Assembly (NCBI GenBank): GCA_043823085.1 | Contig: JBDRBE010000004.1 | Coordinates: 69,510-133,509 of the forward strand | Direction of reading: 5' to 3' | DNA from: Candidatus Levyibacteriota bacterium | GTDB lineage: Bacteria > Patescibacteriota > Microgenomatia > Levybacterales > UBA12049 | DNA length: 64,000 nucleotides | Part shown: positions 1 through 64,000 of the stretch, one piece after another | Layout: every line of letters begins with the position of its first letter | How positions within the stretch are numbered: position 1 is the stretch's first letter | Position numbers and translations under genes: made by a program | Notes under the pieces: model-generated | What the model was told of the DNA's origin: nothing | Seen by the model: the letters and a program-made list of their open reading frames with translations, nothing else | Databases searched by the model: none

Positions 1-1
1 A

Positions 2-874
2 AATGGTGTAAAAAAAGATGCAGATCCACAAAAAGTATTAAAGTCTATTCAGAATGGTTATACAGTTTTAGCGGCAGGAGATATTGGAGATTGTTGGAGT
101 AAAAACACCGCAGCTACAGAGACAGCAAAATTATTAGGTAAATTCCCTGGAATTCCCATATTAACACTTGGGGACAACAGTAATATTGATGGTACAAAAG
201 AAGATTATGAAACATGTTTTGATCCGACTTGGGGAAGATATAAAGATAGGATTTTTCCAAGCGTAGGAAATCACGATTACCATGCAAAAGGTGCGGTTCC
301 TTATTATGAATACTTTGGTGAAAAGGCAGGCGAGCCTGGTAAAGGATATTACAGTTTTAATTTGGGGAATTGGCATCTAATAGCCGTCAATACAGATATT
401 ATTGCAGATCCTTGTTCTGCAACTAGTGATATATGCAAAGGTTTTTTGGAAGAGATGGATTGGCTTAAGAAGGATTTGGAGCAGAATAAAACCGATTGCA
501 CTCTTATTTTCGGACATTATCCAAGATTCAGTTCAGGAATAACTAGCGCTACGATAGGAGTTGACCCTTTATGGAAGCTGGCATATTCCGAAAATGTTGA
601 CTTAATACTTAACGGACATGCTCATGACTATGAACGTTTCGCTCCGCAAGATCCGCAGGGAAACTTAGATTTAAAACGAGGAATTAGAGAGATCGTAGTT
701 GGAACCGGGGGAGCGGATTTAACAGGGTATGGGGATATTGCTAAAAATACCGAAATTATCACTAACCGCGTGCATGGAATTTTAAAATTAATTCTTGGAA
801 AAGGAGAATATGGATGGGAGTTTATATCAGTAGATGGAAGTTTTGTTGATAAAGGACAATCCTCGTGTCATTAG
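2..874 (+). CDS. Calcineurin-like metallophosphoesterase (5' partial; frame is open from the window start)
   Basis: Translation from nt 2 gives VLAAGDIGD...GDNSN...SVGNHDY...GHAHDYERF, the metallophosphoesterase motif set. The listed ORF 362..874 is only its TTG-delimited tail. Confidence 0.7.
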   Translation, partial: NGVKKDADPQKVLKSIQNGYTVLAAGDIGDCWSKNTAATETAKLLGKFPGIPILTLGDNSNIDGTKEDYETCFDPTWGRYKDRIFPSVGNHDYHAKGAVPYYEYFGEKAGEPGKGYYSFNLGNWHLIAVNTDIIADPCSATSDICKGFLEEMDWLKKDLEQNKTDCTLIFGHYPRFSSGITSATIGVDPLWKLAYSENVDLILNGHAHDYERFAPQDPQGNLDLKRGIREIVVGTGGADLTGYGDIAKNTEIITNRVHGILKLILGKGEYGWEFISVDGSFVDKGQSSCH

Positions 875-933
875 TGGACTTGAGGTTGATGAGTCTCTTG
901 TTTTTTTAATACGTTAATAGTAAAATAACTTTC

Positions 934-2175
934 ATGGCTAACTATAAGAATCTTGCAAAGTGCAGAGTCTGTCATTCAATTAATATTATTCCGGTTGTTA
1001 GAATAAAACCTCAATATATAGCTTCAACATTCGTAAAGACAAATATTAATAATCCTAAAGCAAAAATAAAAATTCCAATGACTTTAATGCTTTGCAAAAA
1101 ATGTGGTCTTGCGCAATTAAAAGAAACAGTTAACCCTGATTTATTATATACAAGTTATTTTTACCGTTCCAATATAAGCAATACTATGAATCGAGATTTG
1201 CGAGATGTTGTGGCAGATGTAATCAGTCGGGTAAAACTTAAAGATAACGATAGAGTATTGGATATTGGATGCAATGATGGACTAATGCTTACATTTTATC
1301 CTGATAATTTGGAAAGAATTGGTATCGATCCTGCTAAAAACATCGATTGGAGTTGGTTGCCAAAAACAATCAAAATTGTTAATGATTATTTTCCAAGTCC
1401 ACAACTTGAAGGAAAGAAATTTAAAATAATTTCCTCAACTGCGATGTTCTACGATTTAGATACACCAAACAAATCAGCACAACAACTTAAAAAATTGCTG
1501 GATAAAGATGGAGTAGTATGCATTCAAGTGAGTTATCTTTACGATACTATTCGCGATATGAACTTTTACGATATTTGCCACGAACATCTTGAATATTATT
1601 CATTAAAAACTCTGTCATATCTTTTGGAAAAGAATGGTTTATCAGTTTTTGATGCTTCGACAAATGCGGTAAACGGCGGGAGTCTTAGAGTTTTAGCAGC
1701 ACACAAAGAAGCAAAAAGAAAGAAATCAGACAATCTTAAATTTTTACAGCTTAGAGAAAAAGTTCTTCAATTAGAAAACCCCGAAACTTATGATACGTTT
1801 TCAAAACTTATTAAATTAAGCGGTCAAAAGGTAAAAAACTATATAGAGCAGCAAAAAGGACTAGTGATTGGGCTAGGAGCATCTACGAAGGGGAATGTTC
1901 TTCTTCAAATATGCGGAATTACTAAAAAGCTTTTGCCTTATATTAGCGAAAGAAACCCAATTAAATTTGGTATGAGAACTTTAGGAACGGATATAGAGTT
2001 AATTCCCGAAGATGAGGCAAGAAAGAAAAAACCAGACTCCATATTTGTGATTCCCTGGAATTTTAAGAATGAAATAATTGACAGAGAAAAAGAATATTTG
2101 CAACAAGGAGGAAAACTATTATTTATTATGCCGTATCCTTATGTTTTAGATAAAAACGGAGAGACGAAGCTTTAA
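934..2175 (+). CDS. Sugar C-methyltransferase (TcaB9-like: N-terminal Cys4 zinc ribbon, class I SAM-MTase, C-terminal C-MTase domain)
   Basis: CRVCHS...CKKCGLAQL zinc ribbon, VLDIGCNDG SAM motif, and C-terminal region typical of nucleotide-sugar C-methyltransferases. Paralogous to 9332..10541. Confidence 0.65.
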   Translation: MANYKNLAKCRVCHSINIIPVVRIKPQYIASTFVKTNINNPKAKIKIPMTLMLCKKCGLAQLKETVNPDLLYTSYFYRSNISNTMNRDLRDVVADVISRVKLKDNDRVLDIGCNDGLMLTFYPDNLERIGIDPAKNIDWSWLPKTIKIVNDYFPSPQLEGKKFKIISSTAMFYDLDTPNKSAQQLKKLLDKDGVVCIQVSYLYDTIRDMNFYDICHEHLEYYSLKTLSYLLEKNGLSVFDASTNAVNGGSLRVLAAHKEAKRKKSDNLKFLQLREKVLQLENPETYDTFSKLIKLSGQKVKNYIEQQKGLVIGLGASTKGNVLLQICGITKKLLPYISERNPIKFGMRTLGTDIELIPEDEARKKKPDSIFVIPWNFKNEIIDREKEYLQQGGKLLFIMPYPYVLDKNGETKL

Positions 2176-2187
2176 AATTCCTCTGCA

Positions 2188-3303
2188 ATGAAAAAATTTC
2201 GCTACAAAAATATCCTCTTATATACAAGTTATCAATGGTGTGGAAATATGGAAGAATATTTCGTCAAAAATACAGAAAAGCTTGCCGCATTTTTACTTAT
2301 GCCGCGTATACAAACGAAAGAAAATATTCTTCGTATTTATGAGAAGGGAAAATTGGTAAAAGTACAACAGACACCGTTATCAGAAAACTTCTTTCTTTAT
2401 TATTTTCTTTGGTATTTCCATTATATTATTGCTATTTTTACGCATTTTCCAAGGAATGAAAAACTTATCGTAATTTCCGCCCATCCATACGTATTTTTTG
2501 CAACAACTTTACAAAAAATTTTTCGAGGCATTGACTTCGTGTACTATATAGCCGATTACTATCCACCAATTAATTTAACAATGAAGCTTTATGAGCGTCT
2601 TAAAAAATTCTATCATAAAGGAATAAAGTATAAGATCTATCTCGGAGACGGAGTAAATAAAATTATGAACGGAAAGGTCTTAAATACAAAAACAATCAAA
2701 ACAATTATGTTAGGGGTTAAACCAAAACATATCGTGAGAGACTTTAAAAAAACAAATCACACCATTCTTTTTGTAGGAGTTGTAAGGCCAAACGTAGGGT
2801 TGGAAATAGTATATGAATTTCTTTCGGAAAACCCACAATATGACCTTAAAATAATTGGCATTTGTGATAAGCAGCTGTATCAAAAACATCAGAAAATAAT
2901 CAATGAATATAGAATTGCCGACAGGGTATACTTTCCAAATAGGTTCTTTTTTGATAACGAGCTCAATGTGATCTCAAAAGAGTGTTTTATTGGGGTAGCA
3001 CTGTACACTATAGATAATACCAGTACAATTTATTATGCAGATCCAGGGAAAGTAAAAACATATACAGAGATGGGGTTGCCCGTAATTATGACAAAAACAT
3101 CAAGCATAGCGGCATATATTAAAGAATACAAGGCGGGTAAGCTGATCGATAGAAATCCGCAATCACTTGCTAAAGGGATAGAAGAGATTGCAAAAAACTA
3201 TAATACATATGTTGCCGGAGTGGATAAGTTGAATAAACATTTTAATTACGAAACTTACTATGAAGAGAAATTTAAGTTTTTAGAAGAAGCTTTTAACCAA
3301 TGA
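2188..3303 (+). CDS. Putative glycosyltransferase (GT-B fold, GT1/GT4-like)
   Basis: 371 aa. The C-terminal half resembles a GT-B nucleotide-sugar binding domain (..TEMGLPVIMTK..). Sits in a glycan cluster. Confidence 0.4.
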   Translation: MKKFRYKNILLYTSYQWCGNMEEYFVKNTEKLAAFLLMPRIQTKENILRIYEKGKLVKVQQTPLSENFFLYYFLWYFHYIIAIFTHFPRNEKLIVISAHPYVFFATTLQKIFRGIDFVYYIADYYPPINLTMKLYERLKKFYHKGIKYKIYLGDGVNKIMNGKVLNTKTIKTIMLGVKPKHIVRDFKKTNHTILFVGVVRPNVGLEIVYEFLSENPQYDLKIIGICDKQLYQKHQKIINEYRIADRVYFPNRFFFDNELNVISKECFIGVALYTIDNTSTIYYADPGKVKTYTEMGLPVIMTKTSSIAAYIKEYKAGKLIDRNPQSLAKGIEEIAKNYNTYVAGVDKLNKHFNYETYYEEKFKFLEEAFNQ

Positions 3304-4289
3304 AAAAGAGTAAAAAAATTAATGCTCCTCCTGTAAGCGTCATTATTCCAATGCGAAATTCTTCAACCACAGTGCTTGAAACATTAAAAAGTATTGTAAG
3401 ACAGAATTATCCGATAAGAGAAATTATTATTGTTGATAATGTTTCAAAAGACAACTCGCGGGAAATTGTTAGGGTATTTGCAAAGAAAAGTCCAATTAGA
3501 ATGCGTTTACTTTTGCAAAAAAAAGATAAGGGAGTGAGCTCTTCGTATAATTGGGGATTAAGAGAAGCAAAGACTCAATTAGTTGTTTTTTTAACATCAG
3601 ACTGTACATTGCCAACACAGGATGAATTGGAAAAATTAGTAAAACCCCTCATAAAAGATCCTTTGGCAGTTGCTTCTTATTCAACGTGTACGCTTCCCCG
3701 GTTTGTATGGGATACCTACAACTTTTGGGAAAAGTTTTTTTCAGCCAGAATGGTTGACAATATTTCTTCAGGGATGGTATTAAAGTTTGACTGTGTTAAA
3801 AAATTATCATTTTTATCCATTGGCGGCTTTGATGAAATAAATTTCGGTGGAGATAGCGCAATTGGAGGAGAAGATGCAGATCTTTCTACAAGACTACGAA
3901 AAATAGGAAAGATCGTTCGGAGCAAAGCACACTCTTTCCATCTTCATTACAAAGGACTTGACTATAATTTATTCAATATGGCAAGGAGTAGAAAGATGTA
4001 TGCTCGTTCGCAGGGTAGATTTTTACGAAAATGGGGATTAAGTATTAAAGATGCGTGTTTTGCTTTTTTACCGCGGCCGCTTATAGCAATATCTGGAATT
4101 TTTATAGTCGGACTGCCAATGCTTGTTCTGTATTCTTTTTTATATACTCCCAGAATGTTTACTACACGCGAAACCCTTTTAAACCCCCGAATTATAACAA
4201 TCCCATTTCTCAATATCGCTTTTCTTTACTATGAACTATATTGGCTGATAAGAGCATTCCTTTCTTATAAGAAAAAAGCTATAATATAA
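3300..4289 (+). CDS. Family 2 glycosyltransferase (GT-A) with C-terminal TM segments
   Basis: VSVIIPMRNS...IIVDNVSKDNS and the GGEDADLS acidic motif. Start overlaps the upstream stop (ATGA). Confidence 0.7.
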   Translation: MKKSKKINAPPVSVIIPMRNSSTTVLETLKSIVRQNYPIREIIIVDNVSKDNSREIVRVFAKKSPIRMRLLLQKKDKGVSSSYNWGLREAKTQLVVFLTSDCTLPTQDELEKLVKPLIKDPLAVASYSTCTLPRFVWDTYNFWEKFFSARMVDNISSGMVLKFDCVKKLSFLSIGGFDEINFGGDSAIGGEDADLSTRLRKIGKIVRSKAHSFHLHYKGLDYNLFNMARSRKMYARSQGRFLRKWGLSIKDACFAFLPRPLIAISGIFIVGLPMLVLYSFLYTPRMFTTRETLLNPRIITIPFLNIAFLYYELYWLIRAFLSYKKKAII

Positions 4290-4291
4290 AC

Positions 4292-5068
4292 ATGAAAACA
4301 ATTATATTGTGCGGGGGAACAGGTTATCGGTTGAAAGAAGAAACCGAATTTAAGCCAAAACCAATGGTTTATGTTGGTAATCATCCAATTCTTTGGCACA
4401 TAATGAAGACGTATGCCCATTATGGTTACAATGAGTTTATTTTAGCACTAGGGTATAAAGCAGATTATATTAAAGATTTTTTTCTTAATCAAAAGGCATT
4501 CTCGTCAGATTTTTCTTTAGATACGAAAGATCACAAAGTCAAATATTTCCTTGAAAATAGAAGTGAAATAGACAATTTTAAAATTACCTTTGTCGATACC
4601 GGTCTGGGGACTCAAGTCGGAGAAAGAATTCTTAAATGTAAAAAATATATCCCCGAAAACGATTCTTATTTTATGGTAACTTATGGCGATGGGGTAAGTA
4701 ATATCAATATAGAAAAATTAGTAGATTTTCATAAAAAGCAGAAGACAATAGGTACAATTACTGGAATTCATCCGCATTCAAGGTTTGGGTCAATTATTGC
4801 AGATAATAACAATTTAATACGTGAATTTTCCGAAAAACCGGTTATGAACGATTGGATAAATGGAGGATACATGGTATTTAATAAGAACTTTTTTCAATAT
4901 CTTAAAGAAGGTGAAATGGAGCATCCGGGACTTACAAGACTTACTAAAAAAAAGCAGCTTTCCGTATTTAAGCATGAAGGTTTTTGGTATTCGGTAGATA
5001 CCAATAAAGAACTTGAAGAGTTAAATAAGATGTGGAATCAAGGAAACCCACTCTGGAAAATATGGTAG
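4292..5068 (+). CDS. rfbF: Glucose-1-phosphate cytidylyltransferase
   Basis: MKTIILCGGTGYRLKEETEFKPKPMVYVGNHPILWHIMKTYAHYGYNEFILALGYK is near-canonical RfbF/DdhA N-terminus. 258 aa is the typical length. Confidence 0.85.
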   Translation: MKTIILCGGTGYRLKEETEFKPKPMVYVGNHPILWHIMKTYAHYGYNEFILALGYKADYIKDFFLNQKAFSSDFSLDTKDHKVKYFLENRSEIDNFKITFVDTGLGTQVGERILKCKKYIPENDSYFMVTYGDGVSNINIEKLVDFHKKQKTIGTITGIHPHSRFGSIIADNNNLIREFSEKPVMNDWINGGYMVFNKNFFQYLKEGEMEHPGLTRLTKKKQLSVFKHEGFWYSVDTNKELEELNKMWNQGNPLWKIW

Positions 5069-6201
5069 ATAATAAAAAAAGCGGTGTAGAAAATAAAGAT
5101 ATTGAATACATCCATGAAAAAGCAAAACAGGAATTTGAAAAACTTTCAGGCAGTAAACTGCTTTTGACGGGCGCTGGTGGTTTCTTAGGATATTACTTTA
5201 TTAAGTCAATTCTTGCATGGAATAAAAATAATCCTGATAAATTAATACAGCTTATAGCCTTAAGTAATTTTAGAAACGGTATTCCGCAATGGCTTGATTC
5301 TTTAAAAGGATGGGAAGATTTTAAAATCATTCAAAAAAATATTGTAAAATACTCACTTCCTAAAAGTTCAACGTTTGATTATATTATCCATGCTGCATCA
5401 ATAGCTTCTCCAACTTTTTACCGTTTATTCCCAATTGAAACAATTAATGCAAATGTGCAAGGTTTATATAAAATATTAGACTACATGGTTTTAAGAAAAA
5501 AAACCAGGCAGCCGGTAAAGGGTTTGTTATTTTTTTCTTCAAGCGAAATATACGGAGATCCAAGCGAGGGAGATATTCCAACTCCAGAAACCTATCGCGG
5601 TACTGTTTCATGTACAGGGCCAAGAGCTTGTTATGACGAGTCAAAAAGATTTTGTGAGACGCTATGCGTGAACTATGTAAAAGTTCACAGCCTTCCTATA
5701 AAAGTTGCGCGTCCATTCAATAATTATGGACCTGGAATGAAGATTACAGATGGGAGAGTGATTGCTGATTTTGCAAAAAATATTTTGGAAAATAAAGATA
5801 TTGTTATGTTTTCCGATGGTAGTCCATCAAGAACTTTTTGTTACGTTGCCGATGCAATTGTCGGTTACTTAAAAATTCTCGTACAGGGAAAAAATGGCCA
5901 AGCATATAATATTGGAGTTAAAAAACCGGAAGTATCAATGAAAACTTTAGCCGAAAAAATGGTAAAAATAGGAAGAGAAGATTTCAAATTTACGAAAAAA
6001 ATAATTCTTCAAAAAAGTAAGGACAAGAATTATCTGACAGATAATCCCAATCGCCGTTGTCCGGTAATTGATAAGGCAAGAAAAGAAATAGGATATGACC
6101 CGGAAATTTCTCTTGATGATGGCTTGCAAAGAGTTATGCATTGGTATCATGAGAGATATTTTAAAAATCAAAAATCAAAAATCAAAAATCAAAAGCAATG
6201 A
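5062..6201 (+). CDS. NAD-dependent SDR epimerase/dehydratase, UDP-glucuronate decarboxylase-like (UXS/ArnA-C-like)
   Basis: LLTGAGGFLGYY Rossmann motif and CYDESKRF (YxxxK catalytic region resembling UXS CYDEGKR). Start chosen at the second Met; the ORF track starts at 5032. The 3' end carries (AAAAATC)4 and overlaps the ugd start. Confidence 0.6.
   Translation: MVDNKKSGVENKDIEYIHEKAKQEFEKLSGSKLLLTGAGGFLGYYFIKSILAWNKNNPDKLIQLIALSNFRNGIPQWLDSLKGWEDFKIIQKNIVKYSLPKSSTFDYIIHAASIASPTFYRLFPIETINANVQGLYKILDYMVLRKKTRQPVKGLLFFSSSEIYGDPSEGDIPTPETYRGTVSCTGPRACYDESKRFCETLCVNYVKVHSLPIKVARPFNNYGPGMKITDGRVIADFAKNILENKDIVMFSDGSPSRTFCYVADAIVGYLKILVQGKNGQAYNIGVKKPEVSMKTLAEKMVKIGREDFKFTKKIILQKSKDKNYLTDNPNRRCPVIDKARKEIGYDPEISLDDGLQRVMHWYHERYFKNQKSKIKNQKQ
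6163..6190 (+). repeat. Tandem heptamer (AAAAATC)x4 at the 3' end of the SDR gene and the SDR/ugd junction
   Basis: Four perfect 7-nt copies read directly from the sequence. They encode the KNQKSKIKNQK tail. Confidence 0.9.
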
Positions 6202-7553
6202 AAATAGCTGTTATTGGTACAGGTTATGTGGGTTTGGTAACTGGAGTTTCGATGAGCTTACTAGGCCATAAGGTGTTTTGTGTTGGAAGAGACAAGGGAA
6301 AAATAAAAAAGATCAATAACGGTTTTACCCCTTTTTATGAACCGGGACTAGATGAGCTTTTAAAAAAAACGCTATCTGGTAAATTGTTTGAGGCAACAGA
6401 TGATTTTAAAAAAGCACTTTTAAATGCCGAGGTAATTATTATTGCAGTCGGTACTCCAACTGTCGAAAATAAAATAGATCTTTCGGCAATTAAAGAAGTA
6501 TCAAGGCAAATCGGTAAAGAATTAAAAAACAGCAAAGAATACCAGATTGTAGTTGTTAAATCTACCGTTGTTCCAACAACAACCCAGAAGGTTGTTTTGC
6601 CCATTCTTGAAAAATATTCAGATAAAAAGATCGGAGAATTTGGTCTTTGTATGAGTCCTGAGTTTTTGCGGGAAGGAAATGCAGTCGAAGATGCAACAAA
6701 TCCCGATCGTATTGTGATAGGTCAGTTTGATAGAAAAAGTGGTAAACAATTTGCAAAGGTTTATACAAAAGTTTTATGTCCTAAAGTCTTCACTAATTTG
6801 GCAACTGCAGAAATGACAAAATATGCAGCCAATGCATTACTTGCAACACTGATTAGTTATTCAAATGAAATTGCTCGGATAGCACAAGAGACCGAAGGAG
6901 TAGATGTTATTGATGTTTGGAAAGGTGTTCATCTTGATTCAAGACTAACTCCAAGAATTAATAATAAAATTGTTATACCCGGCATTATCAATTATATACT
7001 TTCGGGCTGCGGATATGGAGGAAGTTGTTTTCCAAAAGATACAAAAGCATTGGCGGCATATGCAAAAGGAATTGGCGTCAAAGCAGAACTTATTAATAGT
7101 GTTATAAATATTAACCAGACTCAACCGTCCCGGATGGTTTTTCTTTTAAAACAAGCCTTAGGAAATTTAAAGAATAAAAAAATTGCTGTTTTAGGATTAA
7201 CGTTTAAACCAAATACAGACGATCTTCGCGAGTCGCCATCAATTTTTGTTATAAAAGAGCTTTTCAAAGAGGGAGCGGAAGTTGTTTGTCAAGATCCTGT
7301 CATTGATAACCCTAATAAATTAGAATTAGGAGATTTTAAAGTAACGCTTGCAAAGTCGGCGGATGAGGCATTGAAAAATGCGGACGGTGCGTTAATAATG
7401 ACTGCATGGAATGAATATAAAAAACTTAACCCATCAGTTTTTAAAAACCTTATGAAAACCCCAGTTGTTATTGATGGAAGACGTATATTTTCTCCTGATA
7501 GCTTTCTCCAAGCAGGAATTTTATATAAAGGAATAGGATATTGCGGGAATTAA
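6198..7553 (+). CDS. ugd: Nucleotide-sugar dehydrogenase (UDP-glucose 6-dehydrogenase family)
   Basis: MKIAVIGTGYVGLVTG N-terminus and GYGGSCFPKD catalytic Cys motif. 451 aa. Confidence 0.8.
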   Translation: MKIAVIGTGYVGLVTGVSMSLLGHKVFCVGRDKGKIKKINNGFTPFYEPGLDELLKKTLSGKLFEATDDFKKALLNAEVIIIAVGTPTVENKIDLSAIKEVSRQIGKELKNSKEYQIVVVKSTVVPTTTQKVVLPILEKYSDKKIGEFGLCMSPEFLREGNAVEDATNPDRIVIGQFDRKSGKQFAKVYTKVLCPKVFTNLATAEMTKYAANALLATLISYSNEIARIAQETEGVDVIDVWKGVHLDSRLTPRINNKIVIPGIINYILSGCGYGGSCFPKDTKALAAYAKGIGVKAELINSVININQTQPSRMVFLLKQALGNLKNKKIAVLGLTFKPNTDDLRESPSIFVIKELFKEGAEVVCQDPVIDNPNKLELGDFKVTLAKSADEALKNADGALIMTAWNEYKKLNPSVFKNLMKTPVVIDGRRIFSPDSFLQAGILYKGIGYCGN

Positions 7554-7565
7554 TTTATTAATTTT

Positions 7566-8420
7566 ATGAAATTGCTGGATTTAACTATTTCTGCTTTAAA
7601 AAATGCCTATGAGGTTCATGAAAAATTAGGCAAAAACGGTTTAGAAAAACTAAAAAAAAATAGATTTGGAGAAACGGCTTTGAGAGGTGATTTCCAGGCA
7701 GAGGAGGCAGTTCTAAACGTTTTGAGAGTAAAGAAGGTACCAATTAGAGTAATATCGGAAGAGCATGGTGTAGTTGATATCGTTAAAAATCCTGTTTTAC
7801 TTGGTATTCTTGATGGGCTAGATGGTTCAAATAGATATGAAGCCTATTGGAAAGGCGATAAAAATGCACGTTACGGAACAATGTTTGCGATATTTGACAG
7901 TATTAACCCGCGTTACGAGGATTATTTAACAAGCGGCATAATGGAACATCCAACAAAGAGATTATTTATTGCCGCTAAAGGAAGAGGAGCTTTTTTAGTT
8001 AGTTTAACTAATAGTGCTAAATCTGGAATTGAAGTTTCGAAAGAAACAGATTTTAGCAATAAGACAAAGGTTGAAATAGACGCTTATGAAAAAGCGGCGC
8101 ATTTTCCTTTTATAAAAAGAGTATTTATTGAGAGATTACCTAAAGGAATAAATTTTAAATGTTTATTGTCAACGGCTGTCCATTATGCTGATTTGGCATC
8201 CGGCGCGGCAGATATTGTTTTAGAATGTACATATAAAGGAAATTTGGAGAGCGCAGTTGCCTACGGGTTGGTTACCGAAGCAGGAGGTGTAATGGTAGAT
8301 ATTAATGGGGAAAGTTTTTCTAAGAAACGTTATTTAGAATTCGGACAGAAAGAACATGTCCCAATTATAACTGCAGCAACGAAAGAACTGGCAGACAGTT
8401 TTATTAAAACTATTAGCTAA
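7566..8420 (+). CDS. Inositol monophosphatase-family phosphatase (sugar-phosphate phosphatase?)
   Basis: VISEEHG, ILDGLDGSNRY (DPxDG-like) and a C-terminal EAGG motif, which is the IMPase/CysQ motif set. Confidence 0.5.
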   Translation: MKLLDLTISALKNAYEVHEKLGKNGLEKLKKNRFGETALRGDFQAEEAVLNVLRVKKVPIRVISEEHGVVDIVKNPVLLGILDGLDGSNRYEAYWKGDKNARYGTMFAIFDSINPRYEDYLTSGIMEHPTKRLFIAAKGRGAFLVSLTNSAKSGIEVSKETDFSNKTKVEIDAYEKAAHFPFIKRVFIERLPKGINFKCLLSTAVHYADLASGAADIVLECTYKGNLESAVAYGLVTEAGGVMVDINGESFSKKRYLEFGQKEHVPIITAATKELADSFIKTIS

Positions 8421-8428
8421 TATTTACC

Positions 8429-9316
8429 ATGACTGATTATCAAGAAGGAGCTAAAGCTTTTCAAAAAGAAGTATCAGGAGAGAGAACAAACAGTGTTTAT
8501 GCATATGCGATTGGAAGAAACCCGGAAATTAAAAATACTCCATCAGATAATTTCAAGGGAATTATTTCAAGCACATTAAAAATAATAGATACTCTTGAAG
8601 AATTTGGAGAAGAAACAGCGCATAATTTAACAATTCCGCGTGCAATTGCAGATGAAATTGGATTAATATGGGATTTTTCCGGACCGGGAACTTACGATAA
8701 ACCTTTTAAAGAGGATCGATACAAAGATCTTCCGTGGTCAAAATCGATGGATCAAAAGCGTTTAAGCCATACAGCTGTTTTGGAAAGAGCAATTGTTGAA
8801 TCGATAAAAGGAAATAGTTTTAGAGGATCGCTTGAAAATATCGTTGAAACGAAACACAGATTAAAAAAAGCCATAGGAGAAGTTGGGCCATATATATTAT
8901 ATAACGGTATACCAGAAGAAAATAGTGTAGTGAAGGATGTTCTTTCGCGTGAAGGAGTTGTAATTCCGGCGGATAAAGTAATTATTCCAAATTTTAAAAT
9001 TGATAATACACTTGATCAAGTAAAATCATTCGAATGGCCAAAACACGTTGAAAAGGGTAAGGCAATCGCTCTTGTTTCACATGCTCCTCATCTGGCTCGA
9101 ATAATTGGGCTTATAAATTATTTTAACCCTTTTTCAAAAGGAACAAAAATATACCTTTTTCCTTTACCGACTCCTCAAGAAGGAAGAGAAGAGTATGCGA
9201 AGATGGAAATTAGCGGACTTTTACATAATATGTTTGACTTAGAAAAATCAAACTTAATGCCTGCATACGAATATATGATTGGTGAAAAAAAATTGCAATT
9301 TTCCAAAGAACCGTAA
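8429..9316 (+). CDS. Hypothetical protein
   Basis: 295-aa ORF, co-directional and tightly spaced. No motif recognised. Confidence 0.45.
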   Translation: MTDYQEGAKAFQKEVSGERTNSVYAYAIGRNPEIKNTPSDNFKGIISSTLKIIDTLEEFGEETAHNLTIPRAIADEIGLIWDFSGPGTYDKPFKEDRYKDLPWSKSMDQKRLSHTAVLERAIVESIKGNSFRGSLENIVETKHRLKKAIGEVGPYILYNGIPEENSVVKDVLSREGVVIPADKVIIPNFKIDNTLDQVKSFEWPKHVEKGKAIALVSHAPHLARIIGLINYFNPFSKGTKIYLFPLPTPQEGREEYAKMEISGLLHNMFDLEKSNLMPAYEYMIGEKKLQFSKEP

Positions 9317-9331
9317 AAATATTTTTTTCTT

Positions 9332-9448
9332 ATGACAAAATGCAGAGTATGCAATACAATAATCCAAAAATTTTTTTCCTTAGGCAAGATGCCTTTTGTT
9401 AATGCTTTTTTGGAGAAGAGTGAAATAGAAGAAGAAAAAAAAAATTGA
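9332..9448 (+). CDS. N-terminal Cys4 zinc-ribbon fragment of a TcaB9-like C-methyltransferase, separated from its body by a frameshift at an A10 tract
   Basis: MTKCRVCNTIIQKFFSLGKMPFVNAFLEKSEIEEEKKN* aligns to the N-terminus of the 934 paralog. A stop follows immediately after the A10 run (9435-9444). Confidence 0.6.
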   Translation: MTKCRVCNTIIQKFFSLGKMPFVNAFLEKSEIEEEKKN

Positions 9449-9479
9449 TCTATCTATTGGTTTTTGCCCAAACTGCTAT

Positions 9480-10541
9480 TTGGTCCAATTAATAAAAACA
9501 GTCGATCCAAAAGATCTTTTTACTAATTACCTTTACTTTTCTTCGGTCACAAAATCAATAGTAGATCATAGTAAAAAAACTTCAGCCTGTTTTATAGACA
9601 GATTCAAATTAAACCATTGTAATCTCGTTCTTGAAATTGGAAGCAACGATGGCGTTAATCTGCAATTCTATAAAGAAAAAGGGATGAACGTCCTGGGAAT
9701 TGACCCTGCAAAAAATATTGCAGAAATAGCCAATAAAAAAGGGATAAAAACAATTCCCGAGTTTTTTAACTTGGAATTGGCGAAAAAATTATCTTCGCAA
9801 GGGCTAAAAGCAGACTTGATTTATGGAGCTAATGTTTTTGCTCATGTTCCAAACATCGTAGATTTTGTAAAAGGTGTAAAAACTATCTTAAAAGATAACG
9901 GGACTTGCGTGTTTGAATTTCCTTATCTCAAGGGTTTACTTGAGAATAAATTTGACACTATTTATCATGAACATGTTTTTTATTATTCACTTATAGCATT
10001 AAAGAATTTATTTAATAAGGTAGATTTGGGAATATACGATGTTGAACAAATTCCAATGCAAGGTGGTTCACTTCGAATATTTATATCTCACAAAAAAAGG
10101 TTTAATGTTTCCCAAAATGTAAAAAAACTGCAGGAAAAAGAAATAAAAGAAAAATACAATAAGCTGGAAAGATATATGAAAATGGCAGAGGATGTTAATA
10201 ATTTAAAAAAAGAAACTATTAAATTTCTTAAAGATTTAAAAAGTAAAAATAAAAGTATCGCTGGGTATGGCGCTCCGGCAAAAGGAATAATTCTTCTTAA
10301 TTTTTTTAAAATAAGTAGATATCTTAACTATATTGTTGATAAATCTCCTGTAAAGCAAAATAAATATGTTCCGGGCATTCATTTTTTAATTTATTCTCCA
10401 TCCAAAATTAGGCAAGAAATACCCGACTACCTTTTTATTTTTCCGTGGAACATAAAAAGTGAGATATTGTCGGAATACTCCTGGTTTAAAAAACAAGGAG
10501 GAAAGTTTATTATTCCAATTCCCAGGCTACAAGTAATTTAA
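9480..10541 (+). CDS. Sugar C-methyltransferase body (TcaB9-like). True gene is probably 9332..10541 with a frameshift at the A10 tract.
   Basis: VLEIGSNDG SAM motif and YHEHVFYYS, paralogous to 934..2175. The upstream frame reads ..KKKKKIDLSIGFCPNCYLVQL, which completes the zinc ribbon. Confidence 0.7.
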   Translation: MVQLIKTVDPKDLFTNYLYFSSVTKSIVDHSKKTSACFIDRFKLNHCNLVLEIGSNDGVNLQFYKEKGMNVLGIDPAKNIAEIANKKGIKTIPEFFNLELAKKLSSQGLKADLIYGANVFAHVPNIVDFVKGVKTILKDNGTCVFEFPYLKGLLENKFDTIYHEHVFYYSLIALKNLFNKVDLGIYDVEQIPMQGGSLRIFISHKKRFNVSQNVKKLQEKEIKEKYNKLERYMKMAEDVNNLKKETIKFLKDLKSKNKSIAGYGAPAKGIILLNFFKISRYLNYIVDKSPVKQNKYVPGIHFLIYSPSKIRQEIPDYLFIFPWNIKSEILSEYSWFKKQGGKFIIPIPRLQVI

Positions 10542-10562
10542 CATGACACCTTTGTTAGAAAA

Positions 10563-11447
10563 ATGAAAGCGAATGTTATACAAAAAGAATTCCCTAATTT
10601 AAAAGTTTCTGTTTTATCAGTGGGAAAACATAAAAACAATCCTTTAAGAAATGAAGACGGATGGGTAGCAAAAGTAAATACGTTTGCAGTTATAGATGGT
10701 TCTGCTCCTCGTGTAGATTTAAGATTTGAAGGGAAAAGTAGTGCAAGATTTGCAACAGATGTGGTAAGAAAAGTTTTACTAACAACACCGCCGGATGTTA
10801 ATGGAAAAGAGTTAGTCTCAGAAATTACAACTGCTCTTAATAGAGAAATTAATAGAGAAGGCTATAGAAAGGTTATTCAAAAAAACAAAGAGGCAACTCC
10901 TGCGGCACTTTTTACAACCGCTCGAATTGTTGGAGATAAGGTTATCGTTACCGGGCTTGGGGATATTTCCTGTAGAATAAATGAGAAAGTAATTCACTCG
11001 GATCATTTCAAGTCGGAAGATTTGATGACAGAAAAAAGAATTTTGGCAATGAAAAACGCCAAAAAGAAAAATCCTTCAATTTCGGATGAAGAATTGGTTG
11101 CAATTGGCCAGAAGACAATAAAAGATGATTTAATATATCAGGTTAAAAATTACTTTAACAATTCAAATAGCGACTTAGGTCTTGGCATTATTGATGGGGA
11201 AGAAGTGCCGGAAAAATTCATAAAAGAGTACAAATATGATTTAAAAGATGTTAAAACATTGGAGTTATTTTCAGATGGCTATTATAGTTTCCCAGACTTT
11301 CCAAGTATTGATTTATGGGAAGAAAAATTTTTTCAAGGAGAAAAAGAAGATCCTTTAAGATGGAATAAATATCCGGCCGTTAAGGCAGTTCTTCCAGGTC
11401 AGTTTTCAGATGACAGAACAATTTTAATTGTTGCTTTCAATAAGTAG
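10563..11447 (+). CDS. PP2C-like (PPM fold) protein, possibly a degenerate phosphatase
   Basis: FAVIDGSAP, ARIVGDKVIVTGLGDIS and LFSDGYYS resemble PP2C motifs I, II and the C-terminal motif, but the canonical DGHGG is altered. Confidence 0.35.
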   Translation: MKANVIQKEFPNLKVSVLSVGKHKNNPLRNEDGWVAKVNTFAVIDGSAPRVDLRFEGKSSARFATDVVRKVLLTTPPDVNGKELVSEITTALNREINREGYRKVIQKNKEATPAALFTTARIVGDKVIVTGLGDISCRINEKVIHSDHFKSEDLMTEKRILAMKNAKKKNPSISDEELVAIGQKTIKDDLIYQVKNYFNNSNSDLGLGIIDGEEVPEKFIKEYKYDLKDVKTLELFSDGYYSFPDFPSIDLWEEKFFQGEKEDPLRWNKYPAVKAVLPGQFSDDRTILIVAFNK

Positions 11448-11453
11448 AAAAAA

Positions 11454-13820
11454 ATGAAGATACGATCACCTAAGATTATTTTAATAATAATAATTCTTCT
11501 TTTGACTATCATGCCTTTCTTTTGGCTTAAACCCGGCGAGATGGATTTAGGTGGCGATGGAGGCAGGCTTTACTTTTATGATCCGGTAAACCAGATTAAA
11601 AATTTGGCTTTATATAATAGGTGTGCTTTTGGTATAGGAACAATTGATTCTCCTTTTTCATACCTTCCTTTTATTGGAATACTGGCAATAATAAAGACAA
11701 TTGTTACGTCTTCGTATATTCTTATTTGTTTTCATAACGCATTAAAATTAGCTGTTGGTTTTCTTGCCGTTTATGCGATCGTAAAGCAGTTTATTGGCGG
11801 ATTTAATAAAAATAATTCCCTTGGTGTGGAACTTGCCTCAATGATTGCCGGGCTTTTTTATCTTTCCACCCCTGCGATGACGGAGAATTATGTAAAAGCT
11901 ATTGCAACTCATGATCAAGTATTTCTGAATCCTCTCATGTTTTACCTTTTATTGCGGTTTGCTCTTTCAGGAAAAATGAAATATATGTGGATTGCGCTTA
12001 TTGTAGGTCTTGTTTTTTCAGTGAGCTTTAGTTATATGGGCGCACCTTCCTTTTTTGCTTTTTACCCTCTTGCATTTATTTTTATTCTTTTCTATGGCAC
12101 TTTTATTAGGCATGTTAAGTTTCCATGGAGAAAATTACTGCTTACTTTTGTTTGGTTTTTTGGGCTGCATGCTTTTCATTTAATTCCTGAAGCTTCCGAT
12201 CTATTTACTTTTGGAAGCAATAGCAATACAAGAATGTTTAATATCGAAAGTATAACATCGCAAATCGGTTACTTTTATGCAATATTGCATATTCCAAAGA
12301 CGAGTTTTTATCTTTTCTCTTATTCCTTAACAAGATTTTTGGGACAAGTTGCCTTCGTTGTCCCTTTAATAGTTGTATTGGGATTGATATTTAATAAGAA
12401 GAAAGAAAAGACGATGCTTCTTGTTTTTGTATTCTTTTTAGTGACTTTCTTTTTTGTAACTGGGAAGGTAACGGTTGTTGGCATAAAAATTTATGAATGG
12501 TTTTTTCATGTGCCCGGCTTTTCAATGTTTCGAAATTTTTATGGGCAATGGCAATTTGTATATTATTTCTTTTATTCTCTTCTTTTTGGTTTGGCATTTT
12601 ATTCTGTGATATCTAGAATAAAGTCAAGAATCTTTTTAAAATGTCTTTTTCTGTTTCTGGTTATCTTTTTTACAATAAGCTCGTGGCAATTTATTAATGG
12701 AAGTCTTGTAAATCCATTTAGAGAAGATGCAAATGGGGTGAAAGCAGCAATTATTATGGATCCAAATTATGAAAACACGCTTAAATTTATTCGTTCAATG
12801 CCTGATGATGGAAAAATACTTGTTCTTCCTTTTAGCGATTCCTATATGCAAGTAATTCATGGATTAAATAACGGAGTCTACGTGGGACACTCGACAATTG
12901 GTCAGTTGACAGGAAAAAACGATTTTGCAGGTTATCAAGGCATTTTTCCCTATAGTGATACTTTTTGGCAATTAAGTAAAGAGAAAAACTATAAAGCGAT
13001 AAAAAAAATGTTTGGAATACTAAATATCCATTATATATTTTATAATTCTGACACAAGGATTTATGATACAGCATTTCCTGGTCGGCCATACTCGCCTAAT
13101 TATGTCCGAAAATTTATGCCTCCAGATCAGGCGGGGTATAAGGAATATATCGGAAACCTCTCGAGCGAAAAAATCTTTGAAAGCGGTTTTTATAGTGTTT
13201 ATAAGTTGGAAGATAAATCTTCGCTTCCTCATTTTTACACAGCCCAAAACATTCTTTTCTATAAAGATGATCCCAAATTGACAGGTTATGGAAAAACACT
13301 TGCCTTTTTTAAGGGAAATATTCCGGAAAGACCAGTTTATATAGAAAGTCAAAATTGCAAAAAATTGTTTAAGCAAGAGTTTTGTAGGGAAGATTCTAAT
13401 TTTCCAATGACTGATAGTCCAAAAATCCAATTCGAAAAAATTAATCCAACAAAATATAAATTAACTGTATCTAATGCAAATAACCCTTATATTCTCGTAT
13501 TCTCCGAAGCGTTTCACAGTAACTGGAAGATTTATGCCGGAGTTGCAAAAGAAAAGAATACATTCTTTGGTAAAGATATTTTTGAGACATTTAGTTTAAA
13601 CTCAATATCAAACGATAGACATTTTATTGCAAATGGTTATGCAAATGGTTGGTATATTAAACCGCAGGATTTAGGAGGAAAGCAAGAGTATGAACTTATA
13701 ATAGAAATGACAGGACAAAGAATATTCTATGTGAGTTTAATTTTTTCAGGCATTATATTCATAATCTTTGTTCTTCGGGGAATAATATTTTTTGATATAA
13801 TAAAAAAACGAAAAAAATGA
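11454..13820 (+). CDS. Polytopic membrane protein, YfhO-like architecture (putative GT-C glycosyltransferase), paralog A
   Basis: Many predicted TM helices. Conserved first-loop motif PFFWLKPGEMDLGGDGGRLYFYDP, a large extracytoplasmic domain, C-terminal NGYANGWYIKP, and a final TM anchor. Shared with 14139..17795. Confidence 0.6.
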   Translation: MKIRSPKIILIIIILLLTIMPFFWLKPGEMDLGGDGGRLYFYDPVNQIKNLALYNRCAFGIGTIDSPFSYLPFIGILAIIKTIVTSSYILICFHNALKLAVGFLAVYAIVKQFIGGFNKNNSLGVELASMIAGLFYLSTPAMTENYVKAIATHDQVFLNPLMFYLLLRFALSGKMKYMWIALIVGLVFSVSFSYMGAPSFFAFYPLAFIFILFYGTFIRHVKFPWRKLLLTFVWFFGLHAFHLIPEASDLFTFGSNSNTRMFNIESITSQIGYFYAILHIPKTSFYLFSYSLTRFLGQVAFVVPLIVVLGLIFNKKKEKTMLLVFVFFLVTFFFVTGKVTVVGIKIYEWFFHVPGFSMFRNFYGQWQFVYYFFYSLLFGLAFYSVISRIKSRIFLKCLFLFLVIFFTISSWQFINGSLVNPFREDANGVKAAIIMDPNYENTLKFIRSMPDDGKILVLPFSDSYMQVIHGLNNGVYVGHSTIGQLTGKNDFAGYQGIFPYSDTFWQLSKEKNYKAIKKMFGILNIHYIFYNSDTRIYDTAFPGRPYSPNYVRKFMPPDQAGYKEYIGNLSSEKIFESGFYSVYKLEDKSSLPHFYTAQNILFYKDDPKLTGYGKTLAFFKGNIPERPVYIESQNCKKLFKQEFCREDSNFPMTDSPKIQFEKINPTKYKLTVSNANNPYILVFSEAFHSNWKIYAGVAKEKNTFFGKDIFETFSLNSISNDRHFIANGYANGWYIKPQDLGGKQEYELIIEMTGQRIFYVSLIFSGIIFIIFVLRGIIFFDIIKKRKK

Positions 13821-14152
13821 AAATTACTATATTTTTTTTGAGGAAGTATAAATCAGTTATCATGACTTTGGTTGTGTTGGGAATTATTTCGGATATATTC
13901 TTGATTAGGTTTAAATCAGACTTAATTACGTTTGCGATTCTTGCATTGGTATTTTTTTCCTTTAAATTTTATAAAATTACGAGTAAGATGACGTTCCTTC
14001 TTGGTATTATTCCTACTGTCATTATTTTCCTTTACTTTCTTGTGGATTCAGAATCTCTTTTTGTCGAAAAGGCAGCTATTTGGCTTTTTTTACTATTAGG
14101 GTTAGGTATTATTCAGGAACTATTCATATCCAAAAAAAATGAAAAAATATAG
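13817..14152 (+). CDS. Small 4-TM membrane protein (GtrA-like flippase candidate)
   Basis: 111 aa with four hydrophobic segments. Paralogous to 33899..34249. Wedged between two YfhO-like genes with overlapping stop/start. Confidence 0.45.
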   Translation: MKITIFFLRKYKSVIMTLVVLGIISDIFLIRFKSDLITFAILALVFFSFKFYKITSKMTFLLGIIPTVIIFLYFLVDSESLFVEKAAIWLFLLLGLGIIQELFISKKNEKI

Positions 14153-17100
14153 ATTTGCAATTATTTTAGCAGTTATCCTATTTTTTATTCCATTTTTTTG
14201 GTTAAAACCCGGAGAAATGAATCTGGGTGGCGATTCGGGAAGACTTTATTTTTATGATCCTGGTTCGTATCTTAATTTACGCGTACTTTATAATTATTTA
14301 GGAAGCGGTAACGGCACAGAAATAATTTACTACACGCATTTTCCTTATGTTGCTCTGTTGTTCTTCATCAAACTCATTTTACAATCACCAACAATGCTTA
14401 TTTCTTTTTTTAATGGTCTTACCTTAAGCGTTGCATTCTTTTTTGTCTATCTTTTCGTAAAAGAACTCCTGAGTACAAATGAAAATTCAATTAAATCAGG
14501 ATTCGTTGAGATGTCTTCAATTCTTGCCGGTCTTTTTTACATCCTTTCGCAAATTTCTATTTATAGCGGTTGGGAGAGGCCAATTACTACTTTCAATCAA
14601 ATGTTTCTTAATCCTTTTATGGCATTTTTACTTCTAAAGTTTATGTTAACCCAAAAAAAAGAATATCTAATTTCAGCATTACTAGCAACATTTGTTTTTT
14701 CTGTAAACTTTTCTTTAGTTGGCGCCCCGCCATTTTTTGCTTTTTATCCAATAACAGTACTTTTCCTCTTTCTTTATGCGAAGTTGGTTAGGAAGGTATC
14801 TTTTAAATGGAAATCATTTGTTGCTGGTATAATTCTTTTTCTATTTTTACATGCCTTCCATTTAGTTAATACAATAGATGGTGTTTTCTCTCTTAGCTCC
14901 TCTTATAATTTGACAGTTTTTGCTCTGCAGGGTGAAGCTTCGCGTAATGGGCTTGATTATTTTATTTCTGTGGCGAGTAATATAAAAGCAAGTAGAATTT
15001 GGATGAGTCTTGCTCAGTTTCAAATACAGGCTTACTTTGCGATATTTATTATCTTTCCGGCAGTTTTAGTTGTTTCTTTTTTCCTAAATAAGGGAAAAAC
15101 GTTACTTTTTACAGGATTATTTTTTCTTATCGTTTTGTTCTTTGCTTCTGCAATTACTCAAACTGGCTTTTTCTTCTATAGACAATTGTTTTTAATACCC
15201 GGTTTTAATATGTTTCGTAATTTTCATGGACAGTGGTCATATGTTTTCTTTTTCTTTTACGCATTACTTTTTGGGCAAGCAATCGCCATCGTTGCAAACA
15301 AATCAAGCAAAAGAATCGCCTTGGCTATTTTTACTATTTCTAGCATGGTAATTATTGGGTTTGGCACACCGCTTTTTACAGGAAGTATCTCAATTCCGAT
15401 GGACGCGGAGAAGACAGTGCGTACTAGTTTTAAAATGGATCCAGCCTACGAGCAGGTCTTACAATACTTTAAATCAAATCTAGTTGATGGAAAGGTTCTG
15501 ATGTTTCCGCTAACAGACCATGGTTATCAAATCTTCAAGGGTAAAGAAGGTGGAGTTTATAAAGGGCTTCCGACAATTTCAATTTTAGATGATAAGTCGG
15601 ATTTTGGAGGATACGAAACATTGGGTCCATTTAAAGATATTTTTTTAACTTCCATCAAAAACAATGACTATGAAACTTTTAAAAAAATGCTTTCGGCGAT
15701 GAATATCAAATGGATATTCTATAATTCCGATCCATATATTTATGGCGAACCTTTTTTATCAACGTTGTATGGTTTTGTGTCAAATTACTCACCGAAAGAC
15801 CAACAAGAATATAAGTCATTTATCGAAAAGTTACCGATTAATAAATTAATTGATTTTGGAGAAAAATATCATATCTATTCGGTTAATGACGATATATATT
15901 TCCCTCATATTTATACTTCGACAGATATAGTGTTTACTACCAACCAAATTAATTTGATGTTCGATCCTGAATTTCAAAAAGATATGTATCGGACATTACT
16001 CCCTGTGGAAAGCTCTACAAGTAAAAAAGATTCTATGATTATCTATGGTTTACAAAAATCATTCTTAACCCAAATTAAAGACAATCGTCATTTTCATACA
16101 CATAATCCTTTTATTGGTAGAGCGCTTGATGATTTATTTTATCCGCTAGTAATAGTTAGGGAAAAATTTGATCTTGCTAGACTTAGAAATAAACCCGATC
16201 AGTATCTTGATTTTTCACTCTTTTTGCTTTCGAAAAGAATTCAAGAATTGAATCGTTTTGGAATAAATATGAAAGCCGGTCAGGGTTCTTGGCAAGAACC
16301 CTCCCCGTGGGATTTAAAGAGATGGTTTTCATATAATAGTTGGAATGCAAGCCTAGTGCGTTATGAAAACGCAGTGAATGCGATTATTGATTGGATTGAT
16401 AATTCTGATATTCCAGAAGAAAAGAAAATGCTTAATAAATTAAAAGTTAATGAACAGTTTTCTAAACATGAGCTTCACCTAATAAGTGATGTATATGATT
16501 TTAATAAAGAGGATAACGAAAAAAAATACCTACTTTCTGTTGTTAACAGAATGTTTGAAAGACTTTATAAGAAAGTAAACGTTACAGTTAGCGATCCTTC
16601 TTTATGTATGTATAAATTGCCGACTTTCACCAACCGCGAGGGAGAATATACAGTTTATTTTCGCGGAAAAAACATTCCAGACATTGATCAATCTCAGATA
16701 TTTACTAGGCTCGGAGATCAAACATCAAAAACTCAATTTGCAAACATTAGGGTTGATGAGAGGAGTGAAGCCCAAGTGATTTTAAAGATACCAGTTTCAA
16801 ACATTGTAAAAGAAGAAAAATGGAGTAGTAGCGGCGTCCCAATAGAAGGTTTGAATGGTATTACCTCGTTATCTTTTAGTAATGGATTAGGAGGTTCAAT
16901 AGATGGTCTTACTCTGCAAATTCCAAACTGGATACCGGATTATGCCTATCTTATTTCTTTTGACTATAATACCAATGGCGATGATTTTATTTTTTCATTT
17001 GCTGATAAAAAATCTTCAGAGAAGGCTTTTAAAAAGGTTAATCAAAGATTATTATTCGAAAAAAGATTAAATGCAAAAAATTTTAAGACCCATCAGTCAA

Positions 17101-17795
17101 TTATTTTTGCCGAGGGAGATACTATCGGTGGTTTTTTAAGAATTGTTCCATTCTCCCCAAGAGATACAAGCGAAATAAAAATAAGAAATCTGAAAGTGCA
17201 AAAAATTGAGTATCCAGAACTTTTATTAAGAAAAATTGTTATAGAGCAAAATAAAAGCGAACCACCTCAAGTTACTTTTACAAAAATAAATCCTACAAAA
17301 TATGTTTTAAATATAAAAGGAGTAAAGAATCCCTATTCTCTTATTTTCTTGGAGCAGTATAGTGCAAATTGGAAATTATTCGATACAAGTAGCAATACTA
17401 ATTCATTTGCAGGGGAGATATCGAGATTCTTCGGGCAAATAGGAAAATTATTGATTGGGCTTTTTATAAAAGATAATTCTAAAAATACTATAGTGGCAAA
17501 CTACTTTAATGATAAAGTAAAAGAAGGGGAGTCTAAGAATATATTTATAGAACCAAGCACTTTTGAAACTTGGGGGAAAAATGCTGTTTTTGAACGTGAG
17601 CATATTTCTGTCAATGGATATGCAAATGCATGGTATATAAAACCTAATGGAATGGGTGGAAAGACAGATTATACATTAATTCTCGAGCTTAAAACGCAAA
17701 AACTGTTTTACCCGGCGCTTTTACTGTCACTGGTGACTTTCTTCTCACTCGTGCTTTATTTAATTAAAAAGCTCTTATGGCAAAAAAAACGATAG
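14139..17795 (+). CDS. Polytopic membrane protein, YfhO-like (putative GT-C glycosyltransferase) with a very large extracytoplasmic domain, paralog B
   Basis: 1218 aa. PFFWLKPGEMNLGGDSGRLYFYDP N-terminal motif, C-terminal VNGYANAWYIKP, and a final TM anchor. Confidence 0.6.
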   Translation: MKKYRFAIILAVILFFIPFFWLKPGEMNLGGDSGRLYFYDPGSYLNLRVLYNYLGSGNGTEIIYYTHFPYVALLFFIKLILQSPTMLISFFNGLTLSVAFFFVYLFVKELLSTNENSIKSGFVEMSSILAGLFYILSQISIYSGWERPITTFNQMFLNPFMAFLLLKFMLTQKKEYLISALLATFVFSVNFSLVGAPPFFAFYPITVLFLFLYAKLVRKVSFKWKSFVAGIILFLFLHAFHLVNTIDGVFSLSSSYNLTVFALQGEASRNGLDYFISVASNIKASRIWMSLAQFQIQAYFAIFIIFPAVLVVSFFLNKGKTLLFTGLFFLIVLFFASAITQTGFFFYRQLFLIPGFNMFRNFHGQWSYVFFFFYALLFGQAIAIVANKSSKRIALAIFTISSMVIIGFGTPLFTGSISIPMDAEKTVRTSFKMDPAYEQVLQYFKSNLVDGKVLMFPLTDHGYQIFKGKEGGVYKGLPTISILDDKSDFGGYETLGPFKDIFLTSIKNNDYETFKKMLSAMNIKWIFYNSDPYIYGEPFLSTLYGFVSNYSPKDQQEYKSFIEKLPINKLIDFGEKYHIYSVNDDIYFPHIYTSTDIVFTTNQINLMFDPEFQKDMYRTLLPVESSTSKKDSMIIYGLQKSFLTQIKDNRHFHTHNPFIGRALDDLFYPLVIVREKFDLARLRNKPDQYLDFSLFLLSKRIQELNRFGINMKAGQGSWQEPSPWDLKRWFSYNSWNASLVRYENAVNAIIDWIDNSDIPEEKKMLNKLKVNEQFSKHELHLISDVYDFNKEDNEKKYLLSVVNRMFERLYKKVNVTVSDPSLCMYKLPTFTNREGEYTVYFRGKNIPDIDQSQIFTRLGDQTSKTQFANIRVDERSEAQVILKIPVSNIVKEEKWSSSGVPIEGLNGITSLSFSNGLGGSIDGLTLQIPNWIPDYAYLISFDYNTNGDDFIFSFADKKSSEKAFKKVNQRLLFEKRLNAKNFKTHQSIIFAEGDTIGGFLRIVPFSPRDTSEIKIRNLKVQKIEYPELLLRKIVIEQNKSEPPQVTFTKINPTKYVLNIKGVKNPYSLIFLEQYSANWKLFDTSSNTNSFAGEISRFFGQIGKLLIGLFIKDNSKNTIVANYFNDKVKEGESKNIFIEPSTFETWGKNAVFEREHISVNGYANAWYIKPNGMGGKTDYTLILELKTQKLFYPALLLSLVTFFSLVLYLIKKLLWQKKR

Positions 17796-19888
17796 TAACA
17801 TTATTATTTCTGATTCCTATACTTTTTATTTTTAAAAATTGGTTTATTTTTCCTTTTCTTTCCGGGCATGATTGGCCTTATTTTTTTAAAGAGACACTTT
17901 CTGATTATTCGTTTTTTCCTCCTGCATGGTCTCCAACGTTGGGGATTGGACTTGGCGGAGAAATGACAAATTATGGCTTGGGTACATTTATTTATGCGTT
18001 AGTTTCATTATTTGTAAATTCAATTGGCTTGCCATGGGAACTGGTATATAAGATTTTTATTTTTGGGTTGTTTCTTATTCTCTCCGTTTTTTCAAGCGTT
18101 TATTTATTACGTACGGTTTTAAAGAATCCAGGTAAACTGCAATTGTTATTGTCCGTACTTATATTTAGTGCAAATACCTATATTCTTATGGTTTTAGATG
18201 GGGGGCAGATGGGAGTAGCCCTCGCTTATAGCATATCTCCGCTCGTTCTAGGAACCTTTATAAATCTTGTAAATAACTTTGTTTCCATTTCGCCTAATTT
18301 CAAATTTCATTCATTCGGCAAGCTCAGGACAAGAATTTCAAATTTCAAATTTCCAATATTGGCTAGTTTGGTTTTAACCATACAAATTATGTTTGACTTT
18401 CGGATAGCAGTTCTTACAACTGTAATAGGTCTATTTTATGCAATGTATTATTATTTTTTTATTGAACGGTTTGAGCTTGGATTATTTGTTAAACATTGTG
18501 TATTAACTGGATTTATTATTCTGGGTTTCAATATATATTGGGTTTTTCCAATTGTTGCCTTGCGTTCACTTCCGTCCCAGGAGTTGTTAAGTAGTTTGAG
18601 TTCGGTTTCTGGTTTTCAATTTTTTTCATTTGCGACATTTTCGCAAACCTTATCGCTTCTACAACCTAATTGGCCGGAAAATATTTTTGGGAAGGTATAT
18701 TTTATGAGAAGTGAGTTTATTATATTGCCTGTTTTGGCGTACTTAGGGTTATTGTTTATTAAAACCAAAGCGCTGAAAAATGCAAAACAATACGCAGAAC
18801 ACCGCAGAATTTTATTTTTTGCACTCCTGGGATTGGTGGGTGCTTTTTTGGCAAAAGGGGCAAATCCACCATTTGGAGAGATAAATACCTGGTTATTTAC
18901 GAATGTGCCATTTCTCTATTTCTTTAGAGATTCAACGAAGTTTTACTTATTAACCATGTTATCTTACAGTGTTTTGATACCATTTACAGTTTATTCTATT
19001 AAAACATGGTTAAGTTCAAAACTCCCCACTTCGCCAAGGCTTTGTGGGGCAAGCAAAACTCAAAATTATTTATTTTATCTTGTGCCAATGATTGCAATTC
19101 TTTATTTATTATTCCTGATTCGTCCTATTTTTTTAGACAAACTTAATGGGACATTTAAAAGGCATGAAATTTCAAAAGAATACCTTGAGTTAAAAGATTT
19201 TTTAAACAGCCAAAAAGATTTTTCGAGAACATTATGGATACCAAGGCAAGATCGTTACAACTTTTACTCCTGCCTTCATCCGGCAGTGTCCGGAGAGGAT
19301 CTTTTTTCGGCAACTAATTCGGCTGAGATAATAAGGAAATTAAAAATGGATCAAACTCGTGAATTGCTTTCTAATTTTTCGATAAAATATATAATTATTC
19401 CATTTGATTCATTTGGAGAGATTTTTGTAAAAGACAGAAAATATAATGAAAAAGAATATTCTTCCACGGTGAATCTTCTTAATTCAATTAATTGGCTTAA
19501 AAAAATAGAAGATTTTGGTAATATCATTGTCTATGAAACTCCAGACCACAAGGATCATTTTTGGTTAAACGGACAAGGTAAACTTTCATATACAGCTATA
19601 GGCCCGTCAGAATATGAAGTAAAGGTGTCAGCAGAAAAAGCTTCGAAAGTAATTTTTACCGAAGCCTATAATCCTTATTGGATAACAGACACCGGTAGCG
19701 ATAAATTAACAAGTAAAAAAACAGAATACAATGCAAATAGTTTTTTATTGGAAAAGGGAGGAGTTTACGAATTAAAAGTATACTTTTCAAAACAGAAATA
19801 TTATAACTTTGGAAAATTGATTACGTTGCTTTTTATCGTAGCTTTTTCGTTTACTGCGATATTTCTTAGAAAGAAAACTAATTTATGA
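17777..19888 (+). CDS. Polytopic membrane protein, YfhO-like, paralog C (shares the C-terminal domain, divergent N-terminus)
   Basis: 703 aa. C-terminal FTEAYNPYWI matches SEAFHSNWKIY and LEQYSANWKLF of paralogs A and B. Ends with a TM anchor. Confidence 0.55.
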   Translation: MAKKTIVTLLFLIPILFIFKNWFIFPFLSGHDWPYFFKETLSDYSFFPPAWSPTLGIGLGGEMTNYGLGTFIYALVSLFVNSIGLPWELVYKIFIFGLFLILSVFSSVYLLRTVLKNPGKLQLLLSVLIFSANTYILMVLDGGQMGVALAYSISPLVLGTFINLVNNFVSISPNFKFHSFGKLRTRISNFKFPILASLVLTIQIMFDFRIAVLTTVIGLFYAMYYYFFIERFELGLFVKHCVLTGFIILGFNIYWVFPIVALRSLPSQELLSSLSSVSGFQFFSFATFSQTLSLLQPNWPENIFGKVYFMRSEFIILPVLAYLGLLFIKTKALKNAKQYAEHRRILFFALLGLVGAFLAKGANPPFGEINTWLFTNVPFLYFFRDSTKFYLLTMLSYSVLIPFTVYSIKTWLSSKLPTSPRLCGASKTQNYLFYLVPMIAILYLLFLIRPIFLDKLNGTFKRHEISKEYLELKDFLNSQKDFSRTLWIPRQDRYNFYSCLHPAVSGEDLFSATNSAEIIRKLKMDQTRELLSNFSIKYIIIPFDSFGEIFVKDRKYNEKEYSSTVNLLNSINWLKKIEDFGNIIVYETPDHKDHFWLNGQGKLSYTAIGPSEYEVKVSAEKASKVIFTEAYNPYWITDTGSDKLTSKKTEYNANSFLLEKGGVYELKVYFSKQKYYNFGKLITLLFIVAFSFTAIFLRKKTNL
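18334..18354 (+). repeat. Tandem heptamer (AATTTCA)x2 plus one imperfect copy inside paralog C. A second pair lies at 18296-18309.
   Basis: Read directly from the sequence. Encodes SNFKFPI. Confidence 0.7.
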
Positions 19889-20835
19889 GACTTAATCCTA
19901 ATTGCTTAAGCTGCGGTTCTTCAAAAACATGCAAGACATATAAAACAAAAGATCGAATGTTTGGGGGCAATAAGATTTTTAATTATTTCGAATGCAAAAA
20001 TTGCTCTGTTTGCTTCTTGTATCCTCAGCTATCATTGAAGGAGTTTGGAAAATACTATCCGAGCTCAAAATATTATTCATATTCAAATAGTAATAAAAAA
20101 GATTTTTTTGGTACGATAAGGGCATATTTAGTGCGTAGTTATTATAAAGAGAATTTTTTTTTCAGATTATTTTCTTTCTTCGTGATAAGTGTTCCGGCAA
20201 TTCCAAGCGCGCCAATTGGAAAAATATTAGATGTAGGATGCGGAACTGGTGAAACCCTTTCTCTTTTAAAAGAAGTGGGGTGGAATGTTTACGGATTAGA
20301 TTTGGATAAAGATGCAATAAATATAGCGAAAAAACGAGGAATTACAGCTAAAATAGGCAGTTATGAAGAAATAGAATCTTTTCCTAAAGATTATTTTGAT
20401 GCAATTCGTTTATATCATGTTATAGAGCACATTGGCGATCCTTCAGTTGCACTCAAACTTATTTATTTACGCCTTAAACCCGGCGGACAGCTAATTTTGG
20501 GAGCACCAAATTACAATAGTATAGTCAGAAAAATATTTGGCTCTTTTTGGTACAATCTTGATGCTCCTAGGCATCTATTTCTTTTTTCGCCAAAAAATTT
20601 AATAGCACTTGGAAAAAAAAACGGATTCATAGATCCTCATGTTGATTATTTTGCAGCTGGCGGCATTTTGGGAAGCATACAATATATAATAAATGAAAAA
20701 TTTAATAAAAAGGTTGATTTGTTGTCGAATATTTTTTTAGTTTTGCTTTTTTTTATTCCAGAATTGTTGACAAATAAACTGTCGGCAGGGGATATTTTTA
20801 CTCTAAGAATGTACAAAAAAAAGTATAGAGTGTGA
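19885..20835 (+). CDS. Class I SAM-dependent methyltransferase with an N-terminal Cys-rich zinc ribbon
   Basis: CLSCGSS...CKNCSVCF followed by ILDVGCGTGETL. Confidence 0.65.
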   Translation: MRLNPNCLSCGSSKTCKTYKTKDRMFGGNKIFNYFECKNCSVCFLYPQLSLKEFGKYYPSSKYYSYSNSNKKDFFGTIRAYLVRSYYKENFFFRLFSFFVISVPAIPSAPIGKILDVGCGTGETLSLLKEVGWNVYGLDLDKDAINIAKKRGITAKIGSYEEIESFPKDYFDAIRLYHVIEHIGDPSVALKLIYLRLKPGGQLILGAPNYNSIVRKIFGSFWYNLDAPRHLFLFSPKNLIALGKKNGFIDPHVDYFAAGGILGSIQYIINEKFNKKVDLLSNIFLVLLFFIPELLTNKLSAGDIFTLRMYKKKYRV

Positions 20836-20880
20836 CATAATCATCGCAATTTCCTTGTTTTATGCAGAATAAGATTGTAG

Positions 20881-20943
20881 AAAAAAATATGACAACGAAG
20901 CTTTACTTACTTTAAATCTTAAGAAGATTTTGTATGAAAATTA
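20881..20943 (+). pseudogene. About 20-codon remnant duplicating the C-terminus of the GT4 gene 21632..22831
   Basis: KKYDNEALLTLNLKKILYEN* versus the GT4 C-terminus KKYDNEALFTLNLERILKKKY*. About 90% nt identity over about 55 nt, with a stop just upstream. Confidence 0.6.
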
Positions 20944-20961
20944 GAATCTGGTTTATAATCT

Positions 20962-21588
20962 ATGATTACCAAATACAATCAATACAGAAATGACTTTTTT
21001 AATAAACTCAGGGTTGATTTTGAAAAAGGAAAAAAAATATTAGATGTTGGATGTGGAGATGGGTCAGATGCGCAAGTCTTCAGAAAATCATATGGGCTTG
21101 ATTTTTATGGAATCGATATTTATAAAAATCCAAACATTAAAAAAAATAAGCTAAATTTTAAAATTGGAACAATTCATAAAATTCCTTATAAGTCAGAATG
21201 TTTTGATTATGTCTATGCACACGATGTCCTCCATCATATAGAAGAAAAAAATCTATCGGATAATTCTATCTTATTAGGTCTTAAAGAATTAAGAAGAGTA
21301 TGCAAAAAAAATGGATGCATAGTGATTGTTGAGGCAAATAGATATAATCCCTTATTTTATCCGCATATGGTTTTAATGAAAAAACATAACCATCTAACTA
21401 AATCGAGGTTTAAGAGATTGGTTAAGGAAGAATTTAAAAAAGATAATATACTTTTCAAATTCTTTGAAGCACATTTATATCCAGCTAAACTTATTTATAT
21501 TTTTAAAATATATGAATATTTTGCAGAGAAGATTTTTCCCAAGTGGCCTCTAGCATATAACTGCGCAGTAATTATTAAAATATCGTAA
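20962..21588 (+). CDS. Class I SAM-dependent methyltransferase
   Basis: ILDVGCGDGSDA motif I and acidic motif II YAHDVLHHI. Confidence 0.65.
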   Translation: MITKYNQYRNDFFNKLRVDFEKGKKILDVGCGDGSDAQVFRKSYGLDFYGIDIYKNPNIKKNKLNFKIGTIHKIPYKSECFDYVYAHDVLHHIEEKNLSDNSILLGLKELRRVCKKNGCIVIVEANRYNPLFYPHMVLMKKHNHLTKSRFKRLVKEEFKKDNILFKFFEAHLYPAKLIYIFKIYEYFAEKIFPKWPLAYNCAVIIKIS

Positions 21589-21631
21589 AATAGAATAAGT
21601 TGAACAGTTTAAATAAAAGTATTGGAATTTT

Positions 21632-22831
21632 ATGCCTAATGCTATGAAAGATTTAATTAAGGATAAGAAATTTATCATTGCTGTCCATGAAAACCTAGTT
21701 ATTGGTCCTCCTTATGATTTGCGTACTTTCTTATTAGAAAAACCGGTTGAGAAGTTGATTTATATATCTCATCCTTTAACATCTGAAAAAGAATTTTATA
21801 AAGGTGTTTCACAATGTGAAGTTTACAAAAGATGTAAGTTAACGCAAAAAATTAAAGCTTTTCATTGGCGTTTACCGGATCCCCTTCTTTATGTAAAGGA
21901 TGTTTTCTATACAATTTTTTGGTCTGTAAGATTTAATAAGAAACACAATCTTTTTATTGGAGTAGATCCGCTAAATGCATTAGCAGGATTAATATTGCGT
22001 TTCTTTGGCCGTGTTGAAAAAGTTATTTATTATGCAATTGATTATTTTACTCCAAGATTCGAGAATAAAATATTGAATTATATATATCATAACATAGACA
22101 AGCTATGTGTCCGATTTTGTGATGAAACATGGAATCTTTCAGATGTTATGGCAACAGCAAGAGAAAAATATAATAATATGCCTGTAAAAATCTATAATAG
22201 ACAACATACTGTTCCTGTTGGAATATGGTTTTATCGAGCAAAAAGAAAGGAATTCGCAAAGATTAACAAGAAAAAAATAATTTTTACCGGACATTTAAAT
22301 CCAGTGATGGGAGCAGACTTAATCTTGCACGCAATGCCTAAAATTATAAAAAACATTCCGGATATTAAGCTTGAGATCATAGGGGGCGGGCAAGAATATG
22401 ATAGTTTACGAAAACTGGCGAATGATCTAAGTTTAGATAAATATGTGCTTTTTCATGGTTGGATAGAGGATAGGAAAAAACTGGAGAATCTTCTTTCGGA
22501 TGCAGCTTTGGGACTGGCGCCATTTAACACAAAAATTCCGGGGGATAAAATTAGAAACGCAGATCCCGCCAAACTTAAAGATTATGCGTTATTAGGACTT
22601 CCGTTTATAGTTACAGATGCAATAGCAAATCCCGAAGAAATTACAGAAAAAAAATGTGGCATAATAATAAACTACGATAAAGATCAATTGGCAAATGCAG
22701 TAATAAAATTATTGACCAACGAAAAGATGTTAAAAGATTATAGAGTAAACGCATTAAAATTTGTTAAAAAATATGACAATGAAGCTTTATTCACTTTAAA
22801 TCTTGAGAGGATTTTAAAAAAGAAATATTAA
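21632..22831 (+). CDS. Glycosyltransferase family 4 (GT-B)
   Basis: 399 aa with a GT4-like C-terminal domain. Its C-terminal 20 aa are duplicated as a remnant at 20881..20943. Confidence 0.55.
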   Translation: MPNAMKDLIKDKKFIIAVHENLVIGPPYDLRTFLLEKPVEKLIYISHPLTSEKEFYKGVSQCEVYKRCKLTQKIKAFHWRLPDPLLYVKDVFYTIFWSVRFNKKHNLFIGVDPLNALAGLILRFFGRVEKVIYYAIDYFTPRFENKILNYIYHNIDKLCVRFCDETWNLSDVMATAREKYNNMPVKIYNRQHTVPVGIWFYRAKRKEFAKINKKKIIFTGHLNPVMGADLILHAMPKIIKNIPDIKLEIIGGGQEYDSLRKLANDLSLDKYVLFHGWIEDRKKLENLLSDAALGLAPFNTKIPGDKIRNADPAKLKDYALLGLPFIVTDAIANPEEITEKKCGIIINYDKDQLANAVIKLLTNEKMLKDYRVNALKFVKKYDNEALFTLNLERILKKKY

Positions 22832-22832
22832 T

Positions 22833-23651
22833 ATGCAGATAGCAATTACAGGCGATAGCGGATTTTTAGGGACTGAGTTAAAAAGAGAACTTAGAAAAAG
22901 TGATATTTCCTTTTCGGTCTTTGAAAGAGAAAAGTACAATCTTTTTAAGCCCGAAACTCTTAAAGATTTTGTAAAGTCAAAGAATGTTATTATTCATCTC
23001 GCTGGTGCTAATAAAGATAAAAGTCTTGAAGAAATAATAAAAGTAAATGTTCTGGGAACAAAAGGACTTTTAGATGCAATAAACATGTACTCTCCTTTTA
23101 CAAAACTTGTTTTTGCTTCATCGTTTATGGTTTATCTGCAAAATGATTTTTTTGGCGTTTCAAAAAAAGTTGCCGAAGACCTTATTATAGAATATGCGAG
23201 AGAACGTTCTATAAAATCTATAATTCTTCGTTTTTCCAATATTTACGGTGAAGCTGTTAAGCCATTTTGTAACTCTGTTATATCTACTTTTGCATATAAA
23301 ATAAAAAGAGACGAACAAGTTATAATTAACGGCGATGGTACTCAAAGGCGAGATTATATATGCGTTAAAGATGCAGTATCAGCATTTATGAAAGCAATAA
23401 TGTATAAGCCAAAAAAAATTGAATGTTTTGATATATGTAGCGGGAAATTAACATCGCTAAATGAAATACTTGATTTAATGGAAAAGGTTAGTCATAAAGA
23501 GATTAATTTATGTTATAATAAAAATCTAAAATTGGATGATTTAAATATAAAAAAAGATTATACAAGAGCAAAAGAAATTCTGAATTGGGAACCAACAGTT
23601 TTATTGAAAGATGGATTAAAAACTTTTTTTAATTCGTTGCATGAAGATTAA
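22833..23651 (+). CDS. SDR reductase, N-terminal Rossmann part of a Cap5F/FnlB/WbjC-like UDP-sugar 3-epimerase/4-reductase (split gene)
   Basis: MQIAITGDSGFLGTEL. 272 aa, immediately followed by a cupin ORF, and next to Cap5E- and FnlC-like genes. Confidence 0.55.
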   Translation: MQIAITGDSGFLGTELKRELRKSDISFSVFEREKYNLFKPETLKDFVKSKNVIIHLAGANKDKSLEEIIKVNVLGTKGLLDAINMYSPFTKLVFASSFMVYLQNDFFGVSKKVAEDLIIEYARERSIKSIILRFSNIYGEAVKPFCNSVISTFAYKIKRDEQVIINGDGTQRRDYICVKDAVSAFMKAIMYKPKKIECFDICSGKLTSLNEILDLMEKVSHKEINLCYNKNLKLDDLNIKKDYTRAKEILNWEPTVLLKDGLKTFFNSLHED

Positions 23652-24027
23652 AGAGAAAAAACTTAAAGTAAAAAGCGATATAAGAGGATGGCTCGCTGAA
23701 ATTTTAACACCGAAAGATGTTGGGAATAAAGCATTTGGGTTAATTGTCGTTACTACAGCAAAACCCGGACAAACAAAAGGAAGACATTATCATAAAAGAA
23801 AAACTGAATGGTATTGTGTTATTAAGGGCGACGGAATGCTTACATTAATAGATAATAAAACAAGAGAAACAAAAAAAATTGAAATGGGAGAAAAAAATAT
23901 GATTATGGTTCAAATTCCTCCAAATCACTTTCATCTGATTGAAAATATTGGAAAAACCGAAATGTTTCTTCTTGTATATGTTAATGAATTGTTTAACCCG
24001 AAAGAACCAGATAACTATTATGAGTAA
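23641..24027 (+). CDS. Cupin-domain protein, C-terminal part of the split Cap5F/WbjC-like enzyme (alternatively an FdtA-like ketoisomerase)
   Basis: 128 aa with a cupin core (HYHKRKTEWYCVIKGDG). Overlaps the upstream SDR by 11 nt in another frame. Confidence 0.45.
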   Translation: MKIKEKKLKVKSDIRGWLAEILTPKDVGNKAFGLIVVTTAKPGQTKGRHYHKRKTEWYCVIKGDGMLTLIDNKTRETKKIEMGEKNMIMVQIPPNHFHLIENIGKTEMFLLVYVNELFNPKEPDNYYE

Positions 24028-25147
24028 AAAAGATAATTTGAGTCAGGCGATAAAAGAAAAAATTAGCGGAAAAGTGATTTTAATCACAGGGGGAACAGGT
24101 TCATTCGGAAGCATTGTTATTAATAATATCCTTAAGCTTGATCCCAAAAGAATAATTATTTTTAGCAGAGACGAGAAGAAGCAGTTTGATATGCGTAATA
24201 AGTATGATAGTTCACTTCTGCGTTTTGTTATAGGAGATGTACGGGATAGACAAAGCGTTGATGAGGTTATGGATGGTGTTGATTATGTCTTTCATGCCGC
24301 AGCGCTAAAACAGGTACCCAGCTGTGAATTTTTCCCACTGGAGGCTATAAAAACAAACGTTCTTGGCGCTTCTAATGTTTTGACATCTGCAAGAGAACAT
24401 AAGGCAAAGAAAGTAATGATTTTAAGTACTGATAAAGCAGTGTATCCAATTAATGCGATGGGAATGACAAAGGCGCTTATGGAAAAAGTAATGATTGCAC
24501 AGGCGCGTGATATTATTAATGGTATAACAGCGAAAGGAAGGGATGATACAACTCTCTGCGGTGTAAGATATGGGAATGTACTTTACTCAAGAGGTTCGGT
24601 TATTCCTTATTTTGTTGATCAAATTAAAAAAGGAAAAGAGTTAACAGTAACAAATTTAAATATGACACGTTTTCTTCTTCCTCTTACCCAAGCAGTAGAT
24701 TTGGTTTTGTACGCATTAGCATTTGGTGAAAACGGTCATATGTATGTACGCAAAGCGCCCGCAGCTACACTTGAAATATTAGTTCAAGCCATTTGCAAGA
24801 TTTTTAGCTATAAAAAAGGATATAGAGAAGTAGGAATACGGGCAGGGGAGAAAATGCATGAAACACTCATCTCCAAAGAAGAATTTGTACGGGCAATAGA
24901 TCAAGGGAATTATTATAAAATTCCCCATGAGAGTCAGGGATTAGATTACAATAAGTATTTGTTTAAGGGAGATAAGGCAGATATTCATAATATTGAACCT
25001 TATACTTCTGCAAATACAGCGCGACTAAATCTTGAACAAACAATCAAACTCTTGCTTGCGCTTCCTGAAATTCAGCATGAGTTAAAATTTTATAAAAGCA
25101 ACATGATTGAAATCAAAGAAGAAGGAGTTTATACGGTTATTGATTAA
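24020..25147 (+). CDS. UDP-N-acetylglucosamine 4,6-dehydratase/5-epimerase (Cap5E/FnlA/WbjB/PseB family)
   Basis: VILITGGTGSFGS (the GGTGSFG signature). Start placed at MSKKDNL, overlapping the cupin stop; the ORF track starts at 23939. Confidence 0.75.
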   Translation: MSKKDNLSQAIKEKISGKVILITGGTGSFGSIVINNILKLDPKRIIIFSRDEKKQFDMRNKYDSSLLRFVIGDVRDRQSVDEVMDGVDYVFHAAALKQVPSCEFFPLEAIKTNVLGASNVLTSAREHKAKKVMILSTDKAVYPINAMGMTKALMEKVMIAQARDIINGITAKGRDDTTLCGVRYGNVLYSRGSVIPYFVDQIKKGKELTVTNLNMTRFLLPLTQAVDLVLYALAFGENGHMYVRKAPAATLEILVQAICKIFSYKKGYREVGIRAGEKMHETLISKEEFVRAIDQGNYYKIPHESQGLDYNKYLFKGDKADIHNIEPYTSANTARLNLEQTIKLLLALPEIQHELKFYKSNMIEIKEEGVYTVID

Positions 25148-25158
25148 CAAATAAAAAT

Positions 25159-26286
25159 ATGATTATTGATAGGCTAAAAATAATGACAATTTTAGGAACA
25201 CGTCCTGAAATAATCAGGCTTTCTAGAATATTGCCGAAGATGGACGAATATGTTAATCATAAAATCGTATTTACGCAACAAAGTTACGATTATGAATTAA
25301 GCAAAATCTTTTTTGAAGAATTAGAACTTCGAGATCCGGATTATTTACTTGAAGTGAGATCGGACACACTAGGTGGACAAATAGGTAATATTTTAAAACA
25401 GTCGGAAGAAGTAATGCTTAAAGAAAAACCAGATGCAATTCTAATTTTAGGCGATACTAACAGTTCTTTGTCGGCAATAATTGCAAAACGTCTTGGAATT
25501 CTGGTATTTCATATGGAAGCCGGGAATAGGTGTTTTGACTTTGAGGTGCCAGAGGAAACAAATAGAACGCTTGTTGATGCTATTAGTGATTATAATTTAC
25601 CATACACTCAAAGAGGAAAAGAATACTTAATTCATAATGGTTTGCATCCAAGAAGCATTTTTGTTACAGGTTCTCCGCTTGCTGAAGTTTACAGTTATTT
25701 TAAAAATAAAATTGAAAAATCAACTGTTCTTAATGATTTAAATTTAAAATCAAATAAATATTTTGTTGTCAGCGCTCATAGAGAAGAAAATGTAGATAAT
25801 CCTGATAATCTAAAAGAGTTAGTTAATTCCCTAAATTTTATAGCAAAATATTATAAATTACCTATTATTATTTCTCTTCATCCAAGAACGAAAAATAGAC
25901 TCAGCAAAAATACGGAGATTAATCCTCTAATTAATCTTCACAAGCCATTTGGAATTTTAGAATATATAAAACTAGAGCAGAATTCACTTTGTACGATTTC
26001 AGACAGCGGAACCATACAAGAGGAATCTTCTATGCTTAATTTTAACGCAATTCAAATCAGAGCAAATTTAGAAAGGCCTGAGGCTTTTGATAAAGGCGTA
26101 ATTATTCTTGCAGGTTTTAATAAAAACTCAATTATTAATGCAGTAGAAATGACTGTTAAAGAAAAAGAGAAGACAATAGTTCCAGACGATTATAAAGATA
26201 CAAATGTTTCAAGTACAGGAGTAAAACGTATGAGGGGACTTACAGCTGTTCAAAAATATCACAATAAAAAACCTGCGGGTTTTTAA
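25159..26286 (+). CDS. UDP-N-acetylglucosamine 2-epimerase, non-hydrolysing (WecB/Cap5G/FnlC family)
   Basis: IMTILGTRPEIIRLS and HMEAGNR motifs. 375 aa. Confidence 0.75.
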   Translation: MIIDRLKIMTILGTRPEIIRLSRILPKMDEYVNHKIVFTQQSYDYELSKIFFEELELRDPDYLLEVRSDTLGGQIGNILKQSEEVMLKEKPDAILILGDTNSSLSAIIAKRLGILVFHMEAGNRCFDFEVPEETNRTLVDAISDYNLPYTQRGKEYLIHNGLHPRSIFVTGSPLAEVYSYFKNKIEKSTVLNDLNLKSNKYFVVSAHREENVDNPDNLKELVNSLNFIAKYYKLPIIISLHPRTKNRLSKNTEINPLINLHKPFGILEYIKLEQNSLCTISDSGTIQEESSMLNFNAIQIRANLERPEAFDKGVIILAGFNKNSIINAVEMTVKEKEKTIVPDDYKDTNVSSTGVKRMRGLTAVQKYHNKKPAGF

Positions 26287-26299
26287 AAAAAATATATTT

Positions 26300-27034
26300 C
26301 TAAATTTTTTCTATAGAAACTTTTTTAAAAAATAGTTTTTTTCCGTTTTTGCATTTTATAAATGCATTGGGATATGGATCGCCAAGAGATCTAATAAAAT
26401 TATAAAGTTCTTGTGCTGTTTTTGTTCTAAAATCTTCAATAGTTAGTTCGCTTTCCTCTGCCTTTCTTCTTTTATAAAAAGTAGCATGTAATTCATTTTG
26501 TCGTATTGGTTTAAGCTCATTTTTTACCAAACCATCTAAAACTTTGATTGTTTCTTCACTCCCTGTCTTTACGATGCGATCAAAGATATTATTTATAGTT
26601 CCATTTAGTGAAAATGTTTTCTGGCCATAAATATCGCCTGCATCTAATTCTTTTACCATTCTAAAAATTGAAACAGCACTTGTTTTCTCGCCTCTTATTA
26701 TCTGATGCTGAAGAGGTGATCCTCCTCTATATTTTGGCAATGGTGAAGTATGTAGGCATAAACATAGATGAGATTTATAAAGTGACGGAGGAATCATCCA
26801 TGACCATCCATAAAAAAGAAATATCTCCGGAGTGTATTTTTCAAGCGTTGCTATTTCTTTGTCAAGTGTTTTTGGATTAACTTTTAGACAAGGAATTTGA
26901 AGGGCTGAAAAATTTGCTTCTGGTTTCGGAATTGTAATAGCAGTAACTATTTTCCATTGTTTATCATTTTCTCTTAAGAGGTTTTTTAGAATTTGATACG
27001 ACCATTTTCTGTATCCAAAAAAAATGACGTTCAT
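26300..27034 (-). CDS. Formyltransferase-domain protein (sugar N-formyltransferase / ArnA-N-like)
   Basis: LHTSPLPKYRGGSPLQHQII matches the Fmt/PurN HxSLLPxxRG catalytic motif. 244 aa, as in sugar N-formyltransferases. Confidence 0.6.
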   Translation of the reverse strand: MNVIFFGYRKWSYQILKNLLRENDKQWKIVTAITIPKPEANFSALQIPCLKVNPKTLDKEIATLEKYTPEIFLFYGWSWMIPPSLYKSHLCLCLHTSPLPKYRGGSPLQHQIIRGEKTSAVSIFRMVKELDAGDIYGQKTFSLNGTINNIFDRIVKTGSEETIKVLDGLVKNELKPIRQNELHATFYKRRKAEESELTIEDFRTKTAQELYNFIRSLGDPYPNAFIKCKNGKKLFFKKVSIEKI

Positions 27035-27711
27035 AATAATTGTCCCCGAAGAAGATTATAACTTTCTGCATAAGTAGTGCTAATCTCACAACCTCTAATT
27101 CCAGCAATTCTTCTCAAATTCTCTGGGCTTCTTGGAAATGGATCAGAACGAACTTGAGAGTTATGAAGCTTAAGAAGTTCAATTTTTTCTTCGAATACGT
27201 CAGAAATATCAAGATATAAATTTGGCTTAAAATTTTCATCTGTTGACCAAGAATATGGTTCTTCAGCCTCAAAGATTATCGAAGGCTGATGACGAAGCGT
27301 GTTGGGTAATGGACGAAAAGCTGTAATGCAGGCAAGAGCAGTAGCTCTATGGTCCTGATCAAAACTCGATCTAAATGGAATTCCAACAATATCAGGTTTA
27401 AATTTCTCTGATTCATCCTCAATTTTTTCTATCAGTTCCTTTTGTGGAATACTATCAAGACGCATAAATGCCTGTCCTGTAAAAACTAACGTGTAAGTGA
27501 AGTTGCCATATTTTGAAGCAGCTTTCATTTCAGGAATTCGTTTGTATTCTGTCGTTTGTTTAGTGAGAAATTGACGTGATTGTCCAACCGCCATATACAC
27601 TACATGTACTTTTGCTTTTTCTTTTTTGGCAAGCATTATTAGGCCTCCAAAACAGATCGCTTCATCGTCTGGATGAGTGGAAATTATGAGGATTTTTTTA
27701 TTCTTGAGCAT
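27031..27711 (-). CDS. PIG-L/LmbE-family N-deacetylase (possibly a deformylase)
   Basis: ILIISTHPDDEAICFGG, the HPDDE zinc motif. Confidence 0.7.
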   Translation of the reverse strand: MLKNKKILIISTHPDDEAICFGGLIMLAKKEKAKVHVVYMAVGQSRQFLTKQTTEYKRIPEMKAASKYGNFTYTLVFTGQAFMRLDSIPQKELIEKIEDESEKFKPDIVGIPFRSSFDQDHRATALACITAFRPLPNTLRHQPSIIFEAEEPYSWSTDENFKPNLYLDISDVFEEKIELLKLHNSQVRSDPFPRSPENLRRIAGIRGCEISTTYAESYNLLRGQLL

Positions 27712-27790
27712 AATAATTTTGATTATACCACAAATTATTTTTACAAAGTTAATCTTTTGTTCTTTGTTTTGGTATAATAAATAAGTTCCA

Positions 27791-28747
27791 ATGAATATAT
27801 TAATAACAGGAGGGGCGGGATTTATAGGGTCAAGTTTAATAGAAGCTCTCTTAAAAAAGGGTGAAAAAGTTTGTGTTGTAGATAATTTTAATTCTTATTA
27901 TAATCCAAAGTTTAAAAAAGAAAATATAAAAAATTTACTTGCGAAAAAAAAATTAAAAGTTGTTAAAGTAGATATTTTGGAAAAAGATGTTTTAAAGCAG
28001 CTTTTTGCCAAAGAAAAATTTAATAAAATCATCCATATTGCGGCATCGGTTGGAATCAGAAACTCACTCATGTTTCCAAACCAATATTCAAAAAACAATA
28101 TTGACGGAACAGAGCAGATGTTAAAATTTGCTGTTCAATTTGGAGTTGATCATTTTATTTTTGCTTCCTCATCGTCAATTTACGGAAATAATTCTTCGAC
28201 ACCATTTACTGAAAATGAGGTTATTGCTTCAAAATTAAATCCATACGCACATTCTAAAAAAGCCGCTGAGGAGCATTGTGAAACATATCATAAAAAATAT
28301 GGTATTCCTATTACTATTTTTAGATTTTTTACTGTTTATGGCCCGAAAGGCAGACCGGACATGGCGCCCTATATTTTTACCGAGTCAATTTTGAATGAAA
28401 AAAAAATTAAAGTATTTGGAGACGGAAGTGCACAGAGGGACTTTACCTATATAGACGATATCGTAAGAGGAATTATTTTGGGGTTGGAAAAGAAGTTTCC
28501 ATTCGAAATATTTAATTTGGGCAATTCATCACCGGTTAATATTTTGAATTTTATTAAAATTATAGAAAAAATTACCGGAAAAAAAGCAAATTTAGAATTT
28601 ATTTCTCCGATTCCTTCAGAAATGAAGAATACATACGCCAACATACGGAAAGCAGAAAAACTTTTAGGTTATAAGCCTAAAACCAGCATTGAAGAAGGAT
28701 TAGAAGCATTCATCAAATGGTATAAAGAAAATAGGATGCATAGATAA
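27791..28747 (+). CDS. NAD-dependent nucleotide-sugar epimerase (UDP-glucuronate / UDP-glucose 4-epimerase-like)
   Basis: MNILITGGAGFIGSSL, YAHSKKAAE (YxxxK), GDGSAQRDFTYIDD. Confidence 0.7.
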   Translation: MNILITGGAGFIGSSLIEALLKKGEKVCVVDNFNSYYNPKFKKENIKNLLAKKKLKVVKVDILEKDVLKQLFAKEKFNKIIHIAASVGIRNSLMFPNQYSKNNIDGTEQMLKFAVQFGVDHFIFASSSSIYGNNSSTPFTENEVIASKLNPYAHSKKAAEEHCETYHKKYGIPITIFRFFTVYGPKGRPDMAPYIFTESILNEKKIKVFGDGSAQRDFTYIDDIVRGIILGLEKKFPFEIFNLGNSSPVNILNFIKIIEKITGKKANLEFISPIPSEMKNTYANIRKAEKLLGYKPKTSIEEGLEAFIKWYKENRMHR

Positions 28748-28761
28748 AAATATTCACTCTT

Positions 28762-29925
28762 TTATTTTCCATAAAATTTTTTTATGCAGTTGATAATATA
28801 ATTCTGTTCTTTTTGCGTAATCTGGGGATACAAGGGTAATGTAAGAAGTTTTTCCCATTCAGTCTCTACAATTGGTAACTTAATTTTTGGATATAATTTT
28901 TTGTAAAATGGGTGAAAATGTAACGGCATATAATGCACACCGGAAGATATATTTTGCTCTTTTAGGAATAAACGCAGCTTATCTCTATCTTTGCACCGGA
29001 TGACATAATTATGTTGGGCAGAGATCATGTTTGGTTTTACTGCGGGACATTTAATTTCTTTTATTTTTGTTAATGCTTCATTGTATCGGCGAGCCAGCGT
29101 GTGTCGTTTGTGGTTTGCTTTATCAAGTTTTTCTAATTGAACAAGACCAATTGCTGCGTTGATATCATTCATGTGATATTTGTATCCTAATTCTACAACT
29201 TCGTAGTACCATCCATATGCTTTATACGGTTTCCTTTGTGCTTTAGAAATATCTTCTAGCCGTTCCCATGTATTTGTACTAATGCCTGCCCATCGTAACC
29301 GTCTTAGACGATCTGCAATAGTTTTATCTTTTACAGTTATCATTCCTCCATCGCCGGTTGCCAAATTTTTTACAGCGTGAAAACTAAAACAGGTAAAAGG
29401 ACTAATGCTCCCAATTTTTTTACCATTATAAGACGAACCGCAGGCATGAGCGGCGTCCTCGATAATAATAAGATTATGTCGTTTTGCTATTTTTTGCAAT
29501 CCATTTAAATCAGCCGGATGGCCTCCATAGTGTACGGGAATTATGGCTTTTGTTCGTTTCGTGATTTTCTTTTTGACATCACTTGGAGAGATGCATAATG
29601 TTCCTTCTTCAATATCGGCAAACACCGGAGTTGCTCCAACATATAGTACAGCGTGGGCAGTTGATACAAAAGTAAGAGCAGGAATAATAACTTCATCTCC
29701 TTTTTTAATACCGGCTGTAAGCAAAGCAAGATGTAAGGCGGCAGTAGCTGAATTTAATGCAATAGCGTATGGTGCGTCTGTGTAGGCAGCAAAACATTTC
29801 TCAAATTCTTGGGTTTTAGGGCCAAGACCAATCCAACCGGATTTCATAACTTGACTTACAGCCTTTATTTCCTCTTTTCCATAATTTGGCCGAAAAACCG
29901 GTATAAGTTTTTGTTTTAGAAACAT
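28762..29925 (-). CDS. DegT/DnrJ/EryC1/StrS-family PLP-dependent sugar aminotransferase (ArnB-like)
   Basis: DAAHACGS and SFHAVKNLATGDGGM (PLP lysine). 387 aa. Confidence 0.8.
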   Translation of the reverse strand: MFLKQKLIPVFRPNYGKEEIKAVSQVMKSGWIGLGPKTQEFEKCFAAYTDAPYAIALNSATAALHLALLTAGIKKGDEVIIPALTFVSTAHAVLYVGATPVFADIEEGTLCISPSDVKKKITKRTKAIIPVHYGGHPADLNGLQKIAKRHNLIIIEDAAHACGSSYNGKKIGSISPFTCFSFHAVKNLATGDGGMITVKDKTIADRLRRLRWAGISTNTWERLEDISKAQRKPYKAYGWYYEVVELGYKYHMNDINAAIGLVQLEKLDKANHKRHTLARRYNEALTKIKEIKCPAVKPNMISAQHNYVIRCKDRDKLRLFLKEQNISSGVHYMPLHFHPFYKKLYPKIKLPIVETEWEKLLTLPLYPQITQKEQNYIINCIKKFYGK

Positions 29926-31133
29926 TAGTTATCCCCCTTTTTTAAAGAAAGCATTTTGCCAAATGCTTCTTCCAATACTTTATCTGCTTTATACATATTG
30001 TATAATTTATCGACTCCCTTTCTCATACTTTCTAGCAGAGAGGGGTTTTTATAAATTTTTTGCAAGTGCTGTCTTATATCTTCAGGATTATTATCTACAA
30101 TAATTCCTGCATTATAGTCATGAATGTATTTTGCAAAGTAGGGAACTGTGGTTATAATAATTGGTAGTCTTTGACTAATATATCGTCTGCATCTACCCGA
30201 GGTCAGAAACCAATTAGGGCTGGTAGGATGAGCCGGATATAGTCCTAAAGCCATGTGACATTGTGAAAAAATCTTGGCTATTTCTTCACCTCTGTCCTCA
30301 AAGCCATAGAAGGTAATTTTTTTATCAACCTTTTTCTGTTTTGCGTATTCTTTTAAAGATTTTTCTTCCGGTCCCGATCCTATAATTCTTAGCTGTACAT
30401 CCATGCCATTTTTAATACAGCTATGAATGACATCAATAGATTCATATGCACCAGTACTGCGGCGCAATGATCCAAGGAATGCCAAGCGAAGTGGAGGCGG
30501 AGGCGATGGTTTTTTCGTCTCTATCCTTTGAAAAAAATATCCTTGAACAAGTTGCTTTACAACAGTTTTTGGAAGCAAACCAAATTTTTCTTTATCGCAT
30601 TCTAAAAGTCGGGGGGTTGTATACCAGATTTCATCTACGTGTTTTCGAACATAACCTTGTATCATATCTATTCCTCGATAGTATAAACTGCGGAGAAATT
30701 CTGAAGGGATTGGAAAGAAATCAAACATTCGGAAAACTATTTTGTTGCATTTGAGTATGCCGAGTTTTCGTAAGATTACCGCGACAAATGCGGGTAAAAA
30801 GTGTTGAGCATAAAAAATATCACATTTGAAACTAATCTTTTTTAAAGAGCGAAGCAAATCAAAGGTTACAGAGAAAAGAGCTTTTGGGATATAAATAAAA
30901 TAGAGGATTGGTCCTGCTGCTTTTAAATTATTTTTAATATATATATCTTCGCCAATAAGTTTCCCTTTAACATAACAGAATAGTCTGCTAGGCGGTATAT
31001 TGGACATCTGTCCCAAGCTCATGATAAACACATCAACTTTTTCAAATCTTTCTTTGAGAAATAGAGTTACTGGTTGATCTTTTTCATAAGGCAGTTCCGC
31101 AGAAAAAACATGTTTATTCCAAAATTTTGCCAT
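29925..31133 (-). CDS. Putative glycosyltransferase (GT-B)
   Basis: 402 aa with a GT-B-like C-terminal half. Contains a short Pro run (PSPPPP) encoded by a GC-rich patch. Confidence 0.4.
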   Translation of the reverse strand: MAKFWNKHVFSAELPYEKDQPVTLFLKERFEKVDVFIMSLGQMSNIPPSRLFCYVKGKLIGEDIYIKNNLKAAGPILYFIYIPKALFSVTFDLLRSLKKISFKCDIFYAQHFLPAFVAVILRKLGILKCNKIVFRMFDFFPIPSEFLRSLYYRGIDMIQGYVRKHVDEIWYTTPRLLECDKEKFGLLPKTVVKQLVQGYFFQRIETKKPSPPPPLRLAFLGSLRRSTGAYESIDVIHSCIKNGMDVQLRIIGSGPEEKSLKEYAKQKKVDKKITFYGFEDRGEEIAKIFSQCHMALGLYPAHPTSPNWFLTSGRCRRYISQRLPIIITTVPYFAKYIHDYNAGIIVDNNPEDIRQHLQKIYKNPSLLESMRKGVDKLYNMYKADKVLEEAFGKMLSLKKGDN

Positions 31134-31181
31134 AGATATTTGTATTTATACTTTGAGAGATTATATCAGAATAAATGTTTC

Positions 31182-32030
31182 TTAGGAAGTTCTTATATTT
31201 TTTATCTTTTTCATTATTACATGATAATGTGGAGAAAACCGATCATCATGATCGACGCAGTCTATTATATATCCTAAGGAATTCGATAGGGTAAAAATAA
31301 AAGGTGAAAATAATAAGAGAGAAATTTTTACAAATATATTTTTTTCCATTATCTTTCGTATTACATATTGATTTATCAGCATCGAAATTGTTGTCCCAAA
31401 ATAGGAAGAAGCTTTTATGGAAATAATTTTAAATCCTGTTTTCTTTGCGATAACAATAAATCCTCCTTTTGTGAAACGCTGAAAATCCAATTCAATTCCT
31501 CCATGGTCTCTGTATAAGAATGGCATAGTTGTTATGCATAATCCATTCATTTTAAGGACTCTATTCGCTTCTATGTAAAATCTTTCAGGATCGTTAATGT
31601 GCTCAAGAACATCAAAACTGCAGTAGCAATCAAAAGAATTATTTTTGAATGGTAAATCAAGAGCGTTACAGATTTTGTCTAGTTTTGATAAGTTTCTCAT
31701 CTCCCCATATAATATTTGGGTTATTTTTCCAAATTTATTGATAGCCTTTTTACATTTCTTAAATGGTTCATCCCAAGAATTATAATCTGTGGCGGTATAT
31801 GTTCGAATTTTTTTGTTTAATGATAATGCTTGATTCTTAAATAAATCAGTACCGGCGCCTGTTTCAATAACATTACCATAGAGATTCATTAATAATTTGT
31901 TATTTCCAGTGCCATTATTTTTAAAATCAAGCCAGTGTGGATAAATTGGCAATTTAATAATAAGATTAGTGATAAATTCCATATTTCTTACGCTGATTTT
32001 GCACAATAGGAAATTTAGTGTATTATACAT
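31182..32030 (-). CDS. Class I SAM-dependent methyltransferase
   Basis: VIETGAGTD motif I and FDVLEHINDPERF. Confidence 0.55.
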   Translation of the reverse strand: MYNTLNFLLCKISVRNMEFITNLIIKLPIYPHWLDFKNNGTGNNKLLMNLYGNVIETGAGTDLFKNQALSLNKKIRTYTATDYNSWDEPFKKCKKAINKFGKITQILYGEMRNLSKLDKICNALDLPFKNNSFDCYCSFDVLEHINDPERFYIEANRVLKMNGLCITTMPFLYRDHGGIELDFQRFTKGGFIVIAKKTGFKIISIKASSYFGTTISMLINQYVIRKIMEKNIFVKISLLLFSPFIFTLSNSLGYIIDCVDHDDRFSPHYHVIMKKIKNIRTS

Positions 32031-32052
32031 TAAGCTTTAATAGACCCGCAAT

Positions 32053-33045
32053 ATGTTGCCAATTATATCAATTGTCATTCCGACATATAATGAAGAAGAA
32101 AATATTAAGAGATGCGTCGATTCAATCTATAAGCAAGAATATCCAAAAAAACTTCTGGAAGTACTTCTTGTTGATAATTACTCCCAAGATAAAACTTTAG
32201 AAATCGCGAAGAAATATCCTGTAATTATTTTGACTAATAAGATTAAAGATGTCCAAGTAAGCAAAATGATAGGCCTTAAAAATGCAAAAGGAGAGCTTTT
32301 ATATTTTATGGATGCCGATTCAGAATTTAAATCAAACGATTATCTAAGAAAATTAGTATGTCCCCTATTAAATAATCCACTTATTGTCGGTTCTTTTGGG
32401 ACGATATGTCAGGCGCCAAATGACAATAGTTTAAACAGATTTTTAACTTACGACATCCTTCAACGGGATCCGGTGCTTGAATATTTCTCTCCATCGGTTT
32501 ATTCAACTGTTATAGAAAAACAAAAAGATTATTTTCTATGTAAATATGAAATTAATAAAATAGCGCCTGAAGGTAGATGTTTATTTTGGAAAAAAAAACT
32601 AATGCAAGCTTCGATTGTAAAAGGAAAAAAATTTATGGATTTGGATGCTCTTGCAATTTTGGTTGAGTATGGTTTTTGTTATTTTGCTTTTGTTTCAAAT
32701 GCAAAGACTTATCATCATCATGTGCAAGGTTTAACTTCTCTTATTAAGAAGCGATTAAGGAATATCAACAGAAATTATATTCCGCATTATGAGACCAGGC
32801 ATTATAAATGGTTTAACTTAAACAGTAAAAAAGACGTGATAAGAATTATTCTTTGGATTTTCTACGCACATCTTATTTTTCCGGCTTTTATCAAGGGTCT
32901 TATAAAATCTATAAAACATAAGGATTTATGGTGTCTTTGGTATGAACCCATGCTTGTTTTGTTGCTTACAGATATTACTCTGTTTGGTTTTTTGCGTGAG
33001 TCGCAAGGAAGAAAATTTATATTTTCCGCTTTTAACCTAAAATAA
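32053..33045 (+). CDS. Family 2 glycosyltransferase (GT-A)
   Basis: ISIVIPTYNEEENIKRCVDS...LLVDNYSQDKT. Confidence 0.7.
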   Translation: MLPIISIVIPTYNEEENIKRCVDSIYKQEYPKKLLEVLLVDNYSQDKTLEIAKKYPVIILTNKIKDVQVSKMIGLKNAKGELLYFMDADSEFKSNDYLRKLVCPLLNNPLIVGSFGTICQAPNDNSLNRFLTYDILQRDPVLEYFSPSVYSTVIEKQKDYFLCKYEINKIAPEGRCLFWKKKLMQASIVKGKKFMDLDALAILVEYGFCYFAFVSNAKTYHHHVQGLTSLIKKRLRNINRNYIPHYETRHYKWFNLNSKKDVIRIILWIFYAHLIFPAFIKGLIKSIKHKDLWCLWYEPMLVLLLTDITLFGFLRESQGRKFIFSAFNLK

Positions 33046-33147
33046 AAGAGAAAAGATAAGATATCTGGCAAAAGCAAATTGCAACGTGCTAGACGATATA
33101 GTATAATTCAAAAAAACGTAAGAAAACGCTTTTTTAGTCTACTTTTT

Positions 33148-33894
33148 ATGGAAATTTCACAATATTATCAAACAGGCCGCTATGTGAATAGAAATATTAA
33201 TGAATCAGAAATCATCTACCGCATGAAATATCTTATAAAAGCTCTTAAGGGTTATAGGTTTAAAACTGTTTTGGATGCGGCTTGTGGAGACGGAGGACTA
33301 GGAAAACTGATAAAAGAAAAATGGGGAGTTAAAGTTTATGGTGCAGATATATCTAGAAAAGGAGTCCGTTTGGCAAGAAAGTTTGGAGTAGAGGCAAAAG
33401 TTTGCGATCTTTCCGAAAAAATTCCTTTTAAAGACAAATCATTTGACATGGTTTTCTCAAGTGAATCAATAGAGCATTTTGTTAATCCGGACAAGTTTTT
33501 AAGGGAAGTGAATCGAGTTTTAAAACCAAAAGGAATAATCGTTATTACCAGTCCAAATCTTTCTTCATGGCTTAATCGTATACTTTTTTTATTTGGTATT
33601 TATCCGATAGCTTTAGAGGCAAGTACAGAAAAACTAGTGGGACTTGGAATATTATCAAAATTTGCTAATGGAGATCAGGTGGTTGGTCATATTCATTTAT
33701 TTAACTATCGCGCACTTCGTGATATTCTTCTTTACCATGGATATGCAATTAAAAAAGTTGTAGGAATGCCGATGGATTATGAAAGCCCGCGTTCGCGCTT
33801 GTTGACAAAAATGTACCGCATTGTTGATTCATTCTTTTCAGCTTTCATACCATTGAGCTCAAATTACGTTGTAGTCGCCCGAAAGATAAAATAA
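33148..33894 (+). CDS. Class I SAM-dependent methyltransferase
   Basis: VLDAACGDGGLGKLI and VLKPKGIIVITSPN. ATG start chosen; the ORF track starts at the TTG at 33079. Confidence 0.65.
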   Translation: MEISQYYQTGRYVNRNINESEIIYRMKYLIKALKGYRFKTVLDAACGDGGLGKLIKEKWGVKVYGADISRKGVRLARKFGVEAKVCDLSEKIPFKDKSFDMVFSSESIEHFVNPDKFLREVNRVLKPKGIIVITSPNLSSWLNRILFLFGIYPIALEASTEKLVGLGILSKFANGDQVVGHIHLFNYRALRDILLYHGYAIKKVVGMPMDYESPRSRLLTKMYRIVDSFFSAFIPLSSNYVVVARKIK

Positions 33895-33898
33895 AAAA

Positions 33899-34249
33899 AT
33901 GCAAAGAAGAGAAAAAATCAAATATTTCTCAATATTACTTTTGATAGTTTTTTTCGCAGGCTATATTACGGATATATTTTTTATAAAACCAGTGTTGAGC
34001 TATACTGATTGGCCTTCGGATATAAGATTATTTGCCCTTTTATTTTTGTGGCTTTTTATTGGAAAAATTTCAAATTTTAAAGGCATGGCAACCTTTAAGC
34101 TGACTTTAATATTTGTAGTTATTCTTTCTTTTCTTTTTATTTTTTTTCGGACTCATTTTTCAACCGAGCGATTGGCGTCGTGGGTATTTGTCTATTTAGC
34201 AACAGGAGTTATTCAACAATTGTTCGAAACAAGGAAAAAAACTGTTTAA
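33899..34249 (+). CDS. Small 4-TM membrane protein (GtrA-like flippase candidate), paralog of 13817..14152
   Basis: 116 aa. ITDIFFIK / ..GVIQQLFETRKK align with ISDIFLIR / ..GIIQELFISKKN of the paralog. Confidence 0.45.
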   Translation: MQRREKIKYFSILLLIVFFAGYITDIFFIKPVLSYTDWPSDIRLFALLFLWLFIGKISNFKGMATFKLTLIFVVILSFLFIFFRTHFSTERLASWVFVYLATGVIQQLFETRKKTV

Positions 34250-34253
34250 GATA

Positions 34254-35288
34254 CTAATTTTTTGCCAAATAGAAATGAAGGTTGGTATAGTCGTATAGCG
34301 CGTTGTCAGGATCCTTAAAACCCATTATTAAATCATCCAAAGATTTAAACTCCGGTAAAAGACCTAGATTTGTTCCATGATGTTGAATAAGAAATGTTTT
34401 TATAAGTATCCACTTCACAATGCTCGGCATTCTTATAAAATAAGGAGGATAGCATGAAACAGCAAATCTAAGTTTAAATCCAAGTTTTTTAAACATATTA
34501 AGGAACTCAACAATTTTTTTCTCTTTTAAAAACATTGCATGAAATTCCATGATGATATGTACGTTTTGAAGTTTTTTAAACATGTCGTAGTTGCCTTTAA
34601 CCAAGTTGTATTCGTATCCTTCGATGTCCCATCTAAAAAGAAGGTTTTTTTGAGGGATTTTATATTTTGCGAACAATGTTTTTAAGGAATACATATCTAT
34701 TCTTTCTTTAACAAAGTTGGATGAGTATCTTTCATTTCCAGTGACCCCCTCTATTTGCGTATAATTTCCTTGGGGAGGAACAATCAGATTTATTTTTTTA
34801 TTTTTTTCTCCAATCGCCGCATGAATGAGCGTAATGTTAGATACATTGTTTAATTTTATGTTCTCTTTGAGGAGAGCCATATTCCTGGAAACCGGCTCAA
34901 CAGCATAAATATGCATTTTCTTCTTGAGAGCTTGTTTGAGGATAGCATTTTCATAGCAGACATAATAACCAATATTTGCACCAATTTCTACTATTGTATT
35001 AATTTTTTGCCTGTATTCTTTTAGGAATTTTTTAAAATATAGAACATTAGGATATTCTCTAAGTCTTCCAATAAAAAGATCAATTGCTATCCCTTCATCG
35101 TTTAAATCAAGCATCATTTTGTAGTTTATTTTATCGATTTTGATATCAACTATTGGATTTTTATTGATTTTTTTAGCGCGATTTAACCCGGGGTAAAATC
35201 TATAAATGTAGAGTGCGTAGCAAAATACTCCCCGAATTCTTACAAGAAAATAATTTCTTAAATTGATAAAGTTTGATTTCTTTAGCAT
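34254..35288 (-). CDS. FkbM-family methyltransferase
   Basis: VEIGANIGYYVCYE matches the FkbM-domain signature. Confidence 0.6.
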   Translation of the reverse strand: MLKKSNFINLRNYFLVRIRGVFCYALYIYRFYPGLNRAKKINKNPIVDIKIDKINYKMMLDLNDEGIAIDLFIGRLREYPNVLYFKKFLKEYRQKINTIVEIGANIGYYVCYENAILKQALKKKMHIYAVEPVSRNMALLKENIKLNNVSNITLIHAAIGEKNKKINLIVPPQGNYTQIEGVTGNERYSSNFVKERIDMYSLKTLFAKYKIPQKNLLFRWDIEGYEYNLVKGNYDMFKKLQNVHIIMEFHAMFLKEKKIVEFLNMFKKLGFKLRFAVSCYPPYFIRMPSIVKWILIKTFLIQHHGTNLGLLPEFKSLDDLIMGFKDPDNALYDYTNLHFYLAKN

Positions 35289-35410
35289 GAATTTGTAAAA
35301 CGTTTTGACCCAGAAGTAACATTATAATATAAAACTTTATCTTTTCAAATAGCCCTTTTATGCCTAAACTAAAGTCAGAGGTTTTACAAGTGTTTGAATA
35401 TTGAGGTATA

Positions 35411-36346
35411 ATGTATCTTATGTTAAGTGTTATAGTACCGCTTTTTAATGAGGAGGAAAGTCTGCCGTTTCTTTTGGCTGAAATTAAAAAAGCATTATTT
35501 GGCATTTCTGGAGAATATGAAGTTATTTTTGTCGACGATGGCTCAAAAGATAAATCATTGGATATTCTAAAAAAATTTGCCAAAGACGATAAAAATGTCA
35601 GGATTTTTTCTTTTCGCAAAAACATTGGTAAGGCAGAAGCGCTAACCTTAGGCTTTCAAAAAGCAAGAGGTGATTATATCGTTACTCTAGATGCTGATTT
35701 ACAGGATAAACCTTCGGAAATATTCAAGCTTATAAAAAAAATAAAAGATGGCTATGATTTAGTCTGCGCATGGAGAAAAGACAGGCAAGACCCTTTTTTA
35801 AAAATAATTTCTTCAAAATTATTTAATTTTCTTGCCGGATCTTTCTGGGGGCTTAAATTGCATGACTATAACTGCGGATTAAAACTTTATAATCAAGAAT
35901 CTGTAAAAGGTCTTCATCTTTATGGAGGAATGCACAGATTTATTCCGTTAATTATCCATCAACAAGGATTTAAGGTGACCGAAGTGGCTGTTTCTCACGA
36001 GAAAAGAAAGTTTGGAAAGTCAAAGTACGGATTTTCAAAACTTTGGAAAGACCTGCCCGATTTATTTACGATGCTTTTTTTAACAAAATATGGTAACCGT
36101 CCATTGCATTTTTTTGGCATGGTCGGATGCGTTCTTTTATTGCTTGGTGTATTAATTTTAGGTTATTTAACTGTCATTCATTTCCAGGGCCAGGCTATAG
36201 GAACTAGGCCATTACTGTTTTTTGGCATGCTGCTTATCTTAAGTGGATTTCAGGTTTTTTTTAGCGGTTTCCTGGCAGATTTGATGATAAATAAATCTTA
36301 TAAAAAAGATGCGATAGAATTTCCTCTAAAATACTCAAGCGAGTAA
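35411..36346 (+). CDS. Polyprenyl-phosphate glycosyltransferase (GtrB/ArnC/DPM1-like GT2 with C-terminal TM helices)
   Basis: LSVIVPLFNEEESLPFL..FVDDGSKDKS, DADLQDKP, and two C-terminal TM helices. Confidence 0.75.
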   Translation: MYLMLSVIVPLFNEEESLPFLLAEIKKALFGISGEYEVIFVDDGSKDKSLDILKKFAKDDKNVRIFSFRKNIGKAEALTLGFQKARGDYIVTLDADLQDKPSEIFKLIKKIKDGYDLVCAWRKDRQDPFLKIISSKLFNFLAGSFWGLKLHDYNCGLKLYNQESVKGLHLYGGMHRFIPLIIHQQGFKVTEVAVSHEKRKFGKSKYGFSKLWKDLPDLFTMLFLTKYGNRPLHFFGMVGCVLLLLGVLILGYLTVIHFQGQAIGTRPLLFFGMLLILSGFQVFFSGFLADLMINKSYKKDAIEFPLKYSSE

Positions 36347-36943
36347 TTACTTCTCAACAAGTATCATAACCCATGGGAAAGGAGATTTTGAATTTTGAAC
36401 TATTAAATTTTGTTTTTGCATAAGTTGTTTAAACGTAGATAAATTCCAGTGATTAATGTGCCCTTCGTCATTTCCTAGTCTTTTTACATTTTTTCCCCGT
36501 AAGAAATTGCTTATTCTAAAAAACGGTTCATTTGGGACAGAAATTATGGTATATTTTTTGGAAACTCTCATAATTTCGGAAATTGCTTTTTTTGGCTCTT
36601 TTAAGTGTTCCATAACTTCGAGACAAAGAACAAGATCAAAAGAGTTGTCTTTATAAGGAAGTTTGTAAATATCAGCATATTTTAAAGAAAGGTTGGGGAA
36701 TAGTTCAGCTCCTATTGATAATGAATTGTGTGAATTATCAACGCCTTCAAGTTTTTTACCAACATTATTGATGAGGAATTCATTCAAAGTAAAACCTTCC
36801 CCGCAGCCGACATCAAGAATAGTTTTTGGATTAAGCGGTTTTACCAAAGAAAAAAGAGCTTGGTAGAAGTTTTTTATTAAAAACTTTTGCACGGGGTTTT
36901 TGGTTGTATGTTTTAGAAAATTAGAAGATTGATTTCCAATCAT
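36347..36943 (-). CDS. Class I SAM-dependent methyltransferase
   Basis: ILDVGCGEGFTLNEF and LVLCLEVMEHL. Confidence 0.65.
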   Translation of the reverse strand: MIGNQSSNFLKHTTKNPVQKFLIKNFYQALFSLVKPLNPKTILDVGCGEGFTLNEFLINNVGKKLEGVDNSHNSLSIGAELFPNLSLKYADIYKLPYKDNSFDLVLCLEVMEHLKEPKKAISEIMRVSKKYTIISVPNEPFFRISNFLRGKNVKRLGNDEGHINHWNLSTFKQLMQKQNLIVQNSKSPFPWVMILVEK

Positions 36944-36945
36944 GT

Positions 36946-37188
36946 ATGAATTATGATGTAAAAAGTATGAAGATTCAAGATGTTATGTTCTTTGTAATTT
37001 TTGCAGTTCTTTTGTGGAGAAGAGACCCGAAATTGGCAGTTCTTGCCGGTTTAGTTTGTCTTGTCGTATCGATTCCTCTTTTTAATCTCTGGGTATTTTT
37101 TACCGCCGAGAGACTGACATGGTACGCGGGAGCCTTTTTCTTTTTGTCGATAATTTTTTACCTCATTAATTCTAAAAAAGAAAAATGA
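36946..37188 (+). CDS. Small membrane protein (80 aa)
   Basis: Two or three hydrophobic helices. Stop overlaps the start of the downstream DMT transporter. Confidence 0.4.
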   Translation: MNYDVKSMKIQDVMFFVIFAVLLWRRDPKLAVLAGLVCLVVSIPLFNLWVFFTAERLTWYAGAFFFLSIIFYLINSKKEK

Positions 37189-38057
37189 CAAACCGACAAA
37201 AGGCATTCCTAGCAATTTTTTTAGTTTCTCTTCTGGGCGGAGCAGTAACTACAGTCACGAAAATTGGTTTTTTAGAAATTCCACCCTTAACATTTACCTT
37301 TTTGAGATTTCTGTTGGCATCTTTAATAATTTTGCCATTAGTTCTTAAGTCAAAAAAAGATTTTAAGAATAATTTCATTTCTCTTTTTCCATTTTCGTTA
37401 TTTGCAACAGCAAATATAATTTTATTTATTCTTGGTGTTCGGACAACCACGGCAACAATCAGTCAATTGCTTTATGCTGGAGTGCCTCTTCTTACGGGGT
37501 TAATCACTTACATTTTATTGTCAGAGAAATTAAGAATAAGAAAAATTATCGGCATTATTATTGGATTTTTGGGAGTAGTTATTGTTATTTTTCTTCCTGT
37601 GCTTGAAATGGGTATACCTTTTTCAGGAGATTTATTGGGGAACATTCTGATTTCATGCGGTGTCATTTCTTACTCTTTTTATCTGGTTTTTTCCCAAAAA
37701 GCTTCAAGCAAATATTCTCCAGTTAGTATTACCAGCACGTTTATTTTTTTAACAACGGTTATTTTACTGCCTTTTTTTCTTATCGATTTAAAAATAAATT
37801 ATGGTTGGTGGAATAATGTCGGATTTAGCGGATTGACATCACTATTTTATATTGCTTTTATGGGCACAATTGGGACTTATATTATACAACAATACGCTAT
37901 TAAACATGGTGGTTCTGTTTTTGCCTCGATGACATATTATCTAGTCCCCGTTTTTGCTTTTTTGTCTGCCAGTCTACTTTTAAAAGAAGGTTTGACAATC
38001 GGCCTTGTTATTGGGGGTGCATTAGCGCTTCTTGGAGTATTTCTTACGACAAAATGA
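37185..38057 (+). CDS. EamA/DMT-superfamily transporter (10 TM)
   Basis: 290 aa, two repeated 5-TM halves, hydrophobic throughout. Confidence 0.65.
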   Translation: MTNRQKAFLAIFLVSLLGGAVTTVTKIGFLEIPPLTFTFLRFLLASLIILPLVLKSKKDFKNNFISLFPFSLFATANIILFILGVRTTTATISQLLYAGVPLLTGLITYILLSEKLRIRKIIGIIIGFLGVVIVIFLPVLEMGIPFSGDLLGNILISCGVISYSFYLVFSQKASSKYSPVSITSTFIFLTTVILLPFFLIDLKINYGWWNNVGFSGLTSLFYIAFMGTIGTYIIQQYAIKHGGSVFASMTYYLVPVFAFLSASLLLKEGLTIGLVIGGALALLGVFLTTK

Positions 38058-38099
38058 GAGTAGTTTGCTAGTTTGGAAATTACATAGTAAAATTTAAGA

Positions 38100-38636
38100 A
38101 TGAGAATCGGGATTGATATCTCGCAATTAGCCTACGAAAATACAGGGGTGGCGAATTACCTTGGGAATTTGGTTCAAACTTTATCAAAAATAGATAAGGA
38201 GAGTGAATATATCCTGTTTTTCTCGTCATTCAGAAGAAATATCAAAGATCAAATATCAAATATCAAAGATGCAAATAAAAAAGTAAAAATTAAAGCTTTT
38301 AGGTTTCCGCCGAGTTTATTGGATTTTTTATGGAATAGACTTCACATTTTGCCGATTGAGTGGTTAATTGGAGAGGTTGATATTTTTATTACTTCTGATT
38401 GGACCGAGCCGCCCGCAATTAAAGCTAAAAAAGCAACAATCCTCTACGATTTAATTGTTTATAAATATCCGAAAGAAACCGATAAAAAAATCGTCGAAAC
38501 ACAAAAAAGAAAATTAAAATGGGTCAAAAAGGAATCGGATATTATTTTTTGTATATCCGAGGCGACAAAAGATGACGCCATGGAAGTTCTCGGAATAGAG
38601 GAGAAGAAATTAAAAGTTATTCATGCCGGCCTATGA
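38100..38636 (+). CDS. Truncated GT4 glycosyltransferase (N-terminal domain only)
   Basis: MRIGIDISQLAYENTGVANYLGNL is paralogous to 40194 and 49606. It ends (..KVIHAGL*) exactly where those paralogs carry the AAAAATC repeat linker. Contains an (AAA[T/G]ATC)5 tract. Confidence 0.55.
   Translation: MRIGIDISQLAYENTGVANYLGNLVQTLSKIDKESEYILFFSSFRRNIKDQISNIKDANKKVKIKAFRFPPSLLDFLWNRLHILPIEWLIGEVDIFITSDWTEPPAIKAKKATILYDLIVYKYPKETDKKIVETQKRKLKWVKKESDIIFCISEATKDDAMEVLGIEEKKLKVIHAGL
38237..38271 (+). repeat. Tandem heptamer (AAATATC/AAAGATC)x5
   Basis: Read directly. Encodes ISNIKDQISNIKD. Confidence 0.85.
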
Positions 38637-40192
38637 AAAAAATTCTAAATAAACAACTGGCAAAAAAAATAATTTTTTTTAGCCTTCTTCTTGTCTTTTT
38701 TTTGTTTATTTCTAAAGCCTACTATCAAAGATTTGCCGCATTTGGTTGTTTTGATGAATGTTTTAATTATACTGCAGGTTATTTTATGCTGAAGGGAAGA
38801 GTTTTGTATGAAAGTATTTATTTTAATCATCAACCCCTTATGGCATATTTAAGTTATTTTATCCAATTAATATCACGTCCAGCATCTGTTTATCATCTTG
38901 TCTTATACCATAAGATGTTTGTGCTTATTTTTGCAATACTTATGGACATTGTTTTAATTATAAGATTTCGATTTATAGGAGCTGGATTTGTACTTTTTTA
39001 TGAGGCAACAAAGTTTTATTTAATGGGTAATTTATTCATTCCCGAATCACTGATTGTATATCCTTTAGCTTACATGATGGGCGTAATTCTTTTTAAGTTC
39101 AGTGCTAGAAAAACTTTTCCGATAGATATTATAATGAGCGGAATTTTTGCATGGTTTGTGGTTTTTATGCGGGAACCTTATATTATCCTTGCAATAATTA
39201 TGTATGGTTTAATTTTGTTTAATCGTAAAATGTCCTATCCAAAATTAATTTCTTTTATTCTTTTTTTACTTTTGACGTTACTCGTATTAGGGTCTCTTAA
39301 TTTGAAAGAATATATATTTCAAGTGGTTGAAAATAATTTTCATGGAGTTTTTCGATCAGAGGTAGAGAACAACCAGATTTTAGGGATGGGGATATATAAA
39401 GTTTTTTTATATCCTTTTCTAATTTTTATAGAGGGACAATGGACTTTTTTAAGAACTATTCTTTTTGGTCTTGATATAATTTTTTTGGGCTCAATTTTAA
39501 TTTTATTTATAAAAACAAAGAAAATTCTAATTCCGATAATTATTTTTCTAATATTAGGTTTTTCTAATTTAAGAGCAACTGTTCCCGGCAAAATGTTTTA
39601 TGAGTCATTTCATATGTTATCATGGTATGGATTATTTTTGATTTCAACTCTTTTTCTTTCATATGAATTATATTACTGGGAAAAAACAAAAAAAATTGGC
39701 TCTGTTTTGATATTTTTTGTTTGCATGCTTTTTTCCTATTCGATATTTTCTCCAAACTCATTTCTTAAAGAAAATTTTAACAGCGAAAAGGAATATTTAC
39801 GTAACTTTGCTCAATATTATGTTTTTGGCGAAGCTGTCAGGCTTTTATCAAAACCAGGAGACACTATATTTATAAATCGAGAAAACGATTTGATATATTG
39901 GCAGACAAAATTAGATTCGGCTTATAAGTATGCAATATTTTATGGCAATGGCATTAAAAAATTTGAAGTTGCACGTAACGAAATGTTTCAAAATAATCCT
40001 CCTGATTTTTATTATTATTATTTATGTTCCGGTAAAAAATCAGGATCTCCTCAAATACCTGATTTTAAAAAGGAAGAGTATGTCGCTTTAAATTATATCG
40101 ACAAAAGTTGTCTCTATGTTAAAAAATCAAAAATATCATCTGTAAGTCAAGATACATGGGATAAATTAAAAGTGCTAAGATTTTATTTATAA
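38633..40192 (+). CDS. Polytopic membrane protein (GT-C-like / polymerase candidate)
   Basis: 519 aa with more than 10 hydrophobic helices and an FDECFNY acidic motif in the first loop. Confidence 0.45.
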   Translation: MKKILNKQLAKKIIFFSLLLVFFLFISKAYYQRFAAFGCFDECFNYTAGYFMLKGRVLYESIYFNHQPLMAYLSYFIQLISRPASVYHLVLYHKMFVLIFAILMDIVLIIRFRFIGAGFVLFYEATKFYLMGNLFIPESLIVYPLAYMMGVILFKFSARKTFPIDIIMSGIFAWFVVFMREPYIILAIIMYGLILFNRKMSYPKLISFILFLLLTLLVLGSLNLKEYIFQVVENNFHGVFRSEVENNQILGMGIYKVFLYPFLIFIEGQWTFLRTILFGLDIIFLGSILILFIKTKKILIPIIIFLILGFSNLRATVPGKMFYESFHMLSWYGLFLISTLFLSYELYYWEKTKKIGSVLIFFVCMLFSYSIFSPNSFLKENFNSEKEYLRNFAQYYVFGEAVRLLSKPGDTIFINRENDLIYWQTKLDSAYKYAIFYGNGIKKFEVARNEMFQNNPPDFYYYYLCSGKKSGSPQIPDFKKEEYVALNYIDKSCLYVKKSKISSVSQDTWDKLKVLRFYL

Positions 40193-40193
40193 T

Positions 40194-41312
40194 ATGTTAA
40201 TAGGCATTGATGGCAATGAGGCAAATGTAGAGAAAAGGGTTGGAATTGGGGAATACGCTTACGAATTGCTGCGGCAATTCAGTAAATATCAAATATCAAA
40301 TATCAAATATCAAATATATTTAAAAACGAAACCCATAGATGATTTGCCAAAAGAGAGAGAGGGGTGGAGATATAGGATTGTTAAGCCTTCAAAATTATGG
40401 ACGCAGATTGGTTTGCCATTTGATCTTTTTTGGCACAGGCCTCGCCCTGATATTTTTTTCTCACCAACTCACTATGCGCCAAGATTTTCGTGTGTCCCAA
40501 CAATAGTTTCGATAATGGATTTATCTTTTATTCATTTTCCCGAGCTTTTTAAAAAATCCGACCTTTACCAGCTTAAAAACTGGACAGCGTATTCGGTAAA
40601 AAAAGCAAGCAAGATATTTGCCATTAGTCAGGCTAGTAAAGATGATATAATTAAGACGTATGGAATACCCAAGGAGAAGATTGTGGTGACGCACCTGGGA
40701 ATCAAAAATCAAAAATCAAAAATCGAAAATATGGATGAGATTAAGAAAAAATACGGAATTGAAGGAAATTATATTCTTTTTGTTGGGACGCTTCAGCCAA
40801 GAAAGAATATAGAAAGGCTTATTGAAGCATTCTCAAAAATCAAAAATCAAGAATCAGGAATTAAGAATTTAGAACTCGTTATTATCGGTAAGAAGGGCTG
40901 GCTTTACGAAGATATTTTAAGTGCTCCAAAAAAATTTGGCATTGAGGACAAAGTGAAATTTCTTGATTTTGTTTCCGATAACGATTTACCATCATTTTAT
41001 CAGAACGCAGTTTGCTTTGTTTTGCCAAGCCTTTATGAAGGGTTTGGTCTTCCGGTTCTTGAGGCGATGCAAAATAACTGTCCTGTTATAATAAGTAATG
41101 TCTCCTCTCTTCCGGAGGCAGGAGGAGATGCTGCTCTTTATGTTAATCCAGAGGACGTCAGCGATATAGCAGAGAAGATGAGACTTTTAATCAATGATGA
41201 AAACTTGAGAAAGGAATTAATCAAAAAAGGAAAAAAGCAAATTGGTAAGTTTAGTTGGGAAAAAACCGCCAGAGAAACACTAAAAGTATTGGAGGAAGTT
41301 GCAAAAAAATAA
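40194..41312 (+). CDS. Glycosyltransferase family 4 (GT-B)
   Basis: MLIGIDGNEANVEKRVGIGEY N-terminus and E(x7)E-type region (YEGFGLPVLEAMQ). Carries (AAATATC)4 and (ATCAAAA)3-4 in-frame. Confidence 0.75.
   Translation: MLIGIDGNEANVEKRVGIGEYAYELLRQFSKYQISNIKYQIYLKTKPIDDLPKEREGWRYRIVKPSKLWTQIGLPFDLFWHRPRPDIFFSPTHYAPRFSCVPTIVSIMDLSFIHFPELFKKSDLYQLKNWTAYSVKKASKIFAISQASKDDIIKTYGIPKEKIVVTHLGIKNQKSKIENMDEIKKKYGIEGNYILFVGTLQPRKNIERLIEAFSKIKNQESGIKNLELVIIGKKGWLYEDILSAPKKFGIEDKVKFLDFVSDNDLPSFYQNAVCFVLPSLYEGFGLPVLEAMQNNCPVIISNVSSLPEAGGDAALYVNPEDVSDIAEKMRLLINDENLRKELIKKGKKQIGKFSWEKTARETLKVLEEVAKK
40284..40311 (+). repeat. Tandem heptamer (AAATATC)x4 perfect, plus a partial copy
   Basis: Read directly. 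Encodes KYQISNIKYQIY. Confidence 0.9.
40701..40728 (+). repeat. Tandem heptamer (ATCAAAA)x3 plus ATCGAAA. A further (AAAAATC)x2 plus AAGAATC lies at 40835-40855.
   Basis: Read directly. Encodes IKNQKSKIEN. Confidence 0.85.
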
Positions 41313-41907
41313 TATGCAAGACAAAACTGGAAAAGAACTATCGTCAAACGAGATTATGAAAAAGTCTTTAGGTAGATTTCAGACGATTTTGCTTGAATTT
41401 AATGTTTTTATTCTCAATATTGTAGGATATGTTCCTTGTCATCCATTTAGACGTTTTTTTTATAGACTCTCGGGTGTAAAAATTGGCAAAGGTTCAGTAA
41501 TTCATACCGGTGCAAGATTTTATAATCCAAGAAATATTAAAATTGGTGAAGATTCAATAGTTGGCGAAGGTGTGGTTTTGGATGGCAGAGATAAATTAGC
41601 TATTGGTAATCATGTTGATATTGCCTCCGAAGTCATGATTTATAATGCCAAACATGATCTTGAAGACGAGAATTTCAAGGCGATTATTGATCCGGTTGCA
41701 ATTGAAGACTACGTTTTTATCGGGCCAAGGGCAATTATTCAATCAGGGGTTAAAGTTGGCAAAGGTTCTGTTATCGCCGCAGGCGCTGTGGTTACAAAAG
41801 ATGTAGAAGAGTTTTCAATCGTCGGAGGAGTTCCTGCAAAATTAATAAAAAAAAGAGAGATAAGCAATTTACATTATAAACTTGGAAGAGCCGCATGGTT
41901 TCGTTAA
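41299..41907 (+). CDS. Hexapeptide-repeat (LbH) acetyltransferase (WbbJ/maltose O-acetyltransferase-like)
   Basis: Repeated [LIV]G..... hexapeptides: GKGSVIHTGARF, IGEDSIVGEGVVLDG, VGKGSVIAAGAVV. Confidence 0.7.
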   Translation: MQKNNMQDKTGKELSSNEIMKKSLGRFQTILLEFNVFILNIVGYVPCHPFRRFFYRLSGVKIGKGSVIHTGARFYNPRNIKIGEDSIVGEGVVLDGRDKLAIGNHVDIASEVMIYNAKHDLEDENFKAIIDPVAIEDYVFIGPRAIIQSGVKVGKGSVIAAGAVVTKDVEEFSIVGGVPAKLIKKREISNLHYKLGRAAWFR

Positions 41908-41908
41908 A

Positions 41909-42790
41909 ATGGTTAAACTTTCCATTATTATTCTTTCGTATAACACTAAGGATTTGATCCTCAAATGTATAGATTCAATAGCTAGTCAATATAAAGAACA
42001 GCTAGATAAAGGAGAGCTTGAAATTATTGTTGTTGACAATGCCTCATCTGATGCTTCGGCATCTCAAATCTCAAATCTCAAATCTCAAATCTCAAATCTA
42101 GAATTAATTGAGAATGAAGAGAATGTTGGATTTTCAAAGGGAAATAATCGTGGGGCAAAAGCGGCATCTGGAAAATATCTTCTTTTTCTAAATTCCGATA
42201 CAGAGGTTTTAGATAAAAACTTATTGGGAATGGTTGGATTTTTGGAAAAAAATGAAAAACTTGGAATCTTAGGTGCAAAGCTTGTTAACCAGAATGGCAA
42301 AGACCAAAAGTCGACCGGAAAATTCTATACTGTGTTTAATACACTCTTAATGCTTTTTGGCGGAGAAAAGCTCGGGTTATTACGCGCAAGTCCCTCAAGT
42401 TTTAAAAATGTTGATTGGGTAAGCGGGGCGGCATTAATGATAAGACGTGATTTGCTCGAAAAATTAAACGGTTTTGATGAGAAAATTTTTATGTATATGG
42501 AAGACATGGAATTATGTTATCGGATAAAAGAGAATGGTTTTCTTGTTGGATTTTACCCCAAAGCAAAAATTTTACATAAAGAAAGAGGAAGTTCAAATAG
42601 AGAGTTTGCAATTGTTAATATTTATCAAAGCCTTTTATATTTTTCTAAAAAACACAGAAATCGCTTTGACTATTTAATGATTAAAAAAATACTTGCATTA
42701 AAAGCGATAATCTCGATTTTTTTTGGTATACTGATTAATAGCAGATATCTAAAAGATACCTATAAAAAAGCCTTAAAATTCTGCATATGA
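41909..42790 (+). CDS. Family 2 glycosyltransferase (GT-A)
   Basis: LSIIILSYNTKDLILKCIDS...VVDNASSDAS and LFLNSDTEV. Carries (ATCTCAA)4. Confidence 0.7.
   Translation: MVKLSIIILSYNTKDLILKCIDSIASQYKEQLDKGELEIIVVDNASSDASASQISNLKSQISNLELIENEENVGFSKGNNRGAKAASGKYLLFLNSDTEVLDKNLLGMVGFLEKNEKLGILGAKLVNQNGKDQKSTGKFYTVFNTLLMLFGGEKLGLLRASPSSFKNVDWVSGAALMIRRDLLEKLNGFDEKIFMYMEDMELCYRIKENGFLVGFYPKAKILHKERGSSNREFAIVNIYQSLLYFSKKHRNRFDYLMIKKILALKAIISIFFGILINSRYLKDTYKKALKFCI
42061..42088 (+). repeat. Tandem heptamer (ATCTCAA)x4 perfect
   Basis: Read directly. Encodes SQISNLKSQISNLE. Confidence 0.9.
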
Positions 42791-45700
42791 AAATAATTAA
42801 ATGGATTTTTAGCAATATTCTTTTTGTTTCTACAATTTTTCTTTTGATATTTATTCCCTTATATCCGAAATTGCCACTTTTAGATGTGAGCAATGTCTGG
42901 GTTTATATAAGAGCGGATGATTTTATTGTTTTACTTGTTTTGTTGCTTTGGCTAATACTGATGTTAACTAAAAAAATCACATTTAAAACGCCTTTAACAC
43001 TGCCTATAATGGCATTTTGGATAATCGGAGTGATATCAACCATTCATGGAGTATTATTAATATTTCCGACTCTAGGCGCTGTTTTTCCAAATGTAGCATT
43101 TTTAAGTTATTTAAGGCGAATTGAATATGTAGGTTTATTTTTTGTTGCATATTCGGGAATAAAAGATAAACGGTTCATTTTGCATGTCGTTGTTGCGTTA
43201 ACTTTGACTCTTGTTTTAGTTTCGTTATATGGAATAGGTCAAAAATATCTTGGATTTCCGGCATTTTTAACAATGAATGAGGAGTTTGCAAAAGGAGTGC
43301 CGATACAACTTTCTCAATTATCCCGTGTTTCTTCGACGTTTGCTGGCCATTATGATTTGGCTGCTTATCTTGTTTTAATTATTCCTTTGCTTTCCAGCAT
43401 GATCTTAGGATTTAAGAATTGGTTTATGAAAATATTTTTATTGGCGGCAATTTTTCTTGGAGTTATAACCCTTTTTATGACTGTATCGCGTGTCTCATTT
43501 TTAGTGCTTCTGATCTCATTAATTTTAATGCTGGCTTTCTACAAAAAGAAATTTGCAATAATTGCAACAATTTCTCTTGCGGTAACAATAGTTGTTCTGT
43601 CATTCACTTTTTCTACAAGTCTTTTTCAACGTTTTGGAAATACAGTTAAAGAGGTAAATGTTTTAATTGACGCTACAACCGGTGAAGCCTTGGGAGAAAT
43701 AAAAGAATTTCCATTGGAAAATTATAAAGATAAAACTTTTAGGATAAAATTTGCACAAACCAGAGATGAAATTATTGGTGGAACTGCTAGTAAGAAAAAC
43801 GATCCGGAGTTGGCAACTAGTTCTGCAATGATAATTCCTTTAGCTCATCTTCCAAGCAATCTTCTTTTTCTTGTACAGCCAAATGAATCGAATGGAGAAA
43901 GTCTACCGCAAGGAACAGGTTATATAAATTTAACTCTTGCACCGATAAAAAGCAAAACTGATCAGTTTTTTCAAGTACCAAACGTTGGACAGAATACAAA
44001 AGAAGATGAAATTTTCGCAATCAGAGGCAATTTTCTTATTAAAAGAGTTTTGGCCTATGATCTTTCATTTACGACCAGATTTCAGGGAGGATGGCCAAAT
44101 GCTTTGACAGTTTTTAAAAAAGATATTTTATTTGGAGGAGGATATTCTTCAACCGGTCTTGCCGTTGATAATAATTATCTCCGTATTTTAGGCGAAGTGG
44201 GATTATTGGGATTCTTGTCTTATTTTGGAATTTTTGCATTAGTTGTGATTTATATTAAAAAAATGTTACCGCAGGTCGATTCCCCTGTTATTAAAAGTTT
44301 TGTTATAGGTTTTGTAGCAGGAATGGTTGGTTTGGCGTTAAATGCAATACTAATAGATGTTTTCGAAGCATCAAAAATTGCATATCTTCTTTGGCTTTTG
44401 GTTGGAATAACGGTTGGAGTTTTGCATTTATATCAAAAAAACGAAGTTGATCTTTATGGTGAGTTGCGAAAAATAATAAGTTCTCCTTATACAATAGTTG
44501 TCTTGATTTTTACTGCCACGGCAGTCTTATTTTCATCGATTACAAACAACTATTTTGTTGCCGATGATTTTACCTGGTTTAGGTGGGTGGCTGACTGTAA
44601 AAAAATAGTTATGGGGAATGGTTTAATAAACTGCGAGCCTATAAAAAACACAATAATTAATTACTTCCTGCAATCTGACGGGTTTTTCTATAGGCCTGGA
44701 ACAAAGCTTTATTTTTTGCTTATGTATTCCGGTTTTTGGCTTAATCAGACAATTTATTACTTTGTTTCAATTTTCTTACATTTTACTGTGACTGTTTTGG
44801 TGTTTTTGATTTCAAGAAGAATATTAAAAAGTTTTTCTCTTTCTATCCTTGCCTCATTTCTATTTGTAATTTTAACCGGTTATTCGGAAGCGATTTTTTG
44901 GATTTCCGGTGTAGGACACTTATTTAATGTGCTTTTTATTCTCTCAAGTTTATTTTTCTTTATGCTTTGGAGCGAAAAGAAAAGAGATATATTTTTGGTA
45001 CTTTCTTTTACTTGCGTTATTTTAAGCCTTATGTTCCATGAGCATGGGTTAGTCGCGCCATTATTAATCGCCTTGTATGGATATATGTTTAAAGATCGAT
45101 TTTCATTTAAAGGTTTTTTCAAAGAAAAACATTATTTATTTTTATTTTTTCCGATATTGCCTTATCTTGTAATTCGTTTTTTTGCCCATAGCCATTGGTT
45201 GAGCGGTGATTATAGCTATAACTTTTTTATGCTTCCTTTTAATTTTATCGGTAACACAATTGGTTATTTGATGCTTAATGCATTTGGCCCTTGGTTTTTA
45301 CCGGTTTATGAAAGCTTAAGGAATTTCTTAAAAGGGCATATAACGGTAGCTTTTGTTATTTCCTTAATTTCAATTTTTATTCTTTTCTTGTTAATTAAAT
45401 CGATCAATCGAAAAATAAACAATGAAGATCGTAAAATTATTGTTTTTGGATCCCTATTTTTTGTGATATCTCTTTTGCCATTTTTAGGACTTGGAAATAT
45501 TACTTCTCGCTATAGTTATCTTTCAAGTGTAGGATTTGTAATTCTTTTAGTGTTTCTACTGAAAAAAACTTATCATTATTTGATTAGTATTCATGGTAAA
45601 AATATTTCCATAGCATCCGTTATTTTAATAACTTCCATATTTATCCTTATGCAAGTGACTCAATTTCAAAAAATTCAAAATGATTGGTTGGGAGCAGGCA

Positions 45701-46011
45701 ACGTATCAAAGAACTTCATAATGTCTTTGGATAATACATACTATGATGAATGGACAAAAGATCATATGCGTTTCTTTTTTGTCAATGTACCTCAGAAAGT
45801 GGGAGATGCATGGGTTTTCCCAGTTGGGTTAAAAGACGCGGTTTGGTTTGTTTTTAGGAATGATAATATCGAAATATACCAATTGTCATCATTGAATGAA
45901 GCGTTTAATTTAGCAACAAATCCTCTGACAGATAGAATCTTTGTCTTTGACCCAAGCGGTGCTGTCACTCGAAAAGAAAAACCGAGAATTGTTGCACCTC
46001 CCATTAAGTGA
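42787..46011 (+). CDS. Giant polytopic membrane protein (1074 aa) with two multi-TM domains (O-antigen-ligase/polymerase-like N-half, GT-C-like C-half candidate)
   Basis: About 20 or more hydrophobic helices in two blocks. An acidic first loop in the second block (YFVADDFTWFRW). Stop overlaps the next start. Confidence 0.5.
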   Translation: MKIIKWIFSNILFVSTIFLLIFIPLYPKLPLLDVSNVWVYIRADDFIVLLVLLLWLILMLTKKITFKTPLTLPIMAFWIIGVISTIHGVLLIFPTLGAVFPNVAFLSYLRRIEYVGLFFVAYSGIKDKRFILHVVVALTLTLVLVSLYGIGQKYLGFPAFLTMNEEFAKGVPIQLSQLSRVSSTFAGHYDLAAYLVLIIPLLSSMILGFKNWFMKIFLLAAIFLGVITLFMTVSRVSFLVLLISLILMLAFYKKKFAIIATISLAVTIVVLSFTFSTSLFQRFGNTVKEVNVLIDATTGEALGEIKEFPLENYKDKTFRIKFAQTRDEIIGGTASKKNDPELATSSAMIIPLAHLPSNLLFLVQPNESNGESLPQGTGYINLTLAPIKSKTDQFFQVPNVGQNTKEDEIFAIRGNFLIKRVLAYDLSFTTRFQGGWPNALTVFKKDILFGGGYSSTGLAVDNNYLRILGEVGLLGFLSYFGIFALVVIYIKKMLPQVDSPVIKSFVIGFVAGMVGLALNAILIDVFEASKIAYLLWLLVGITVGVLHLYQKNEVDLYGELRKIISSPYTIVVLIFTATAVLFSSITNNYFVADDFTWFRWVADCKKIVMGNGLINCEPIKNTIINYFLQSDGFFYRPGTKLYFLLMYSGFWLNQTIYYFVSIFLHFTVTVLVFLISRRILKSFSLSILASFLFVILTGYSEAIFWISGVGHLFNVLFILSSLFFFMLWSEKKRDIFLVLSFTCVILSLMFHEHGLVAPLLIALYGYMFKDRFSFKGFFKEKHYLFLFFPILPYLVIRFFAHSHWLSGDYSYNFFMLPFNFIGNTIGYLMLNAFGPWFLPVYESLRNFLKGHITVAFVISLISIFILFLLIKSINRKINNEDRKIIVFGSLFFVISLLPFLGLGNITSRYSYLSSVGFVILLVFLLKKTYHYLISIHGKNISIASVILITSIFILMQVTQFQKIQNDWLGAGNVSKNFIMSLDNTYYDEWTKDHMRFFFVNVPQKVGDAWVFPVGLKDAVWFVFRNDNIEIYQLSSLNEAFNLATNPLTDRIFVFDPSGAVTRKEKPRIVAPPIK

Positions 46012-47465
46012 GAATGAAAAAAATAAAATTCTTCATATTGATTATAATTTTACTCGGTGCATTCGTTACGCGTTTGTACAGATTTGATGGTCCGATTGCA
46101 GATTGGCATTCTTGGCGCCAGAGCGACACAAGCGCTGTTTCAAGAAATTTTGTAAAATCAGGTTTTGATTTTTTTCACCCCCGTTTTGATGATTTATCAA
46201 ATGTGCCGTCGGGAATTGATAATCCTGATGGTTATCGTTTTGTCGAAGTTCCAATATATAATTTTTTCCAAGCAGGATTATTTAAGACATTTGGTATTTT
46301 TTCACTTGTCCAGTGGGGAAGACTTGTGACGATTTTCTCTTCACTTTTAACAATTATTTTTATTTATCTTATTGTTAAAAAATATCGTGGAGAACAGGCC
46401 GGTCTCTTGTCGGCTTTTTTCTTTGCTTTTTTGCCATTTAATATTTATTTCGGAAGAACAATTTTACCTGATTCTTTAATGGTGATGGCAATACTTGGCG
46501 GAATTTATTTTTTTGATAAATGGCTCGAAGAAATCTCAAATCTTAAATCTCAAATCTTTTTTATTCTCTCGGTAATTTTCACTGCATCTGCGTTTTTACT
46601 AAAACCATACGCTTTATTTTTTACACTTCCGATGATTTATCTGGTTTGGAAAAATTTTGGAATTAAAACAATTTTAAAATGGCAATTATGGATTTTTTTA
46701 ATTTTATCAATTGTTCCTTTGGTTTTTTGGCGGGCATGGATGATGCAATATCCGCAAGGTATTCCTCAAAGCACATGGCTTTTTAACGGCGGAGATATTC
46801 GTTTTAAAGGCGCCTTTTTTCAATGGATTTTTGGAGATAGAATAGGAAGACTAATTCTTGGATATTGGGGATTGCCATTATTAATACTAGGAATAATTGC
46901 CAAAGCAAAAAATAAAATTGCAAAAAACGGATTAATTTTCTTTCTTTCTTTTATTGCCTCATCTCTCTTATATATTTTTGTTATTGCCAGAGGCAATGTT
47001 CAGCATGACTATTATCAAATTTTAATCATGCCGACAGTTGCTATTTTTTTGGGTCTTGGCGGCGAATTTTTATTAACAGCGCCGCGCGAGTATTTCCATA
47101 AATCTATTTGCTATTTGCTATTTGTTATTTGCTCGATTTTTATGTTTTCTTTTAGCTGGTTTGTTGTTCGAGACTATTTTAATATTAATAACCCCTCAAT
47201 AGTTATTGCAGGAAAGGCAGTTGACGAGTTAACAGAAAAAAATGCAAAAATTATTGCGCCTTATGACGGAGACACGTCATTTCTTTATCAGACCAACAGA
47301 GCCGGTTGGGCAAGTTTTGAAAAGTCACTTCCCGAAATGGTAGAATTAGGTGCGGATTATCTGGTTTTAGTTAATCCAGCTCCAAACGATTATAATATTG
47401 GCAAAACTTACAAAATCGTTTCGGCAAAAAAAGAATATATTTTATTTAATCTTCACAATTTATGA
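46008..47465 (+). CDS. GT-C glycosyltransferase of the ArnT/PMT family (COG1807-like)
   Basis: TRLYRFDGPIADWHSWRQSDT first-loop signature and about 12 TM helices. Contains imperfect (AAATCTY)4 and (CTATTTG)3-4. Confidence 0.65.
   Translation: MRMKKIKFFILIIILLGAFVTRLYRFDGPIADWHSWRQSDTSAVSRNFVKSGFDFFHPRFDDLSNVPSGIDNPDGYRFVEVPIYNFFQAGLFKTFGIFSLVQWGRLVTIFSSLLTIIFIYLIVKKYRGEQAGLLSAFFFAFLPFNIYFGRTILPDSLMVMAILGGIYFFDKWLEEISNLKSQIFFILSVIFTASAFLLKPYALFFTLPMIYLVWKNFGIKTILKWQLWIFLILSIVPLVFWRAWMMQYPQGIPQSTWLFNGGDIRFKGAFFQWIFGDRIGRLILGYWGLPLLILGIIAKAKNKIAKNGLIFFLSFIASSLLYIFVIARGNVQHDYYQILIMPTVAIFLGLGGEFLLTAPREYFHKSICYLLFVICSIFMFSFSWFVVRDYFNINNPSIVIAGKAVDELTEKNAKIIAPYDGDTSFLYQTNRAGWASFEKSLPEMVELGADYLVLVNPAPNDYNIGKTYKIVSAKKEYILFNLHNL
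46531..46558 (+). repeat. Tandem heptamer (AAATCTC/AAATCTT)x4
   Basis: Read directly. Encodes EISNLKSQIF. Confidence 0.8.
47104..47131 (+). repeat. Tandem heptamer (CTATTTG)x3 plus TTATTTG
   Basis: Read directly. Encodes SICYLLFVIC within a TM region. Confidence 0.85.
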
Positions 47466-48676
47466 AGATATTAGTTGTTTCATCCTATCTGCCTTTTCCT
47501 CTTTTTTCGGGCGGCCACGTTCGCCTATATAATATTTTAAAAAAACTTTCTAAAAATAATGAGATAACTTTAGTTTGCGAGAGAAGAGATTATCAAAAAG
47601 AACAGGATATTTTGGAGGTTAAAAAGTTTTGCAAAGAGATTTTTACAGTTGAAAAACAAAAGCAATGGTCATTAAAAAATATCATTAAATCAATATTTTC
47701 ATTATCCTCGTTTCTCTTGGTTGGTCACACAAGCGAAGCCATAAATGAAAAAATAACAGAGTTGTTAAATAAAGAAAAGTTTGATCTAATTCACGTTGAA
47801 ACCTTTTATGTTATGCAAAATCTACCAAATCCGCCAGCTCGCGGATTACCGATAGTTTTGGTTGAACATAATATTGAATATCTTGTTTATTCGCGTTTTG
47901 CAAATTCTATGCCATTTTTTATCAGACCTTTTTTATATCTTGATATTTTAAAACTTAAATATTGGGAAAAACATTTTTGGCAAAAAGCAACGAAACTTGT
48001 CGCGGTTTCCGAAAGTGAAAAGAAATTAATGAAAAGAAACGATGCGGTTGTGGTGCAAAATGGTGTTGATAAGGAAAGTTTTAAGATGGAATCTGCCGGA
48101 TGGCGCACAAAATTCAAGGCTCAAAAAAAGATTTTATTTATCGGCGATTTTAAATGGTTGCAGAATAGGGATTCGGTAGAATGGATTTTAAAAGAAATTT
48201 GGCCAAAAGTTCAATTAAAAATAAAAGAACAAAAATTAGATATCAATTTGAAATTATGGATAGTGGGGAGAGAAATTCCCGATTCAATTAAAAAATTATC
48301 AGATGATAAAAATGTTGCTTTTGATGAGAATGCGCCTAAAGTTACGCCGGAAATATTTCGGCAGTCAGATATTTTACTTTCGCCAATTAGAGTTGGAGGG
48401 GGAACAAGTTATAAAATACTAGAAGCCATGGCATCGGGTGTTCCGGTTATTACGACAAGTCTTGGAATTGAAGGAATTGATGCGGGACATTTAAAAGAAG
48501 TATTAATTGCGGATAATGCGGAAGATATAGTTGATTTAATAATTGATATTGTTGGAAACGATTCGGCTTTTGAAAAAATTGCTCATAATGCAAGAAAATT
48601 GGTTGAAGAAAAATATGATTGGGAACCGATTGTCAAAAAGTTGGAAGAAGTATATAAGTCGGCATTAAGAAAATGA
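47462..48676 (+). CDS. Glycosyltransferase family 4 (GT-B)
   Basis: MKILVVSSYLPFPLFSGGHVRLYNILKKL and a C-terminal SYKILEAMASGVPVITT region. Confidence 0.7.
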   Translation: MKILVVSSYLPFPLFSGGHVRLYNILKKLSKNNEITLVCERRDYQKEQDILEVKKFCKEIFTVEKQKQWSLKNIIKSIFSLSSFLLVGHTSEAINEKITELLNKEKFDLIHVETFYVMQNLPNPPARGLPIVLVEHNIEYLVYSRFANSMPFFIRPFLYLDILKLKYWEKHFWQKATKLVAVSESEKKLMKRNDAVVVQNGVDKESFKMESAGWRTKFKAQKKILFIGDFKWLQNRDSVEWILKEIWPKVQLKIKEQKLDINLKLWIVGREIPDSIKKLSDDKNVAFDENAPKVTPEIFRQSDILLSPIRVGGGTSYKILEAMASGVPVITTSLGIEGIDAGHLKEVLIADNAEDIVDLIIDIVGNDSAFEKIAHNARKLVEEKYDWEPIVKKLEEVYKSALRK

Positions 48677-49560
48677 TAGATTTATCAATAATTATTGTAA
48701 GTTATAATACAAAATCTTTCTTGAAAAATTGTATCTCATCAGCGTTCAATCAAAGACCAAAAGGATTAAATATGGAAGTTATTGTAGTTGATAATGGTTC
48801 AACAGATGGCTCGGTGCAGTTATTAGAGAATGAATTTCCAAATATAAAATTAATTAAAAATAAAGAAAATTTTGGATTTTCAAAAGCGAATAATATTGGT
48901 GTAAAAAAAGCAGAGGGACGATATTTGCTTTTCTTAAACTCCGATACGGTTATTTACGAAAAAGTTTTTGAAACGATGGTTAAATTTATGGATGAGCATA
49001 AAGACGCTGGGGCGGCTACATGCAAAGTTATTTTGCCAAGCGGATTACTTGACGATGCTTCTCACAGGGGTTTTCCTACTCCTTGGAATTCCTTTTCTCA
49101 TTTTTCTAACCTTTCAAAAATATTTCCGAAAACAAAAATATTCGGCGGTTACAATTTGTCATGGATGAATCTAGAAAAAACTCACCAAATTGATGCTTGC
49201 TGCGGTGCTTTTATAATTGTAAGACGTAAAGCGGGAGATGAAATTGAATGGTGGGATGAAGATTATTTTTGGTATGGTGAAGATCTTGACTTTTGTTATA
49301 AATTGAAAGAAAAAGGGTGGAAAGTTTATTTTGTACCCCAAGTTTCAGTCCTTCACTACAAAGGCGTTTCCGGCGGGATAAAAAGTATTTCAAAGCATTT
49401 GACAAATGCTACTAAAGAAACAAAAATAAAAGCAACAAAAGCCCGTTTCCAAGCAATGAGAATTTTTTATAAAAAGCACTATGAAAAAGTTTATCCAAAA
49501 ATAGTCTCCAATCTTGTCTCCTTGGGAATTTCCTTAAAAGAAAAATCAGTTCTTCAATAG
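48673..49560 (+). CDS. Family 2 glycosyltransferase (GT-A)
   Basis: LSIIIVSYNTKSFLKNCISS...VVDNGSTDGS and LFLNSDTVI. Confidence 0.7.
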   Translation: MIDLSIIIVSYNTKSFLKNCISSAFNQRPKGLNMEVIVVDNGSTDGSVQLLENEFPNIKLIKNKENFGFSKANNIGVKKAEGRYLLFLNSDTVIYEKVFETMVKFMDEHKDAGAATCKVILPSGLLDDASHRGFPTPWNSFSHFSNLSKIFPKTKIFGGYNLSWMNLEKTHQIDACCGAFIIVRRKAGDEIEWWDEDYFWYGEDLDFCYKLKEKGWKVYFVPQVSVLHYKGVSGGIKSISKHLTNATKETKIKATKARFQAMRIFYKKHYEKVYPKIVSNLVSLGISLKEKSVLQ

Positions 49561-49605
49561 CGTCAACGGTTTGTTTAGATTTGTTTTATCCGTTATAATC
49601 TTTGT

Positions 49606-50781
49606 ATGAGAATTGGAATTGACTGCCGTCTTTGGAATGAGTCGGGAGTGGGCCGCTATATCAGAAATCTTATTAAAAACTTACTTATTCAGGACAGTAA
49701 AAATAGTTATGTGTTGTTTGTCAATAGTTTAGATAGTGAAAATATCAAATATCAAATATCAAATATCAAATATGCAAATAAAAATTTAAAAATAATAACG
49801 ACCGACATAAGATGGCATTCTTTCAAAGAGCAATTAATTTTTCCGTCGATTTTAAATAAAGAGAATCTGGATTTGGTTCATTTTCCTTATTTTTCAGTTC
49901 CGATTTTTTATAATAAACCCTTTGTCGTAACAATTCACGATTTAATCATTAACCATTTTTCAACCGGTCTCGCCTCAACTCTATCAGCTCCTTTATATCA
50001 ATTAAAACTTCTTGGTTATAAATTTGTAATTTCACAGGCCGTAAAAAAAGCGAAAAAAGTTATTACTGTTTCAAATACTACAAAAGATGAAATTATCGAT
50101 CACTTTGGGGTCGATGATAAGAAGGTTATTGTGACGTACGAAGGCGTCGATAAGCAAAAATCAAAAATCAAAAATCAAAAATCAAAGATAGATAAACCAT
50201 ATTTTCTGTATGTTGGAAATGCATATCCGCATAAGAACCTCGAAAGATTACTTGAAGCATTTTGTTTATTTTGTCATCCTGAACTTGTTTCAGGATCTCA
50301 ATTGAACCGAGATTCTGACCTTCGTCAAAATGACACGAAATTAATTTTCGTTGGGAAGAATGATTATTTCTACGAAAGGCTAAAAAAGAGGGTTAATGAA
50401 ATGGGATTAAAGGATTCAGTTATTTTTTATGGGGAGGTAAGCGATGAAGAGTTAGTTTACCTTTACAAAAATGCAAAAGCTTTAGTTTTACCCTCTTTAA
50501 TGGAAGGGTTTGGTTTGCCGGCCCTTGAGGCAATGAGTTTGGGATGTTTAGTTTTGGCATCGGATATTCCTAGCTTTCGAGAAATTTGCCAGGACGCGGC
50601 AATTTATTTTAATCCTAACAATGTTAATGATCTGGCAAAAAAACTGAAAGAAATTTGCTTTAATGATTTAAATCATTTCAGCGATTTTATAAAGAAAGGA
50701 CGTGAAAGGGCAAGTTCATTTTCCTGGGGGAAAATGACCAAAAAAACTCTAGAAGTTTATGAAAGTTGCGGTAGTTTATGA
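49606..50781 (+). CDS. Glycosyltransferase family 4 (GT-B)
   Basis: MRIGIDCRLWNESGVGRYIRNL and MEGFGLPALEAMS. Carries (AAATATC)4-5 and (AAAAATC)4 at the same relative positions as the 40194 paralog. Confidence 0.75.
   Translation: MRIGIDCRLWNESGVGRYIRNLIKNLLIQDSKNSYVLFVNSLDSENIKYQISNIKYANKNLKIITTDIRWHSFKEQLIFPSILNKENLDLVHFPYFSVPIFYNKPFVVTIHDLIINHFSTGLASTLSAPLYQLKLLGYKFVISQAVKKAKKVITVSNTTKDEIIDHFGVDDKKVIVTYEGVDKQKSKIKNQKSKIDKPYFLYVGNAYPHKNLERLLEAFCLFCHPELVSGSQLNRDSDLRQNDTKLIFVGKNDYFYERLKKRVNEMGLKDSVIFYGEVSDEELVYLYKNAKALVLPSLMEGFGLPALEAMSLGCLVLASDIPSFREICQDAAIYFNPNNVNDLAKKLKEICFNDLNHFSDFIKKGRERASSFSWGKMTKKTLEVYESCGSL
49740..49774 (+). repeat. Tandem heptamer (AAATATC)x4 perfect, plus AAATATG
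   Basis: Read directly. Encodes NIKYQISNIKYAN. Confidence 0.9.
50156..50183 (+). repeat. Tandem heptamer (AAAAATC)x4 perfect
   Basis: Read directly. Encodes DKQKSKIKNQKSKID. Confidence 0.9.
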
Positions 50782-51943
50782 CAGAGTTAATAAGTGGGGA
50801 GGGGCCGAGAGGGTGCTTTTGGCACTTCATGAGTTATTTCCGGAAGCGCCGCTTTATACTTCTGTTTATAATTCAAAGACCGCACCTTGGGCAAAAGTTT
50901 TTCCAAAAGTAATTTTTTCATTTCTTCAAAAATTTCCATTTGCTACGCGTCATGAACTGTATGTCATGTTAATGCCTTTGGCTTTTGAAAAATTTTCCGC
51001 CAAAGGCGGATTCGATGAATTTGACTTGGTAATTTCGGTGACAAGTGAGGCGGCAAAAGGAATTATCACAAAAGAAGGAACTTTTCATCTTTGTTATTGT
51101 TTGACTCCGACTCGCTATCTCTGGAGCGGATATGAGGAATATTTTAAGAATTCATTGTTAAGATTTTTAGCAAAACCCGCAGTTTTTTATTTGCGAAGAT
51201 GGGATAAAATCGCAGCAAAAAGGCCGGATGCATATGTTGCGATTTCGAAAGAAGTGCAAAAAAGAATTAAAAAATATTATAAAAGGGAATCCACAGTAAT
51301 TTATCCTCCGTTAGCATTGCTTGGCGCTGAGGTCGTCCTTGCGGGTCCTGCCGCTCGTCAGCCCCACGCGTTTCCCACTGCGCTAACAAGCGCGGGGCCC
51401 CCGCGTGGTGCCCCCCGACTCGCGTCACCCGCAATGGACTCCCCGCGCCATAGCTATTTTCTTATTGTTTCAAGGCTAGTTCCGTACAAAAGGATTGATA
51501 TCGCAGTTGAGGCTTTTAACGAACTTGGTTTGCCGCTTAAAATTATTGGAATAGGATCTCAAGAAGCTAAATTAAAAAGAATGGCAAAAAGGAATATAGA
51601 ATTTTTAGGCAACTTGACGGATATAGAGCTCGTAAGCTATTATAAAAATTGTCGTGCTCTAATTTTTCCGGGGATTGAAGATTTTGGGCTGACGATAATT
51701 GAAGCGCAGAGTTTTGGAAAACCGGTCATTGCTTTTGCAAGTGGCGGAGCACGAGAAATAATAGTTGAGGGAAAAACCGGAGAATTTTTCTTCCCTCAAA
51801 CAAAAGCAGCGCTTGTTAAGAAACTAAAAGGGTTTCGCGATGATAAATACAAGGGTGAGGACTGTCTGAATCAGGCAAATAAATTTAATAAAAAAATTTT
51901 CAAAGAAAGAATATTGAAATTTATTAAGAGTAAGATAAAATAA
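50759..51943 (+). CDS. Glycosyltransferase family 4 (GT-B) carrying an in-frame GC-rich palindromic insertion
   Basis: MKVAVVYDRVNKWGGAERVL and ..YFLIVSRLVPYKRIDIAVEAF..GIEDFGLTIIEAQSFGKPVI. A roughly 45-aa Ala/Pro/Arg-rich segment replaces the usual short interdomain linker. Confidence 0.7.
   Translation: MKVAVVYDRVNKWGGAERVLLALHELFPEAPLYTSVYNSKTAPWAKVFPKVIFSFLQKFPFATRHELYVMLMPLAFEKFSAKGGFDEFDLVISVTSEAAKGIITKEGTFHLCYCLTPTRYLWSGYEEYFKNSLLRFLAKPAVFYLRRWDKIAAKRPDAYVAISKEVQKRIKKYYKRESTVIYPPLALLGAEVVLAGPAARQPHAFPTALTSAGPPRGAPRLASPAMDSPRHSYFLIVSRLVPYKRIDIAVEAFNELGLPLKIIGIGSQEAKLKRMAKRNIEFLGNLTDIELVSYYKNCRALIFPGIEDFGLTIIEAQSFGKPVIAFASGGAREIIVEGKTGEFFFPQTKAALVKKLKGFRDDKYKGEDCLNQANKFNKKIFKERILKFIKSKIK
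51321..51450 (+). repeat. GC-rich palindromic element (about 130 nt) inserted in-frame inside the GT4 gene
   Basis: Sharp local GC jump in an AT-rich gene. Nested inverted repeats ccacgcg/cgcgtgg, gcgcTAACAAgcgc and gcggggCccccgc. Confidence 0.6.
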
Positions 51944-51944
51944 C

Positions 51945-52026
51945 TCATTGTTCAATTGTTTCATTGCTTCATTGTTGGATAACTTAGGGATTTTAACAAT
52001 GGAACAATTTTAACAATGCAACAATC
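51945..52026. promoter_or_regulatory. Intergenic array of inverted heptamer repeats (CATTGTT x3-4 on the left, AACAATG x3-4 on the right) upstream of the manC-like gene
   Basis: ctCATTGTTCAATTGTTtCATTGcttCATTGTTgg ... ttAACAATGgAACAATTttAACAATGcAACAATc read directly. Confidence 0.5.
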
Positions 52027-52034
52027 ATACGTTT

Positions 52035-53117
52035 ATGAAAGTTATAATTTTTGCAGGAGGTGTCGGAACCAGGCTTTGGCCTTTATCAAGAAAGCATACG
52101 CCAAAGCAATTTGAAAAAATAATTGGAAATAAGTCAACGCTACAGCTTGCAGTCGATAGGGTTAAGCCGATTTTTAAGCTTTCGGATATTTTTATTTCTT
52201 CAGGACTTGAATATAAAAAAATAATTCAGGATCAGATTCCCGAAATTCCCAAAAAGAATTTTATTTTAGAGCCGGAAATGAGAGACGTCGGGGCGGCAGT
52301 TGGCTTGGTGGCGGCTATTTTCTCGAAAATTGCCAAAGATGAACCTTTTATAATACTTTGGAGCGACCATTTGGTTAAAAATGAGGATCTTTTTAGAGAT
52401 CATTTAAAAGTTATTGGAAAAATTCTTGAAAAAGACAGTAATAAAATTGTTTTTATGGGGCAAAGATCGCGTTTTGCCAGTCAAAATCTTGGGTGGATCG
52501 AATTTGGAGATAAAGTTGATAGTATTGACGGCGTTTCGGTTTTTGGTTTTAAAAGTCTTCATTACAGGCCAGACATAGAAAACGCCCAGCAGTTCCATAA
52601 GAGCGAGCAACATGTTTGGAACCCCGGATATTTTGGTACAACACCTTCTTTTCTTCTTTCTTTATATAAAAAACACGCGCCGCTAATGTATGAAGGACTT
52701 TTGCAAATTCAAAAGACATGGGAAACACCATATTTTGAAAAAAAGATGCAGGAAATTTATCCAAGTCTTGAAAAATTATCTTTTGACAATTTAATTCTTG
52801 AAAAACTTGAAGCAAAAGACGGATTGGTTGTGGGAGCGGACTTGGGTTGGAGCGACGTAGGAGCCTGGGAATCATTAAAAGAGGCATTGTCGGAAAATGA
52901 AGAGGAAAATGTGACAAGAGGAAATGTTTTAATCCGCGATTCAAAAGACAGCCTTATTTTTAATTATGCAGATCAAATGGTTGTGGGAATAGACCTTTCG
53001 GAAATTCTTATAATTAATACCGAAGACGTTGTTTTGGTTTGTCCTAAAAAATCCGTGCCAAAGATTAAAAAAGTGGTTGAAAATTTAGCGGGTACGCCGC
53101 ATGAACATCTTGCTTAA
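52035..53117 (+). CDS. manC: Mannose-1-phosphate guanylyltransferase-like sugar nucleotidyltransferase
   Basis: MKVIIFAGGVGTRLWPLSRKHTPKQF is a canonical ManC/CpsB N-terminus. 360 aa. Confidence 0.7.
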   Translation: MKVIIFAGGVGTRLWPLSRKHTPKQFEKIIGNKSTLQLAVDRVKPIFKLSDIFISSGLEYKKIIQDQIPEIPKKNFILEPEMRDVGAAVGLVAAIFSKIAKDEPFIILWSDHLVKNEDLFRDHLKVIGKILEKDSNKIVFMGQRSRFASQNLGWIEFGDKVDSIDGVSVFGFKSLHYRPDIENAQQFHKSEQHVWNPGYFGTTPSFLLSLYKKHAPLMYEGLLQIQKTWETPYFEKKMQEIYPSLEKLSFDNLILEKLEAKDGLVVGADLGWSDVGAWESLKEALSENEEENVTRGNVLIRDSKDSLIFNYADQMVVGIDLSEILIINTEDVVLVCPKKSVPKIKKVVENLAGTPHEHLA

Positions 53118-53120
53118 TTT

Positions 53121-53786
53121 ATGCCTTATAAAGAAGTTAAAAAAAGCGCATTTTATGAAATTGTAAAAAGGATATTGGATATTCTTTTTTCTTTTTTCCT
53201 GCTTTTGCTTTTCTCGCCTCTAATTATTATTATTTCGATTTTGATAAAACTTGATTCAAGCGGACCAATTCTGGCTGATACTCCGGAAAGAGTCGGAAAA
53301 AACGGAATACTTTTTAAAATGTTTAAATTTCGTTCAATGATTCAAAATGCCCATGAAATTTTGCGGGAAAATCCAAAGTTCTCAAAGCTTTTTAATACAT
53401 ACAAGAAAGGAAGCTATAAATTAAGAGATGACCCAAGAATTACAAGAATTGGGCATTTTATTAGAAAACATTCTTTGGATGAGGTTCCACAACTATTGAA
53501 TGTTTTAAGGGGAGAAATGAGCTTAGTTGGTCCCAGGGCTTATTATCCGGATGAACTTCGCGAACAGCAGAAAAAATATCCCGATACAAAAGAATGCGTA
53601 AAAATTGTGTTATCTGTAAAACCGGGAATAACAGGATTTTGGCAGGTTTCCGGAAGAAGCGAAATTAATTTTGATAAGCGTATTGAAATGGATGCGAATT
53701 ATGTTAAAAAAAGGTGCATTCTTTATGATTTTTGGATTATTATTAAAACTCCTTGGGCCATGGTTTATGGAAAAGGAGCGTTATAA
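53121..53786 (+). CDS. Polyprenyl-phosphate sugar phosphotransferase (PglC/WbaP-C-terminal-type initiating phosphoglycosyltransferase)
   Basis: One N-terminal TM, KMFKFRSM, and LDEVPQLLNVLRGEMSLVGPRA, the bacterial sugar transferase signature. Confidence 0.8.
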   Translation: MPYKEVKKSAFYEIVKRILDILFSFFLLLLFSPLIIIISILIKLDSSGPILADTPERVGKNGILFKMFKFRSMIQNAHEILRENPKFSKLFNTYKKGSYKLRDDPRITRIGHFIRKHSLDEVPQLLNVLRGEMSLVGPRAYYPDELREQQKKYPDTKECVKIVLSVKPGITGFWQVSGRSEINFDKRIEMDANYVKKRCILYDFWIIIKTPWAMVYGKGAL

Positions 53787-53833
53787 GAGTTTAAAGACTT
53801 GCTTTTTTGCTTTTTATTGCCTATCATTTAATA

Positions 53834-55771
53834 ATGGATGAAATTTCAAAAATAGAATTAGACTCAAAAAATCCTACTCCATCATCTCCAATTTTTGAAC
53901 ATATGAGGAAATTTAAATTACCTAAAAGAACAGCGATTGTTGTTCTCTCAATAATTTTATTAGTCGCAGTGGGATTTTTCTTTATGGTCTTACTTCCTGC
54001 GCAAAAAACTTATTCCGCAGGGATGACTAGCTACGCGCAGGCGCATAAAGCCTGGGACGCGGTAAAAAAACAAAATATCGATCAAACAATTACGGAACTT
54101 GAAAGCACAAAGAAAGAACTGGGAAAAACCCAAAACAGTCTTAATTCTTTATCTTTTCTAAAATATATTCCTATTGCCTCAGGTTATTATAACGACGCAG
54201 ATCATTTAGTAAAAGCAGGTTTTTACGGTTTGGATGCGGCTTTAACAGTTGCAAACTCTTTAAAGCCTTACGAGGATGTTCTTGGACTAAAGGGAAAGGG
54301 AAGTTTTGTCATGGGGTCGGCAGAACAAAGAGTTCAGTTGGCAATTATGACGATGGGTAAAATTACTCCTCATATTGATGATGTTGCAGGATCGTTAAGT
54401 TTGGCCAAAAAAGAAATCGAACAAGTTGATCAAAACCATTATCCGTCGATTTTTGGCGGAGAAAAAATAAGGGATCAATTAATTTCAGTAAAAAGTATTG
54501 CCCGACAGAGTCTCACTTTTGTTGCGGAGGCAAGACCGCTTATAAAAATACTTCCGTCACTTTTGGGTGATACCAAAGAAAGGAAATATTTAGTTTTGTT
54601 TCAGAACAATGCCGAGTTGCGTCCAACAGGCGGGTTTATAACAGCCTATGCAATTTTTAGAATAGATAAAGGAGTTATTCATGTTGACAGGTCAGATGAT
54701 ATTTATTCTCTGGATAATGCAATTGGTAAAAAAGCAAAAGCGCCCGCACCTATCCTTAAATATCTTCCCAACGTTTATACGTTTAATCTTAGAGATTCAA
54801 ATATCTCTTCGGATTTTATTGAATCAATGAAAACTTTCGATTCCATGTATAAGCTTGCATCTAATAAGGTAAATGTCGATGGAATTATTGCAATTGATAC
54901 GCATGTTTTAGTTTCTGTAATAAAAATATTAGATGATAAAGTGAATGCGGCCGGAATGACTTTTACGTCAAAAGAGGATCCAAGATGTAATTGTCCGCAA
55001 GTAATATTTGCTCTTGAAGATACAATTTCAAGGCCGGTTAATTATCAAAAGAGCGGCCGGAAAGATCTTCTTGGGACTTTATTATATGCAATAATGGAAA
55101 AAGCTTTATCGTCCTCTCCTAAAGTTTATTGGGGGCCATTATTCCAGTCATTTCTTACTGAAACTTCGCAAAAACACGTTCTCTTTTATCTTTTTAATGA
55201 AGATGCTCAAAGCGGCGTAGAGGCTCTTAATGCGGCCGGTAGAATAAAGTCGTTTGATGGCGATTATCTCCATATTAATGAAGCAAATTTTGGCGGACAA
55301 AAATCAAATCTTTATGTGCAAGAGAATGTTGAACAAAGCTATGAAGTAAAGAATGACGGAAGCATTGTTAAAACAGTTACGATTAACTATAAAAATCCCG
55401 AGCCTCCTTCAGATTGTAATTTGGAAAGAGGAAATTTATGTCTGAATGCAATTTTGAGGAACTGGTTTAGAATTTATGTGCCAAAAGGAAGCGTTATGCT
55501 TAATAGTCAAGGATCGGAAGTAAAAATGACATCATATGAAGAACTTGGAAAAACTGTTTTTGATGGATTCTTGACTGTTAGGCCTTTGGGTGCGGCTAAA
55601 TTTACTATTTCTTACAAATTGCCGTTTAAGTTAAAGAGCGGTTCACCTCTTCCGCTTCTTATTCAAAAACAGCCGGGGACTGATAAAAATGAATATGTTA
55701 TCAAGATAAACGGTAAGCAAGTTGAAAAGTTTCTTCTTTTGACAGATAAAGAAGTCAAATTAAGCTTTTAA
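53834..55771 (+). CDS. Membrane-anchored extracytoplasmic protein of unknown function (DUF4012-like, tentative)
   Basis: N-terminal TM (IVVLSIILLVAVGFFFMVLL) then a roughly 580-aa soluble domain containing the ELRPTGGFI motif. Confidence 0.4.
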   Translation: MDEISKIELDSKNPTPSSPIFEHMRKFKLPKRTAIVVLSIILLVAVGFFFMVLLPAQKTYSAGMTSYAQAHKAWDAVKKQNIDQTITELESTKKELGKTQNSLNSLSFLKYIPIASGYYNDADHLVKAGFYGLDAALTVANSLKPYEDVLGLKGKGSFVMGSAEQRVQLAIMTMGKITPHIDDVAGSLSLAKKEIEQVDQNHYPSIFGGEKIRDQLISVKSIARQSLTFVAEARPLIKILPSLLGDTKERKYLVLFQNNAELRPTGGFITAYAIFRIDKGVIHVDRSDDIYSLDNAIGKKAKAPAPILKYLPNVYTFNLRDSNISSDFIESMKTFDSMYKLASNKVNVDGIIAIDTHVLVSVIKILDDKVNAAGMTFTSKEDPRCNCPQVIFALEDTISRPVNYQKSGRKDLLGTLLYAIMEKALSSSPKVYWGPLFQSFLTETSQKHVLFYLFNEDAQSGVEALNAAGRIKSFDGDYLHINEANFGGQKSNLYVQENVEQSYEVKNDGSIVKTVTINYKNPEPPSDCNLERGNLCLNAILRNWFRIYVPKGSVMLNSQGSEVKMTSYEELGKTVFDGFLTVRPLGAAKFTISYKLPFKLKSGSPLPLLIQKQPGTDKNEYVIKINGKQVEKFLLLTDKEVKLSF

Positions 55772-55782
55772 AGGATTTCTTC

Positions 55783-56325
55783 ATGCGTAATTTTAAAACA
55801 GAGGGAATAGTCATTAAGAGAAGAAATTTTGGGGAGGCAGATCGCATTTTAACGGTTTTTACCAAGAGAAGAGGAAAAATTCAGATTAAAGCCTTGGGAG
55901 TGCGAAAAATTACAAGCAAGCGCTCTCCTCACGTTGAGCTTTTGAATTATTCTTCGTTTTCGCTTCATCAGGGCAGAAGTTTGCCTATTTTAACCGAAGC
56001 ACAAACACTGGAAGATTTTTCTCAAATTAAAGACAGTTTGATAAAAGTAGGTTTTTGCTATCATATTTGCGAGCTTATTGACGGTCTTTGTCCGGAGAAT
56101 CAGGAAAACAGTATGGTTTTTCCATTTTTACTTGCAACTCTCAAGCGATTATCAAACCAAGAAAAAATTGTTGAAATTATTCATGAGTTTGAAATAAATC
56201 TTCTTGTGCATTTGGGATATTATAAACATTCAGCCTTAAATAAAGATTTTGATTCATCCGCATTTATAGAGCGAGTACTTGAAAAAAAGTTAAGATCAAA
56301 AAACATCTTTCCTCACTTTGTTTAA
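55783..56325 (+). CDS. recO: DNA repair protein RecO (short form)
   Basis: GIVIKRRNFGEADRILTVFTKRRGKI matches the RecO N-terminal OB fold. 180 aa. Confidence 0.65.
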   Translation: MRNFKTEGIVIKRRNFGEADRILTVFTKRRGKIQIKALGVRKITSKRSPHVELLNYSSFSLHQGRSLPILTEAQTLEDFSQIKDSLIKVGFCYHICELIDGLCPENQENSMVFPFLLATLKRLSNQEKIVEIIHEFEINLLVHLGYYKHSALNKDFDSSAFIERVLEKKLRSKNIFPHFV

Positions 56326-56614
56326 AGCGAAAAGTTCCTGCTTTATTTTATAAAGTTGTTATCTAGTGCCCTAACTTAAAAGTAGAAAATTTCTAGAATT
56401 TTAACCGTCAGAAAAATGTGATTATTGGGTTAAATTCCCCAAAACTCCAGAGGTGTCCTAGCTAATCCACCTTAGAGGTGGACGAGGTATGCTACCTGAT
56501 AACTTGGGTCTATCACTTGCGCCGAGGGAAGGCGAGAAATATTACACCCCAATGTTACACCCCCGAGGTGTAACAGGCATATGATATATATTTAGTATAT
56601 ACTTGATATATACC

Positions 56615-56764
56615 ATGATTAGAAAGATTATTGGATTGGGGAGATATTCTGCCATTGTTTCTATCCCCCGGGAGCTAATGAAAAAACTACGGTGGAGAAA
56701 AGGGCAAAAGGTGGAAGTTTCTGCCAAAAGAAAAACCCTGCAAATTAAAGATTACAAAAATTAA
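56615..56764 (+). CDS. AbrB/MazE/SpoVT-like small DNA-binding protein (49 aa, not in the ORF track)
   Basis: MIRKIIGLGRYSAIVSIPRELMKKLRWRKGQKVEVSAKRKTLQIKDYKN* follows the swapped-hairpin pattern (IPrel..l....G..v). ATG at 56615, TAA at 56762-56764. Confidence 0.45.
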   Translation: MIRKIIGLGRYSAIVSIPRELMKKLRWRKGQKVEVSAKRKTLQIKDYKN

Positions 56765-56821
56765 AAGATTAAGCGTTAATATCCGCTTTAACTATATTTC
56801 TTTTTCTGCTATCATAGTGCT

Positions 56822-58165
56822 ATGACAAAAGATTCAAACGTGATGGTCGCGTCAAACGCGATGGAGAAGATTGTTGCTCTTTGTAAAAGGCGCGGTTTTA
56901 TTTATCCCGGGAGCGAAATCTACGGCGGGTTAAATGGCATGTGGGATCTTGGGCCAATGGGAGTTAGGTTGGCAAACAATATTAAGAAAGAATGGAAAAA
57001 AAGCGTAGTCCAGTCACGTGACGACGTTGTCGAATTAGATTCATCGATTCTTTATAATTCTAAAGTTTGGCAAGCTTCAGGTCATGTATCTTCATTTACG
57101 GATCCTCTTATCGAATGCAAAATTTGTCATGAAAGATTTAGGGCCGATAGCGAAAAAGATATTAAAGAGCATGAAAAGCTTCACAAAACGCCTTCTTGGA
57201 CCGATGTAAAAGCGTTTAATTTGATGTTTAAAACATATGTTGGACCAATTGATGACGAAAAAAATAAAACTTATCTTCGCCCAGAAACTGCCCAGGGAAT
57301 TTTTATCAACTTTGATAATGTCATAAATAGTGCAAGAGTAAAAATTCCTTTTGGCATTGCGCAAATCGGCAAAGGTTTTAGAAACGAAATTACAACCGGA
57401 AATTTTCTGTTTCGAGTCCGCGAATTTGAAATGATGGAACTGGAATTTTTTGTTAAACCAACTGATGCCAAAAAATGGCATGAATATTGGAAAAACGAAA
57501 GACTGAGTTGGTACATTAATTTAGGAATAAAAAAAGAAAATATTAAACTGGTTGATTTGCCCAAAGAAGAGATTGCTCATTATTCCAAAGGGACAAGCGA
57601 AGTTTGGTATAACTGGCCCTTCGCTGGCGCTTTGGGTAAACTTCAATGGGGCGAACTTGAAGGAATCGCCAACAGAGGCGATTATGATTTATCAAACCAT
57701 GCAAAATGCTCCGGAAAGGATTTATCTTATTTTGATCAGGAGACAAATGAAAGATTTGTTCCTTATGTTATTGAGCCATCGCTTGGTGTGGGACGCGCAA
57801 TGCTTGCTTTTTTGCTTGATAGCTACGAAGAAGATGATAAAAGGGTTATTTTAAAACTTCATCCAAAACTTGCACCAATTAAAATTGCTGTTTTTCCTCT
57901 TTTGGCAAATAAACCAGAGCTTTTAAAGCAGGCAAACGAAATTTATAAAAATCTGAAAAAAGAAATTGACGGCGTTGCTTTTGATGACAGAGGAAATATC
58001 GGCAAGCGCTATCTTTCGCAAGATGAAGTTGGGACGCCATTCTGTGTGACTGTTGATTTTACAAGTCTTGAGGACAAGACAGTAACGGTACGCGATAGAG
58101 ATACAACAAAACAGGAGAGAATAAAAATCGACAAACTTCTTGACAAATTTGCTTGGATTGGTTAA
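56822..58165 (+). CDS. glyQS: Glycyl-tRNA synthetase, alpha2 (GlyQS / eukaryote-archaeal type)
   Basis: RRGFIYPGSEIYGGLNGMWDLGPMGV. Class II motifs. 447 aa. Confidence 0.85.
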   Translation: MTKDSNVMVASNAMEKIVALCKRRGFIYPGSEIYGGLNGMWDLGPMGVRLANNIKKEWKKSVVQSRDDVVELDSSILYNSKVWQASGHVSSFTDPLIECKICHERFRADSEKDIKEHEKLHKTPSWTDVKAFNLMFKTYVGPIDDEKNKTYLRPETAQGIFINFDNVINSARVKIPFGIAQIGKGFRNEITTGNFLFRVREFEMMELEFFVKPTDAKKWHEYWKNERLSWYINLGIKKENIKLVDLPKEEIAHYSKGTSEVWYNWPFAGALGKLQWGELEGIANRGDYDLSNHAKCSGKDLSYFDQETNERFVPYVIEPSLGVGRAMLAFLLDSYEEDDKRVILKLHPKLAPIKIAVFPLLANKPELLKQANEIYKNLKKEIDGVAFDDRGNIGKRYLSQDEVGTPFCVTVDFTSLEDKTVTVRDRDTTKQERIKIDKLLDKFAWIG

Positions 58166-58179
58166 CTTAATTAATATAG

Positions 58180-58656
58180 ATGAAAAATAGAACGTTGATT
58201 ATTGCCGCAGTTGTTGTTTTATTAATTATTATTGGCGGGGGAGTATATTTTCTTTCTTCAAAGAATTCAACAGGTAAGCCCCAAGATTTGATTTCGGAAA
58301 TGAGCCAAGAAGTAATTCCTACGGTTATGCCTTCGGATATTGGTTTAATAATTACACTTCGCGATGACAGTAAAGCTATGAAGTTTGAAATCACTCAAAT
58401 AGACGGTATTTCGCTTGTCGAATATCAAATTTCTTACATGAAAGAAGTAAATGGTGAACAAGTTCCGGAAGGTTTAATTGGAGAAATAAAAGTAAAGCCG
58501 GGTGATAAAAAAATAACTACCGATTATCGTGAATTTGGCACATGTTCTTCCGGAAAATGCCGGTATGACAAAGTGGTTTCCCCTGTGAGCTTAACTTTAA
58601 AAATTACAAAAGACGACGGCAGCATTCTTTCTTCGGAAGAAATAACGCAGTTATAG
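58180..58656 (+). CDS. Membrane-anchored or secreted hypothetical protein
   Basis: N-terminal TM/signal anchor (LIIAAVVVLLIIIGGGVYFL). 158 aa. Confidence 0.5.
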   Translation: MKNRTLIIAAVVVLLIIIGGGVYFLSSKNSTGKPQDLISEMSQEVIPTVMPSDIGLIITLRDDSKAMKFEITQIDGISLVEYQISYMKEVNGEQVPEGLIGEIKVKPGDKKITTDYREFGTCSSGKCRYDKVVSPVSLTLKITKDDGSILSSEEITQL

Positions 58657-58774
58657 CTTCAAATTTTAACTTCTTTAAATTCATCCCCTATATATAGTGT
58701 TTTTTTTAAACTTAAAACCCTATTTTTGTTGATTGACCTATTGACAGGCTTAAGAAAATGCTGCAAAATGATAT

Positions 58775-58803
58775 AAAGTGGTCTAAAGTGGGAAGAAGTG
58801 GGA
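58775..58803 (+). promoter_or_regulatory. MraZ operator: three direct repeats (AAAGTGG tct AAAGTGGG aag AAGTGGG) at 10-bp periodicity, downstream of TTGACC/TTGACA -35-like hexamers at 58732-58746
   Basis: Read directly. Sits 58-86 nt upstream of the mraZ ATG and matches the known MraZ box consensus (GTGGG / AAAGTG[G/T] direct repeats). Confidence 0.65.
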
Positions 58804-58860
58804 CGCTTCACCTCAAATGAGGTTCAGCGCAAGCTAAAAAGAAAGGCAGGTTGAAAGAGA

Positions 58861-59301
58861 ATGCTACTTGGACAATATGAAGGAAAAATTGATAAGAAAA
58901 GCAGAGCAGCATTACCCAAAAAACTTAGAGAAATTTTGGGAGATAAATTAATTATTACTAAAGGTTATGAAAACTCGCTTATTATCGTTTCGGAAGAAGG
59001 ATGGAAAGCTTTGCTTGAGGGAACAGAAGGAAAACCATTCATTCAATCGGAAACAAGAGAAACTCAGCGATTCATTCTTGGAGGGGCAAGTTTTGTCGAG
59101 CTCGATAATAAGGGAAGGTTTATTTTGCCTTCTTACCTTAGAGCGTTTGGAAAAATTAAGGATGAAGTTGTATTCCTAGGTTTATCAAGATATGCAGAAA
59201 TTTGGGATAAAGCAAGATGGCAAGAACATAGTCAAAGTCTGGAGCAAAATATTGATTCGATTGCAAAAAAATTAACAGAAAATGAAAATAAAAATGAATG
59301 A
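58861..59301 (+). CDS. mraZ: Transcriptional regulator MraZ
   Basis: MLLGQYEGKIDKKSRAALPKKLREILGDKLIITKGYENSLIIVSEEGW has a tandem MraZ fold signature. 146 aa. Confidence 0.85.
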   Translation: MLLGQYEGKIDKKSRAALPKKLREILGDKLIITKGYENSLIIVSEEGWKALLEGTEGKPFIQSETRETQRFILGGASFVELDNKGRFILPSYLRAFGKIKDEVVFLGLSRYAEIWDKARWQEHSQSLEQNIDSIAKKLTENENKNE

Positions 59302-60170
59302 ACAATTATCACACGCCTGTTCTTTTAAAAGAAATAGTTGATTTTTTAGGAGTTTCCAAGGGCAAGAAATACATTGATGCCACTTTGGGTGGAGGCGGAC
59401 ACACATTCGAAATATTAAAGTGTGGCGGAACAGTTTTGGGAATTGATGTTGACCAGGACGCGATAGACTATGTTAAATCAAAAATCAACGAAGAGAAATT
59501 AGTTTTAGTCAAAGGGAATTTCAAAGATATTGATAAAATTGCACATTCAAAAGGTTTTAATAATGTTTCTGGAATAATTTTTGATCTTGGAGTATCAAGT
59601 TTTCAACTTGAAAAAGATTCCAGAGGATTTAGTTTCCAAAAAGAAGGGCCGCTTGATATGCGAATGGACCCTTCGGGGGCATCAGGGCAAGTAAAAGCGG
59701 CAGACCTAATTAATGCTTTAACGAAAGGAGAGCTTTATGAACTATTTACTAAGCTGGGTGAAGAGCGTTTTGCTCGTACCATTTCTAACGATATTTGTAG
59801 AGCCCGTCGAGTAAAGCCAATAGAAACAACCAGTGAGTTGGCAGGAATTATAAGAAAAAGAGGATTTTTAAAAAAAATAGATCCTGCAACTCGGGTGTTC
59901 CAGGCTTTGCGAATTGCAGTAAATGACGAGCTGAATAATTTAAAAGAAGCTTTACCAAAAGCGATTGGATTATTAGAAAAAGGAGGATTGCTTGAAGTTA
60001 TTTCTTTTCATTCGCTTGAGGATAGAATTGTAAAAAATTGTTTCCAACAGTTTCAAAAAGAAGGTTTAGGAAATGTTTTGATAAAAAAACCAATTGTTCC
60101 AAGCAATGAGGAGCAGAAAATAAACAGAAGAAGCAGAAGCGCAAAATTAAGAGTATTTAAAAGAAATTAA
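59298..60170 (+). CDS. rsmH: 16S rRNA (cytosine1402-N4)-methyltransferase
   Basis: HTPVLLKEIVDFL..IDATLGGGGHT is a canonical RsmH/MraW motif. Confidence 0.85.
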   Translation: MNNYHTPVLLKEIVDFLGVSKGKKYIDATLGGGGHTFEILKCGGTVLGIDVDQDAIDYVKSKINEEKLVLVKGNFKDIDKIAHSKGFNNVSGIIFDLGVSSFQLEKDSRGFSFQKEGPLDMRMDPSGASGQVKAADLINALTKGELYELFTKLGEERFARTISNDICRARRVKPIETTSELAGIIRKRGFLKKIDPATRVFQALRIAVNDELNNLKEALPKAIGLLEKGGLLEVISFHSLEDRIVKNCFQQFQKEGLGNVLIKKPIVPSNEEQKINRRSRSAKLRVFKRN

Positions 60171-60218
60171 AATATGACCCATTCGACAAACTCAGGGTCA
60201 TAGTGAATGAACTGAACT

Positions 60219-60500
60219 ATGAAAAAACCAGTATTTTTTTTAACATTTTTAATATTAATTGCAGTTTCCCTTACGATTGTTCAAATATTCGTTTCAAACA
60301 GAATATCAACGACAGGTTTAGTTTTGAGTAATTTTGAAGAAGAAGCAAATAATTACGAAAGAGAAAATTCTTTGCTAAAAGAAAAACTTTTGACAATTTC
60401 CTCTCTTAATTATATTGCATCGCAAGCAGGGCAATTAGGTTTTGTGGAAGATAAATCTAAGATTTTCTTGGTAGAACCGTTGCCTTTGGCTCGACAATGA
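60219..60500 (+). CDS. ftsL: Cell division protein FtsL-like (small bitopic membrane protein)
   Basis: 93 aa, single N-terminal TM, coiled-coil tail. Sits between rsmH and ftsI. Confidence 0.6.
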   Translation: MKKPVFFLTFLILIAVSLTIVQIFVSNRISTTGLVLSNFEEEANNYERENSLLKEKLLTISSLNYIASQAGQLGFVEDKSKIFLVEPLPLARQ

Positions 60501-62176
60501 CCGCAAGACTTCGTTTTACATTTATTTTTATTATTTTATTTTTTATATTGGTTATCGCGAGACTTTTTTATTGGCAAGTTGTTAAGGCGGAAGAATTATC
60601 CCTTTTGGGTAATTCTCAATACGGTGCTTTAGTGCAAGTACAGCCTCAGAGAGGAGAAATAAAAACTTCCGATAACTTTCCTATTGCTACAAACAAACTT
60701 TCTTATCTTGTTTATGCCAGCCCTTATGAGATAAAAGACAAAATAAAAACTGCAAGATTACTTTCTTCATTTTTGGAAATGGACAATGCATCAATTAGTG
60801 CAACTTTATCAATCAAGGAGCGTGTTTGGGTTCCGATTAAATCCAAAGTGGAAAATGATGTAAAAAACACAATAGAAGAACTAAAACTTCCGGGAATTGG
60901 ATTTTCCCAGGAATCAACACGATTTTATCCGGAAGCATCTCTTGCTGCAACTCTGGTTGGTTTTGTTGGTAAAAACGATGCAGGAGGCAAAAAGGGGTAT
61001 TCTGGTTTAGAAGGATATTATGACAGACAGCTTAAAGGGAAAGAAGGAGTAACCCTTGTAATTCATGATGCGCTTGGTAAGCCAATTCTTTCTAAAATGG
61101 TTGATACGGACACTGTGAATGGCAGAACGCTTATTCTAAATGTTGACCGTTCTATTCAATTTATGATAGAGAGAAAATTAAAAGACGGAATTGAAAAATA
61201 TGGCGCAAGTGGGGGAATGGTTGGGATTTTAGATCCAAAGACAGGTAATGTTTTGGCAATGGCCTCGTTTCCGTCTTTTGACCCGAGAAGCTACTACGAA
61301 TATTCGGAGGAATTTTATAGAAATCCTTTTTTATCCAATCTTTATGAGCCAGGTTCTACATTTAAATCTTTAGTTATGGCATCTGCCCTTGACGCCGGCG
61401 TTGTAAAACCGGAAACAAAATGTAATATCTGCGATAAACCAATTTCCATTGGCGAGTACGAAATAAAAACATGGGATAATAAATATCATAAAGATTTAAA
61501 CATGATTGATGTTATTAAATATTCTGACAATACTGGAATGGTTTTTGTGGCAAAGTCAATGGGAATAACTAAAATGCTTTCTTATCTTCATGAATTTGGC
61601 ATTGGAGAATTAACCGGCATTGATTTGCAAGGTGAGGTTTCCTCATATCTTAGGCCGGAAAACAAATGGTATCCGATAGATCTTGCCACACTTGGTTTTG
61701 GCCAGGGAATTTCTGTTACTCCTATTGAATTGTTAACTGCATTTTCTTCAATTGCCAATGAGGGGAAAATGATGGAGCCCCACGTTGTTTCCAAAATCGA
61801 AACTCCGGAAGGGAAGATGCTTTCAATAGCTCCAAAAGTTTTAAGTACGCCTATAAGTTCTAAAACTGCAAAAGTTATGACAGAAATTCTTGTTAATGCT
61901 GTCAGTAATGGCGAGGCAAAATGGGCAAAACCCAAAGGTTATCGGATTGCGGGAAAAACAGGAACTTCGCAAATTCCAATAGCAGGGCATTACGATTCAA
62001 ACAAAACAGTCGCTTCTTTTATTGGTTTTGCTCCGGCAGATAATCCGAAATTTGCGATGCTGGTAATTATTGACAGGCCGACAACGTCAATTTATGGCTC
62101 CGAAACTGCCGCGCCGATTTTCTTCGATATTGCCAAAGAGATTCTTAGCTACTACAAAATCCCACCGAGTGAATAA
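60497..62176 (+). CDS. ftsI: Penicillin-binding protein transpeptidase (FtsI-like class B PBP)
   Basis: N-terminal TM, STFK (SxxK), SDN (YSDNTG) and KTG (AGKTGTS) motifs. Confidence 0.85.
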   Translation: MTARLRFTFIFIILFFILVIARLFYWQVVKAEELSLLGNSQYGALVQVQPQRGEIKTSDNFPIATNKLSYLVYASPYEIKDKIKTARLLSSFLEMDNASISATLSIKERVWVPIKSKVENDVKNTIEELKLPGIGFSQESTRFYPEASLAATLVGFVGKNDAGGKKGYSGLEGYYDRQLKGKEGVTLVIHDALGKPILSKMVDTDTVNGRTLILNVDRSIQFMIERKLKDGIEKYGASGGMVGILDPKTGNVLAMASFPSFDPRSYYEYSEEFYRNPFLSNLYEPGSTFKSLVMASALDAGVVKPETKCNICDKPISIGEYEIKTWDNKYHKDLNMIDVIKYSDNTGMVFVAKSMGITKMLSYLHEFGIGELTGIDLQGEVSSYLRPENKWYPIDLATLGFGQGISVTPIELLTAFSSIANEGKMMEPHVVSKIETPEGKMLSIAPKVLSTPISSKTAKVMTEILVNAVSNGEAKWAKPKGYRIAGKTGTSQIPIAGHYDSNKTVASFIGFAPADNPKFAMLVIIDRPTTSIYGSETAAPIFFDIAKEILSYYKIPPSE

Positions 62177-62261
62177 TTTAATTGTTGAACGTCTTAATAT
62201 TATTATTCGTAAAACACACATTGTGCGACACTAACCTTTTGAAAATGTTATACTTATTAGT

Positions 62262-62699
62262 ATGGCAATAATTCTTCTATTGAAAATTGATGTTGCAAAA
62301 AGAGAGTTAGACCACGCAATAAAATTGTTTCTAAACGGTGGAGATATTGTTGCTATCCATCTTGTTATATCTGCTTGCCAAGAGATATTGGGAGCCATAG
62401 GAAGATCGGATAAAAGTATAAGGTCGGAACTTTTAAAAAGGGTAAAAAAAGAGAAGCAGAAGGAGGTTGTAAATAAGCTAAACGAAGCATATAACTTTTT
62501 CAAGCATGCAGATACGGATTCGGATAAGCTGTTAAAATTTAATCCTGACGCAAGTGAATTTGCTATATTTGATTCAATTGCAATGTATCAAGCCATTACT
62601 AGTGAAGCTACGGGTTTAATGCAAGCATTTCGTGTTTGGTTTTACTTGAAGCATTCTGACATTTTATTATACGAAGAACAGAAGACTTTGTTTAATTGA
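62262..62699 (+). CDS. Hypothetical protein inserted between ftsI and murE
   Basis: 145-aa ORF, no recognised motif. Followed by about 520 nt of GC-enriched non-coding DNA. Confidence 0.4.
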   Translation: MAIILLLKIDVAKRELDHAIKLFLNGGDIVAIHLVISACQEILGAIGRSDKSIRSELLKRVKKEKQKEVVNKLNEAYNFFKHADTDSDKLLKFNPDASEFAIFDSIAMYQAITSEATGLMQAFRVWFYLKHSDILLYEEQKTLFN

Positions 62700-63166
62700 T
62701 TTTAATGATAAGCAGTTTTTTTTAGAGCTTGCAGTTCAGTTGGAAGCGAAGCGTTCTGGTAATTAACATCTTCTTGAAGACTTAAAAAGGCAAATTTTCA
62801 TTTAGGTGCGTTTTAAGAAATTAGCTTTGGAAGTAGGGGATGACTTATAAATTCCCGCATTTTTGAGACACAGGAATTAAACTGCTTTATTCTGGATTAT
62901 CAAATCAATTTCCCCTAGGATCGTCCCCACAGCTCCACAGCTTCAAGGGTATTTGAAGAACTGCGTTATTCCCTTGTTTCGTTGTTTCATGGCCCCAGTG
63001 TCTCCAGTGTCTCTAGTGGCCCTAGTCGCTCCAAGATCCCAAAGGCCCAAAGGCCCCAGGTTCCAAGGCCAGGCTCCTTCGGATTTAATCCTCAGGATCT
63101 ATGACTTTCGTGTGTAGATATGCTTAGAACTGTCCGTACAAAAACGGATGGTGGTTTTTGGGGTAT

Positions 63167-63196
63167 TTGAAGAATTACACCGGAAAAAGGTATAAT
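63167..63196 (+). promoter_or_regulatory. Candidate sigma70-type promoter for murE (TTGAAG, 18-nt spacer, TATAAT)
   Basis: Read directly. The -35 hexamer lies inside a 14-nt direct repeat GGGTATTTGAAGAA that also occurs at 62947-62960. Confidence 0.4.
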
Positions 63197-63222
63197 ATAG
63201 AGATTACCTGCGACTTTTTTTT

Positions 63223-64000
63223 ATGTGGCAAGATATTAAAAATATATATCATCTTTTTAATGCTGTTTTGGCAAATGGTTTATATGGGTTTCCGTCCAGG
63301 AAATTGACCGTAATTGGGGTTACAGGGACAGACGGAAAGACCACAACTGTTAATTTAATTTATCATATTCTTCAAAAAGCAGGACGCCATGCTTCGATGA
63401 TTTCTTCAATTGGCGCAATTATTAATGGAAAAGCATCAGACATTGGTTTTCACGTAACTACGCCGTCTCCCTGGAGTCTGCAAAAATTTATTAAGAAAGC
63501 CAAAGGTTTTTTGGTTCTTGAAGTTACTTCGCATGCGCTTGATCAACACAGAGTTTGGGGGATAAAGTTTGATGTTGGAGTTTTGACAAATGTTACGCAT
63601 GAGCACCTAGATTACCACAAAACATATGAAAACTACGTCAGAACTAAATCTAGGCTGTTTGGGATGGCAAAAAAAGCAGTTATTAATAGAGATGATAAGT
63701 CGTTCAAAGCTCCCGCCTTCGCCCCTTCGACTCCGCTCAGGGCTTCGGCGGGCAAGCAAAATTCAAAGCTAATAACTTATGGCATGAGTAAGAGTGCGGA
63801 TTTAAACCCTCAAAATTTCCCTTTTGAGACAAAATTGCTTGGAGAGTTCAACCGGTATAATATTTTGGCTGCAGTTGGGGCGTGTAAAGCCTTAGGTTTA
63901 AGCGATAAAGAGATAAGAGAGGGAATTGAAGGTTTTGAAGCGCCAAAAGGAAGAGGAGAAATAGTTTATGAAAATAGTTTTTATGTGATGATAGATTTTG
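63223..64000 (+). CDS. murE: Mur ligase (UDP-N-acetylmuramoyl-tripeptide synthetase MurE-like), 3' partial, with an internal GC-rich insert
   Basis: VIGVTGTDGKTTT P-loop and LTNVTHEHLDYH. Open to the window end. Absent from the ORF track because it has no stop. Confidence 0.75.
   Translation, partial: MWQDIKNIYHLFNAVLANGLYGFPSRKLTVIGVTGTDGKTTTVNLIYHILQKAGRHASMISSIGAIINGKASDIGFHVTTPSPWSLQKFIKKAKGFLVLEVTSHALDQHRVWGIKFDVGVLTNVTHEHLDYHKTYENYVRTKSRLFGMAKKAVINRDDKSFKAPAFAPSTPLRASAGKQNSKLITYGMSKSADLNPQNFPFETKLLGEFNRYNILAAVGACKALGLSDKEIREGIEGFEAPKGRGEIVYENSFYVMIDF
63722..63771 (+). repeat. GC-rich palindromic 50-nt insert inside murE, flanked by the 9-nt direct repeat TTCAAAGCT
   Basis: cccgcc...ggcggg terminal inverted repeats. 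Direct repeats at 63713-63721 and 63772-63780. Encodes the Ala/Pro-rich APAFAPSTPLRASAGKQ. Confidence 0.5.

Follow-up and report, generated by a model that had tools for sequence, protein, structure and literature searches.

A methyltransferase gene divided at a run of ten adenines

The window (the whole stretch of DNA analyzed, 64,000 bp) comes from a Candidatus Levyibacteriota MAG, on a contig of 431,128 bp, and contains one uninterrupted run of ten adenines (A10), the sole A/T run of at least 10 bases in the 64 kb (Table 1). As the earlier note had reported, a first open reading frame (ORF1) stops just after this run: it extends from the ATG at 9332 to the TGA at 9446-9448 and encodes 38 amino acids (MTKCRVCNTI...EEEKKN; full reading MTKCRVCNTIIQKFFSLGKMPFVNAFLEKSEIEEEKKN). 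Its second observation, that the other frame runs on into the body of a methyltransferase, was likewise borne out. The +1 frame is open from 9429, where it begins KKKKKIDLSIGFCPNCYLVQLIK (longer reading KKKKKIDLSIGFCPNCYLVQLIKTVDP...), and reaches its stop at 10539-10541; its earliest start codon is the TTG at 9480. The NCBI record treats the 353-aa ORF that begins with this TTG (MFH1833011.1) as an ordinary "class I SAM-dependent methyltransferase" and carries no frameshift flag. ORF1 is without a CDS annotation in the same record: the locus tags run without a gap from ABH816_02475 through _02480 to _02485, and there is no entry for a 38-aa product. No further lesion was detected in either half of the split gene.

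Table 1. Positions of the split gene and of related genes in the window
Feature	Position	Strand	Evidence or content
A10 homopolymer	9435..9444	+	sequence; A9 in the same-strain Logan assembly; single indel relative to L081
ORF1, 38 codons plus TGA	9332..9448	+	first CxxC, N-terminal half of the zinc-binding domain
Downstream frame, +1 relative to ORF1	9429..10541	+	second CxxC, SAM-binding domain, C-terminal PF08484
Annotated CDS MFH1833011.1, 353 aa, TTG start	9480..10541	+	NCBI; without all four zinc cysteines
Intact second C-methyltransferase, same three-domain family	934..2175	+	Pfam; 31% identity to the repaired product
Sugar nucleotidyltransferase and 4,6-dehydratase-type epimerase/dehydratase	4292..6201	+	PF00483; PF01370/PF16363

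The tract lies within codons 35-37 of 402 and its length sets the reading frame. When we edited the tract in silico, A9 gave a single ORF of 402 aa and A12 a single ORF of 403 aa, while A8 and A11 ran into 52/53-aa dead ends; A8, A10 and A11 are all out of frame. The suggestion that a length change of one nucleotide would restore the ORF therefore holds for the loss of one A (A9) and fails for the gain of one (A11), with a gain of two (A12) working again. In the intact A9 allele the site reads GAA AAA AAA ATT (E35, K36, K37 and I38), and the full-length product has the junction peptide EIEEEKKIDLSIGF.

The frameshift site, codon 37/38, is inside the zinc domain. The first cysteine pair (C4/C7, 9341-9352) is encoded in ORF1 and the second (C45/C48, CPNC, 9465-9476) in the +1 frame, so that the break falls inside PF08421 (residues 4-63), between the two CxxC pairs, and not between a zinc ribbon and the catalytic body as had been proposed. 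For the same reason ORF1 holds only C4/C7 and not the complete Cys4 ribbon attributed to it. Since CPNC is upstream of the TTG at 9480, the 353-aa product as annotated lacks the cysteines altogether (0/4).

An independent start of the downstream ORF was ruled out, as the TTG at 9480 lies past all four zinc cysteines and no ortholog is split. Shine-Dalgarno-like motifs (GGAG/GAGG/AGGA, at most 22 nt upstream) were found at 1 of 45 gene starts in the window, where leaders are A/T-rich; with the motif nearly absent, a Shine-Dalgarno test says nothing on an internal start of the second ORF. Translation initiation in this Levyibacteriota genome seems to depend little on Shine-Dalgarno pairing. Promoter-like sites were at chance level (10, against 7.4 +/- 3.0 expected).

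The enzyme and its gene neighborhood

By its Pfam and PDB matches, the A9-repaired product is a full-length sugar 3-C-methyltransferase of the TcaB9/TylC3 type, in agreement with the TcaB9-like assignment of the earlier note. It carries a "putative zinc binding domain" (PF08421, residues 4-63, profile positions 1-62 of 62), a class I SAM-methyltransferase domain (PF13489, residues 99-232) and a "C-methyltransferase C-terminal domain" (PF08484, residues 241-397), the last with weak similarity to HAD/beta-phosphoglucomutase proteins. The ORFs of the window as deposited carry PF08421 in two pieces only. Over residues 2-401 the repaired product matches 4rv9 ("D-mycarose 3-C-methyltransferase", 4.4e-75), TcaB9 (3ndi, 7.6e-64) and 5t64 ("sugar 3-C-methyl transferase", 4.8e-62), and the three-domain layout is common to all of them. 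The cysteine pairs of 4rv9 and 3ndi have their aligned counterparts in C4/C7 and C45/C48. The Y-x-E-H motif, whose Tyr, Glu and His we take to be the active-site (catalytic) residues as in TcaB9, is kept (IYHEH here and in 4rv9, IYDEH in TcaB9). The window gene belongs to a glycan cluster of a Candidatus Levyibacteriota (CPR) bacterium, whereas the enzymes of the 4rv9/TcaB9 type belong to an actinomycete antibiotic pathway; unlike 4rv9, 3ndi and 5t64, the deposited window sequence has its zinc domain divided by an extra A.

The homology to the intact paralog at 934..2175, which the earlier note had described as full-length once the frames are joined, does extend end to end and spans the junction; the relationship is nevertheless a distant one, at 31% identity. 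The nucleotidyltransferase and dehydratase-type enzymes encoded upstream would make an NDP-4-keto-6-deoxyhexose, the substrate class of this methyltransferase family, judging from the known pathway. The upstream genes thus fit an NDP-4-keto-sugar pathway, in which the window enzyme is predicted to methylate C-3.

The first ~56 kb of the window form a glycan-biosynthesis island, very large for a small-genome CPR bacterium. Positions 1-56000 encode many GT1/GT2/GT4 glycosyltransferases, at least seven SAM methyltransferases, DegT aminotransferases, an FdtA-like isomerase, a formyltransferase, a PIG-L deacetylase, a PMT_2-type transferase and a Bac_transf initiating transferase. Inside this cluster, positions 8429-19888, surrounding the methyltransferase, include six genes (295, 294, 788, 111, 1218 and 703 aa) without a Pfam match, and the 295- and 294-aa products also lack an NCBIfam match. 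Gene order near the methyltransferase is partly conserved in the closest relative inspected (L165, 74% identity), where a similar set (302, 813, 837, 118, 1224 and 681 aa) flanks the methyltransferase ortholog. The region is a conserved block of large proteins without assigned function.

Comparison with a second assembly of the same strain

Clustered at 90%, the 353-aa protein of the annotation has a single companion, a 402-aa protein from Logan (P0121) that is exactly the A9-repaired protein. It is encoded on contig SRR27458547_2600 (34,147 bp), which is identical to window positions 6166-20541 save for A9 in place of A10. The gene's intact state is A9, and an A9 allele that encodes the full-length protein exists for the same strain. 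The check on tract lengths proposed earlier thus has an ambiguous, half-positive outcome: public assemblies show two of them, A10 (MAG, OFF) and A9 (Logan, ON), as a consensus error would also produce. The predicted products of A7, A8, A11 and A12 and the 38-aa ORF1 product were all absent from the protein collection, the short ones perhaps because they are below its length cut-off.

We compared the MAG with SRR27458547_2600 and three more contigs of the same run, which together cover window positions 1-40313, 43267-49766 and 50271-63740 (60,283 of 64,000 bp). Across these 60,283 bp the two assemblies differ in two places only, the A-tract and a patch of substitutions at 26216-26251. The A9/A10 difference is the sole indel and coincides with the window's longest homopolymer. 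All 45 other runs (A/T of at least 8, G/C of at least 6) agree wherever Logan covers them (36 of them at or below position 40313), including all six 9-base runs (7652-7660, 20154-20162, 20613-20621, 27944-27952, 28398-28406 and 32590-32598). A general homopolymer problem in the MAG was ruled out, since its other long runs match Logan.

Within Logan, the proteins of this strain are present in SRR27458547 alone, so the MAG was probably built from those data or from a sibling set. Near-identical strains were not detected in GTDB representative genomes (at most 62% protein identity) or JGI metagenomes (at most 71%), and same-strain material came from SRR27458547 only. Exact matches were absent for four proteins of the window (P0001, a 375-aa WecB-like protein, and proteins of 1074 and 391 aa); these products either are peculiar to the MAG or run off the ends of Logan contigs.

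The second difference comprises six substitutions in 36 bp (26216, 26219, 26228, 26232, 26234 and 26251), where the MAG reads C, G, G, G, G and C. They fall within 13 codons, in the C-terminal helix of a WecB-type UDP-GlcNAc 2-epimerase (25159..26286, MFH1833022.1), and all six are nonsynonymous (Logan to MAG: K353T, V354G, L357R, I358M, M359R and K365Q). All six are also of one class, A:T in Logan and C:G in the MAG. The Logan version fits the family better, scoring 286.4 bits against PF02350 with the alignment ending at profile position 346 of 347 (MAG: 280.9 bits, position 339) and reaching position 361 of 366 in TIGR00236 (MAG: 337). Two-colour Illumina chemistry detects A through two dyes, one common to A and C and the other to A and T, and G gives no signal (PMC8002175); by our reasoning, losing the T-shared signal would yield exactly A to C and T to G. 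An error burst in the MAG consensus is the probable explanation of the patch, a second haplotype the alternative; we favor an error because the substitutions are clustered, of a single class and all damaging. Both MAG-specific differences worsen conserved proteins, a pattern expected of blind errors.

Orthologs and origin of the run

We collected 160 orthologous loci from genomes and metagenomes, 159 of which span the tract site. All 159 have a single frame through it. The motif E-K-K-[Y/F]-D-L is conserved among the orthologs, and 39 loci carry A8 (GAA AAA AAA T..); none carries a longer run. In the lineage of the window the residue after E-K-K is Ile (ATT) and not Tyr or Phe, which makes the run A9, one base above these 39 orthologs. 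Codon use in the window favors AAA (80% of Lys) and GAA (74% of Glu). Given this bias and the conserved E-K-K, the run is the expected encoding, a by-product of codon choice and not a special tract.

In L165 the run is interrupted (GAA AAA AAG TTT). The same locus (2901-4109, Logan SRR22387797) has an in-frame A9 of its own (AAA AAA AAA, K28-K30) a few codons upstream in the same zinc-domain loop, and nine-base A-runs are thus evidently tolerated there. Among the 160 loci, one ortholog (L018, CAYHPG010000009.1) has an in-frame stop at about codon 73 (..YFSST*TSF..) and is otherwise full-length, which gives a rough base rate of ~1/160 for broken copies of the gene in public assemblies.

Long A/T runs are rare in the window, which has a G+C content of 33%. 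Runs of at least 10 were observed once against 20.7 +/- 6.6 expected from dinucleotide-preserving shuffles (20-fold depletion), and matches of at least 9 were observed 8 times against 49.5 +/- 11 in the same shuffles (6-fold depletion). The distribution of A/T run lengths (7, n=120; 8, n=36; 9, n=6; 10, n=1) has a sharp ceiling at 9 despite the low G+C content and the 80% use of AAA for lysine. This depletion suggests selection against slippery runs. The window's one 10-mer is the run that breaks a gene.

Origin of the tenth adenine

With little more than even confidence, we attribute the tenth A to a +1 homopolymer-length error of the MAG consensus, technical and not biological. The gene would then be an ordinary intact NDP-sugar 3-C-methyltransferase of 402 aa whose true run, in the loop between the zinc cysteine pairs, is A9. 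The additional A would have been introduced during sequencing, assembly or polishing and would not be a state of the organism's DNA, and the split into a 38-aa ORF and a 353-aa CDS would be an annotation consequence of one base. Such an error had been the null hypothesis of the earlier note. It predicts that two assemblies differ at the longest homopolymer, and the remaining evidence, at the level of assemblies, leans toward it: an independent assembly has A9 between otherwise identical flanks, the difference is the only indel, and the epimerase patch likewise departs toward a worse family fit in the MAG. The strain's occurrence in a single Logan run, with the MAG probably from the same or sibling data, points the same way, as do the orthologs, all in frame and none above A8. 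The gene shows no decay, its cysteines and YxEH motif being conserved relative to 4rv9 and TcaB9, and a tract that is a by-product of E-K-K and AAA usage in a window depleted in long A/T runs is also consistent with an error. Platform behavior adds to this, since the accuracy of short-read sequencing falls at homopolymers of at least 8 (PMC11140927).

Against a consensus error stands the agreement of all 45 other long runs, the six 9-base ones included. Consensus-level indel errors are also uncommon in Illumina assemblies. The error-like reading of the patch is itself interpretive, and if both assemblies share reads, their disagreement could mean that both lengths occur at appreciable frequency. 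The case resembles homopolymer consensus errors that split genes in MAGs in its one-base difference at the longest run, in a gene that is intact at this site in the independent assembly and in all orthologs, and in its otherwise identical flanks, and differs from them in that the other 8-9-base runs agree, so that the error would not be systematic.

Rather unlikely, in our assessment, is a real but non-adaptive slippage variant, in which part of the population or a sub-strain carries an A9 to A10 insertion that knocks out the enzyme. The loss would be tolerated because the cell can do without the glycan modification or because other enzymes of the cluster partly stand in, and A10 would be a recent loss-of-function allele, reversible in principle and not a selected switch. 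Such a variant would account for two assemblies of one strain, identical in the flanks, that differ in tract length; the longest homopolymer is the most mutable site, the absence of secondary decay suits a very recent event, and the substitutions at 26216-26251 could come from another haplotype present in the sample. The same evidence, however, serves the consensus-error reading, from which a slippage variant is indistinguishable at the assembly level. The patch moreover resembles an error (one class, all nonsynonymous, worse family fit) and not a haplotype, and products of the other tract lengths A7, A8, A11 and A12 are not on record.

If A10 were real, a little full-length enzyme could still come from transcriptional -1/+2 slippage or from ribosome sliding on the A-run. 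Transcription indel rates climb exponentially with the length of A/T runs (PMC5574713). Rescue of this kind would be inefficient, since A10 needs -1 or +2 and +1 insertions predominate at A/T runs: in Buchnera, 151 of 157 insertions and 16 of 57 deletions in transcripts were in homopolymers, with -1 events much rarer (PMC5574713). The closest precedents are the poly(A) frameshifts of Buchnera and Blochmannia, which are reported to be partly rescued by transcriptional slippage (Tamas et al. 2008, cited in PMC5574713; PMC3017870). They resemble the window gene in an AT-rich small genome, a frameshift at a run of ~10 A and an otherwise intact gene; the window gene differs in needing -1 or +2 in place of the common +1, and its A10 is only putative at the DNA level.

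A genetic switch is a less likely source of the extra A than a consensus error or a trivial slippage variant. The earlier note had put forward a phase-variable gene. Such a contingency locus, which we regard as improbable, would flip frequently between A9 (ON) and A10 (OFF) by slipped-strand mispairing, so that cells bearing a C-methyl branch on a surface glycan coexist with cells lacking it, for instance to evade phages or to vary host-cell attachment. Of the tests of that proposal, the one on coexisting lengths came out ambiguous, with an ON and an OFF length seen for one strain in a comparison confounded with consensus error; those of enrichment and conservation failed. The class of the gene, surface-glycan tailoring, and its 5'-proximal tract match known phase-variable genes, and the gene is inside a very large glycan cluster. 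The comparators are the homopolymeric-tract gene Cj1295 of C. jejuni (PMC3068675) and pgtA of Neisseria (PMC2193922), which resemble the window gene in being sugar-tailoring genes with a homopolymer inside the coding sequence close to its 5' end; for the window gene, one in-frame and one out-of-frame length have been seen. By contrast, the run of the window gene is poly-A of 9 or 10 arising from Lys/Glu codons and not a maintained poly-G/C tract; the window's genome is depleted in long runs, no ortholog is OFF, and switching within a population would be hypothetical.

Several results speak against a maintained switch. Long A/T runs are depleted and not enriched (1 vs 20.7 for at least 10 bases, 8 vs 49.5 for at least 9), the tract is accounted for by the conserved E-K-K and the AAA/GAA bias, and the run is only one base above the A8 of 39 orthologs and is interrupted in L165. 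None of the 159 orthologs is out of frame at the site (0/159), only one step from the ON length has been seen, and assembly error could also account for the apparent heterogeneity.

A-runs are slippery for RNA polymerase and tRNA-Lys, and this slipperiness is what speaks for programmed recoding of a natively A10 gene, by ribosomal frameshifting or transcriptional realignment as in dnaX and IS elements. Such recoding is very improbable and effectively refuted by the in-frame A9 allele of the same strain and by the orthologs, in which the frameshift is conserved in 0 of 159. Also against it, stimulatory RNA structure is lacking downstream (z-score -0.13), and, read from the sequence, the AAT codon before the stop cannot re-pair in the +1 frame.

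Implications

The consequence is mainly one of curation, the deposited MFH1833011.1 being without its zinc domain. A lone frameshift that falls on a MAG's longest homopolymer says little in favor of phase variation, and what the intact allele is can be decided from an independent assembly of that run family. That A9 and A10 are real, reversible heterogeneity, with a Levyibacteriota population switching a surface-glycan C-methyltransferase by poly-A slippage in what would be the first SSR phase variation described in CPR, is in our view improbable. No report of SSR phase variation in Patescibacteria was found in the literature searched, where "phase variation" and "Patescibacteria" co-occur incidentally only. 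If it were true, with A9 and A10 both above technical stutter in reads, it would be a first, modest case of a CPR bacterium that switches glycan tailoring through an SSR; the mechanism itself is already very well known and would not be new, and a tie to phage escape or host-cell attachment would be possible. The sugar 3-C-methyltransferase that the organism encodes is almost certainly a normal one of 402 aa.

Follow-up and report, generated by a model that had tools for sequence, protein, structure and literature searches.

In Firmicutes, YfhO, CsbB and GtcA constitute a three-component system for the glycosylation of teichoic acid, and GtrA and ArnE/ArnF are known small translocators of lipid-linked sugars. 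Sets of co-encoded GT-C paralogs serving one polymer are represented by EmbA/EmbB/EmbC and AftA-D of the Mycobacteriales and by the Pmt1-Pmt2 heterodimer, and some GT-C paralogs of the Emb/Aft/Pmt type function as heterodimers. AftD, the mycobacterial alpha-(1->3)-arabinofuranosyltransferase (PF11847 GT-C_AftD / DUF3367; PDB 6w98, 6wbx), harbors the conserved residues K39 and D41, and mutagenesis around its putative active site demonstrated that both are essential. In the published outline of multi-component transmembrane glycosylation, a GT-A enzyme makes the C55-P-sugar, and a flippase and a GT-C transferase complete the set (PMC8035078).

In this study, a window of 64,000 nucleotides from the uncultivated ultrasmall bacterium Candidatus Levyibacteriota was analysed, in which four mutually overlapping genes encode the large membrane proteins A, B and C and a 111-aa protein with four TM segments, s1. 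Recomputing the ORFs returned exactly the coordinates and lengths of the original prediction. The overlaps between consecutive genes were 4, 14, 19 and 4 nt, as expected of a single operon. The surrounding cluster also holds genes for sugar-nucleotide synthesis and modification, GT1, GT2 and GT4 glycosyltransferases and methyltransferases. The features of the locus are as follows:

11454..13820, + strand: protein A, 788 aa, candidate GT-C-fold membrane glycosyltransferase
11514..11585, + strand: first extracytoplasmic loop motif of A, PFFWLKPGEMDLGGD35GGR38LYFYD43P, from conservation in 52 homologs
12513..12539, + strand: loop PGFSMFRNF of A, residues 354-362, from conservation and the A/C profile alignment
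13632..13664, + strand: C-terminal ectodomain motif of A, NGYANGWYIKP, residues 727-737, with invariant residues
13817..14152, + strand: s1, small 4-TM protein, 111 aa, from the ORF and four hydrophobic segments
14139..17795, + strand: protein B, 1218 aa, paralog of A by BLASTP
14190..14261, + strand: first-loop motif of B, PFFWLKPGEMNLGGD32SGR35LYFYDP, from the translation and ortholog conservation
15936..16982, + strand: insertion specific to B, about residues 600-948, from BLASTP segments against A
17777..19888, + strand: protein C, 703 aa, candidate GT-C-fold membrane glycosyltransferase of a second, distant subfamily
17861..17887, + strand: first-loop motif of C, SGHD32WPYFF, from conservation in 51 homologs
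33899..34249, + strand: s2, second protein of the small family, 116 aa, from similarity to s1 and the small-family HMM
35411..36346, + strand: GT2 polyprenyl-phosphate glycosyltransferase of the ArnC/GtrB/PgfS/CsbB kind, from PF00535 and NF007986

We conclude that A, B and C form a branch of the GT-C superfamily that is new and centred on Patescibacteria, and that would operate in a multi-component extracytoplasmic glycosylation module. The explanation that best accounts for the whole locus is that these proteins probably extend a surface glycopolymer, using a lipid-linked donor made by the GT2 enzyme and assisted by the small partner. The three proteins were previously unannotated, and their lineage is recognised by no current profile library: none of the four products A, s1, B and C matched a Pfam or NCBIfam model above threshold, and no window protein reached the threshold of the GT-C profiles. 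The label "YfhO-like" proved remote, since no window protein matched PF09586 (YfhO) even at E<=1, and its foothold is in 2 of the 51 C-family homologs (best E 1.1e-6). The window nevertheless resembles the YfhO system: its large GT-C proteins likewise join a polytopic N-domain to a bulky outside domain and a last TM helix, and their genes accompany those of a GT2 polyprenyl-phosphate sugar synthase and a small 4-TM partner. It differs in having three tandem GT-C genes instead of one and a small partner outside the GtrA/GtcA family. Of the three-component system that had been described as triplicated, the GT-C component is indeed threefold, but the whole system is not.

The claim of three paralogs stood for A and B. 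BLASTP matched A 11-602 to B 8-599 with 39% identity (E 4e-121), a stretch of about 600 N-terminal residues, and A 564-774 to B 949-1206 with 27% identity (E 4e-26), in the C-terminal module. For protein C it holds as distant homology only, because BLASTP against A and B gave no significant similarity (E 0.07 and 0.047) whereas the A-family and C-family profiles aligned along their full length (hhalign probability 99.3%, E 4.1e-20, 606 columns). Protein C is therefore no close paralog but a second, distant subfamily with an equal overall architecture.

The AF2 models were confident, and AftD was the top match by both methods (Foldseek E 9e-10, probability 1.00), in agreement with the suggestion of an AftD-like fold; the alignment of 607 residues takes in the soluble domain as well. 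AftD, the closest solved relative, presents the same order of parts, namely an N-terminal GT-C membrane domain, a soluble GT-C domain, one or more beta-sandwich domains and a single TM helix, and it likewise belongs to a set of GT-C paralogs building one polymer. The differences are also considerable. Identity to the window proteins is only 10-13%, all of them miss PF11847 (the C-family consensus reached 22.7 of the 26 bits required), the three CBMs of AftD are absent from A and C, and B carries a 350-residue insertion. In addition, none of the chains carries the TM13-16 domain of AftD, a 4-TM protein being instead encoded by a gene of its own that follows, and the host is a Patescibacterium without arabinogalactan.

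The predicted architecture was present in all three proteins, each consisting of a polytopic N-domain, a large loop (336, 773 and 220 aa in A, B and C, respectively) and one C-terminal TM helix, so that the outside domain of B, put at about 800 aa, measures about 773 aa. In protein A, the polytopic domain extends from residue 1 to about 415, the extracytoplasmic alpha/beta and beta-sandwich ectodomain from about 420 to 750, and the C-terminal TM helix from 754 to 787. Three natural fusions (P0047, P0071 and P0119) carry a cytoplasmic GT1 or SAM-methyltransferase domain directly behind the C-terminal TM helix, which indicates that the large loop is extracytoplasmic. The N-terminus is K/R-rich and is followed by TM1 (helix 6-23 in A), and the first-loop motif starts right behind this helix.

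The near-identical first-loop motif PFFWLKPGEM[DN]LGGD[GS]GRLYFYDP was found in both translations (A residues 21-44, B residues 18-41), and NGYAN[GA]WYIKP stands just ahead of the terminal TM helix in A and, as NGYANAWYIKP, at the equivalent place in B. These motifs were exact for A and B, and protein C shows them only in looser form (SGHD32WPYFF, FTEAYNPYW and YNANSF). Conservation of the acidic loop in homologs was clear: G33, G34, D35, R38, Y42, P44, W691, N727, A730, N731 and W733 were invariant in the A family (n=52), G30, G31, D32 and R35 were conserved in at least 90% of the B-type orthologs (n=20), and D32 and W22 were invariant in the C family (n=51; first-loop consensus IGGDWPYFF). 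GGD was also the most frequent first-loop form in a remote A-like subfamily. In the profile-profile alignment, SGHD32 of C lies opposite GGD35 of A, and a PGFxxFR[ND] pattern common to the A, B, remote A-like and C subfamilies is aligned between the A and C profiles. Judged from sequence position and topology, the aspartate of the first loop (A D35, B D32, C D32) is a candidate catalytic residue, placed in a region that harbours essential residues in GT-C enzymes, and its near-invariance together with the polar loop residues kept across very divergent subfamilies suggests catalysis. As in A, conserved basic and acidic residues follow soon after TM1 in AftD, where K39 and D41 fall just behind this helix by residue number.

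The GT2 protein encoded at 35411-36346 had been called GtrB-like, and the profiles agreed (PF00535, E 4e-37). It matched the models of the ArnC/GtrB/CsbB/PgfS kind at full length (NF007986 ArnC, E 1.2e-52; PgfS, E 6.8e-42), yet it scored below each equivalog cut-off, and the transferred sugar can therefore not be named. This enzyme is likely to be the synthase of the lipid-linked sugar donor. Its gene lies 15.5 kb from C in the window, and orthologs (389-446 bits) were located no more than 10 kb from the module in L007, L028, L043, L049, L051 and L055, which are only 6 of roughly 50 other loci, a good part of them truncated; in L007 the gene order is A, small protein, GT2. The order A, small protein(s), B, C was found in at least 13 other loci of Patescibacteria (CPR) genomes, and a remote layout of an A-like gene, a small-domain fusion protein and C was found in 16 further loci. 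Both layouts contain A-type together with C-type genes, as in the co-encoded Emb/Aft/Pmt sets; some members of those sets work as heterodimers, and the window set differs from them in sequence families, donors and acceptors.

Starting from the established fold, conservation, topology, gene order and recurrent proximity of GT2 orthologs, we infer enzymatic activity, donor, acceptor and order of action as follows. The GT2 enzyme would most likely make the donor on the cytoplasmic face, after which the donor would cross the membrane. The polytopic N-domains of A, B and C may then bind the polyprenyl-phosphate-linked sugar in the outer leaflet, with an active site at the membrane surface formed by the first-loop aspartate and the PGFxxFR[ND] loop. 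The acceptor glycan would sit in the large extracytoplasmic domain, and the last TM helix would bring the chain back to the cytoplasm. A, B and C would work sequentially on the outer face, extending or decorating a glycopolymer whose lipid-linked core would come from the cytoplasmic GT1, GT2, GT4, sugar-nucleotide and methyltransferase enzymes of the cluster, much as the mycobacterial Aft and Emb paralogs build arabinan.

The small protein, whose four segments and paralog at 33899 were found as predicted (s1 against s2, 34% identity, E 7e-8; s2 against the family HMM, 92.6 bits), founds a family of its own with 352 representative clusters at E<=1e-3. Among 95 members, D35 was invariant and E84, W89 and G97 were present in at least 90%, D35 and E84 being located in predicted outer loops, and the gene follows A or precedes B in nearly all related loci. 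A GtrA-type flippase had been proposed. The likeness to GtrA/GtcA (PF04138; small polyprenyl-phosphate-sugar translocators) comprises about 110-120 aa, four TM helices, a predicted N-in/C-in topology and genes adjoining GT-C and GT2 genes. Yet homology was detected in none of three profile comparisons: GtrA was missing from the 25 families matched by most of the 95 members at E<=1, the consensus gave no GtrA match at E<=0.1, and hhalign against P22 GtrA gave a probability of 0.1%. The conserved residues differ as well, and the fusion partners are FkbM methyltransferases (L015, P0275, P0285, P0332), an N-terminal TM helix with an ectodomain (16 remote loci) and a C-type GT-C carrying the small domain at its N-terminus (L052 12124-16134), not a GT2 synthase. 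In view of these fusions, the protein may equally well be a subunit or an anchor.

Accordingly, a protein that is no flippase but a structural membrane subunit of GT-C enzymes, or an anchor recruiting cytoplasmic methyltransferases, is a credible reading, if somewhat short of an even chance. As a subunit, the small protein could be a separately encoded counterpart of the four-helix TM13-16 domain behind the single TM12 of AftD: A and B each terminate in one TM helix with the 4-TM gene next, an order that AftD shows within one polypeptide. A sequence comparison with the chains of the PDB, those of AftD among them, found nothing similar to the small protein. That s2 has a SAM methyltransferase gene on one side and a convergent FkbM methyltransferase gene on the other would suit an anchor, but a fused methyltransferase equally suits a module binding the lipid-linked sugar. 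Moreover, the format is that of GtrA and ArnE/ArnF, and the tandem small-gene pairs of 7 loci are compatible with a dimeric translocator. The small protein is best regarded as a dedicated partner, which would either move the lipid-linked sugar across the membrane or belong to the GT-C enzymes as a membrane subunit.

It is unlikely that A, B and C are, with the same fold and chemistry, protein glycosyltransferases of the oligosaccharyltransferase or PMT/TMEM260 style acting on S-layer proteins, pilins or lipoproteins. Weak TMEM260-like matches in 2 of the 52 A-family members and the B consensus, and a PMT_2-type GT-C protein in the same cluster, point in this direction. However, the polysaccharide builder AftD led both comparisons with its soluble domain aligned, no WWD-type oligosaccharyltransferase motif was seen on reading the translations by eye, and the cluster, with a Wzy_C-like protein and many glycosyltransferase and sugar-modification genes, resembles a polysaccharide locus. 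That the three proteins keep the GT-C fold as envelope-assembly scaffolds or lipid handlers without transferring sugar, as proposed for MmpA, or in the manner of PIGU in GPI transamidase, is highly improbable: A and C weakly match the NCBIfam "trehalose lipid delivery protein" MmpA (E 1.4e-3 and 3.7e-5), but these matches arise in the PGFSMFRNF region (A), cover about 100 residues and score 17-23 bits where 210 are required, the first-loop aspartate and polar loop residues are preserved, and every one of the best structural matches is an active transferase.

The insertion relative to A enlarges the ectodomain of B by about 350 residues. B-type orthologs of 1190-1290 aa are present in 19 loci and keep this insertion, with Y668, E675, R700, W735 and F941 among its conserved residues, and 2 of 20 such orthologs gave a weak CBM_4_9 match somewhere along their length (best E 1.1e-3).

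In this study, the four open reading frames of A, the small protein s1, B and C were found exactly as the original prediction had given them, and consecutive genes overlapped by 4, 14, 19 and 4 nt. The genes are as follows:

11454-13820, A, giant membrane protein (788 aa)
13817-14152, s1, small protein with four TM helices (111 aa)
14139-17795, B, giant membrane protein (1218 aa)
17777-19888, C, giant membrane protein (703 aa)

Protein A is identical to the hypothetical protein ABH816_02490 and protein C to ABH816_02500 (Candidatus Levyibacteriota MAG). A, B and C shared one architecture, in which a polytopic N-terminal domain is followed by one long loop (336, 773 and 220 aa, respectively) and a terminal TM helix, and the sequence motifs that had been quoted for them were present and strongly conserved. 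The three proteins had also been described as paralogs. This description stood for A and B, which shared 39% identity over ~600 residues (E 4e-121), whereas BLASTP of C against A or B was not significant. A second BLASTP segment paired residues 564-774 of A with residues 949-1206 of B, which indicated an insertion of ~350 residues in B. Moreover, the alignments of the A family (n=52) and the C family (n=51) matched over their whole length (hhalign 99.3%, E 4.1e-20, 606 columns), with GGD35 of A falling on GGD32 of C and PGFSMFRNF of A on PGFxxFRD of C.

A GT-C core fold was found in the polytopic N-terminal membrane domain. The AlphaFold2 models built on the family alignments were confident for both protein A (pLDDT 87.5, pTM 0.87; further values in two unlabelled columns, 15.5 and 607) and protein C (pLDDT 86.2, pTM 0.87; 14.8 and 541 in the same columns). 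Scans of A, B, C and s1 against Pfam and NCBIfam returned nothing above threshold, the only matches being to DUF6600 and MmpA at noise level (17-23 bits for MmpA against a cut-off of 210). Likewise, A, B, C and the small protein had no relative in the PDB, whether the search started from one sequence or from a family profile; the only matches, to bestrophin at E ~1e-3, were spurious. At E<=0.001, 649 proteins were retrieved with A as query and 484 with C, all of them outside the Pfam and NCBIfam models. A, B and C are GT-C-fold proteins whose families lie outside the current profile libraries.

The layout of YfhO, with an N-terminal multi-TM domain, a large outside domain and a C-terminal TM helix, is common to A, B and C. 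The layout used for this comparison comes from general knowledge and PMC8035078. The label "YfhO-like" fitted the layout but not the family profile: A, B and C had no match to YfhO (PF09586) at E<=1, none of the 52 A-family homologs matched it at E<=0.01, and the consensus sequences did not match it either. Among the C-family homologs, two of 51 matched YfhO (E<=0.01) and four of 51 matched DUF6541, and TMEM260-like matches were seen in two of the 52 A-family homologs. The C-family consensus reached 22.7 bits against PF11847 (GT-C_AftD; E 2.8e-5), which missed the gathering score of 26, and the consensus sequences of the A, B and remote A-like families (the last a distant A-type subfamily) had no match to PF11847. 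At the sequence level, the proteins are tied to named families faintly yet consistently. The nearest solved structure to A, B and C is AftD, and the three are only remotely "YfhO-like". AftD has three CBMs in its soluble part and a C-terminal ACP-binding domain formed by TM13-16. Neither A nor C is long enough to hold three CBMs; a weak CBM_4_9 match, somewhere in the protein, was found in 2/20 B-type orthologs. The chain itself has no TM13-16, but a separate gene follows, for a four-TM protein that may be an equivalent.

The acidic first loop was kept in homologs, in which D35 of A and D32 of C were invariant and D32 of B was present in at least 90%. Sequence and topology place this conserved aspartate 9-12 residues beyond TM1. 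K39 and D41 of AftD were mutated among the conserved residues around the putative active site, and both were essential (bioRxiv 10.1101/2019.12.22.885152). The numbers of these two residues suggest that they lie in the same loop just past TM1, and a catalytic role is proposed for D35 of A and D32 of B and C on the basis of their position in sequence and topology. Furthermore, three A-family proteins carry a domain appended straight after the C-terminal TM helix, namely GT1 (GT-B) in P0047 (L002 12445-16221) and a SAM-methyltransferase in P0071 and P0119. Since these fused domains are of cytoplasmic type, the C-terminus would be cytoplasmic and the large loop outside the cell.

[quoted passage not shown] A locus search that took one genome per species gave 53 loci, nearly all from Patescibacteria (Levyibacteriota, Gottesmanbacteria, Microgenomates, Parcubacteria, Saccharimonadia and Moraniibacteriota). 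Two layouts of the module were observed. The first runs from A, which may be preceded by a further A copy, through one or two small genes to B (1190-1290 aa) and C, and was seen in at least 13 loci other than the window. The second, found in 16 loci, consists of a remote A-like protein (~23% identity), a protein of ~330 aa and C; in the ~330-aa protein, the small four-TM domain comes after an N-terminal TM helix, an ectodomain (~180 aa) and another TM helix. These ~330-aa proteins were also considered as GT2 fusions, an idea that was dropped given this composition and the absence of a Pfam match. Together, the two layouts define a constant core made up of A-type and C-type GT-C enzymes and a small-domain protein. 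B is an elaboration of the first layout, and most of the named loci with that layout are MAGs of the Microgenomates group. The small gene followed A in 22 of 32 A genes and preceded B in 16 of 19 B genes.

The original prediction had assembled these genes into a three-component system of a GT-C transferase, a lipid-linked sugar synthase and a small flippase, drawing on two further genes of the window:

33899-34249, s2, second protein of the small family (116 aa)
35411-36346, GT2, likely lipid-linked sugar synthase

The GT-C and GT2 components were present, and the latter is a GT2 of the ArnC/PgfS/GtrB type, with orthologs (389-446 bits) no more than 10 kb from the module in L007, L028, L043, L049, L051 and L055; the gene order in L007 is A, small gene, GT2. 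In addition, s1 and s2 proved to be paralogs (E 7e-8). A GtrA-type flippase was not supported, as the small protein had no detectable homology to GtrA, and this protein is no more than a candidate for the translocator. Its format is GtrA-like (~120 aa, 3-4 TM helices, GT-C and GT2 partners), with four hydrophobic segments in 111 aa. For GtrA/GtcA (PF04138), however, s1 had no match at E<=1 and s2 none at E<=0.01, the family was not within the 25 most-matched families of 95 small-family members (E<=1), and the small-family consensus gave no GtrA match at E<=0.1. A comparison with P22 GtrA by hhalign gave a probability of 0.1%, a value of limited sensitivity because the target was a single sequence. 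The assignment to GtrA was dropped after three failed sequence tests. Matches to DUF6056 (12/95, best E 4e-4), Peptidase_M50B and TgpA_N were weak, paired hydrophobic segments and were not taken as homology.

A profile of six members searched against 1.84 billion proteins recovered 352 representative clusters of the small family at E<=1e-3, most of them 100-135 aa long. D35 was invariant and E84, W89 and G97 were nearly so; from hydropathy and charge distribution, D35 and E84 would lie in short outer loops of a four-helix protein with both termini inside. Small genes occurred as tandem pairs in seven loci. A C-terminal methyltransferase of FkbM/RfbT type was fused to the small domain in L015 (2910-4028), P0275, P0285 and P0332, and s2 has a SAM methyltransferase gene on one side and a convergent gene for an FkbM methyltransferase on the other (window 33079-35288), which together suggest that a membrane-bound sugar intermediate is methylated. 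Other fusion partners were an ectodomain and a C-type GT-C (L052). In the latter protein, from a Gottesmanbacteria MAG (12124-16134, 1336 aa), an N-terminal TM helix, an ectodomain and the small four-TM domain (residues 219-315) are linked to the C-type GT-C. Such a naturally occurring fusion speaks for a physical association of the small domain with the C-type GT-C.

Two readings of the small protein fit equally well, namely a dimeric translocator or binder of lipid-linked sugar and a membrane subunit. The AftD chain runs on past a single TM12 into a separate four-helix domain (bioRxiv 10.1101/2019.12.22.885152), and by analogy the small gene may be this domain encoded separately. A broader joint reading, which we regard as rather unlikely, would make the small family a new class of obligate partner for GT-C enzymes without kinship to GtrA (a lipid-linked-sugar translocator of a new kind, or else the counterpart of AftD TM13-16 in a gene of its own), with the A-type and C-type proteins forming a heteromeric machine with the small protein, and with a heavily methylated, Patescibacteria-specific surface glycopolymer, important for the cell envelope or host attachment, as the product.

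The whole window is one long surface-glycan locus, with a GC content of ~30-38% and nearly all genes on the + strand. Sugar-nucleotide enzymes are represented by an NTP-transferase, 4,6-dehydratases and epimerases, a UDP-glucose dehydrogenase, a DegT aminotransferase and a UDP-GlcNAc 2-epimerase. Besides A, B and C, the window encodes several GT1/GT4 and GT2 glycosyltransferases and one PMT_2-type GT-C. SAM methyltransferases number at least eight, among them C-methyltransferases and the FkbM type, which implies an unusually heavily methylated glycan. The following features, with the strand where recorded, were located:

934-2175, 9480-10541, 19885-20835, 20962-21588, 33079-33894, 34254-35288, 36347-36943 and others, SAM methyltransferases
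8429-9316, + strand, soluble ORF upstream of A (295 aa)
10563-11447, + strand, soluble ORF upstream of A (294 aa)
37185-38057, + strand, polytopic membrane protein (290 aa, ~9 TM segments)
38633-40192, + strand, polytopic membrane protein (519 aa, ~9 TM segments)
42787-46011, + strand, Wzy_C-like protein (1074 aa, ~20 predicted TM segments)
46008-47465, PMT_2-type GT-C, overlapping, downstream of the Wzy_C-like gene
47462-48676, GT4, overlapping, downstream of the Wzy_C-like gene

The Wzy_C (O-antigen ligase/polymerase) match of the 1074-aa protein was weak (E 2.4e-4). The protein is unusually large for this family and has an ortholog at L007 18129-21266. The 519-aa protein had no match in Pfam, NCBIfam or the PDB and has orthologs in L038 and L044; it could represent a further GT-C or the missing flippase. 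[quoted passage not shown] Under such a scheme, GT2 would synthesize a polyprenyl-phosphate sugar, the sugar would cross the membrane, possibly via the small protein, and A, B and C would pass it at the outer face to a glycopolymer built by the rest of the cluster. The proposed use of a polyprenyl-phosphate-linked donor by the GT-C enzymes on the extracytoplasmic face finds indirect support in the GT2 gene, which is present in the window and, as orthologs, close to the module in six further loci. Moreover, the fixed order of three divergent GT-C enzymes points to a separate linkage or acceptor for each, by analogy with the Aft and Emb enzymes, and acceptor binding may be the role of the additional domain of B.

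The fold and the system logic are already known. The new elements are two large, Patescibacteria-centred GT-C families absent from Pfam and NCBIfam, a conserved three-enzyme module and a dedicated small partner family without a detectable link to GtrA. In the open-access and bioRxiv literature, no paper was found on the A and C families, the module or the small family, and none linking YfhO or AftD to Patescibacteria. To our knowledge, the cell surface of Patescibacteria, through which they meet host cells, has hardly been characterised. With this module, two large families of "hypothetical proteins" gain names and candidate active-site residues open to testing, an AftD-like enzyme architecture is found far outside Actinobacteria, and the tightly linked small membrane family (352 representative clusters) emerges as a candidate lipid-sugar translocator or GT-C subunit of a new kind. 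Furthermore, the alignments could serve as a start for new profile models and help to annotate many metagenome-assembled genomes better.

Remote relatives of the module were also observed outside Patescibacteria, in an Omnitrophota MAG (L032) and a Limnocylindrales MAG (L051), the latter encoding an A-like protein, a small-domain protein of 348 aa, a C-type protein and a GtrB-type GT2. These copies point to horizontal transfer or a wider distribution. Many TPA_asm MAG records with a Patescibacteria-type module (L005, L009, L011-L015, L017, L024 and others) are titled "uncultured Gammaproteobacteria bacterium", probably as a placeholder or through taxonomic mislabelling.

Follow-up and report, generated by a model that had tools for sequence, protein, structure and literature searches.

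A family of hairpin-forming repeats with a member read in frame through a glycosyltransferase gene of Candidatus Levyibacteriota

The 64-kb stretch of DNA analysed here (the window) carries a GC-rich insertion inside a gene for a GT4-family glycosyltransferase. The block is probably one copy of a repeat that is non-autonomous and forms a hairpin; it lies at the tip of a hairpin stem in the hypervariable GT4 hinge and is read through in frame. Members of the same family occur in other genes and in intergenic DNA, and in two phyla.

A GC-rich insertion in the GT4 hinge

The host gene (50759..51943, + strand) is an open reading frame of 394 aa, and its product is a 100% match to an NCBI protein from a Candidatus Levyibacteriota MAG. 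Between its two Pfam domains, Glyco_transf_4 (residues 13-184) and Glycos_transf_1 (residues 233-374), lies a composite GC-rich block at 51319..51454 (+ strand). GC content climbs from about 0.35 to 0.64-0.75 over 51300-51450 in 100-nt windows and peaks at 0.82 in 60-nt windows, against a mean of 0.33 ± 0.07 for the window, and no other GC island in the 64 kb is as strong. The in-frame translation of the block is 44 residues long (188-231, LGAEVVLAGPAARQPHAFPTALTSAGPPRGAPRLASPAMDSPRH) and rich in Ala, Pro, Gly and Arg; peptides predicted from the translated insert include QPHAFPTALTSAGPPR and LASPAMDSPR. An AlphaFold model predicts residues ~190-230 as coil with a pLDDT below 50 separating the two GT4 domains, consistent with a disordered interdomain loop. 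The initial annotation had reported a GC-rich block in an AT-rich GT4 gene, now borne out by the open reading frame, the Pfam hits and the GC profile, and had placed it at the linker between the N and C domains, where the Pfam limits and the low-confidence coil also put it.

The jump from 33% to 82% GC, together with the occurrence of high-GC relatives in the Solirubrobacterales, might reflect an assembly or binning artefact in which a fragment from a high-GC organism was spliced into an AT-rich contig. However, the reading frame runs through the junctions, and the hairpin extends beyond them into outer arms of host composition; NCBI and Logan both list the identical protein. Other species, assembled independently, also carry related elements at the identical codon position, and just 92 nt are involved, with no other foreign sequence. 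We give this explanation almost no credence.

The segment 51319-51454 folds into a single long imperfect hairpin, with a minimum free energy of -72.7 kcal/mol on the + strand (z = -5.8) and -82.6 kcal/mol on the - strand (z = -6.2). None of 200 shuffled sequences was as stable, so the folding that the initial annotation had suggested gave a strong hairpin signal on both strands. The three inverted repeats that it had listed were all found: CCACGCG (51364-70) with CGCGTGG (51402-08), GCGC-TAACAA-GCGC (51380-93), and CGCGGGG-C-CCCCGCG (51391-51405). The second and third of these overlap and therefore cannot form simultaneously.

Inside the block is the repeat unit proper, 92 nt long (51341..51432, + strand). 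Another AT-rich genome (L155) has a copy with 86% identity and unrelated flanks, inserted in frame in a gene for a DUF2298 membrane protein, on the opposite strand. Because the identity is confined to exactly 51341-51432, with similarity ending at 51341 and nothing else in common between the two loci, it sets the boundaries of the unit. All features of the hairpin are given on the + strand. The conserved 5' motif CGGGTCCTGCC (51342..51352) comprises P1 CGGGU, a 3-nt bulge CCU, a G-C pair, a C.U mismatch and a C-G pair. It is followed by the 5' arm of the covarying P2 helix, GCTCGTC (51353..51359), the variable apex (51360..51416), the P2 3' arm GACTCGC (51417..51423) and the conserved 3' motif GTCACCCG (51424..51431), which closes P1. 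The apex contains AGCCCC, nested stems at 51364-70/51402-08 and 51378-84/51389-95 and a C-rich 3' bulge at 51411-16; it is GC-rich in the window copy and AT-rich in many copies of AT-rich hosts. Outside the unit are the two arms of an outer stem, GCTTGGCGCTGAGGTCGTCCTT (51319..51340), common to orthologs L001, L013 and L252, and AATGGACTCCCCGCGCCATAGC (51433..51454). The element of about 130 nt described in the initial annotation thus exists as a block, but it is composite, a 92-nt element inside an outer stem common to orthologs.

Alignment of GT4 orthologs, which had likewise been proposed, identifies the segment as an insertion. Most of the orthologs compared, 120 at the protein and 80 at the DNA level, do not have it, and the minimal linker is about 10 aa of ordinary composition. 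Among the 80 DNA orthologs, the interdomain linker spans 30-198 nt; GC content is normal and folding absent in short linkers, whereas long linkers are structured and enriched in GC. At 80 of 80 loci the N and C halves share a reading frame, at any linker length, and the element-carrying orthologs are scattered across a tree built from the flanking protein. An apparent extra segment of 500 nt in many GT4 orthologs turned out to be an artefact of a match joined to a neighbouring paralog.

Related hairpins are found at the same GT4 site in L252, L029, L006 and L011, in L252 even with the outer stem, and in pairs such as L062/L074 the hairpins at this site enlarge from the inside. These observations would also suit a native, vertically inherited GC-rich self-complementary linker, perhaps grown by template-switch palindrome extension. 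However, the 86%-identical unit sits in an unrelated gene between unrelated flanks, L029 has an additional intergenic copy 5 kb from its GT4 gene, about 90 family copies lie in other genes and phyla, and most orthologs carry a linker of 30-45 nt with normal composition. A native linker is thus very unlikely.

A further candidate explanation is an intervening sequence lost at the RNA or protein level, such as a mini-intron, an intein or a bypassed segment. In its favour are the small size, high degree of structure and domain-boundary position of the insert, and Patescibacteria are known to have introns in rRNA and tRNA genes (PMC13011429). However, the open frame kept in all 80 orthologs would be needless for a spliced or bypassed segment, and group I and II introns are larger than 92-136 nt. 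Searches matched no ribozyme or intron family, and the 44 aa, predicted to be disordered, are without intein blocks. We regard this explanation as scarcely tenable.

A family of structured repeats in two phyla

The family is defined by CGGGUCCUGCC, covarying helices with a variable apex, and GUCACCCG, over a length of about 75-110 nt (92 nt here). At least 120 pattern matches were obtained in metagenomes of 35-76% GC, and about 90 have the hairpin architecture. A covariance model of the family recovers 89 copies in the metagenome loci and scores the window's 92-nt unit at 57.4 bits. Covariation is strong: 90.8% of cells are paired, compared with 34-50% for slid partners, and double-change cells number 101, compared with 33 ± 4.5 in shuffles. 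Invariance of the 5' motif in the metagenome copies is not independent evidence because the search pattern demanded the motif; where no pattern was required, it is intact in L006 and L029 and has one substitution in L011.

The hosts are Levyibacteriota, Saccharimonadales and Solirubrobacterales, so the family spans Patescibacteria and Actinomycetota and is not lineage-specific. Of 34 copies on low-GC contigs, about 28 lie between genes and about 6 in long open reading frames. Intergenic copies are found a few nucleotides from gene ends, in sense over the other orientation by about 15 to 4, and their neighbours are housekeeping genes such as nadBAC, mraZ-rsmH, recF and GT4. Pfam-confirmed hosts of in-frame copies are the E2 acyltransferase (both linkers), DUF2298, ArgRS, the CCA-adding enzyme, NadB, TatD and MnmA, and those in GT4, E2 and NadB lie at domain boundaries. 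Copies can be clustered: three fall within about 3 kb of the nadBAC cluster of L232, where nadC (a gene named from its context) reads through one of them in frame, and L226 has two copies 190 nt apart upstream of mraZ. Both orientations are represented: one E2 gene contains a copy in each, and the copies in L155 and nadC lie on the opposite strand. Further copies, which the initial annotation had proposed to look for, include the 86%-identical unit in the DUF2298 gene and related ones, intergenic or in frame, in at least eight further protein families.

In 1.39 Mb of related genomes there are only 5 copies, 4 of them at the same GT4 site, and pattern and covariance model searches found no second copy in the 64-kb window. 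One copy in the window and 5 in 1.39 Mb point to a low-copy hotspot element in this lineage rather than a genome-wide swarm of the Rickettsia kind. The initial annotation had likened the block to a selfish Rickettsia-type element; the read-through insertion, the fold and the existence of copies support that picture, which the apparently low-copy hotspot qualifies. We can only infer that the element is selfish, because the base of the hairpin is conserved far beyond neutral expectation.

The family appears to be new. In Rfam 15 (4227 families), the window copy had no match at E values up to 10, and the same was true of the whole window and of loci that carry canonical copies, 20 of low and 9 of high GC content. 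A canonical copy was unmatched by blastn in PLSDB plasmids, and in viral contigs 51 matches to a loose motif were all due to chance, with 0 GC-rich hairpins in an AT-rich context, and thus gave no sign that the element travels in phages. Literature searches with the 10-mer motif returned only unrelated primers, and those on RPE-like elements in CPR bacteria, in-frame MITEs and Solirubrobacterales REPs gave no description of this family.

Conservation, strand and spread

Between the window and L252, the base of the hairpin is identical at 30 of 32 and 20 of 22 positions (93%), whereas the gene's synonymous sites have reached saturation, at 43-46%. Neutrally decaying selfish DNA would not show such conservation, which could reflect function or repeated renewal. 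Covariation as strong as this, reaching across phyla, is more often a mark of structured nucleic acids that have a function. The block might accordingly be a structured motif under selection, either an RNA element or a DNA site for a host factor, such as an mRNA stabiliser, an insulator or a ribosome-slowing hairpin that aids folding of the first domain. Besides the conserved base, such a function would suit the covariation with fixed loop nucleotides in hosts of 35-76% GC, the mainly sense copies near gene ends and the in-frame copies at the GT4, E2 and NadB domain boundaries. However, none of the 4227 Rfam families matches, permissive thresholds included, no gene family is consistently associated with the copies, and both orientations occur. 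E2 orthologs with 80% identity or more differ in whether they carry each of the two linker copies, and most GT4 orthologs are without the element, so the host proteins do not require it. Wobble counts also speak for the complement of the mRNA as the folding strand of sense copies: on the motif strand, P2 contains 42 A.C and 16 G.U oppositions (p ~0.001), an excess that weakens the mRNA strand as the selected folder. A functional motif is in our judgement unlikely, although it retains some weight.

The A.C/G.U asymmetry could itself stem from strand-biased mutation.

We favour insertion of a hairpin-forming repeat. The copy sits between the two Rossmann-like halves of GT4, in a stem that is probably older than the insertion. 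Survival of the gene follows from an element with high GC content and few stop codons, a length that left the reading frame intact and a hinge that accommodates extra amino acids. Spread would take place at the DNA level and be structure-specific: a putative protein may recognise the conserved bulged base of a folded single strand, probably the one complementary to the motif as written, and copies would be placed into palindromes or hairpin tips without regular target duplication. Placement at hairpin tips is favoured by flanks that prolong the stem by 4 bp or more in 28% of copies compared with 4% of controls, and by the outer stem that L001, L013 and L252 have in common with the window copy. 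A flanking direct repeat is absent in 45 of 90 copies, with a distribution near that of the control; direct repeats of at least 6 nt flank 7 copies (1.3 expected), and only 3 are convincing. The chemistry may resemble that of REP/RAYT, IS200/IS605 or integron attC. No transposase or recombinase was seen beside any copy in the up to 20 kb inspected per genome, and so few copies are as compatible with a hotspot, or with an inherited element that is maintained, as with active mobility.

It is possible, if doubtful, that the copies represent an uncatalogued class of single-strand recombination or transposition site, attC-like but with a different core, that is shared by Solirubrobacterales and AT-rich Patescibacteria and whose base is kept by a protein acting in trans. 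The still GC-rich copies in genomes of the Levyibacteriota type would then be recent imports from high-GC donors, possibly along the known epibiont-host axis between Saccharibacteria and Actinobacteria, and the family would time and again build or remodel interdomain linkers of essential enzymes, such as the Ala/Pro linkers of E2 and the GT4 hinge.

In-frame palindromic 'selfish DNA', a textbook curiosity of Rickettsia, has a counterpart in CPR bacteria and soil Actinomycetota, in a single element family whose conserved folded core is absent from Rfam and the searched literature. It offers a concrete route by which interdomain linkers, including the classic Ala/Pro linkers of 2-oxoacid dehydrogenase E2, may be made or remodelled, and a model with which annotators can explain odd GC-rich, low-complexity inserts in proteins from metagenome-assembled genomes. 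The family is also a possible tracer for DNA exchange between ultra-small and high-GC bacteria, and its bulged base and covarying stems point to a putative protein partner.

Comparison with known systems

Bacterial MITEs such as Correia, Nezha and small mobile sequences of enterobacteria can lie in frame (PMC3184786). The present element is likewise small, non-autonomous and hairpin-forming, and occasionally extends an open reading frame. However, in place of long terminal inverted repeats it has five perfectly paired terminal bases (CGGGT/ACCCG), after which comes an asymmetry that is conserved. No consistent target-site duplication emerged from the 90 copies compared, and a cognate insertion sequence was not found in the up to 20 kb around each copy.

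The GC clusters of yeast mitochondria are GC-rich hairpins in an AT-rich organelle genome. Coding palindromes are described in organelle genomes of Nematomorpha (PMC6649704). In these cases too, GC-rich or perfect hairpins are tolerated in frame in AT-rich genomes, but they are organellar and unrelated to the present family in sequence and hosts.

REP and REPIN elements of the GTAG- and CGTC-tagged families (Di Nocera et al. 2013, PMC3733652) consist of 20-40-bp units with 5-13-bp stems, short loops and an invariant terminal GTAG or CGTC. Like our copies, they are extragenic palindromes wedged between genes, at times intragenic and translated; some REP families insert into pre-existing palindromes, regular target duplication is lacking, and recognition is assumed to act on single strands. 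Most present copies also have CGTC inside the 3' motif (GCGTCACCC). Membership in the CGTC family, which this prompted us to consider, fails on unit size and on the stem and loop definition: the present element is a single hairpin of 75-110 nt with a conserved 3-nt bulge and mismatch. The base before GTC varies, and CAGTC, GTGTC, ACGTC and CCGTC are also found in place of an invariant CGTC. REP families are lineage-specific, whereas the present core is common to phyla, and no RAYT or transposase-like gene was noticed in the up to 20 kb around each copy examined.

Integron attC sites are structure-specific single-strand recombination sites whose variable terminal structure ranges from 3 to over 80 nt (PMC7439510). 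The likeness is one of architecture only: a paired box at the base (P1), extrahelical bases (the 3-nt bulge and a mismatch), a covarying stem (P2) and a variable apex. Copies just 3' of open reading frames, mostly in sense, and the signs of bottom-strand folding add to it. Membership in attC was rejected on the core, since the R''/R' boxes RYYYAAC/GTTRRRY are absent and the ends CGGGTCCTGCC and GTCACCCG contain no AAC/GTT pair. In contrast to attC sites, the copies examined have housekeeping neighbours and not cassette arrays, lie in frame in essential genes and showed no integrase.

Another close parallel is offered by the Rickettsia palindromic elements (RPE), reportedly described by Ogata and colleagues in 2000. 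RPE are also discussed in PMC3733652, and the likeness drawn here is one of structure and placement. Both are hairpin repeats of about 100 nt that lie between genes and in frame in unrelated housekeeping genes, where the open reading frame is kept and the added peptide falls on a tolerant surface or linker. RPE hairpins measure roughly 100-150 bp, and here a 92-nt unit sits in a 136-nt hairpin; tolerant positions in unrelated genes are occupied in GT4, DUF2298, E2, ArgRS, the CCA-adding enzyme, NadB, TatD, MnmA and, judged from context, NadC. However, RPE belong to Rickettsia and Wolbachia, whereas the present hosts are Patescibacteria and Actinomycetota, and the window copy is GC-rich in an AT-rich genome and belongs to an element that seems to be low-copy in its lineage, with one hotspot. 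What unites the present family, in contrast to RPE, is the conserved, bulged base of its helix, together with covarying stems and an apex free to vary, and not overall sequence; the family also crosses phyla.

A GC-rich hairpin at the GT4 hinge

The genome containing the window is AT-rich (33% GC), but within the glycosyltransferase (GT4) gene at 50759..51943 (+) 100-nt windows reach a GC of 0.64-0.75 and 60-nt windows 0.82, confirming the composition jump described in the initial annotation. This block lies between the two Pfam domains of the 394-aa protein (Glyco_transf_4, residues 13-184; Glycos_transf_1, residues 233-374) and is the sole island of such strength within 64 kb. Two milder islands (60-nt GC up to 0.65-0.67) were seen near the window end at 62988-63087 and 63689-63773. 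The stretch 51319-51454 is predicted to fold as a single long imperfect hairpin, with a minimum free energy of -72.7 kcal/mol on the + strand (z = -5.8) and -82.6 kcal/mol on the - strand (z = -6.2), no shuffle folding as well in either case, and the three inverted repeats quoted earlier are all present in the block. As proposed, it is translated in frame at the interdomain linker, giving 44 residues; the opposite strand is also an open frame. An AlphaFold prediction from 51 orthologs (mean pLDDT 86, pTM 0.84) gave confident models of both domains. Residues ~190-230, which connect the N domain to strand 234-237, were almost all coil with pLDDT <50. An assembly artefact is contradicted by the identical protein recorded for a Candidatus Levyibacteriota MAG.

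Alignment of orthologs bore out an insertion. The stretch from VIYPP to YFLIVSRLVPYKR varied from ~10 to ~70 residues among 120 protein orthologs, and in 80 species-level genomes the anchor-to-anchor DNA measured 30-198 nt, invariably a multiple of three with the frame unchanged. This constant frame, together with the disordered loop in the AlphaFold model, contradicts an intron or intein. Linkers of 30-45 nt had ordinary composition and no fold, while those >100 nt were mostly GC-enriched and folded well. Several unrelated hairpin types occupy the hinge, differing by ortholog, and in two pairs a common outer stem encloses different interiors (L062/L074, and the window versus L001/L013). These comparisons show the GC block to be an insertion at a hypervariable hotspot, one that receives hairpin inserts of other kinds besides the element described below. 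Several other recurrent insert types, apparently palindrome-derived, occupy this hinge, among them 'DGRRWKIEDSNLKMEDRR..STFKN..PSTFYHPS', 'AFSSLASSVQLKNKKLNANKLDAKRS' and 'ARQPRVSDDARLQNSKNQQL..SSSES'. We rejected a ~500-nt extra segment in some GT4 genes (e.g. L010, L015, L024), as the ~1600-nt match spans of the 394-aa query were hits joined with neighbouring paralogous GT4 genes.

A second, different and short hairpin (CATCCTGAActtgtTTCAGGATC), with a perfect stem of 8 bp, lies in frame at 50275-50297 in the upstream GT4 gene (49606-50781) and is translated as 'HPELVSGS'. After it comes 'QLNRDSDLRQNDTK', within a C-terminal-domain loop. The window has a single copy of this hairpin, and one more match to the stem pattern lies at 9327-9347 of ortholog locus L003. 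The same upstream protein contains 'NIKYQISNIKY' (window ~49735-49790, residues ~45-60). 'NIKYQISNI' recurs in the GT4 hinge of L069, and many ortholog linkers, like the protein at metagenome locus L155, have similar strings ('KYQISN', 'KYKIQNT', 'KFEIRN'). These recurrences suggest that the genomes contain one or more further AT-rich repeat families read as protein in frame.

The repeat unit and its copies

With blastn-short, an exact match of 18 nt came up in ortholog locus L029, 5 kb from its GT4 gene, in intergenic DNA flanked by a stop codon on one side and the following start on the other. Besides the window and this intergenic copy, the GT4 linkers of L006, L011 and L029 carry the motif GGGTCCTRCC ... 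GTCACCC, and they all share one fold, with compensatory substitutions among them. The loose motif gave only chance matches in viral contigs. A tightened pattern retrieved at least 120 metagenome loci in contigs of 35-76% GC, ~90 of which, among the matches listed, form the same hairpin, the rest fitting the expected chance background. In the family consensus, helix P1 combines variable pairs with CGGGU/ACCCG and is followed by a CCU bulge, then a G-C pair, a C.U mismatch and a C-G pair. P2 is a 7-bp covarying helix, beyond which AGCCCC ... GGGGCNCCCC, and frequently also GUGCUCGC ... UGCGCGC, enclose the variable apex. Because the search pattern required 19 motif bases, their invariance is by construction; the helices, extra conserved blocks and architecture were not demanded. 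In 32 diverse copies, 90.8% of cells were paired versus 34-50% with slid partners, and double-change cells numbered 101 versus 33 +/- 4.5 in shuffles.

Locus L155 comes from a contig of 35% GC. Over exactly 51341-51432 it matches the window at 86% identity and otherwise has nothing in common with it, which contradicts a native linker. The unit is therefore 92 nt and the outer stem (51319-51340 and 51433-51454) falls outside it, so that the ~130-nt element first proposed stands as a hairpin but not as the repeat unit.

Among listed matches in contigs of <=51% GC, ~28 of 34 copies were intergenic, often 5-30 nt from flanking genes, and ~6 lay inside long ORFs; relative to the upstream gene, ~15 were sense and 4 antisense. 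Pfam-confirmed hosts were a DUF2298 membrane protein (L155, opposite strand), ArgRS, CCA-adding enzyme, NadB (between its two domains), TatD (Candidatus Saccharimonadales), MnmA (two copies) and the 2-oxoacid dehydrogenase E2 of Solirubrobacterales (Actinomycetota). E2 carries two oppositely oriented copies, one per linker flanking the E3-binding domain. Among E2 orthologs >=80% identical, each linker copy may be present, absent, replaced or internally frame-shifted, indicating recent turnover. Each Ala/Pro-rich E2 linker is largely one element copy (L208 913-1264, L222 3540-3924, L224 1424-1811). The L232 contig (37% GC) has three copies in a ~3 kb nadB-nadA-nadC cluster (9006-9112, 11358-11431, 12074-12147): one in nadB, one between genes and one within nadC, on its opposite strand and in frame, nadC being named by context only. 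The latter two are short variants of 74 nt and almost identical to each other. Copies often form inverted pairs, either convergent or divergent and ~30-220 nt apart, in coding as well as non-coding DNA (L226 117-201 (+) and 391-485 (-); L218 4146-4253 / 4350-4469; L201 590-674 / 701-792), an arrangement reminiscent of REP dimers.

The further copies that the initial annotation proposed to look for exist, but the element is rare in the window's own lineage, where a covariance model run over the window plus 80 loci, 1.39 Mb in all, found five, four of them at the GT4 hinge. Bearers were scattered on a rough neighbour-joining tree of the flanking protein, drawn without support values, and the window's nearest neighbour on it, L001, carries the outer stem only.

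Base conservation, folding strand and possible insertion target

L252, which encodes an ortholog (P0099) 64.5% identical to the window GT4, has the same nested arrangement (50.5 bits with the covariance model). At its hairpin base, 30/32 positions agree with the window in the 5' arm (a count made from the alignment) and 20/22 in the 3' arm. Its apex is unrelated to that of the window, and the surrounding gene matches at only 43-46% of third-codon positions. It follows that the base either is under selection at the nucleotide level or underwent recent renewal.

On the motif strand, P2 across ~90 copies had 42 A.C mismatches versus 16 G.U wobbles, distributed over all positions (p ~0.001; 37 versus 15 after dereplication), so the complementary strand folds better. 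Pyrimidine-pyrimidine mismatches (U.C, C.U), equivalent to G.A or A.G on the other strand, were also common. The asymmetry argues against mRNA-fold selection for sense copies such as that of the window and is compatible with single-strand DNA recognition, mutation bias being an alternative.

Flanking DNA extended the stem by >=4 bp in 28% of copies versus 4% of controls, and no general target duplication was seen at copy flanks. The extended stems and the anatomy of the window copy fit insertion into palindromes or hairpin tips. L141, L196 and L215 have 6-7-nt direct repeats (ATTCTG, AATGTAT, GTTTTG) on both sides, 4-9 nt outside the conserved core; in a few young copies, these may represent duplicated targets of a unit that extends slightly further.

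A dispersed element and its relation to known systems

These data show a dispersed hairpin element that occupies a tolerant interdomain hinge, keeps the frame and is read through. We propose that it would spread as DNA, through a structure-specific mechanism acting on single strands and directed to hairpin tips, with only in-frame, stop-free insertions in flexible linkers surviving selection. Its high GC would favour survival because stop codons are then rare in every frame. The main rival, a functional structured motif, would account for the covariation, the conserved base and the sense-orientation bias, but both orientations are used, there is no consistent gene association and copies are dispensable among close orthologs. 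Moreover, no Rfam family matched the window copy, the whole window (where no tRNA was found either), or 20 low-GC and 9 high-GC loci.

Literature searches for the motif, or for such elements in Patescibacteria, found no description. The element falls outside the definition of GTAG/CGTC REPs in unit size and in stem and loop dimensions, and apparently outside that of classical MITEs, as neither long inverted terminal repeats nor a regular duplication was seen. Its architecture is attC-like, but the R-box consensus and cassette context of attC sites are absent. The finding is real: these palindromic repeats, which occur in frame, form a family that spans phyla and combines a conserved bulged base with covarying stems. 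It works like the Rickettsia palindromic elements, the likeness originally suggested and now supported with refinements, and like the intragenic REPs of Di Nocera et al. (PMC3733652), who also reported REPs inside palindromic targets.

Follow-up and report, generated by a model that had tools for sequence, protein, structure and literature searches.

Probable two-layer mobile-element debris between ftsI and murE of a Levyibacteriota bacterium and its probable kinship with integrative elements at the 3' end of ftsZ

The DNA that separates ftsI from murE in the dcw cluster of this Levyibacteriota genome is probably foreign. We suggest that the 1046 nt consist of non-native, two-layer mobile-element debris lying just upstream of the native murE promoter and that the first layer is a relic of integrative elements that target ftsZ. 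In this interpretation, layer 1 (positions 62177 to 62946 of the window, by which we mean the whole 64-kb stretch of DNA that was analyzed) would be an integrase-less right-end module composed of a cargo gene, an arm (A), and a core (B), and the GC-rich layer 2 would have arrived separately. An odd kilobase in a normally compact dcw cluster would then be clarified as mobile-element debris, with murE still using its ancestral promoter. The features are listed in Table 1.

Table 1. Features of the ftsI-murE region, with positions numbered from the start of the window
Feature	Position	Strand	Evidence or remarks
ftsI (PBP2-type transpeptidase)	60497..62176	+	Pfam PBP_dimer and Transpeptidase; left native flank
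Left junction and leader of the putative inserted module	62177..62261	+	10-mer ATTGTGCGAC at 62220-62229
145-aa ORF: truncated member of an unnamed, widespread all-alpha family	62262..62699	+	Homologue searches, alignment
Frameshifted C-terminal tail of the ORF gene, LIDFNDKQFFLELAVQLEAKRSGN and stop	62692..62766	+ (+1 frame)	Six-frame translation, homologue alignment, two other assemblies
Arm part of A-B; motif A TTCTTGAAGACTTAAAAA at 62771-62788, conserved middle ending CTTATAA	62762..62850	+	Homologous copies, nhmmer, alignments
Core B, ATTCCCGCATTTTTGAGACACAGGAATTAA (IPAFLRHRN and stop), putative att core	62851..62880	+	Matches ftsZ 3' ends and distal island copies
66 nt between core B and left direct repeat	62881..62946		CCACAGCT twice at 62927-62942
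Left copy of exact 14-nt direct repeat GGGTATTTGAAGAA	62947..62960	+	Duplicates native murE -35 region
GC-rich filler, ~52% GC, short tandem duplications	62961..63160	-	Composition, repeats, triplet reading
Native ftsI-murE spacer: right 14-mer (63161-63174), promoter, leader	63161..63222	+	Conserved in relatives
murE, 5' part, runs off the window	63223..64000	+	Pfam Mur_ligase_M, alignment with relatives; right native flank

RESULTS

An insertion at the ftsI-murE junction

The original prediction held that an extra kilobase splits ftsI from murE and proposed a synteny comparison of the junction in relatives. For this comparison we used the four closest relatives by FtsI (68 to 74% identity; L148 to L151), which have an identical gene order. 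The gap between the called genes is 43 to 51 nt in all four and 1046 nt in the Levyibacteriota window, so the additional DNA is a real insertion, which close relatives lack at this site. Comparison of C termini with those of the relatives showed the 3' end of ftsI (YYKIPPSE followed by the stop codon) to be native-like.

The inserted gene belongs to a large unnamed family

The predicted 145-aa ORF at 62262 to 62699 is present, but the description of it as an orphan did not survive database searches: eight close homologues of 171 to 185 aa were found, and a profile search returned a family of about 3200 clusters at 50% identity, the full-length members of which have about 170 to 190 aa. That it belongs to no recognizable family is correct insofar as no family in Pfam, NCBIfam, or PADLOC reached threshold, but not insofar as it is a member of this large unnamed family, of which the present copy is a frameshifted pseudogene or truncation. 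About 17 nt have been lost at around position 62693, which places the tail of the gene out of frame; once repaired, the protein can be aligned over its full length with one of the homologues, P0002, at 63% identity. The AF2 model of P0002 is all-helical (pLDDT 76), and it is the last helix, about 28 aa, that the frameshift removes. The 145-aa product retains all residues that are invariant in the family alignment, the invariant motif being YNFxKHAD, and on this basis it could still be partly functional.

A PDB sequence search and Foldseek with the family gave nothing significant. HEPN_Apea scored 15.5 bits in three of nine family members, below the cutoff of 24.4 bits, and the best recurring structural neighbor was AbiV, with TM scores of 0.42 to 0.47 but Foldseek E values of at least 2. 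The family resembles the HEPN abortive-infection proteins (AbiV and Apea-like) in its small size, all-alpha fold, sporadic occurrence in different phyla, and frequent association with mobile contexts. It differs from them in its invariant motif, which is YNFxKHAD with no Rx4-6H motif evident, in having no conserved partner gene, and in the lack of any significant score. Close homologues adjoin Bro-N and NERD genes, neighbors typical of mobile or defense contexts. A role as a toxin-antitoxin-style partner was considered and rejected, as no neighbor was conserved among 19 loci. We flag this large family as recurrent mobile cargo.

A conserved element after the gene carries the end of ftsZ

The ORF is followed by a conserved noncoding element of about 120 nt, A-B (62762 to 62880), which follows a homologue of the ORF at four independent loci (the window, L001, L199/L201, and L198). 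Its arm contains TGTATTGA repeats; its core includes ATCCCCGCATT, with the core motif ATYCCCGCATT. Homologous copies were found in L001 (two, plus one of A only), L056 (two), L106, L108/L117, L152, L198, and L199/L201, and nhmmer matched the window copy to those in L001, L056, L106, L108/L117, and L152 with E values of 1e-12 to 1e-35. The copies in L056 (both), L106, L108/L117, and L152 were recovered by a DNA pattern in combination with nhmmer. The pattern GACTTAAAAA-N60-85-TTTTTGAGAC occurred in 112 metagenome stretches, and nhmmer confirmed only L056, L106, L108, and L117; the other stretches, for which nhmmer gave no confirmation, were set aside as chance occurrences, as were five viral matches to the pattern and two to motif A.

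Core B copies the last nine codons and the stop codon of ftsZ, with an in-frame TAA directly before it; the homology sets in precisely with the Ile codon and leaves frame and stop codon intact. The core matches real ftsZ 3' ends in L056, L001, L117, L152, L153, and L155, and the B-only copy in L056 is the last 30 nt of ftsZ itself. Nearly all of 15 core copies read IPAFLRQRN/S followed by a stop, with differences mainly at synonymous sites.

Integrase islands begin at ftsZ in related genomes

The ORF that follows an A-B copy in L056 encodes an integrase (Pfam Phage_integrase, E value of 1e-31), and an integrase is likewise present in the related elements in L152 and L153 to L157. In all six loci fetched for homologues of the L056 integrase, the gene lies 130 to 180 nt after ftsZ. 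The integrase family is very conserved (65 to 92% identity) and adjoined ftsZ in every sampled locus, a pattern that, taken alone, would also fit a vertically inherited recombinase. Core repeats occur at both ends of the islands in L152, L155 to L157, L117, and L056, the attL/attR arrangement classically left when an element integrates site-specifically at the 3' end of a conserved gene. The distal repeats expected of such islands were found. In L152, a full A-B copy stands 5.5 kb downstream of ftsZ, with housekeeping genes after it, and this distal copy shares the genome-specific variant ATCCCCGCATTCCT with the ftsZ end of the same genome; in L155 to L157, a B copy 5.3 kb downstream closes an island that contains the integrase, a Phage_CRI replication protein, and NYN; in L117, A-B lies 6 kb downstream of ftsZ. 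An integrase just after ftsZ, with the same 30-nt core closing the island 5 to 6 kb further on, would thus make A-B an attR-type end. From this repeat geometry, we infer that A-B is a recombination (att) site, the arm of which would be the P arm of attP/attR. Tyrosine integrase elements of CPR/Microgenomates would accordingly integrate at the 3' end of ftsZ, and the element would supply a replacement for the essential C-terminal peptide of FtsZ.

The islands in related genomes share with those of the tRNA/tmRNA type and P4-like elements an integrase adjoining the target, a direct repeat of the 3' end that closes a variable island and re-establishes frame and stop codon, tandem arrays, and decayed integrase-less remnants. 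They differ in that the target is the 3' end of a protein-coding gene, ftsZ, specifying its C-terminal peptide, rather than a tRNA gene, and the window copy differs further in that it is not at the target gene and has one core and no integrase. The suggestion that the ftsI-murE insert is a remnant of an integrated element is supported: the ORF and the ~120 nt after it share homology with the right-end module of the tyrosine-integrase islands found at the 3' end of ftsZ in related CPR genomes.

To our knowledge, little of the mobile-element content of CPR bacteria has been charted, and a limited literature search on ftsZ as attB or on CPR integrative elements returned nothing relevant. We advance tentatively, and with rather less than even confidence, a broader proposal: that Microgenomates carry abundant, undescribed elements with an att site consisting of the last 30 nt of ftsZ, which bring their own FtsZ C-terminal codons, and that the right-end module (cargo, arm, and core) is an autonomous integrase-less cassette that stacks beside ftsZ in arrays loosely reminiscent of an integron and occasionally lands elsewhere in the division and cell wall cluster, as it would have done here. 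The FtsZ tail docks FtsA; if the proposal is true, this tail is routinely swapped by mobile DNA in reduced genomes, and the protein interaction tail of an essential division gene can be a crossover point. The wider value of the relic would lie in having pointed to a conserved family of tyrosine-integrase elements of CPR bacteria for which the 3' end of ftsZ serves as landing site. A defined att site together with an integrase provides a handle for finding islands, their cargo (defense, toxin-antitoxin, and metal resistance), and their hosts in metagenomes.

The window copy appears to be a fossil

The left boundary of layer 1 may tentatively be placed by a match of 10 nt: ATTGTGCGAC agrees with the palindromic motif C (GTCGCATT..ATTGTRCGACGTT) in its core; the motif sits 550 to 900 nt upstream of A-B in L001, L056, and L152. 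Motif C itself looked faintly tRNA-like. A promoter-like GCGACA-N18-TATACT lies at 62225 to 62254. Beyond core B, no homologue of positions 62881 to 62946 was found in any of the fetched loci; a CTTCAA in this stretch and the TTGAAG of the 14-mer that follows make up a small inverted repeat. Searches of the 64-kb window revealed no integrase homologue (tblastn), no ftsZ, and no second B core, the single copy being that described above, and no hybrid att is present at the left end of the module. Integration at a secondary site inside the 3' end of ftsI (AAAATCCCACC compared with AAATTCCCGC) was rejected: the end of ftsI is exactly as in the relatives, so no crossover took place inside the gene. 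The window copy is most likely an ectopic, decaying fossil that has lost its mobility and function, and its arrival at the ftsI-murE junction is itself inferred.

The module might instead be a live mini-cassette with functional cargo and A-B, mobilizable in trans by an integrase gene located elsewhere in the genome and inserted at a secondary site in the ftsI-murE spacer, its 145-aa protein being an active accessory factor, for example in HEPN/AbiV-like defense. Integrase-less modules with intact A-B do occur, singly and in tandem, beside ftsZ in L001 and L056; the ORF keeps every invariant residue of its family downstream of a promoter-like site; and the Bro-N and NERD neighbors of its close homologues, together with the weak HEPN_Apea and AbiV similarities, speak for it as well. 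We nevertheless consider this unlikely, given that the frameshift has removed the last helix, the left end has neither a second core nor a hybrid att, the native 3' end of ftsI shows that no crossover took place within it, the window has no integrase, and the HEPN similarity falls under every threshold with no evident Rx4-6H motif.

A-B as a putative recombination site rather than a leader or cassette hairpin

In the relatives, A-B carries a promoter-like TTGAAG-N19-TATAAA, and in most loci it lies upstream of a plus-strand gene (ArsR in L056 and L106, the integrase in L056, and AbrB/Doc in L108/L117); in the alifold consensus, pairing is possible between its A end and its B end (CTTAAAAA/TTTTTGAG). 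These features could indicate that A-B accompanies accessory genes as a portable promoter or leader, or as a small regulatory RNA, and resembles the end of ftsZ incidentally, through its site of origin. We regard such a role as improbable, for the core recurs both at ftsZ and at the distal end of the island with the genome-specific identity seen in L152, and its homology to ftsZ begins exactly at a codon and preserves frame and stop. Structure also speaks against it: the consensus fold reaches -3.7 kcal/mol, with only the termini pairing, mostly through invariant pairs and with almost no covariation, the single-stranded DNA fold of -8.6 kcal/mol is no better than that of shuffled sequences (z score of +0.19), and A-B has no match in Rfam.

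A putative att site remains the preferred reading of A-B. The modules can be compared with integron cassettes, which are promoterless, bounded by attC, and inserted by IntI. Both systems have small integrase-less modules that consist of a cargo gene or a few of them plus an end element, here of about 120 nt, arranged in tandem beside a tyrosine recombinase (L056 and L001). However, unlike attC, A-B does not fold as an imperfect hairpin; its core copies the end of a host gene, and the modules carry promoter-like sites.

A GC-rich segment bracketed by murE promoter sequence

The exact 14-nt repeat GGGTATTTGAAGAA, for which 0.03 matches would be expected, begins at 62947, as predicted, and again at 63161, one position beyond the predicted 63160; it brackets only the GC-rich 200 nt. 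The promoter predicted for murE, TTGAAG-N18-TATAAT, is present at 63167 to 63196. In L148, L149, and L150, three of the four relatives without the insertion, murE is immediately preceded by a block reading TTGRAGAAT...AAAAAGGTATAAT, and thus the promoter is native to murE and the left 14-mer is a duplicate of native sequence; the idea that the element had brought its own promoter was not upheld. That murE has a conserved promoter of its own is presumably the reason that the insertion was tolerated.

With the arrival of layer 2, 14 nt from the -35 region of murE would have been duplicated, and, as in a target-site duplication, an exact 14-nt repeat of native promoter sequence stands at both ends of the 200-nt segment. 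Fourteen nucleotides is long for a duplication made by a transposase. As for the other traits of a MITE or IS-type transposon, no terminal inverted repeats were found at the ends of the segment, and no other copies of it were found in the window or in any fetched locus.

The unusual composition that had been noted for the noncoding stretch was confirmed by the GC test proposed for it: positions 62900 to 63100 contain 52% GC against a window mean of 33.2% (standard deviation, 4.4%), and only one place in the 64 kb is higher. The internal direct repeats were also verified (CCAGTGTCT, CCCAAAGG, and CCACAGCT). The GC-rich sequence is built of 8- to 9-nt tandem duplications with a triplet character, with CCAGTGTCT repeated 2.7 times at 62995 to 63018 and CCCAAAGG repeated 2.4 times at 63038 to 63056. 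On the minus strand, positions ~62990 to 63085 read as collagen-like Gly-X-Y/Gly-X-Thr triplets (PGA FGP LGS / GAT RAT RDT GDT GAM) over only about 30 codons, a reading that rests on low-complexity sequence and is broken by a frameshift, stops, and Gly-to-Arg changes. A 19-mer of this segment, CCAGTGTCTCCAGTGTCTC, is found in 38 viral contigs; in L186, the one viral contig that was translated, the complement of the 19-mer codes for GDTGDTG runs.

Layer 2 is probably a separate, decayed 200-nt piece of a collagen-like-repeat gene in the minus orientation, an origin suggested by these repeats. The GDTGDTGA and PGAFGPLGS runs on the minus strand and the 19-mer in viral contigs liken it to the collagen-like repeat genes of phages, giant viruses, and bacteria, but layer 2 has no homology in nonrepeat flanking sequence, so that common descent is at most a possibility. 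No homologue of the GC-rich part beyond 39 to 54 nt of the repeat emerged when phages were searched by blastn and tblastn, plasmids and the fetched loci by blastn, and IMG/VR with an exact 22-mer. A reading of the plus strand as a decayed FtsZ linker was rejected, as tblastn with five FtsZ proteins returned the B core and otherwise noise; the apparent FDETK~FEELR match to FtsZ stems from the 14-mer, that is, from native promoter sequence.

Tests for structured RNA and for misassembly

The original prediction had offered a structured RNA locus as an alternative and proposed an Rfam scan, which gave no match at gathering score anywhere in the window. That the GC-rich stretch at 62900 to 63100 encodes a structured noncoding RNA might be argued from its 52% GC in a 33% GC genome and from a terminator-like hairpin at 63129 to 63152 on the plus strand, which is followed by a T run and ends the GC-rich segment. 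We consider this very improbable. At E values of up to 10, positions 62100 to 63300 gave chance matches only (rli36, CRISPR-DR33, miRNA, and others), with 11 to 18 bits where 39 to 57 were needed, and Rfam found nothing in L001, L056, or L152. ARAGORN detected neither tRNA nor tmRNA in the window or in five related loci. The fold of 62881 to 63160 had z scores of +0.53 (plus strand) and -0.25 (minus strand) relative to shuffled sequences, and the GC-rich part had no homologue in any locus, hence no conservation or covariation to back a structure. The short tandem duplications with their triplet character also run counter to such an RNA.

Remotest of all is an assembly chimera, with the insert being a misjoin in a MAG: although the sequence is of MAG origin and one Logan contig stops about 1 kb downstream, within murE, at another GC-rich repeat, separately assembled runs (SRR27458547 and SRR27458548) are 100% identical across 62690 to 63222. 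The same 145-aa ORF is called in both of these independent Logan assemblies (L004 and L005), so neither the insert nor the frameshift is an isolated error of a single assembly, and L004 extends from mraZ through the insert into murE.

The ftsI-murE insertion and its open reading frame

Gene calls and Pfam place the end of ftsI at 62176 and the start of murE at 63223 in the window, which comes from a Candidatus Levyibacteriota MAG and has a mean GC of 33.2%. The loci with the four nearest FtsI homologues (L148 to L151; 68 to 74% identity), one of them a complete Levyibacteriota chromosome of 762 kb, all keep the window's gene order (glycosyltransferases, DUF4012, recO, an aminoacyl-tRNA synthetase, mraZ, rsmH, ftsL, ftsI, murE), with 43 to 51 nt from called ftsI to called murE. 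Synteny thus bears out the original prediction that the intervening DNA is unusual for a dcw cluster and identifies it as an insertion; because it recurs identically in two other assemblies from related sequencing runs, it is no assembly accident. The 145-aa ORF, short repeats, 14-nt direct repeat, and GC-rich stretch were all found as claimed, except that the second 14-mer starts at 63161 and not at 63160.

The proposal that the insert brought its own murE promoter can be set aside: the spacer in three of the four relatives reads TTGGAGAAT-N-AAAAAGGTATAAT-N-ATG, and window positions 63161 to 63222 match it (TTGAAGAAT...AAAAAGGTATAAT), which makes the TTGAAG-N18-TATAAT promoter ancestral. The insert parts murE from upstream dcw transcription and most likely has no present function; it probably persists because murE keeps its own conserved promoter. 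The L148 spacer is longer, about 88 nt up to the likely ATG, and holds a second promoter-like copy (CTTAAAGGTATAAGG), so this spacer seems prone to small duplications.

No curated family covering the ORF was found in Pfam, NCBIfam, or PADLOC, as the original prediction had it, but it is no orphan: it has eight close homologues (171 to 185 aa) and a family of 3,203 clusters at 50% identity (profile search, E ≤ 1e-3), with relatives in Proteobacteria, Omnitrophota, Acidobacteria, and other groups in a genome scan. The ORF's protein matches an NCBI entry from a 431-kb contig at 100% identity. The AF2 model of homologue P0002 is all-helical (pLDDT 76), with AbiV/HEPN proteins recurring as weak structural neighbours. 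Bro-N and NERD genes adjoin close homologues, and no conserved neighbour gene emerged from 19 loci compared. About 17 nt are missing near 62693, the final 24 codons are readable one frame over, and the frame-repaired protein aligns end to end with the homologue P0002; the window ORF is best called a pseudogene or shortened copy.

Features of the window and of comparison loci
Feature	Locus	Position	Description
ORF	window	62262-62699	145 aa
Displaced ORF end	window	62692-62766	final 24 codons, one frame over
A-B	window	62762-62880	about 120 nt, directly 3' of ORF
Core B	window	62851-62880	final 30 nt of A-B
14-mer	window	62947; 63161	exact direct repeat
GC-rich segment	window	62961-63160	
Terminator-like hairpin	window	63129-63152	end of GC-rich segment, just before murE promoter
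Spacer	L148	11684-11770	ftsI-murE
Island	L155-L157	10001-15185	ftsZ to repeat of ftsZ 3' end; integrase, Phage_CRI-type replication initiator, NYN nuclease
Modules	L056	4992-9614	DUF3800 gene; ArsR/thioredoxin-like/permease set
Modules	L001	5844-8801	unnamed 173-aa protein; frameshifted DNA-alkylation-repair gene; three small ORFs
Toxin-antitoxin pair	L108; L117	611-1251; 12672-13312	directly after A-B, before polA
Arm A variant	L199	~2020-2040	window type
Glycosyltransferase gene	window	49606-50781	repeat-like peptide at ~50270-50340
Glycosyltransferase gene	window	50759-51943	GC peak at 51315-51450
rsmH-ftsL inverted repeat	window	60174-60201	intergenic
murE insert	window	63709-63735	9 codons

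The A-B element and probable integration at ftsZ

The A-B element, an arm (A) followed by a core (B), is conserved at the DNA level in the Gottesmanbacteria locus L001, where it follows an ORF homologue and recurs in two further copies. Searching metagenomes with a gapped DNA pattern and then applying nhmmer recovered two genuine copies in L056 and further ones in L106 and L108/L117, and later loci added L152, L198, and L199/L201; the ORF family and A-B adjoin in four independent loci. The B-only copy of L056 is the true ftsZ 3' end (...DEFDIPAFLRQRN*), and across 15 copies, at ftsZ ends and distal positions, B reads IPAFLRQRN/S-stop, with variation mostly at synonymous positions. Homology to ftsZ starts exactly at the Ile codon, and an in-frame TAA directly precedes B in distal copies, with L117 the sole exception. 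Within arm A, TGTATTGA and TGTATTGG stand in tandem and TTGAAG motifs occur as well; these sequences may represent a promoter or arm-type binding sites. In L199, the window-type arm follows the nearest ORF homologue (66% identity), and divergence begins right after AAATTCC, at the first bases of B, which may mark a crossover point or another target.

Site-specific integration at the 3' end of a conserved gene has a standard signature, namely, an integrase beside the gene and the core repeated at the island's far end. The test set for B as an att core was, in the same terms, an integrase at ftsZ and a second, distal core. The ORF after the A-B copy in L056 encodes a Phage_integrase-domain protein (Pfam, E 1e-31) with homologues in 293 CPR clusters (E ≤ 1e-20), the best 120 of which are 64 to 92% identical, and the integrase gene lies 130 to 180 nt 3' of ftsZ in six of six loci fetched. 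In L152, a complete A-B copy lies 5.5 kb beyond ftsZ and is followed by housekeeping genes; its core and the ftsZ end of L152 both carry the genome-specific variant ATCCCCGCATTCCT. A B copy 5.3 kb downstream of ftsZ closes the L155 to L157 island, whose cargo suggests a small plasmid or phage-like replicon that has integrated; the same protein occurs on at least 24 contigs. In L117, found via the DNA pattern alone, ftsZ lies 6 kb upstream of the A-B copy. Each genome has its own gene content in the stretch from ftsZ to the conserved DUF2079-ileS genes. We infer that the ftsZ-adjacent loci are products of site-specific integration into the ftsZ 3' end, the element providing what would be substitute codons for the FtsZ C-terminal peptide.

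Modules without an integrase gene stand in tandem beside ftsZ in L056 and L001, each ending in A-B, in an arrangement similar to that of an integron. L108/L117 carry an AbrB/SpoVT-like antitoxin and Fic/Doc-like toxin pair, families named by sequence reading alone. Islands with an integrase that occupy the 3' ends of conserved genes are already known, and the window feature belongs among them as a decayed example; no description of the ftsZ tail as a target or of modular integrase-less cassettes was found in a limited literature search, and both appear undescribed, an interesting by-product of the window relic.

Origin of the window copy

The prediction of an integrated-element remnant stands with respect to the homologous cargo gene, arm A, and core B, whereas integrase, second core, and ftsZ are absent within the 64 kb; a trace of motif C, the palindrome upstream of A-B in L001, L056, and L152, is possible (10-nt match only). 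All other A-B copies with enough flanking sequence lie downstream of ftsZ, and the window copy is therefore ectopic. Crossover within the ftsI 3' end is excluded, since ftsI ends as it does in the relatives. Integrase-less modules of the window type occur beside ftsZ in L001 and L056 and make it plausible, if unproven, that the window copy is a cassette, mobilised in trans, that inserted at a secondary site and has since decayed.

The GC-rich segment is flanked by the exact 14-mer GGGTATTTGAAGAA (0.03 matches expected), whose right copy is the native murE -35 region, so the segment came into the native spacer by a second insertion or through a duplication-mediated event. A structured RNA locus, also proposed originally, is not supported: folding is no better than that of shuffled sequence on both strands, and window positions 1 to 64000 hold no tRNA, tmRNA, or Rfam family at gathering score. 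The segment contains four separate 8- to 9-nt tandem duplications and had no homologues in phages (blastn/tblastn), plasmids or the fetched loci (blastn), or IMG/VR (22-mer). Translated on the minus strand, it gives PGA-FGP-LGS, then a frameshift followed by GAT-RAT-RDT-GDT-GAM. In IMG/VR, 38 contigs contain the 19-mer CCAGTGTCTCCAGTGTCTC, whose complement encodes collagen-like GDTGDTG runs in L186, the one contig translated. The segment may be read as a decayed collagen-like repeat, whose Gly, Pro, Ala, and Thr codons would explain the GC excess; because the sequence is of low complexity, this origin is a reading rather than a homology.

Other short inserts and repeats in the window

Short repeat elements are often inserted in frame within CPR and Bacteroidota genes. 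GC is highest in the window (up to 59.5%) at an in-frame, partly palindromic insert that encodes ..LGAEVVLAGPAARQPHAFPTALTSAGPPRGAPRLASPAMDSPRH.. within a glycosyltransferase loop; this loop is much shorter in the L148, L150, and L151 orthologues. The peptide ..CHPELVSGSQLNRDSDLRQNDT.. of another glycosyltransferase resembles a translated short repeat element. Three relatives have a MurE that lacks the GC-rich, in-frame insert APAFAPSTP, encoded within cccgcc..ggcggg; gene calls for L149 split murE into two ORFs at a point 3' of the insert, and a Logan contig with the window sequence stops inside murE, also 3' of it. Between rsmH and ftsL, a perfect 7-bp inverted repeat, ATGACCC..GGGTCAT around ttcgacaaactca, suggests a small palindromic repeat unit or, alternatively, a terminator.
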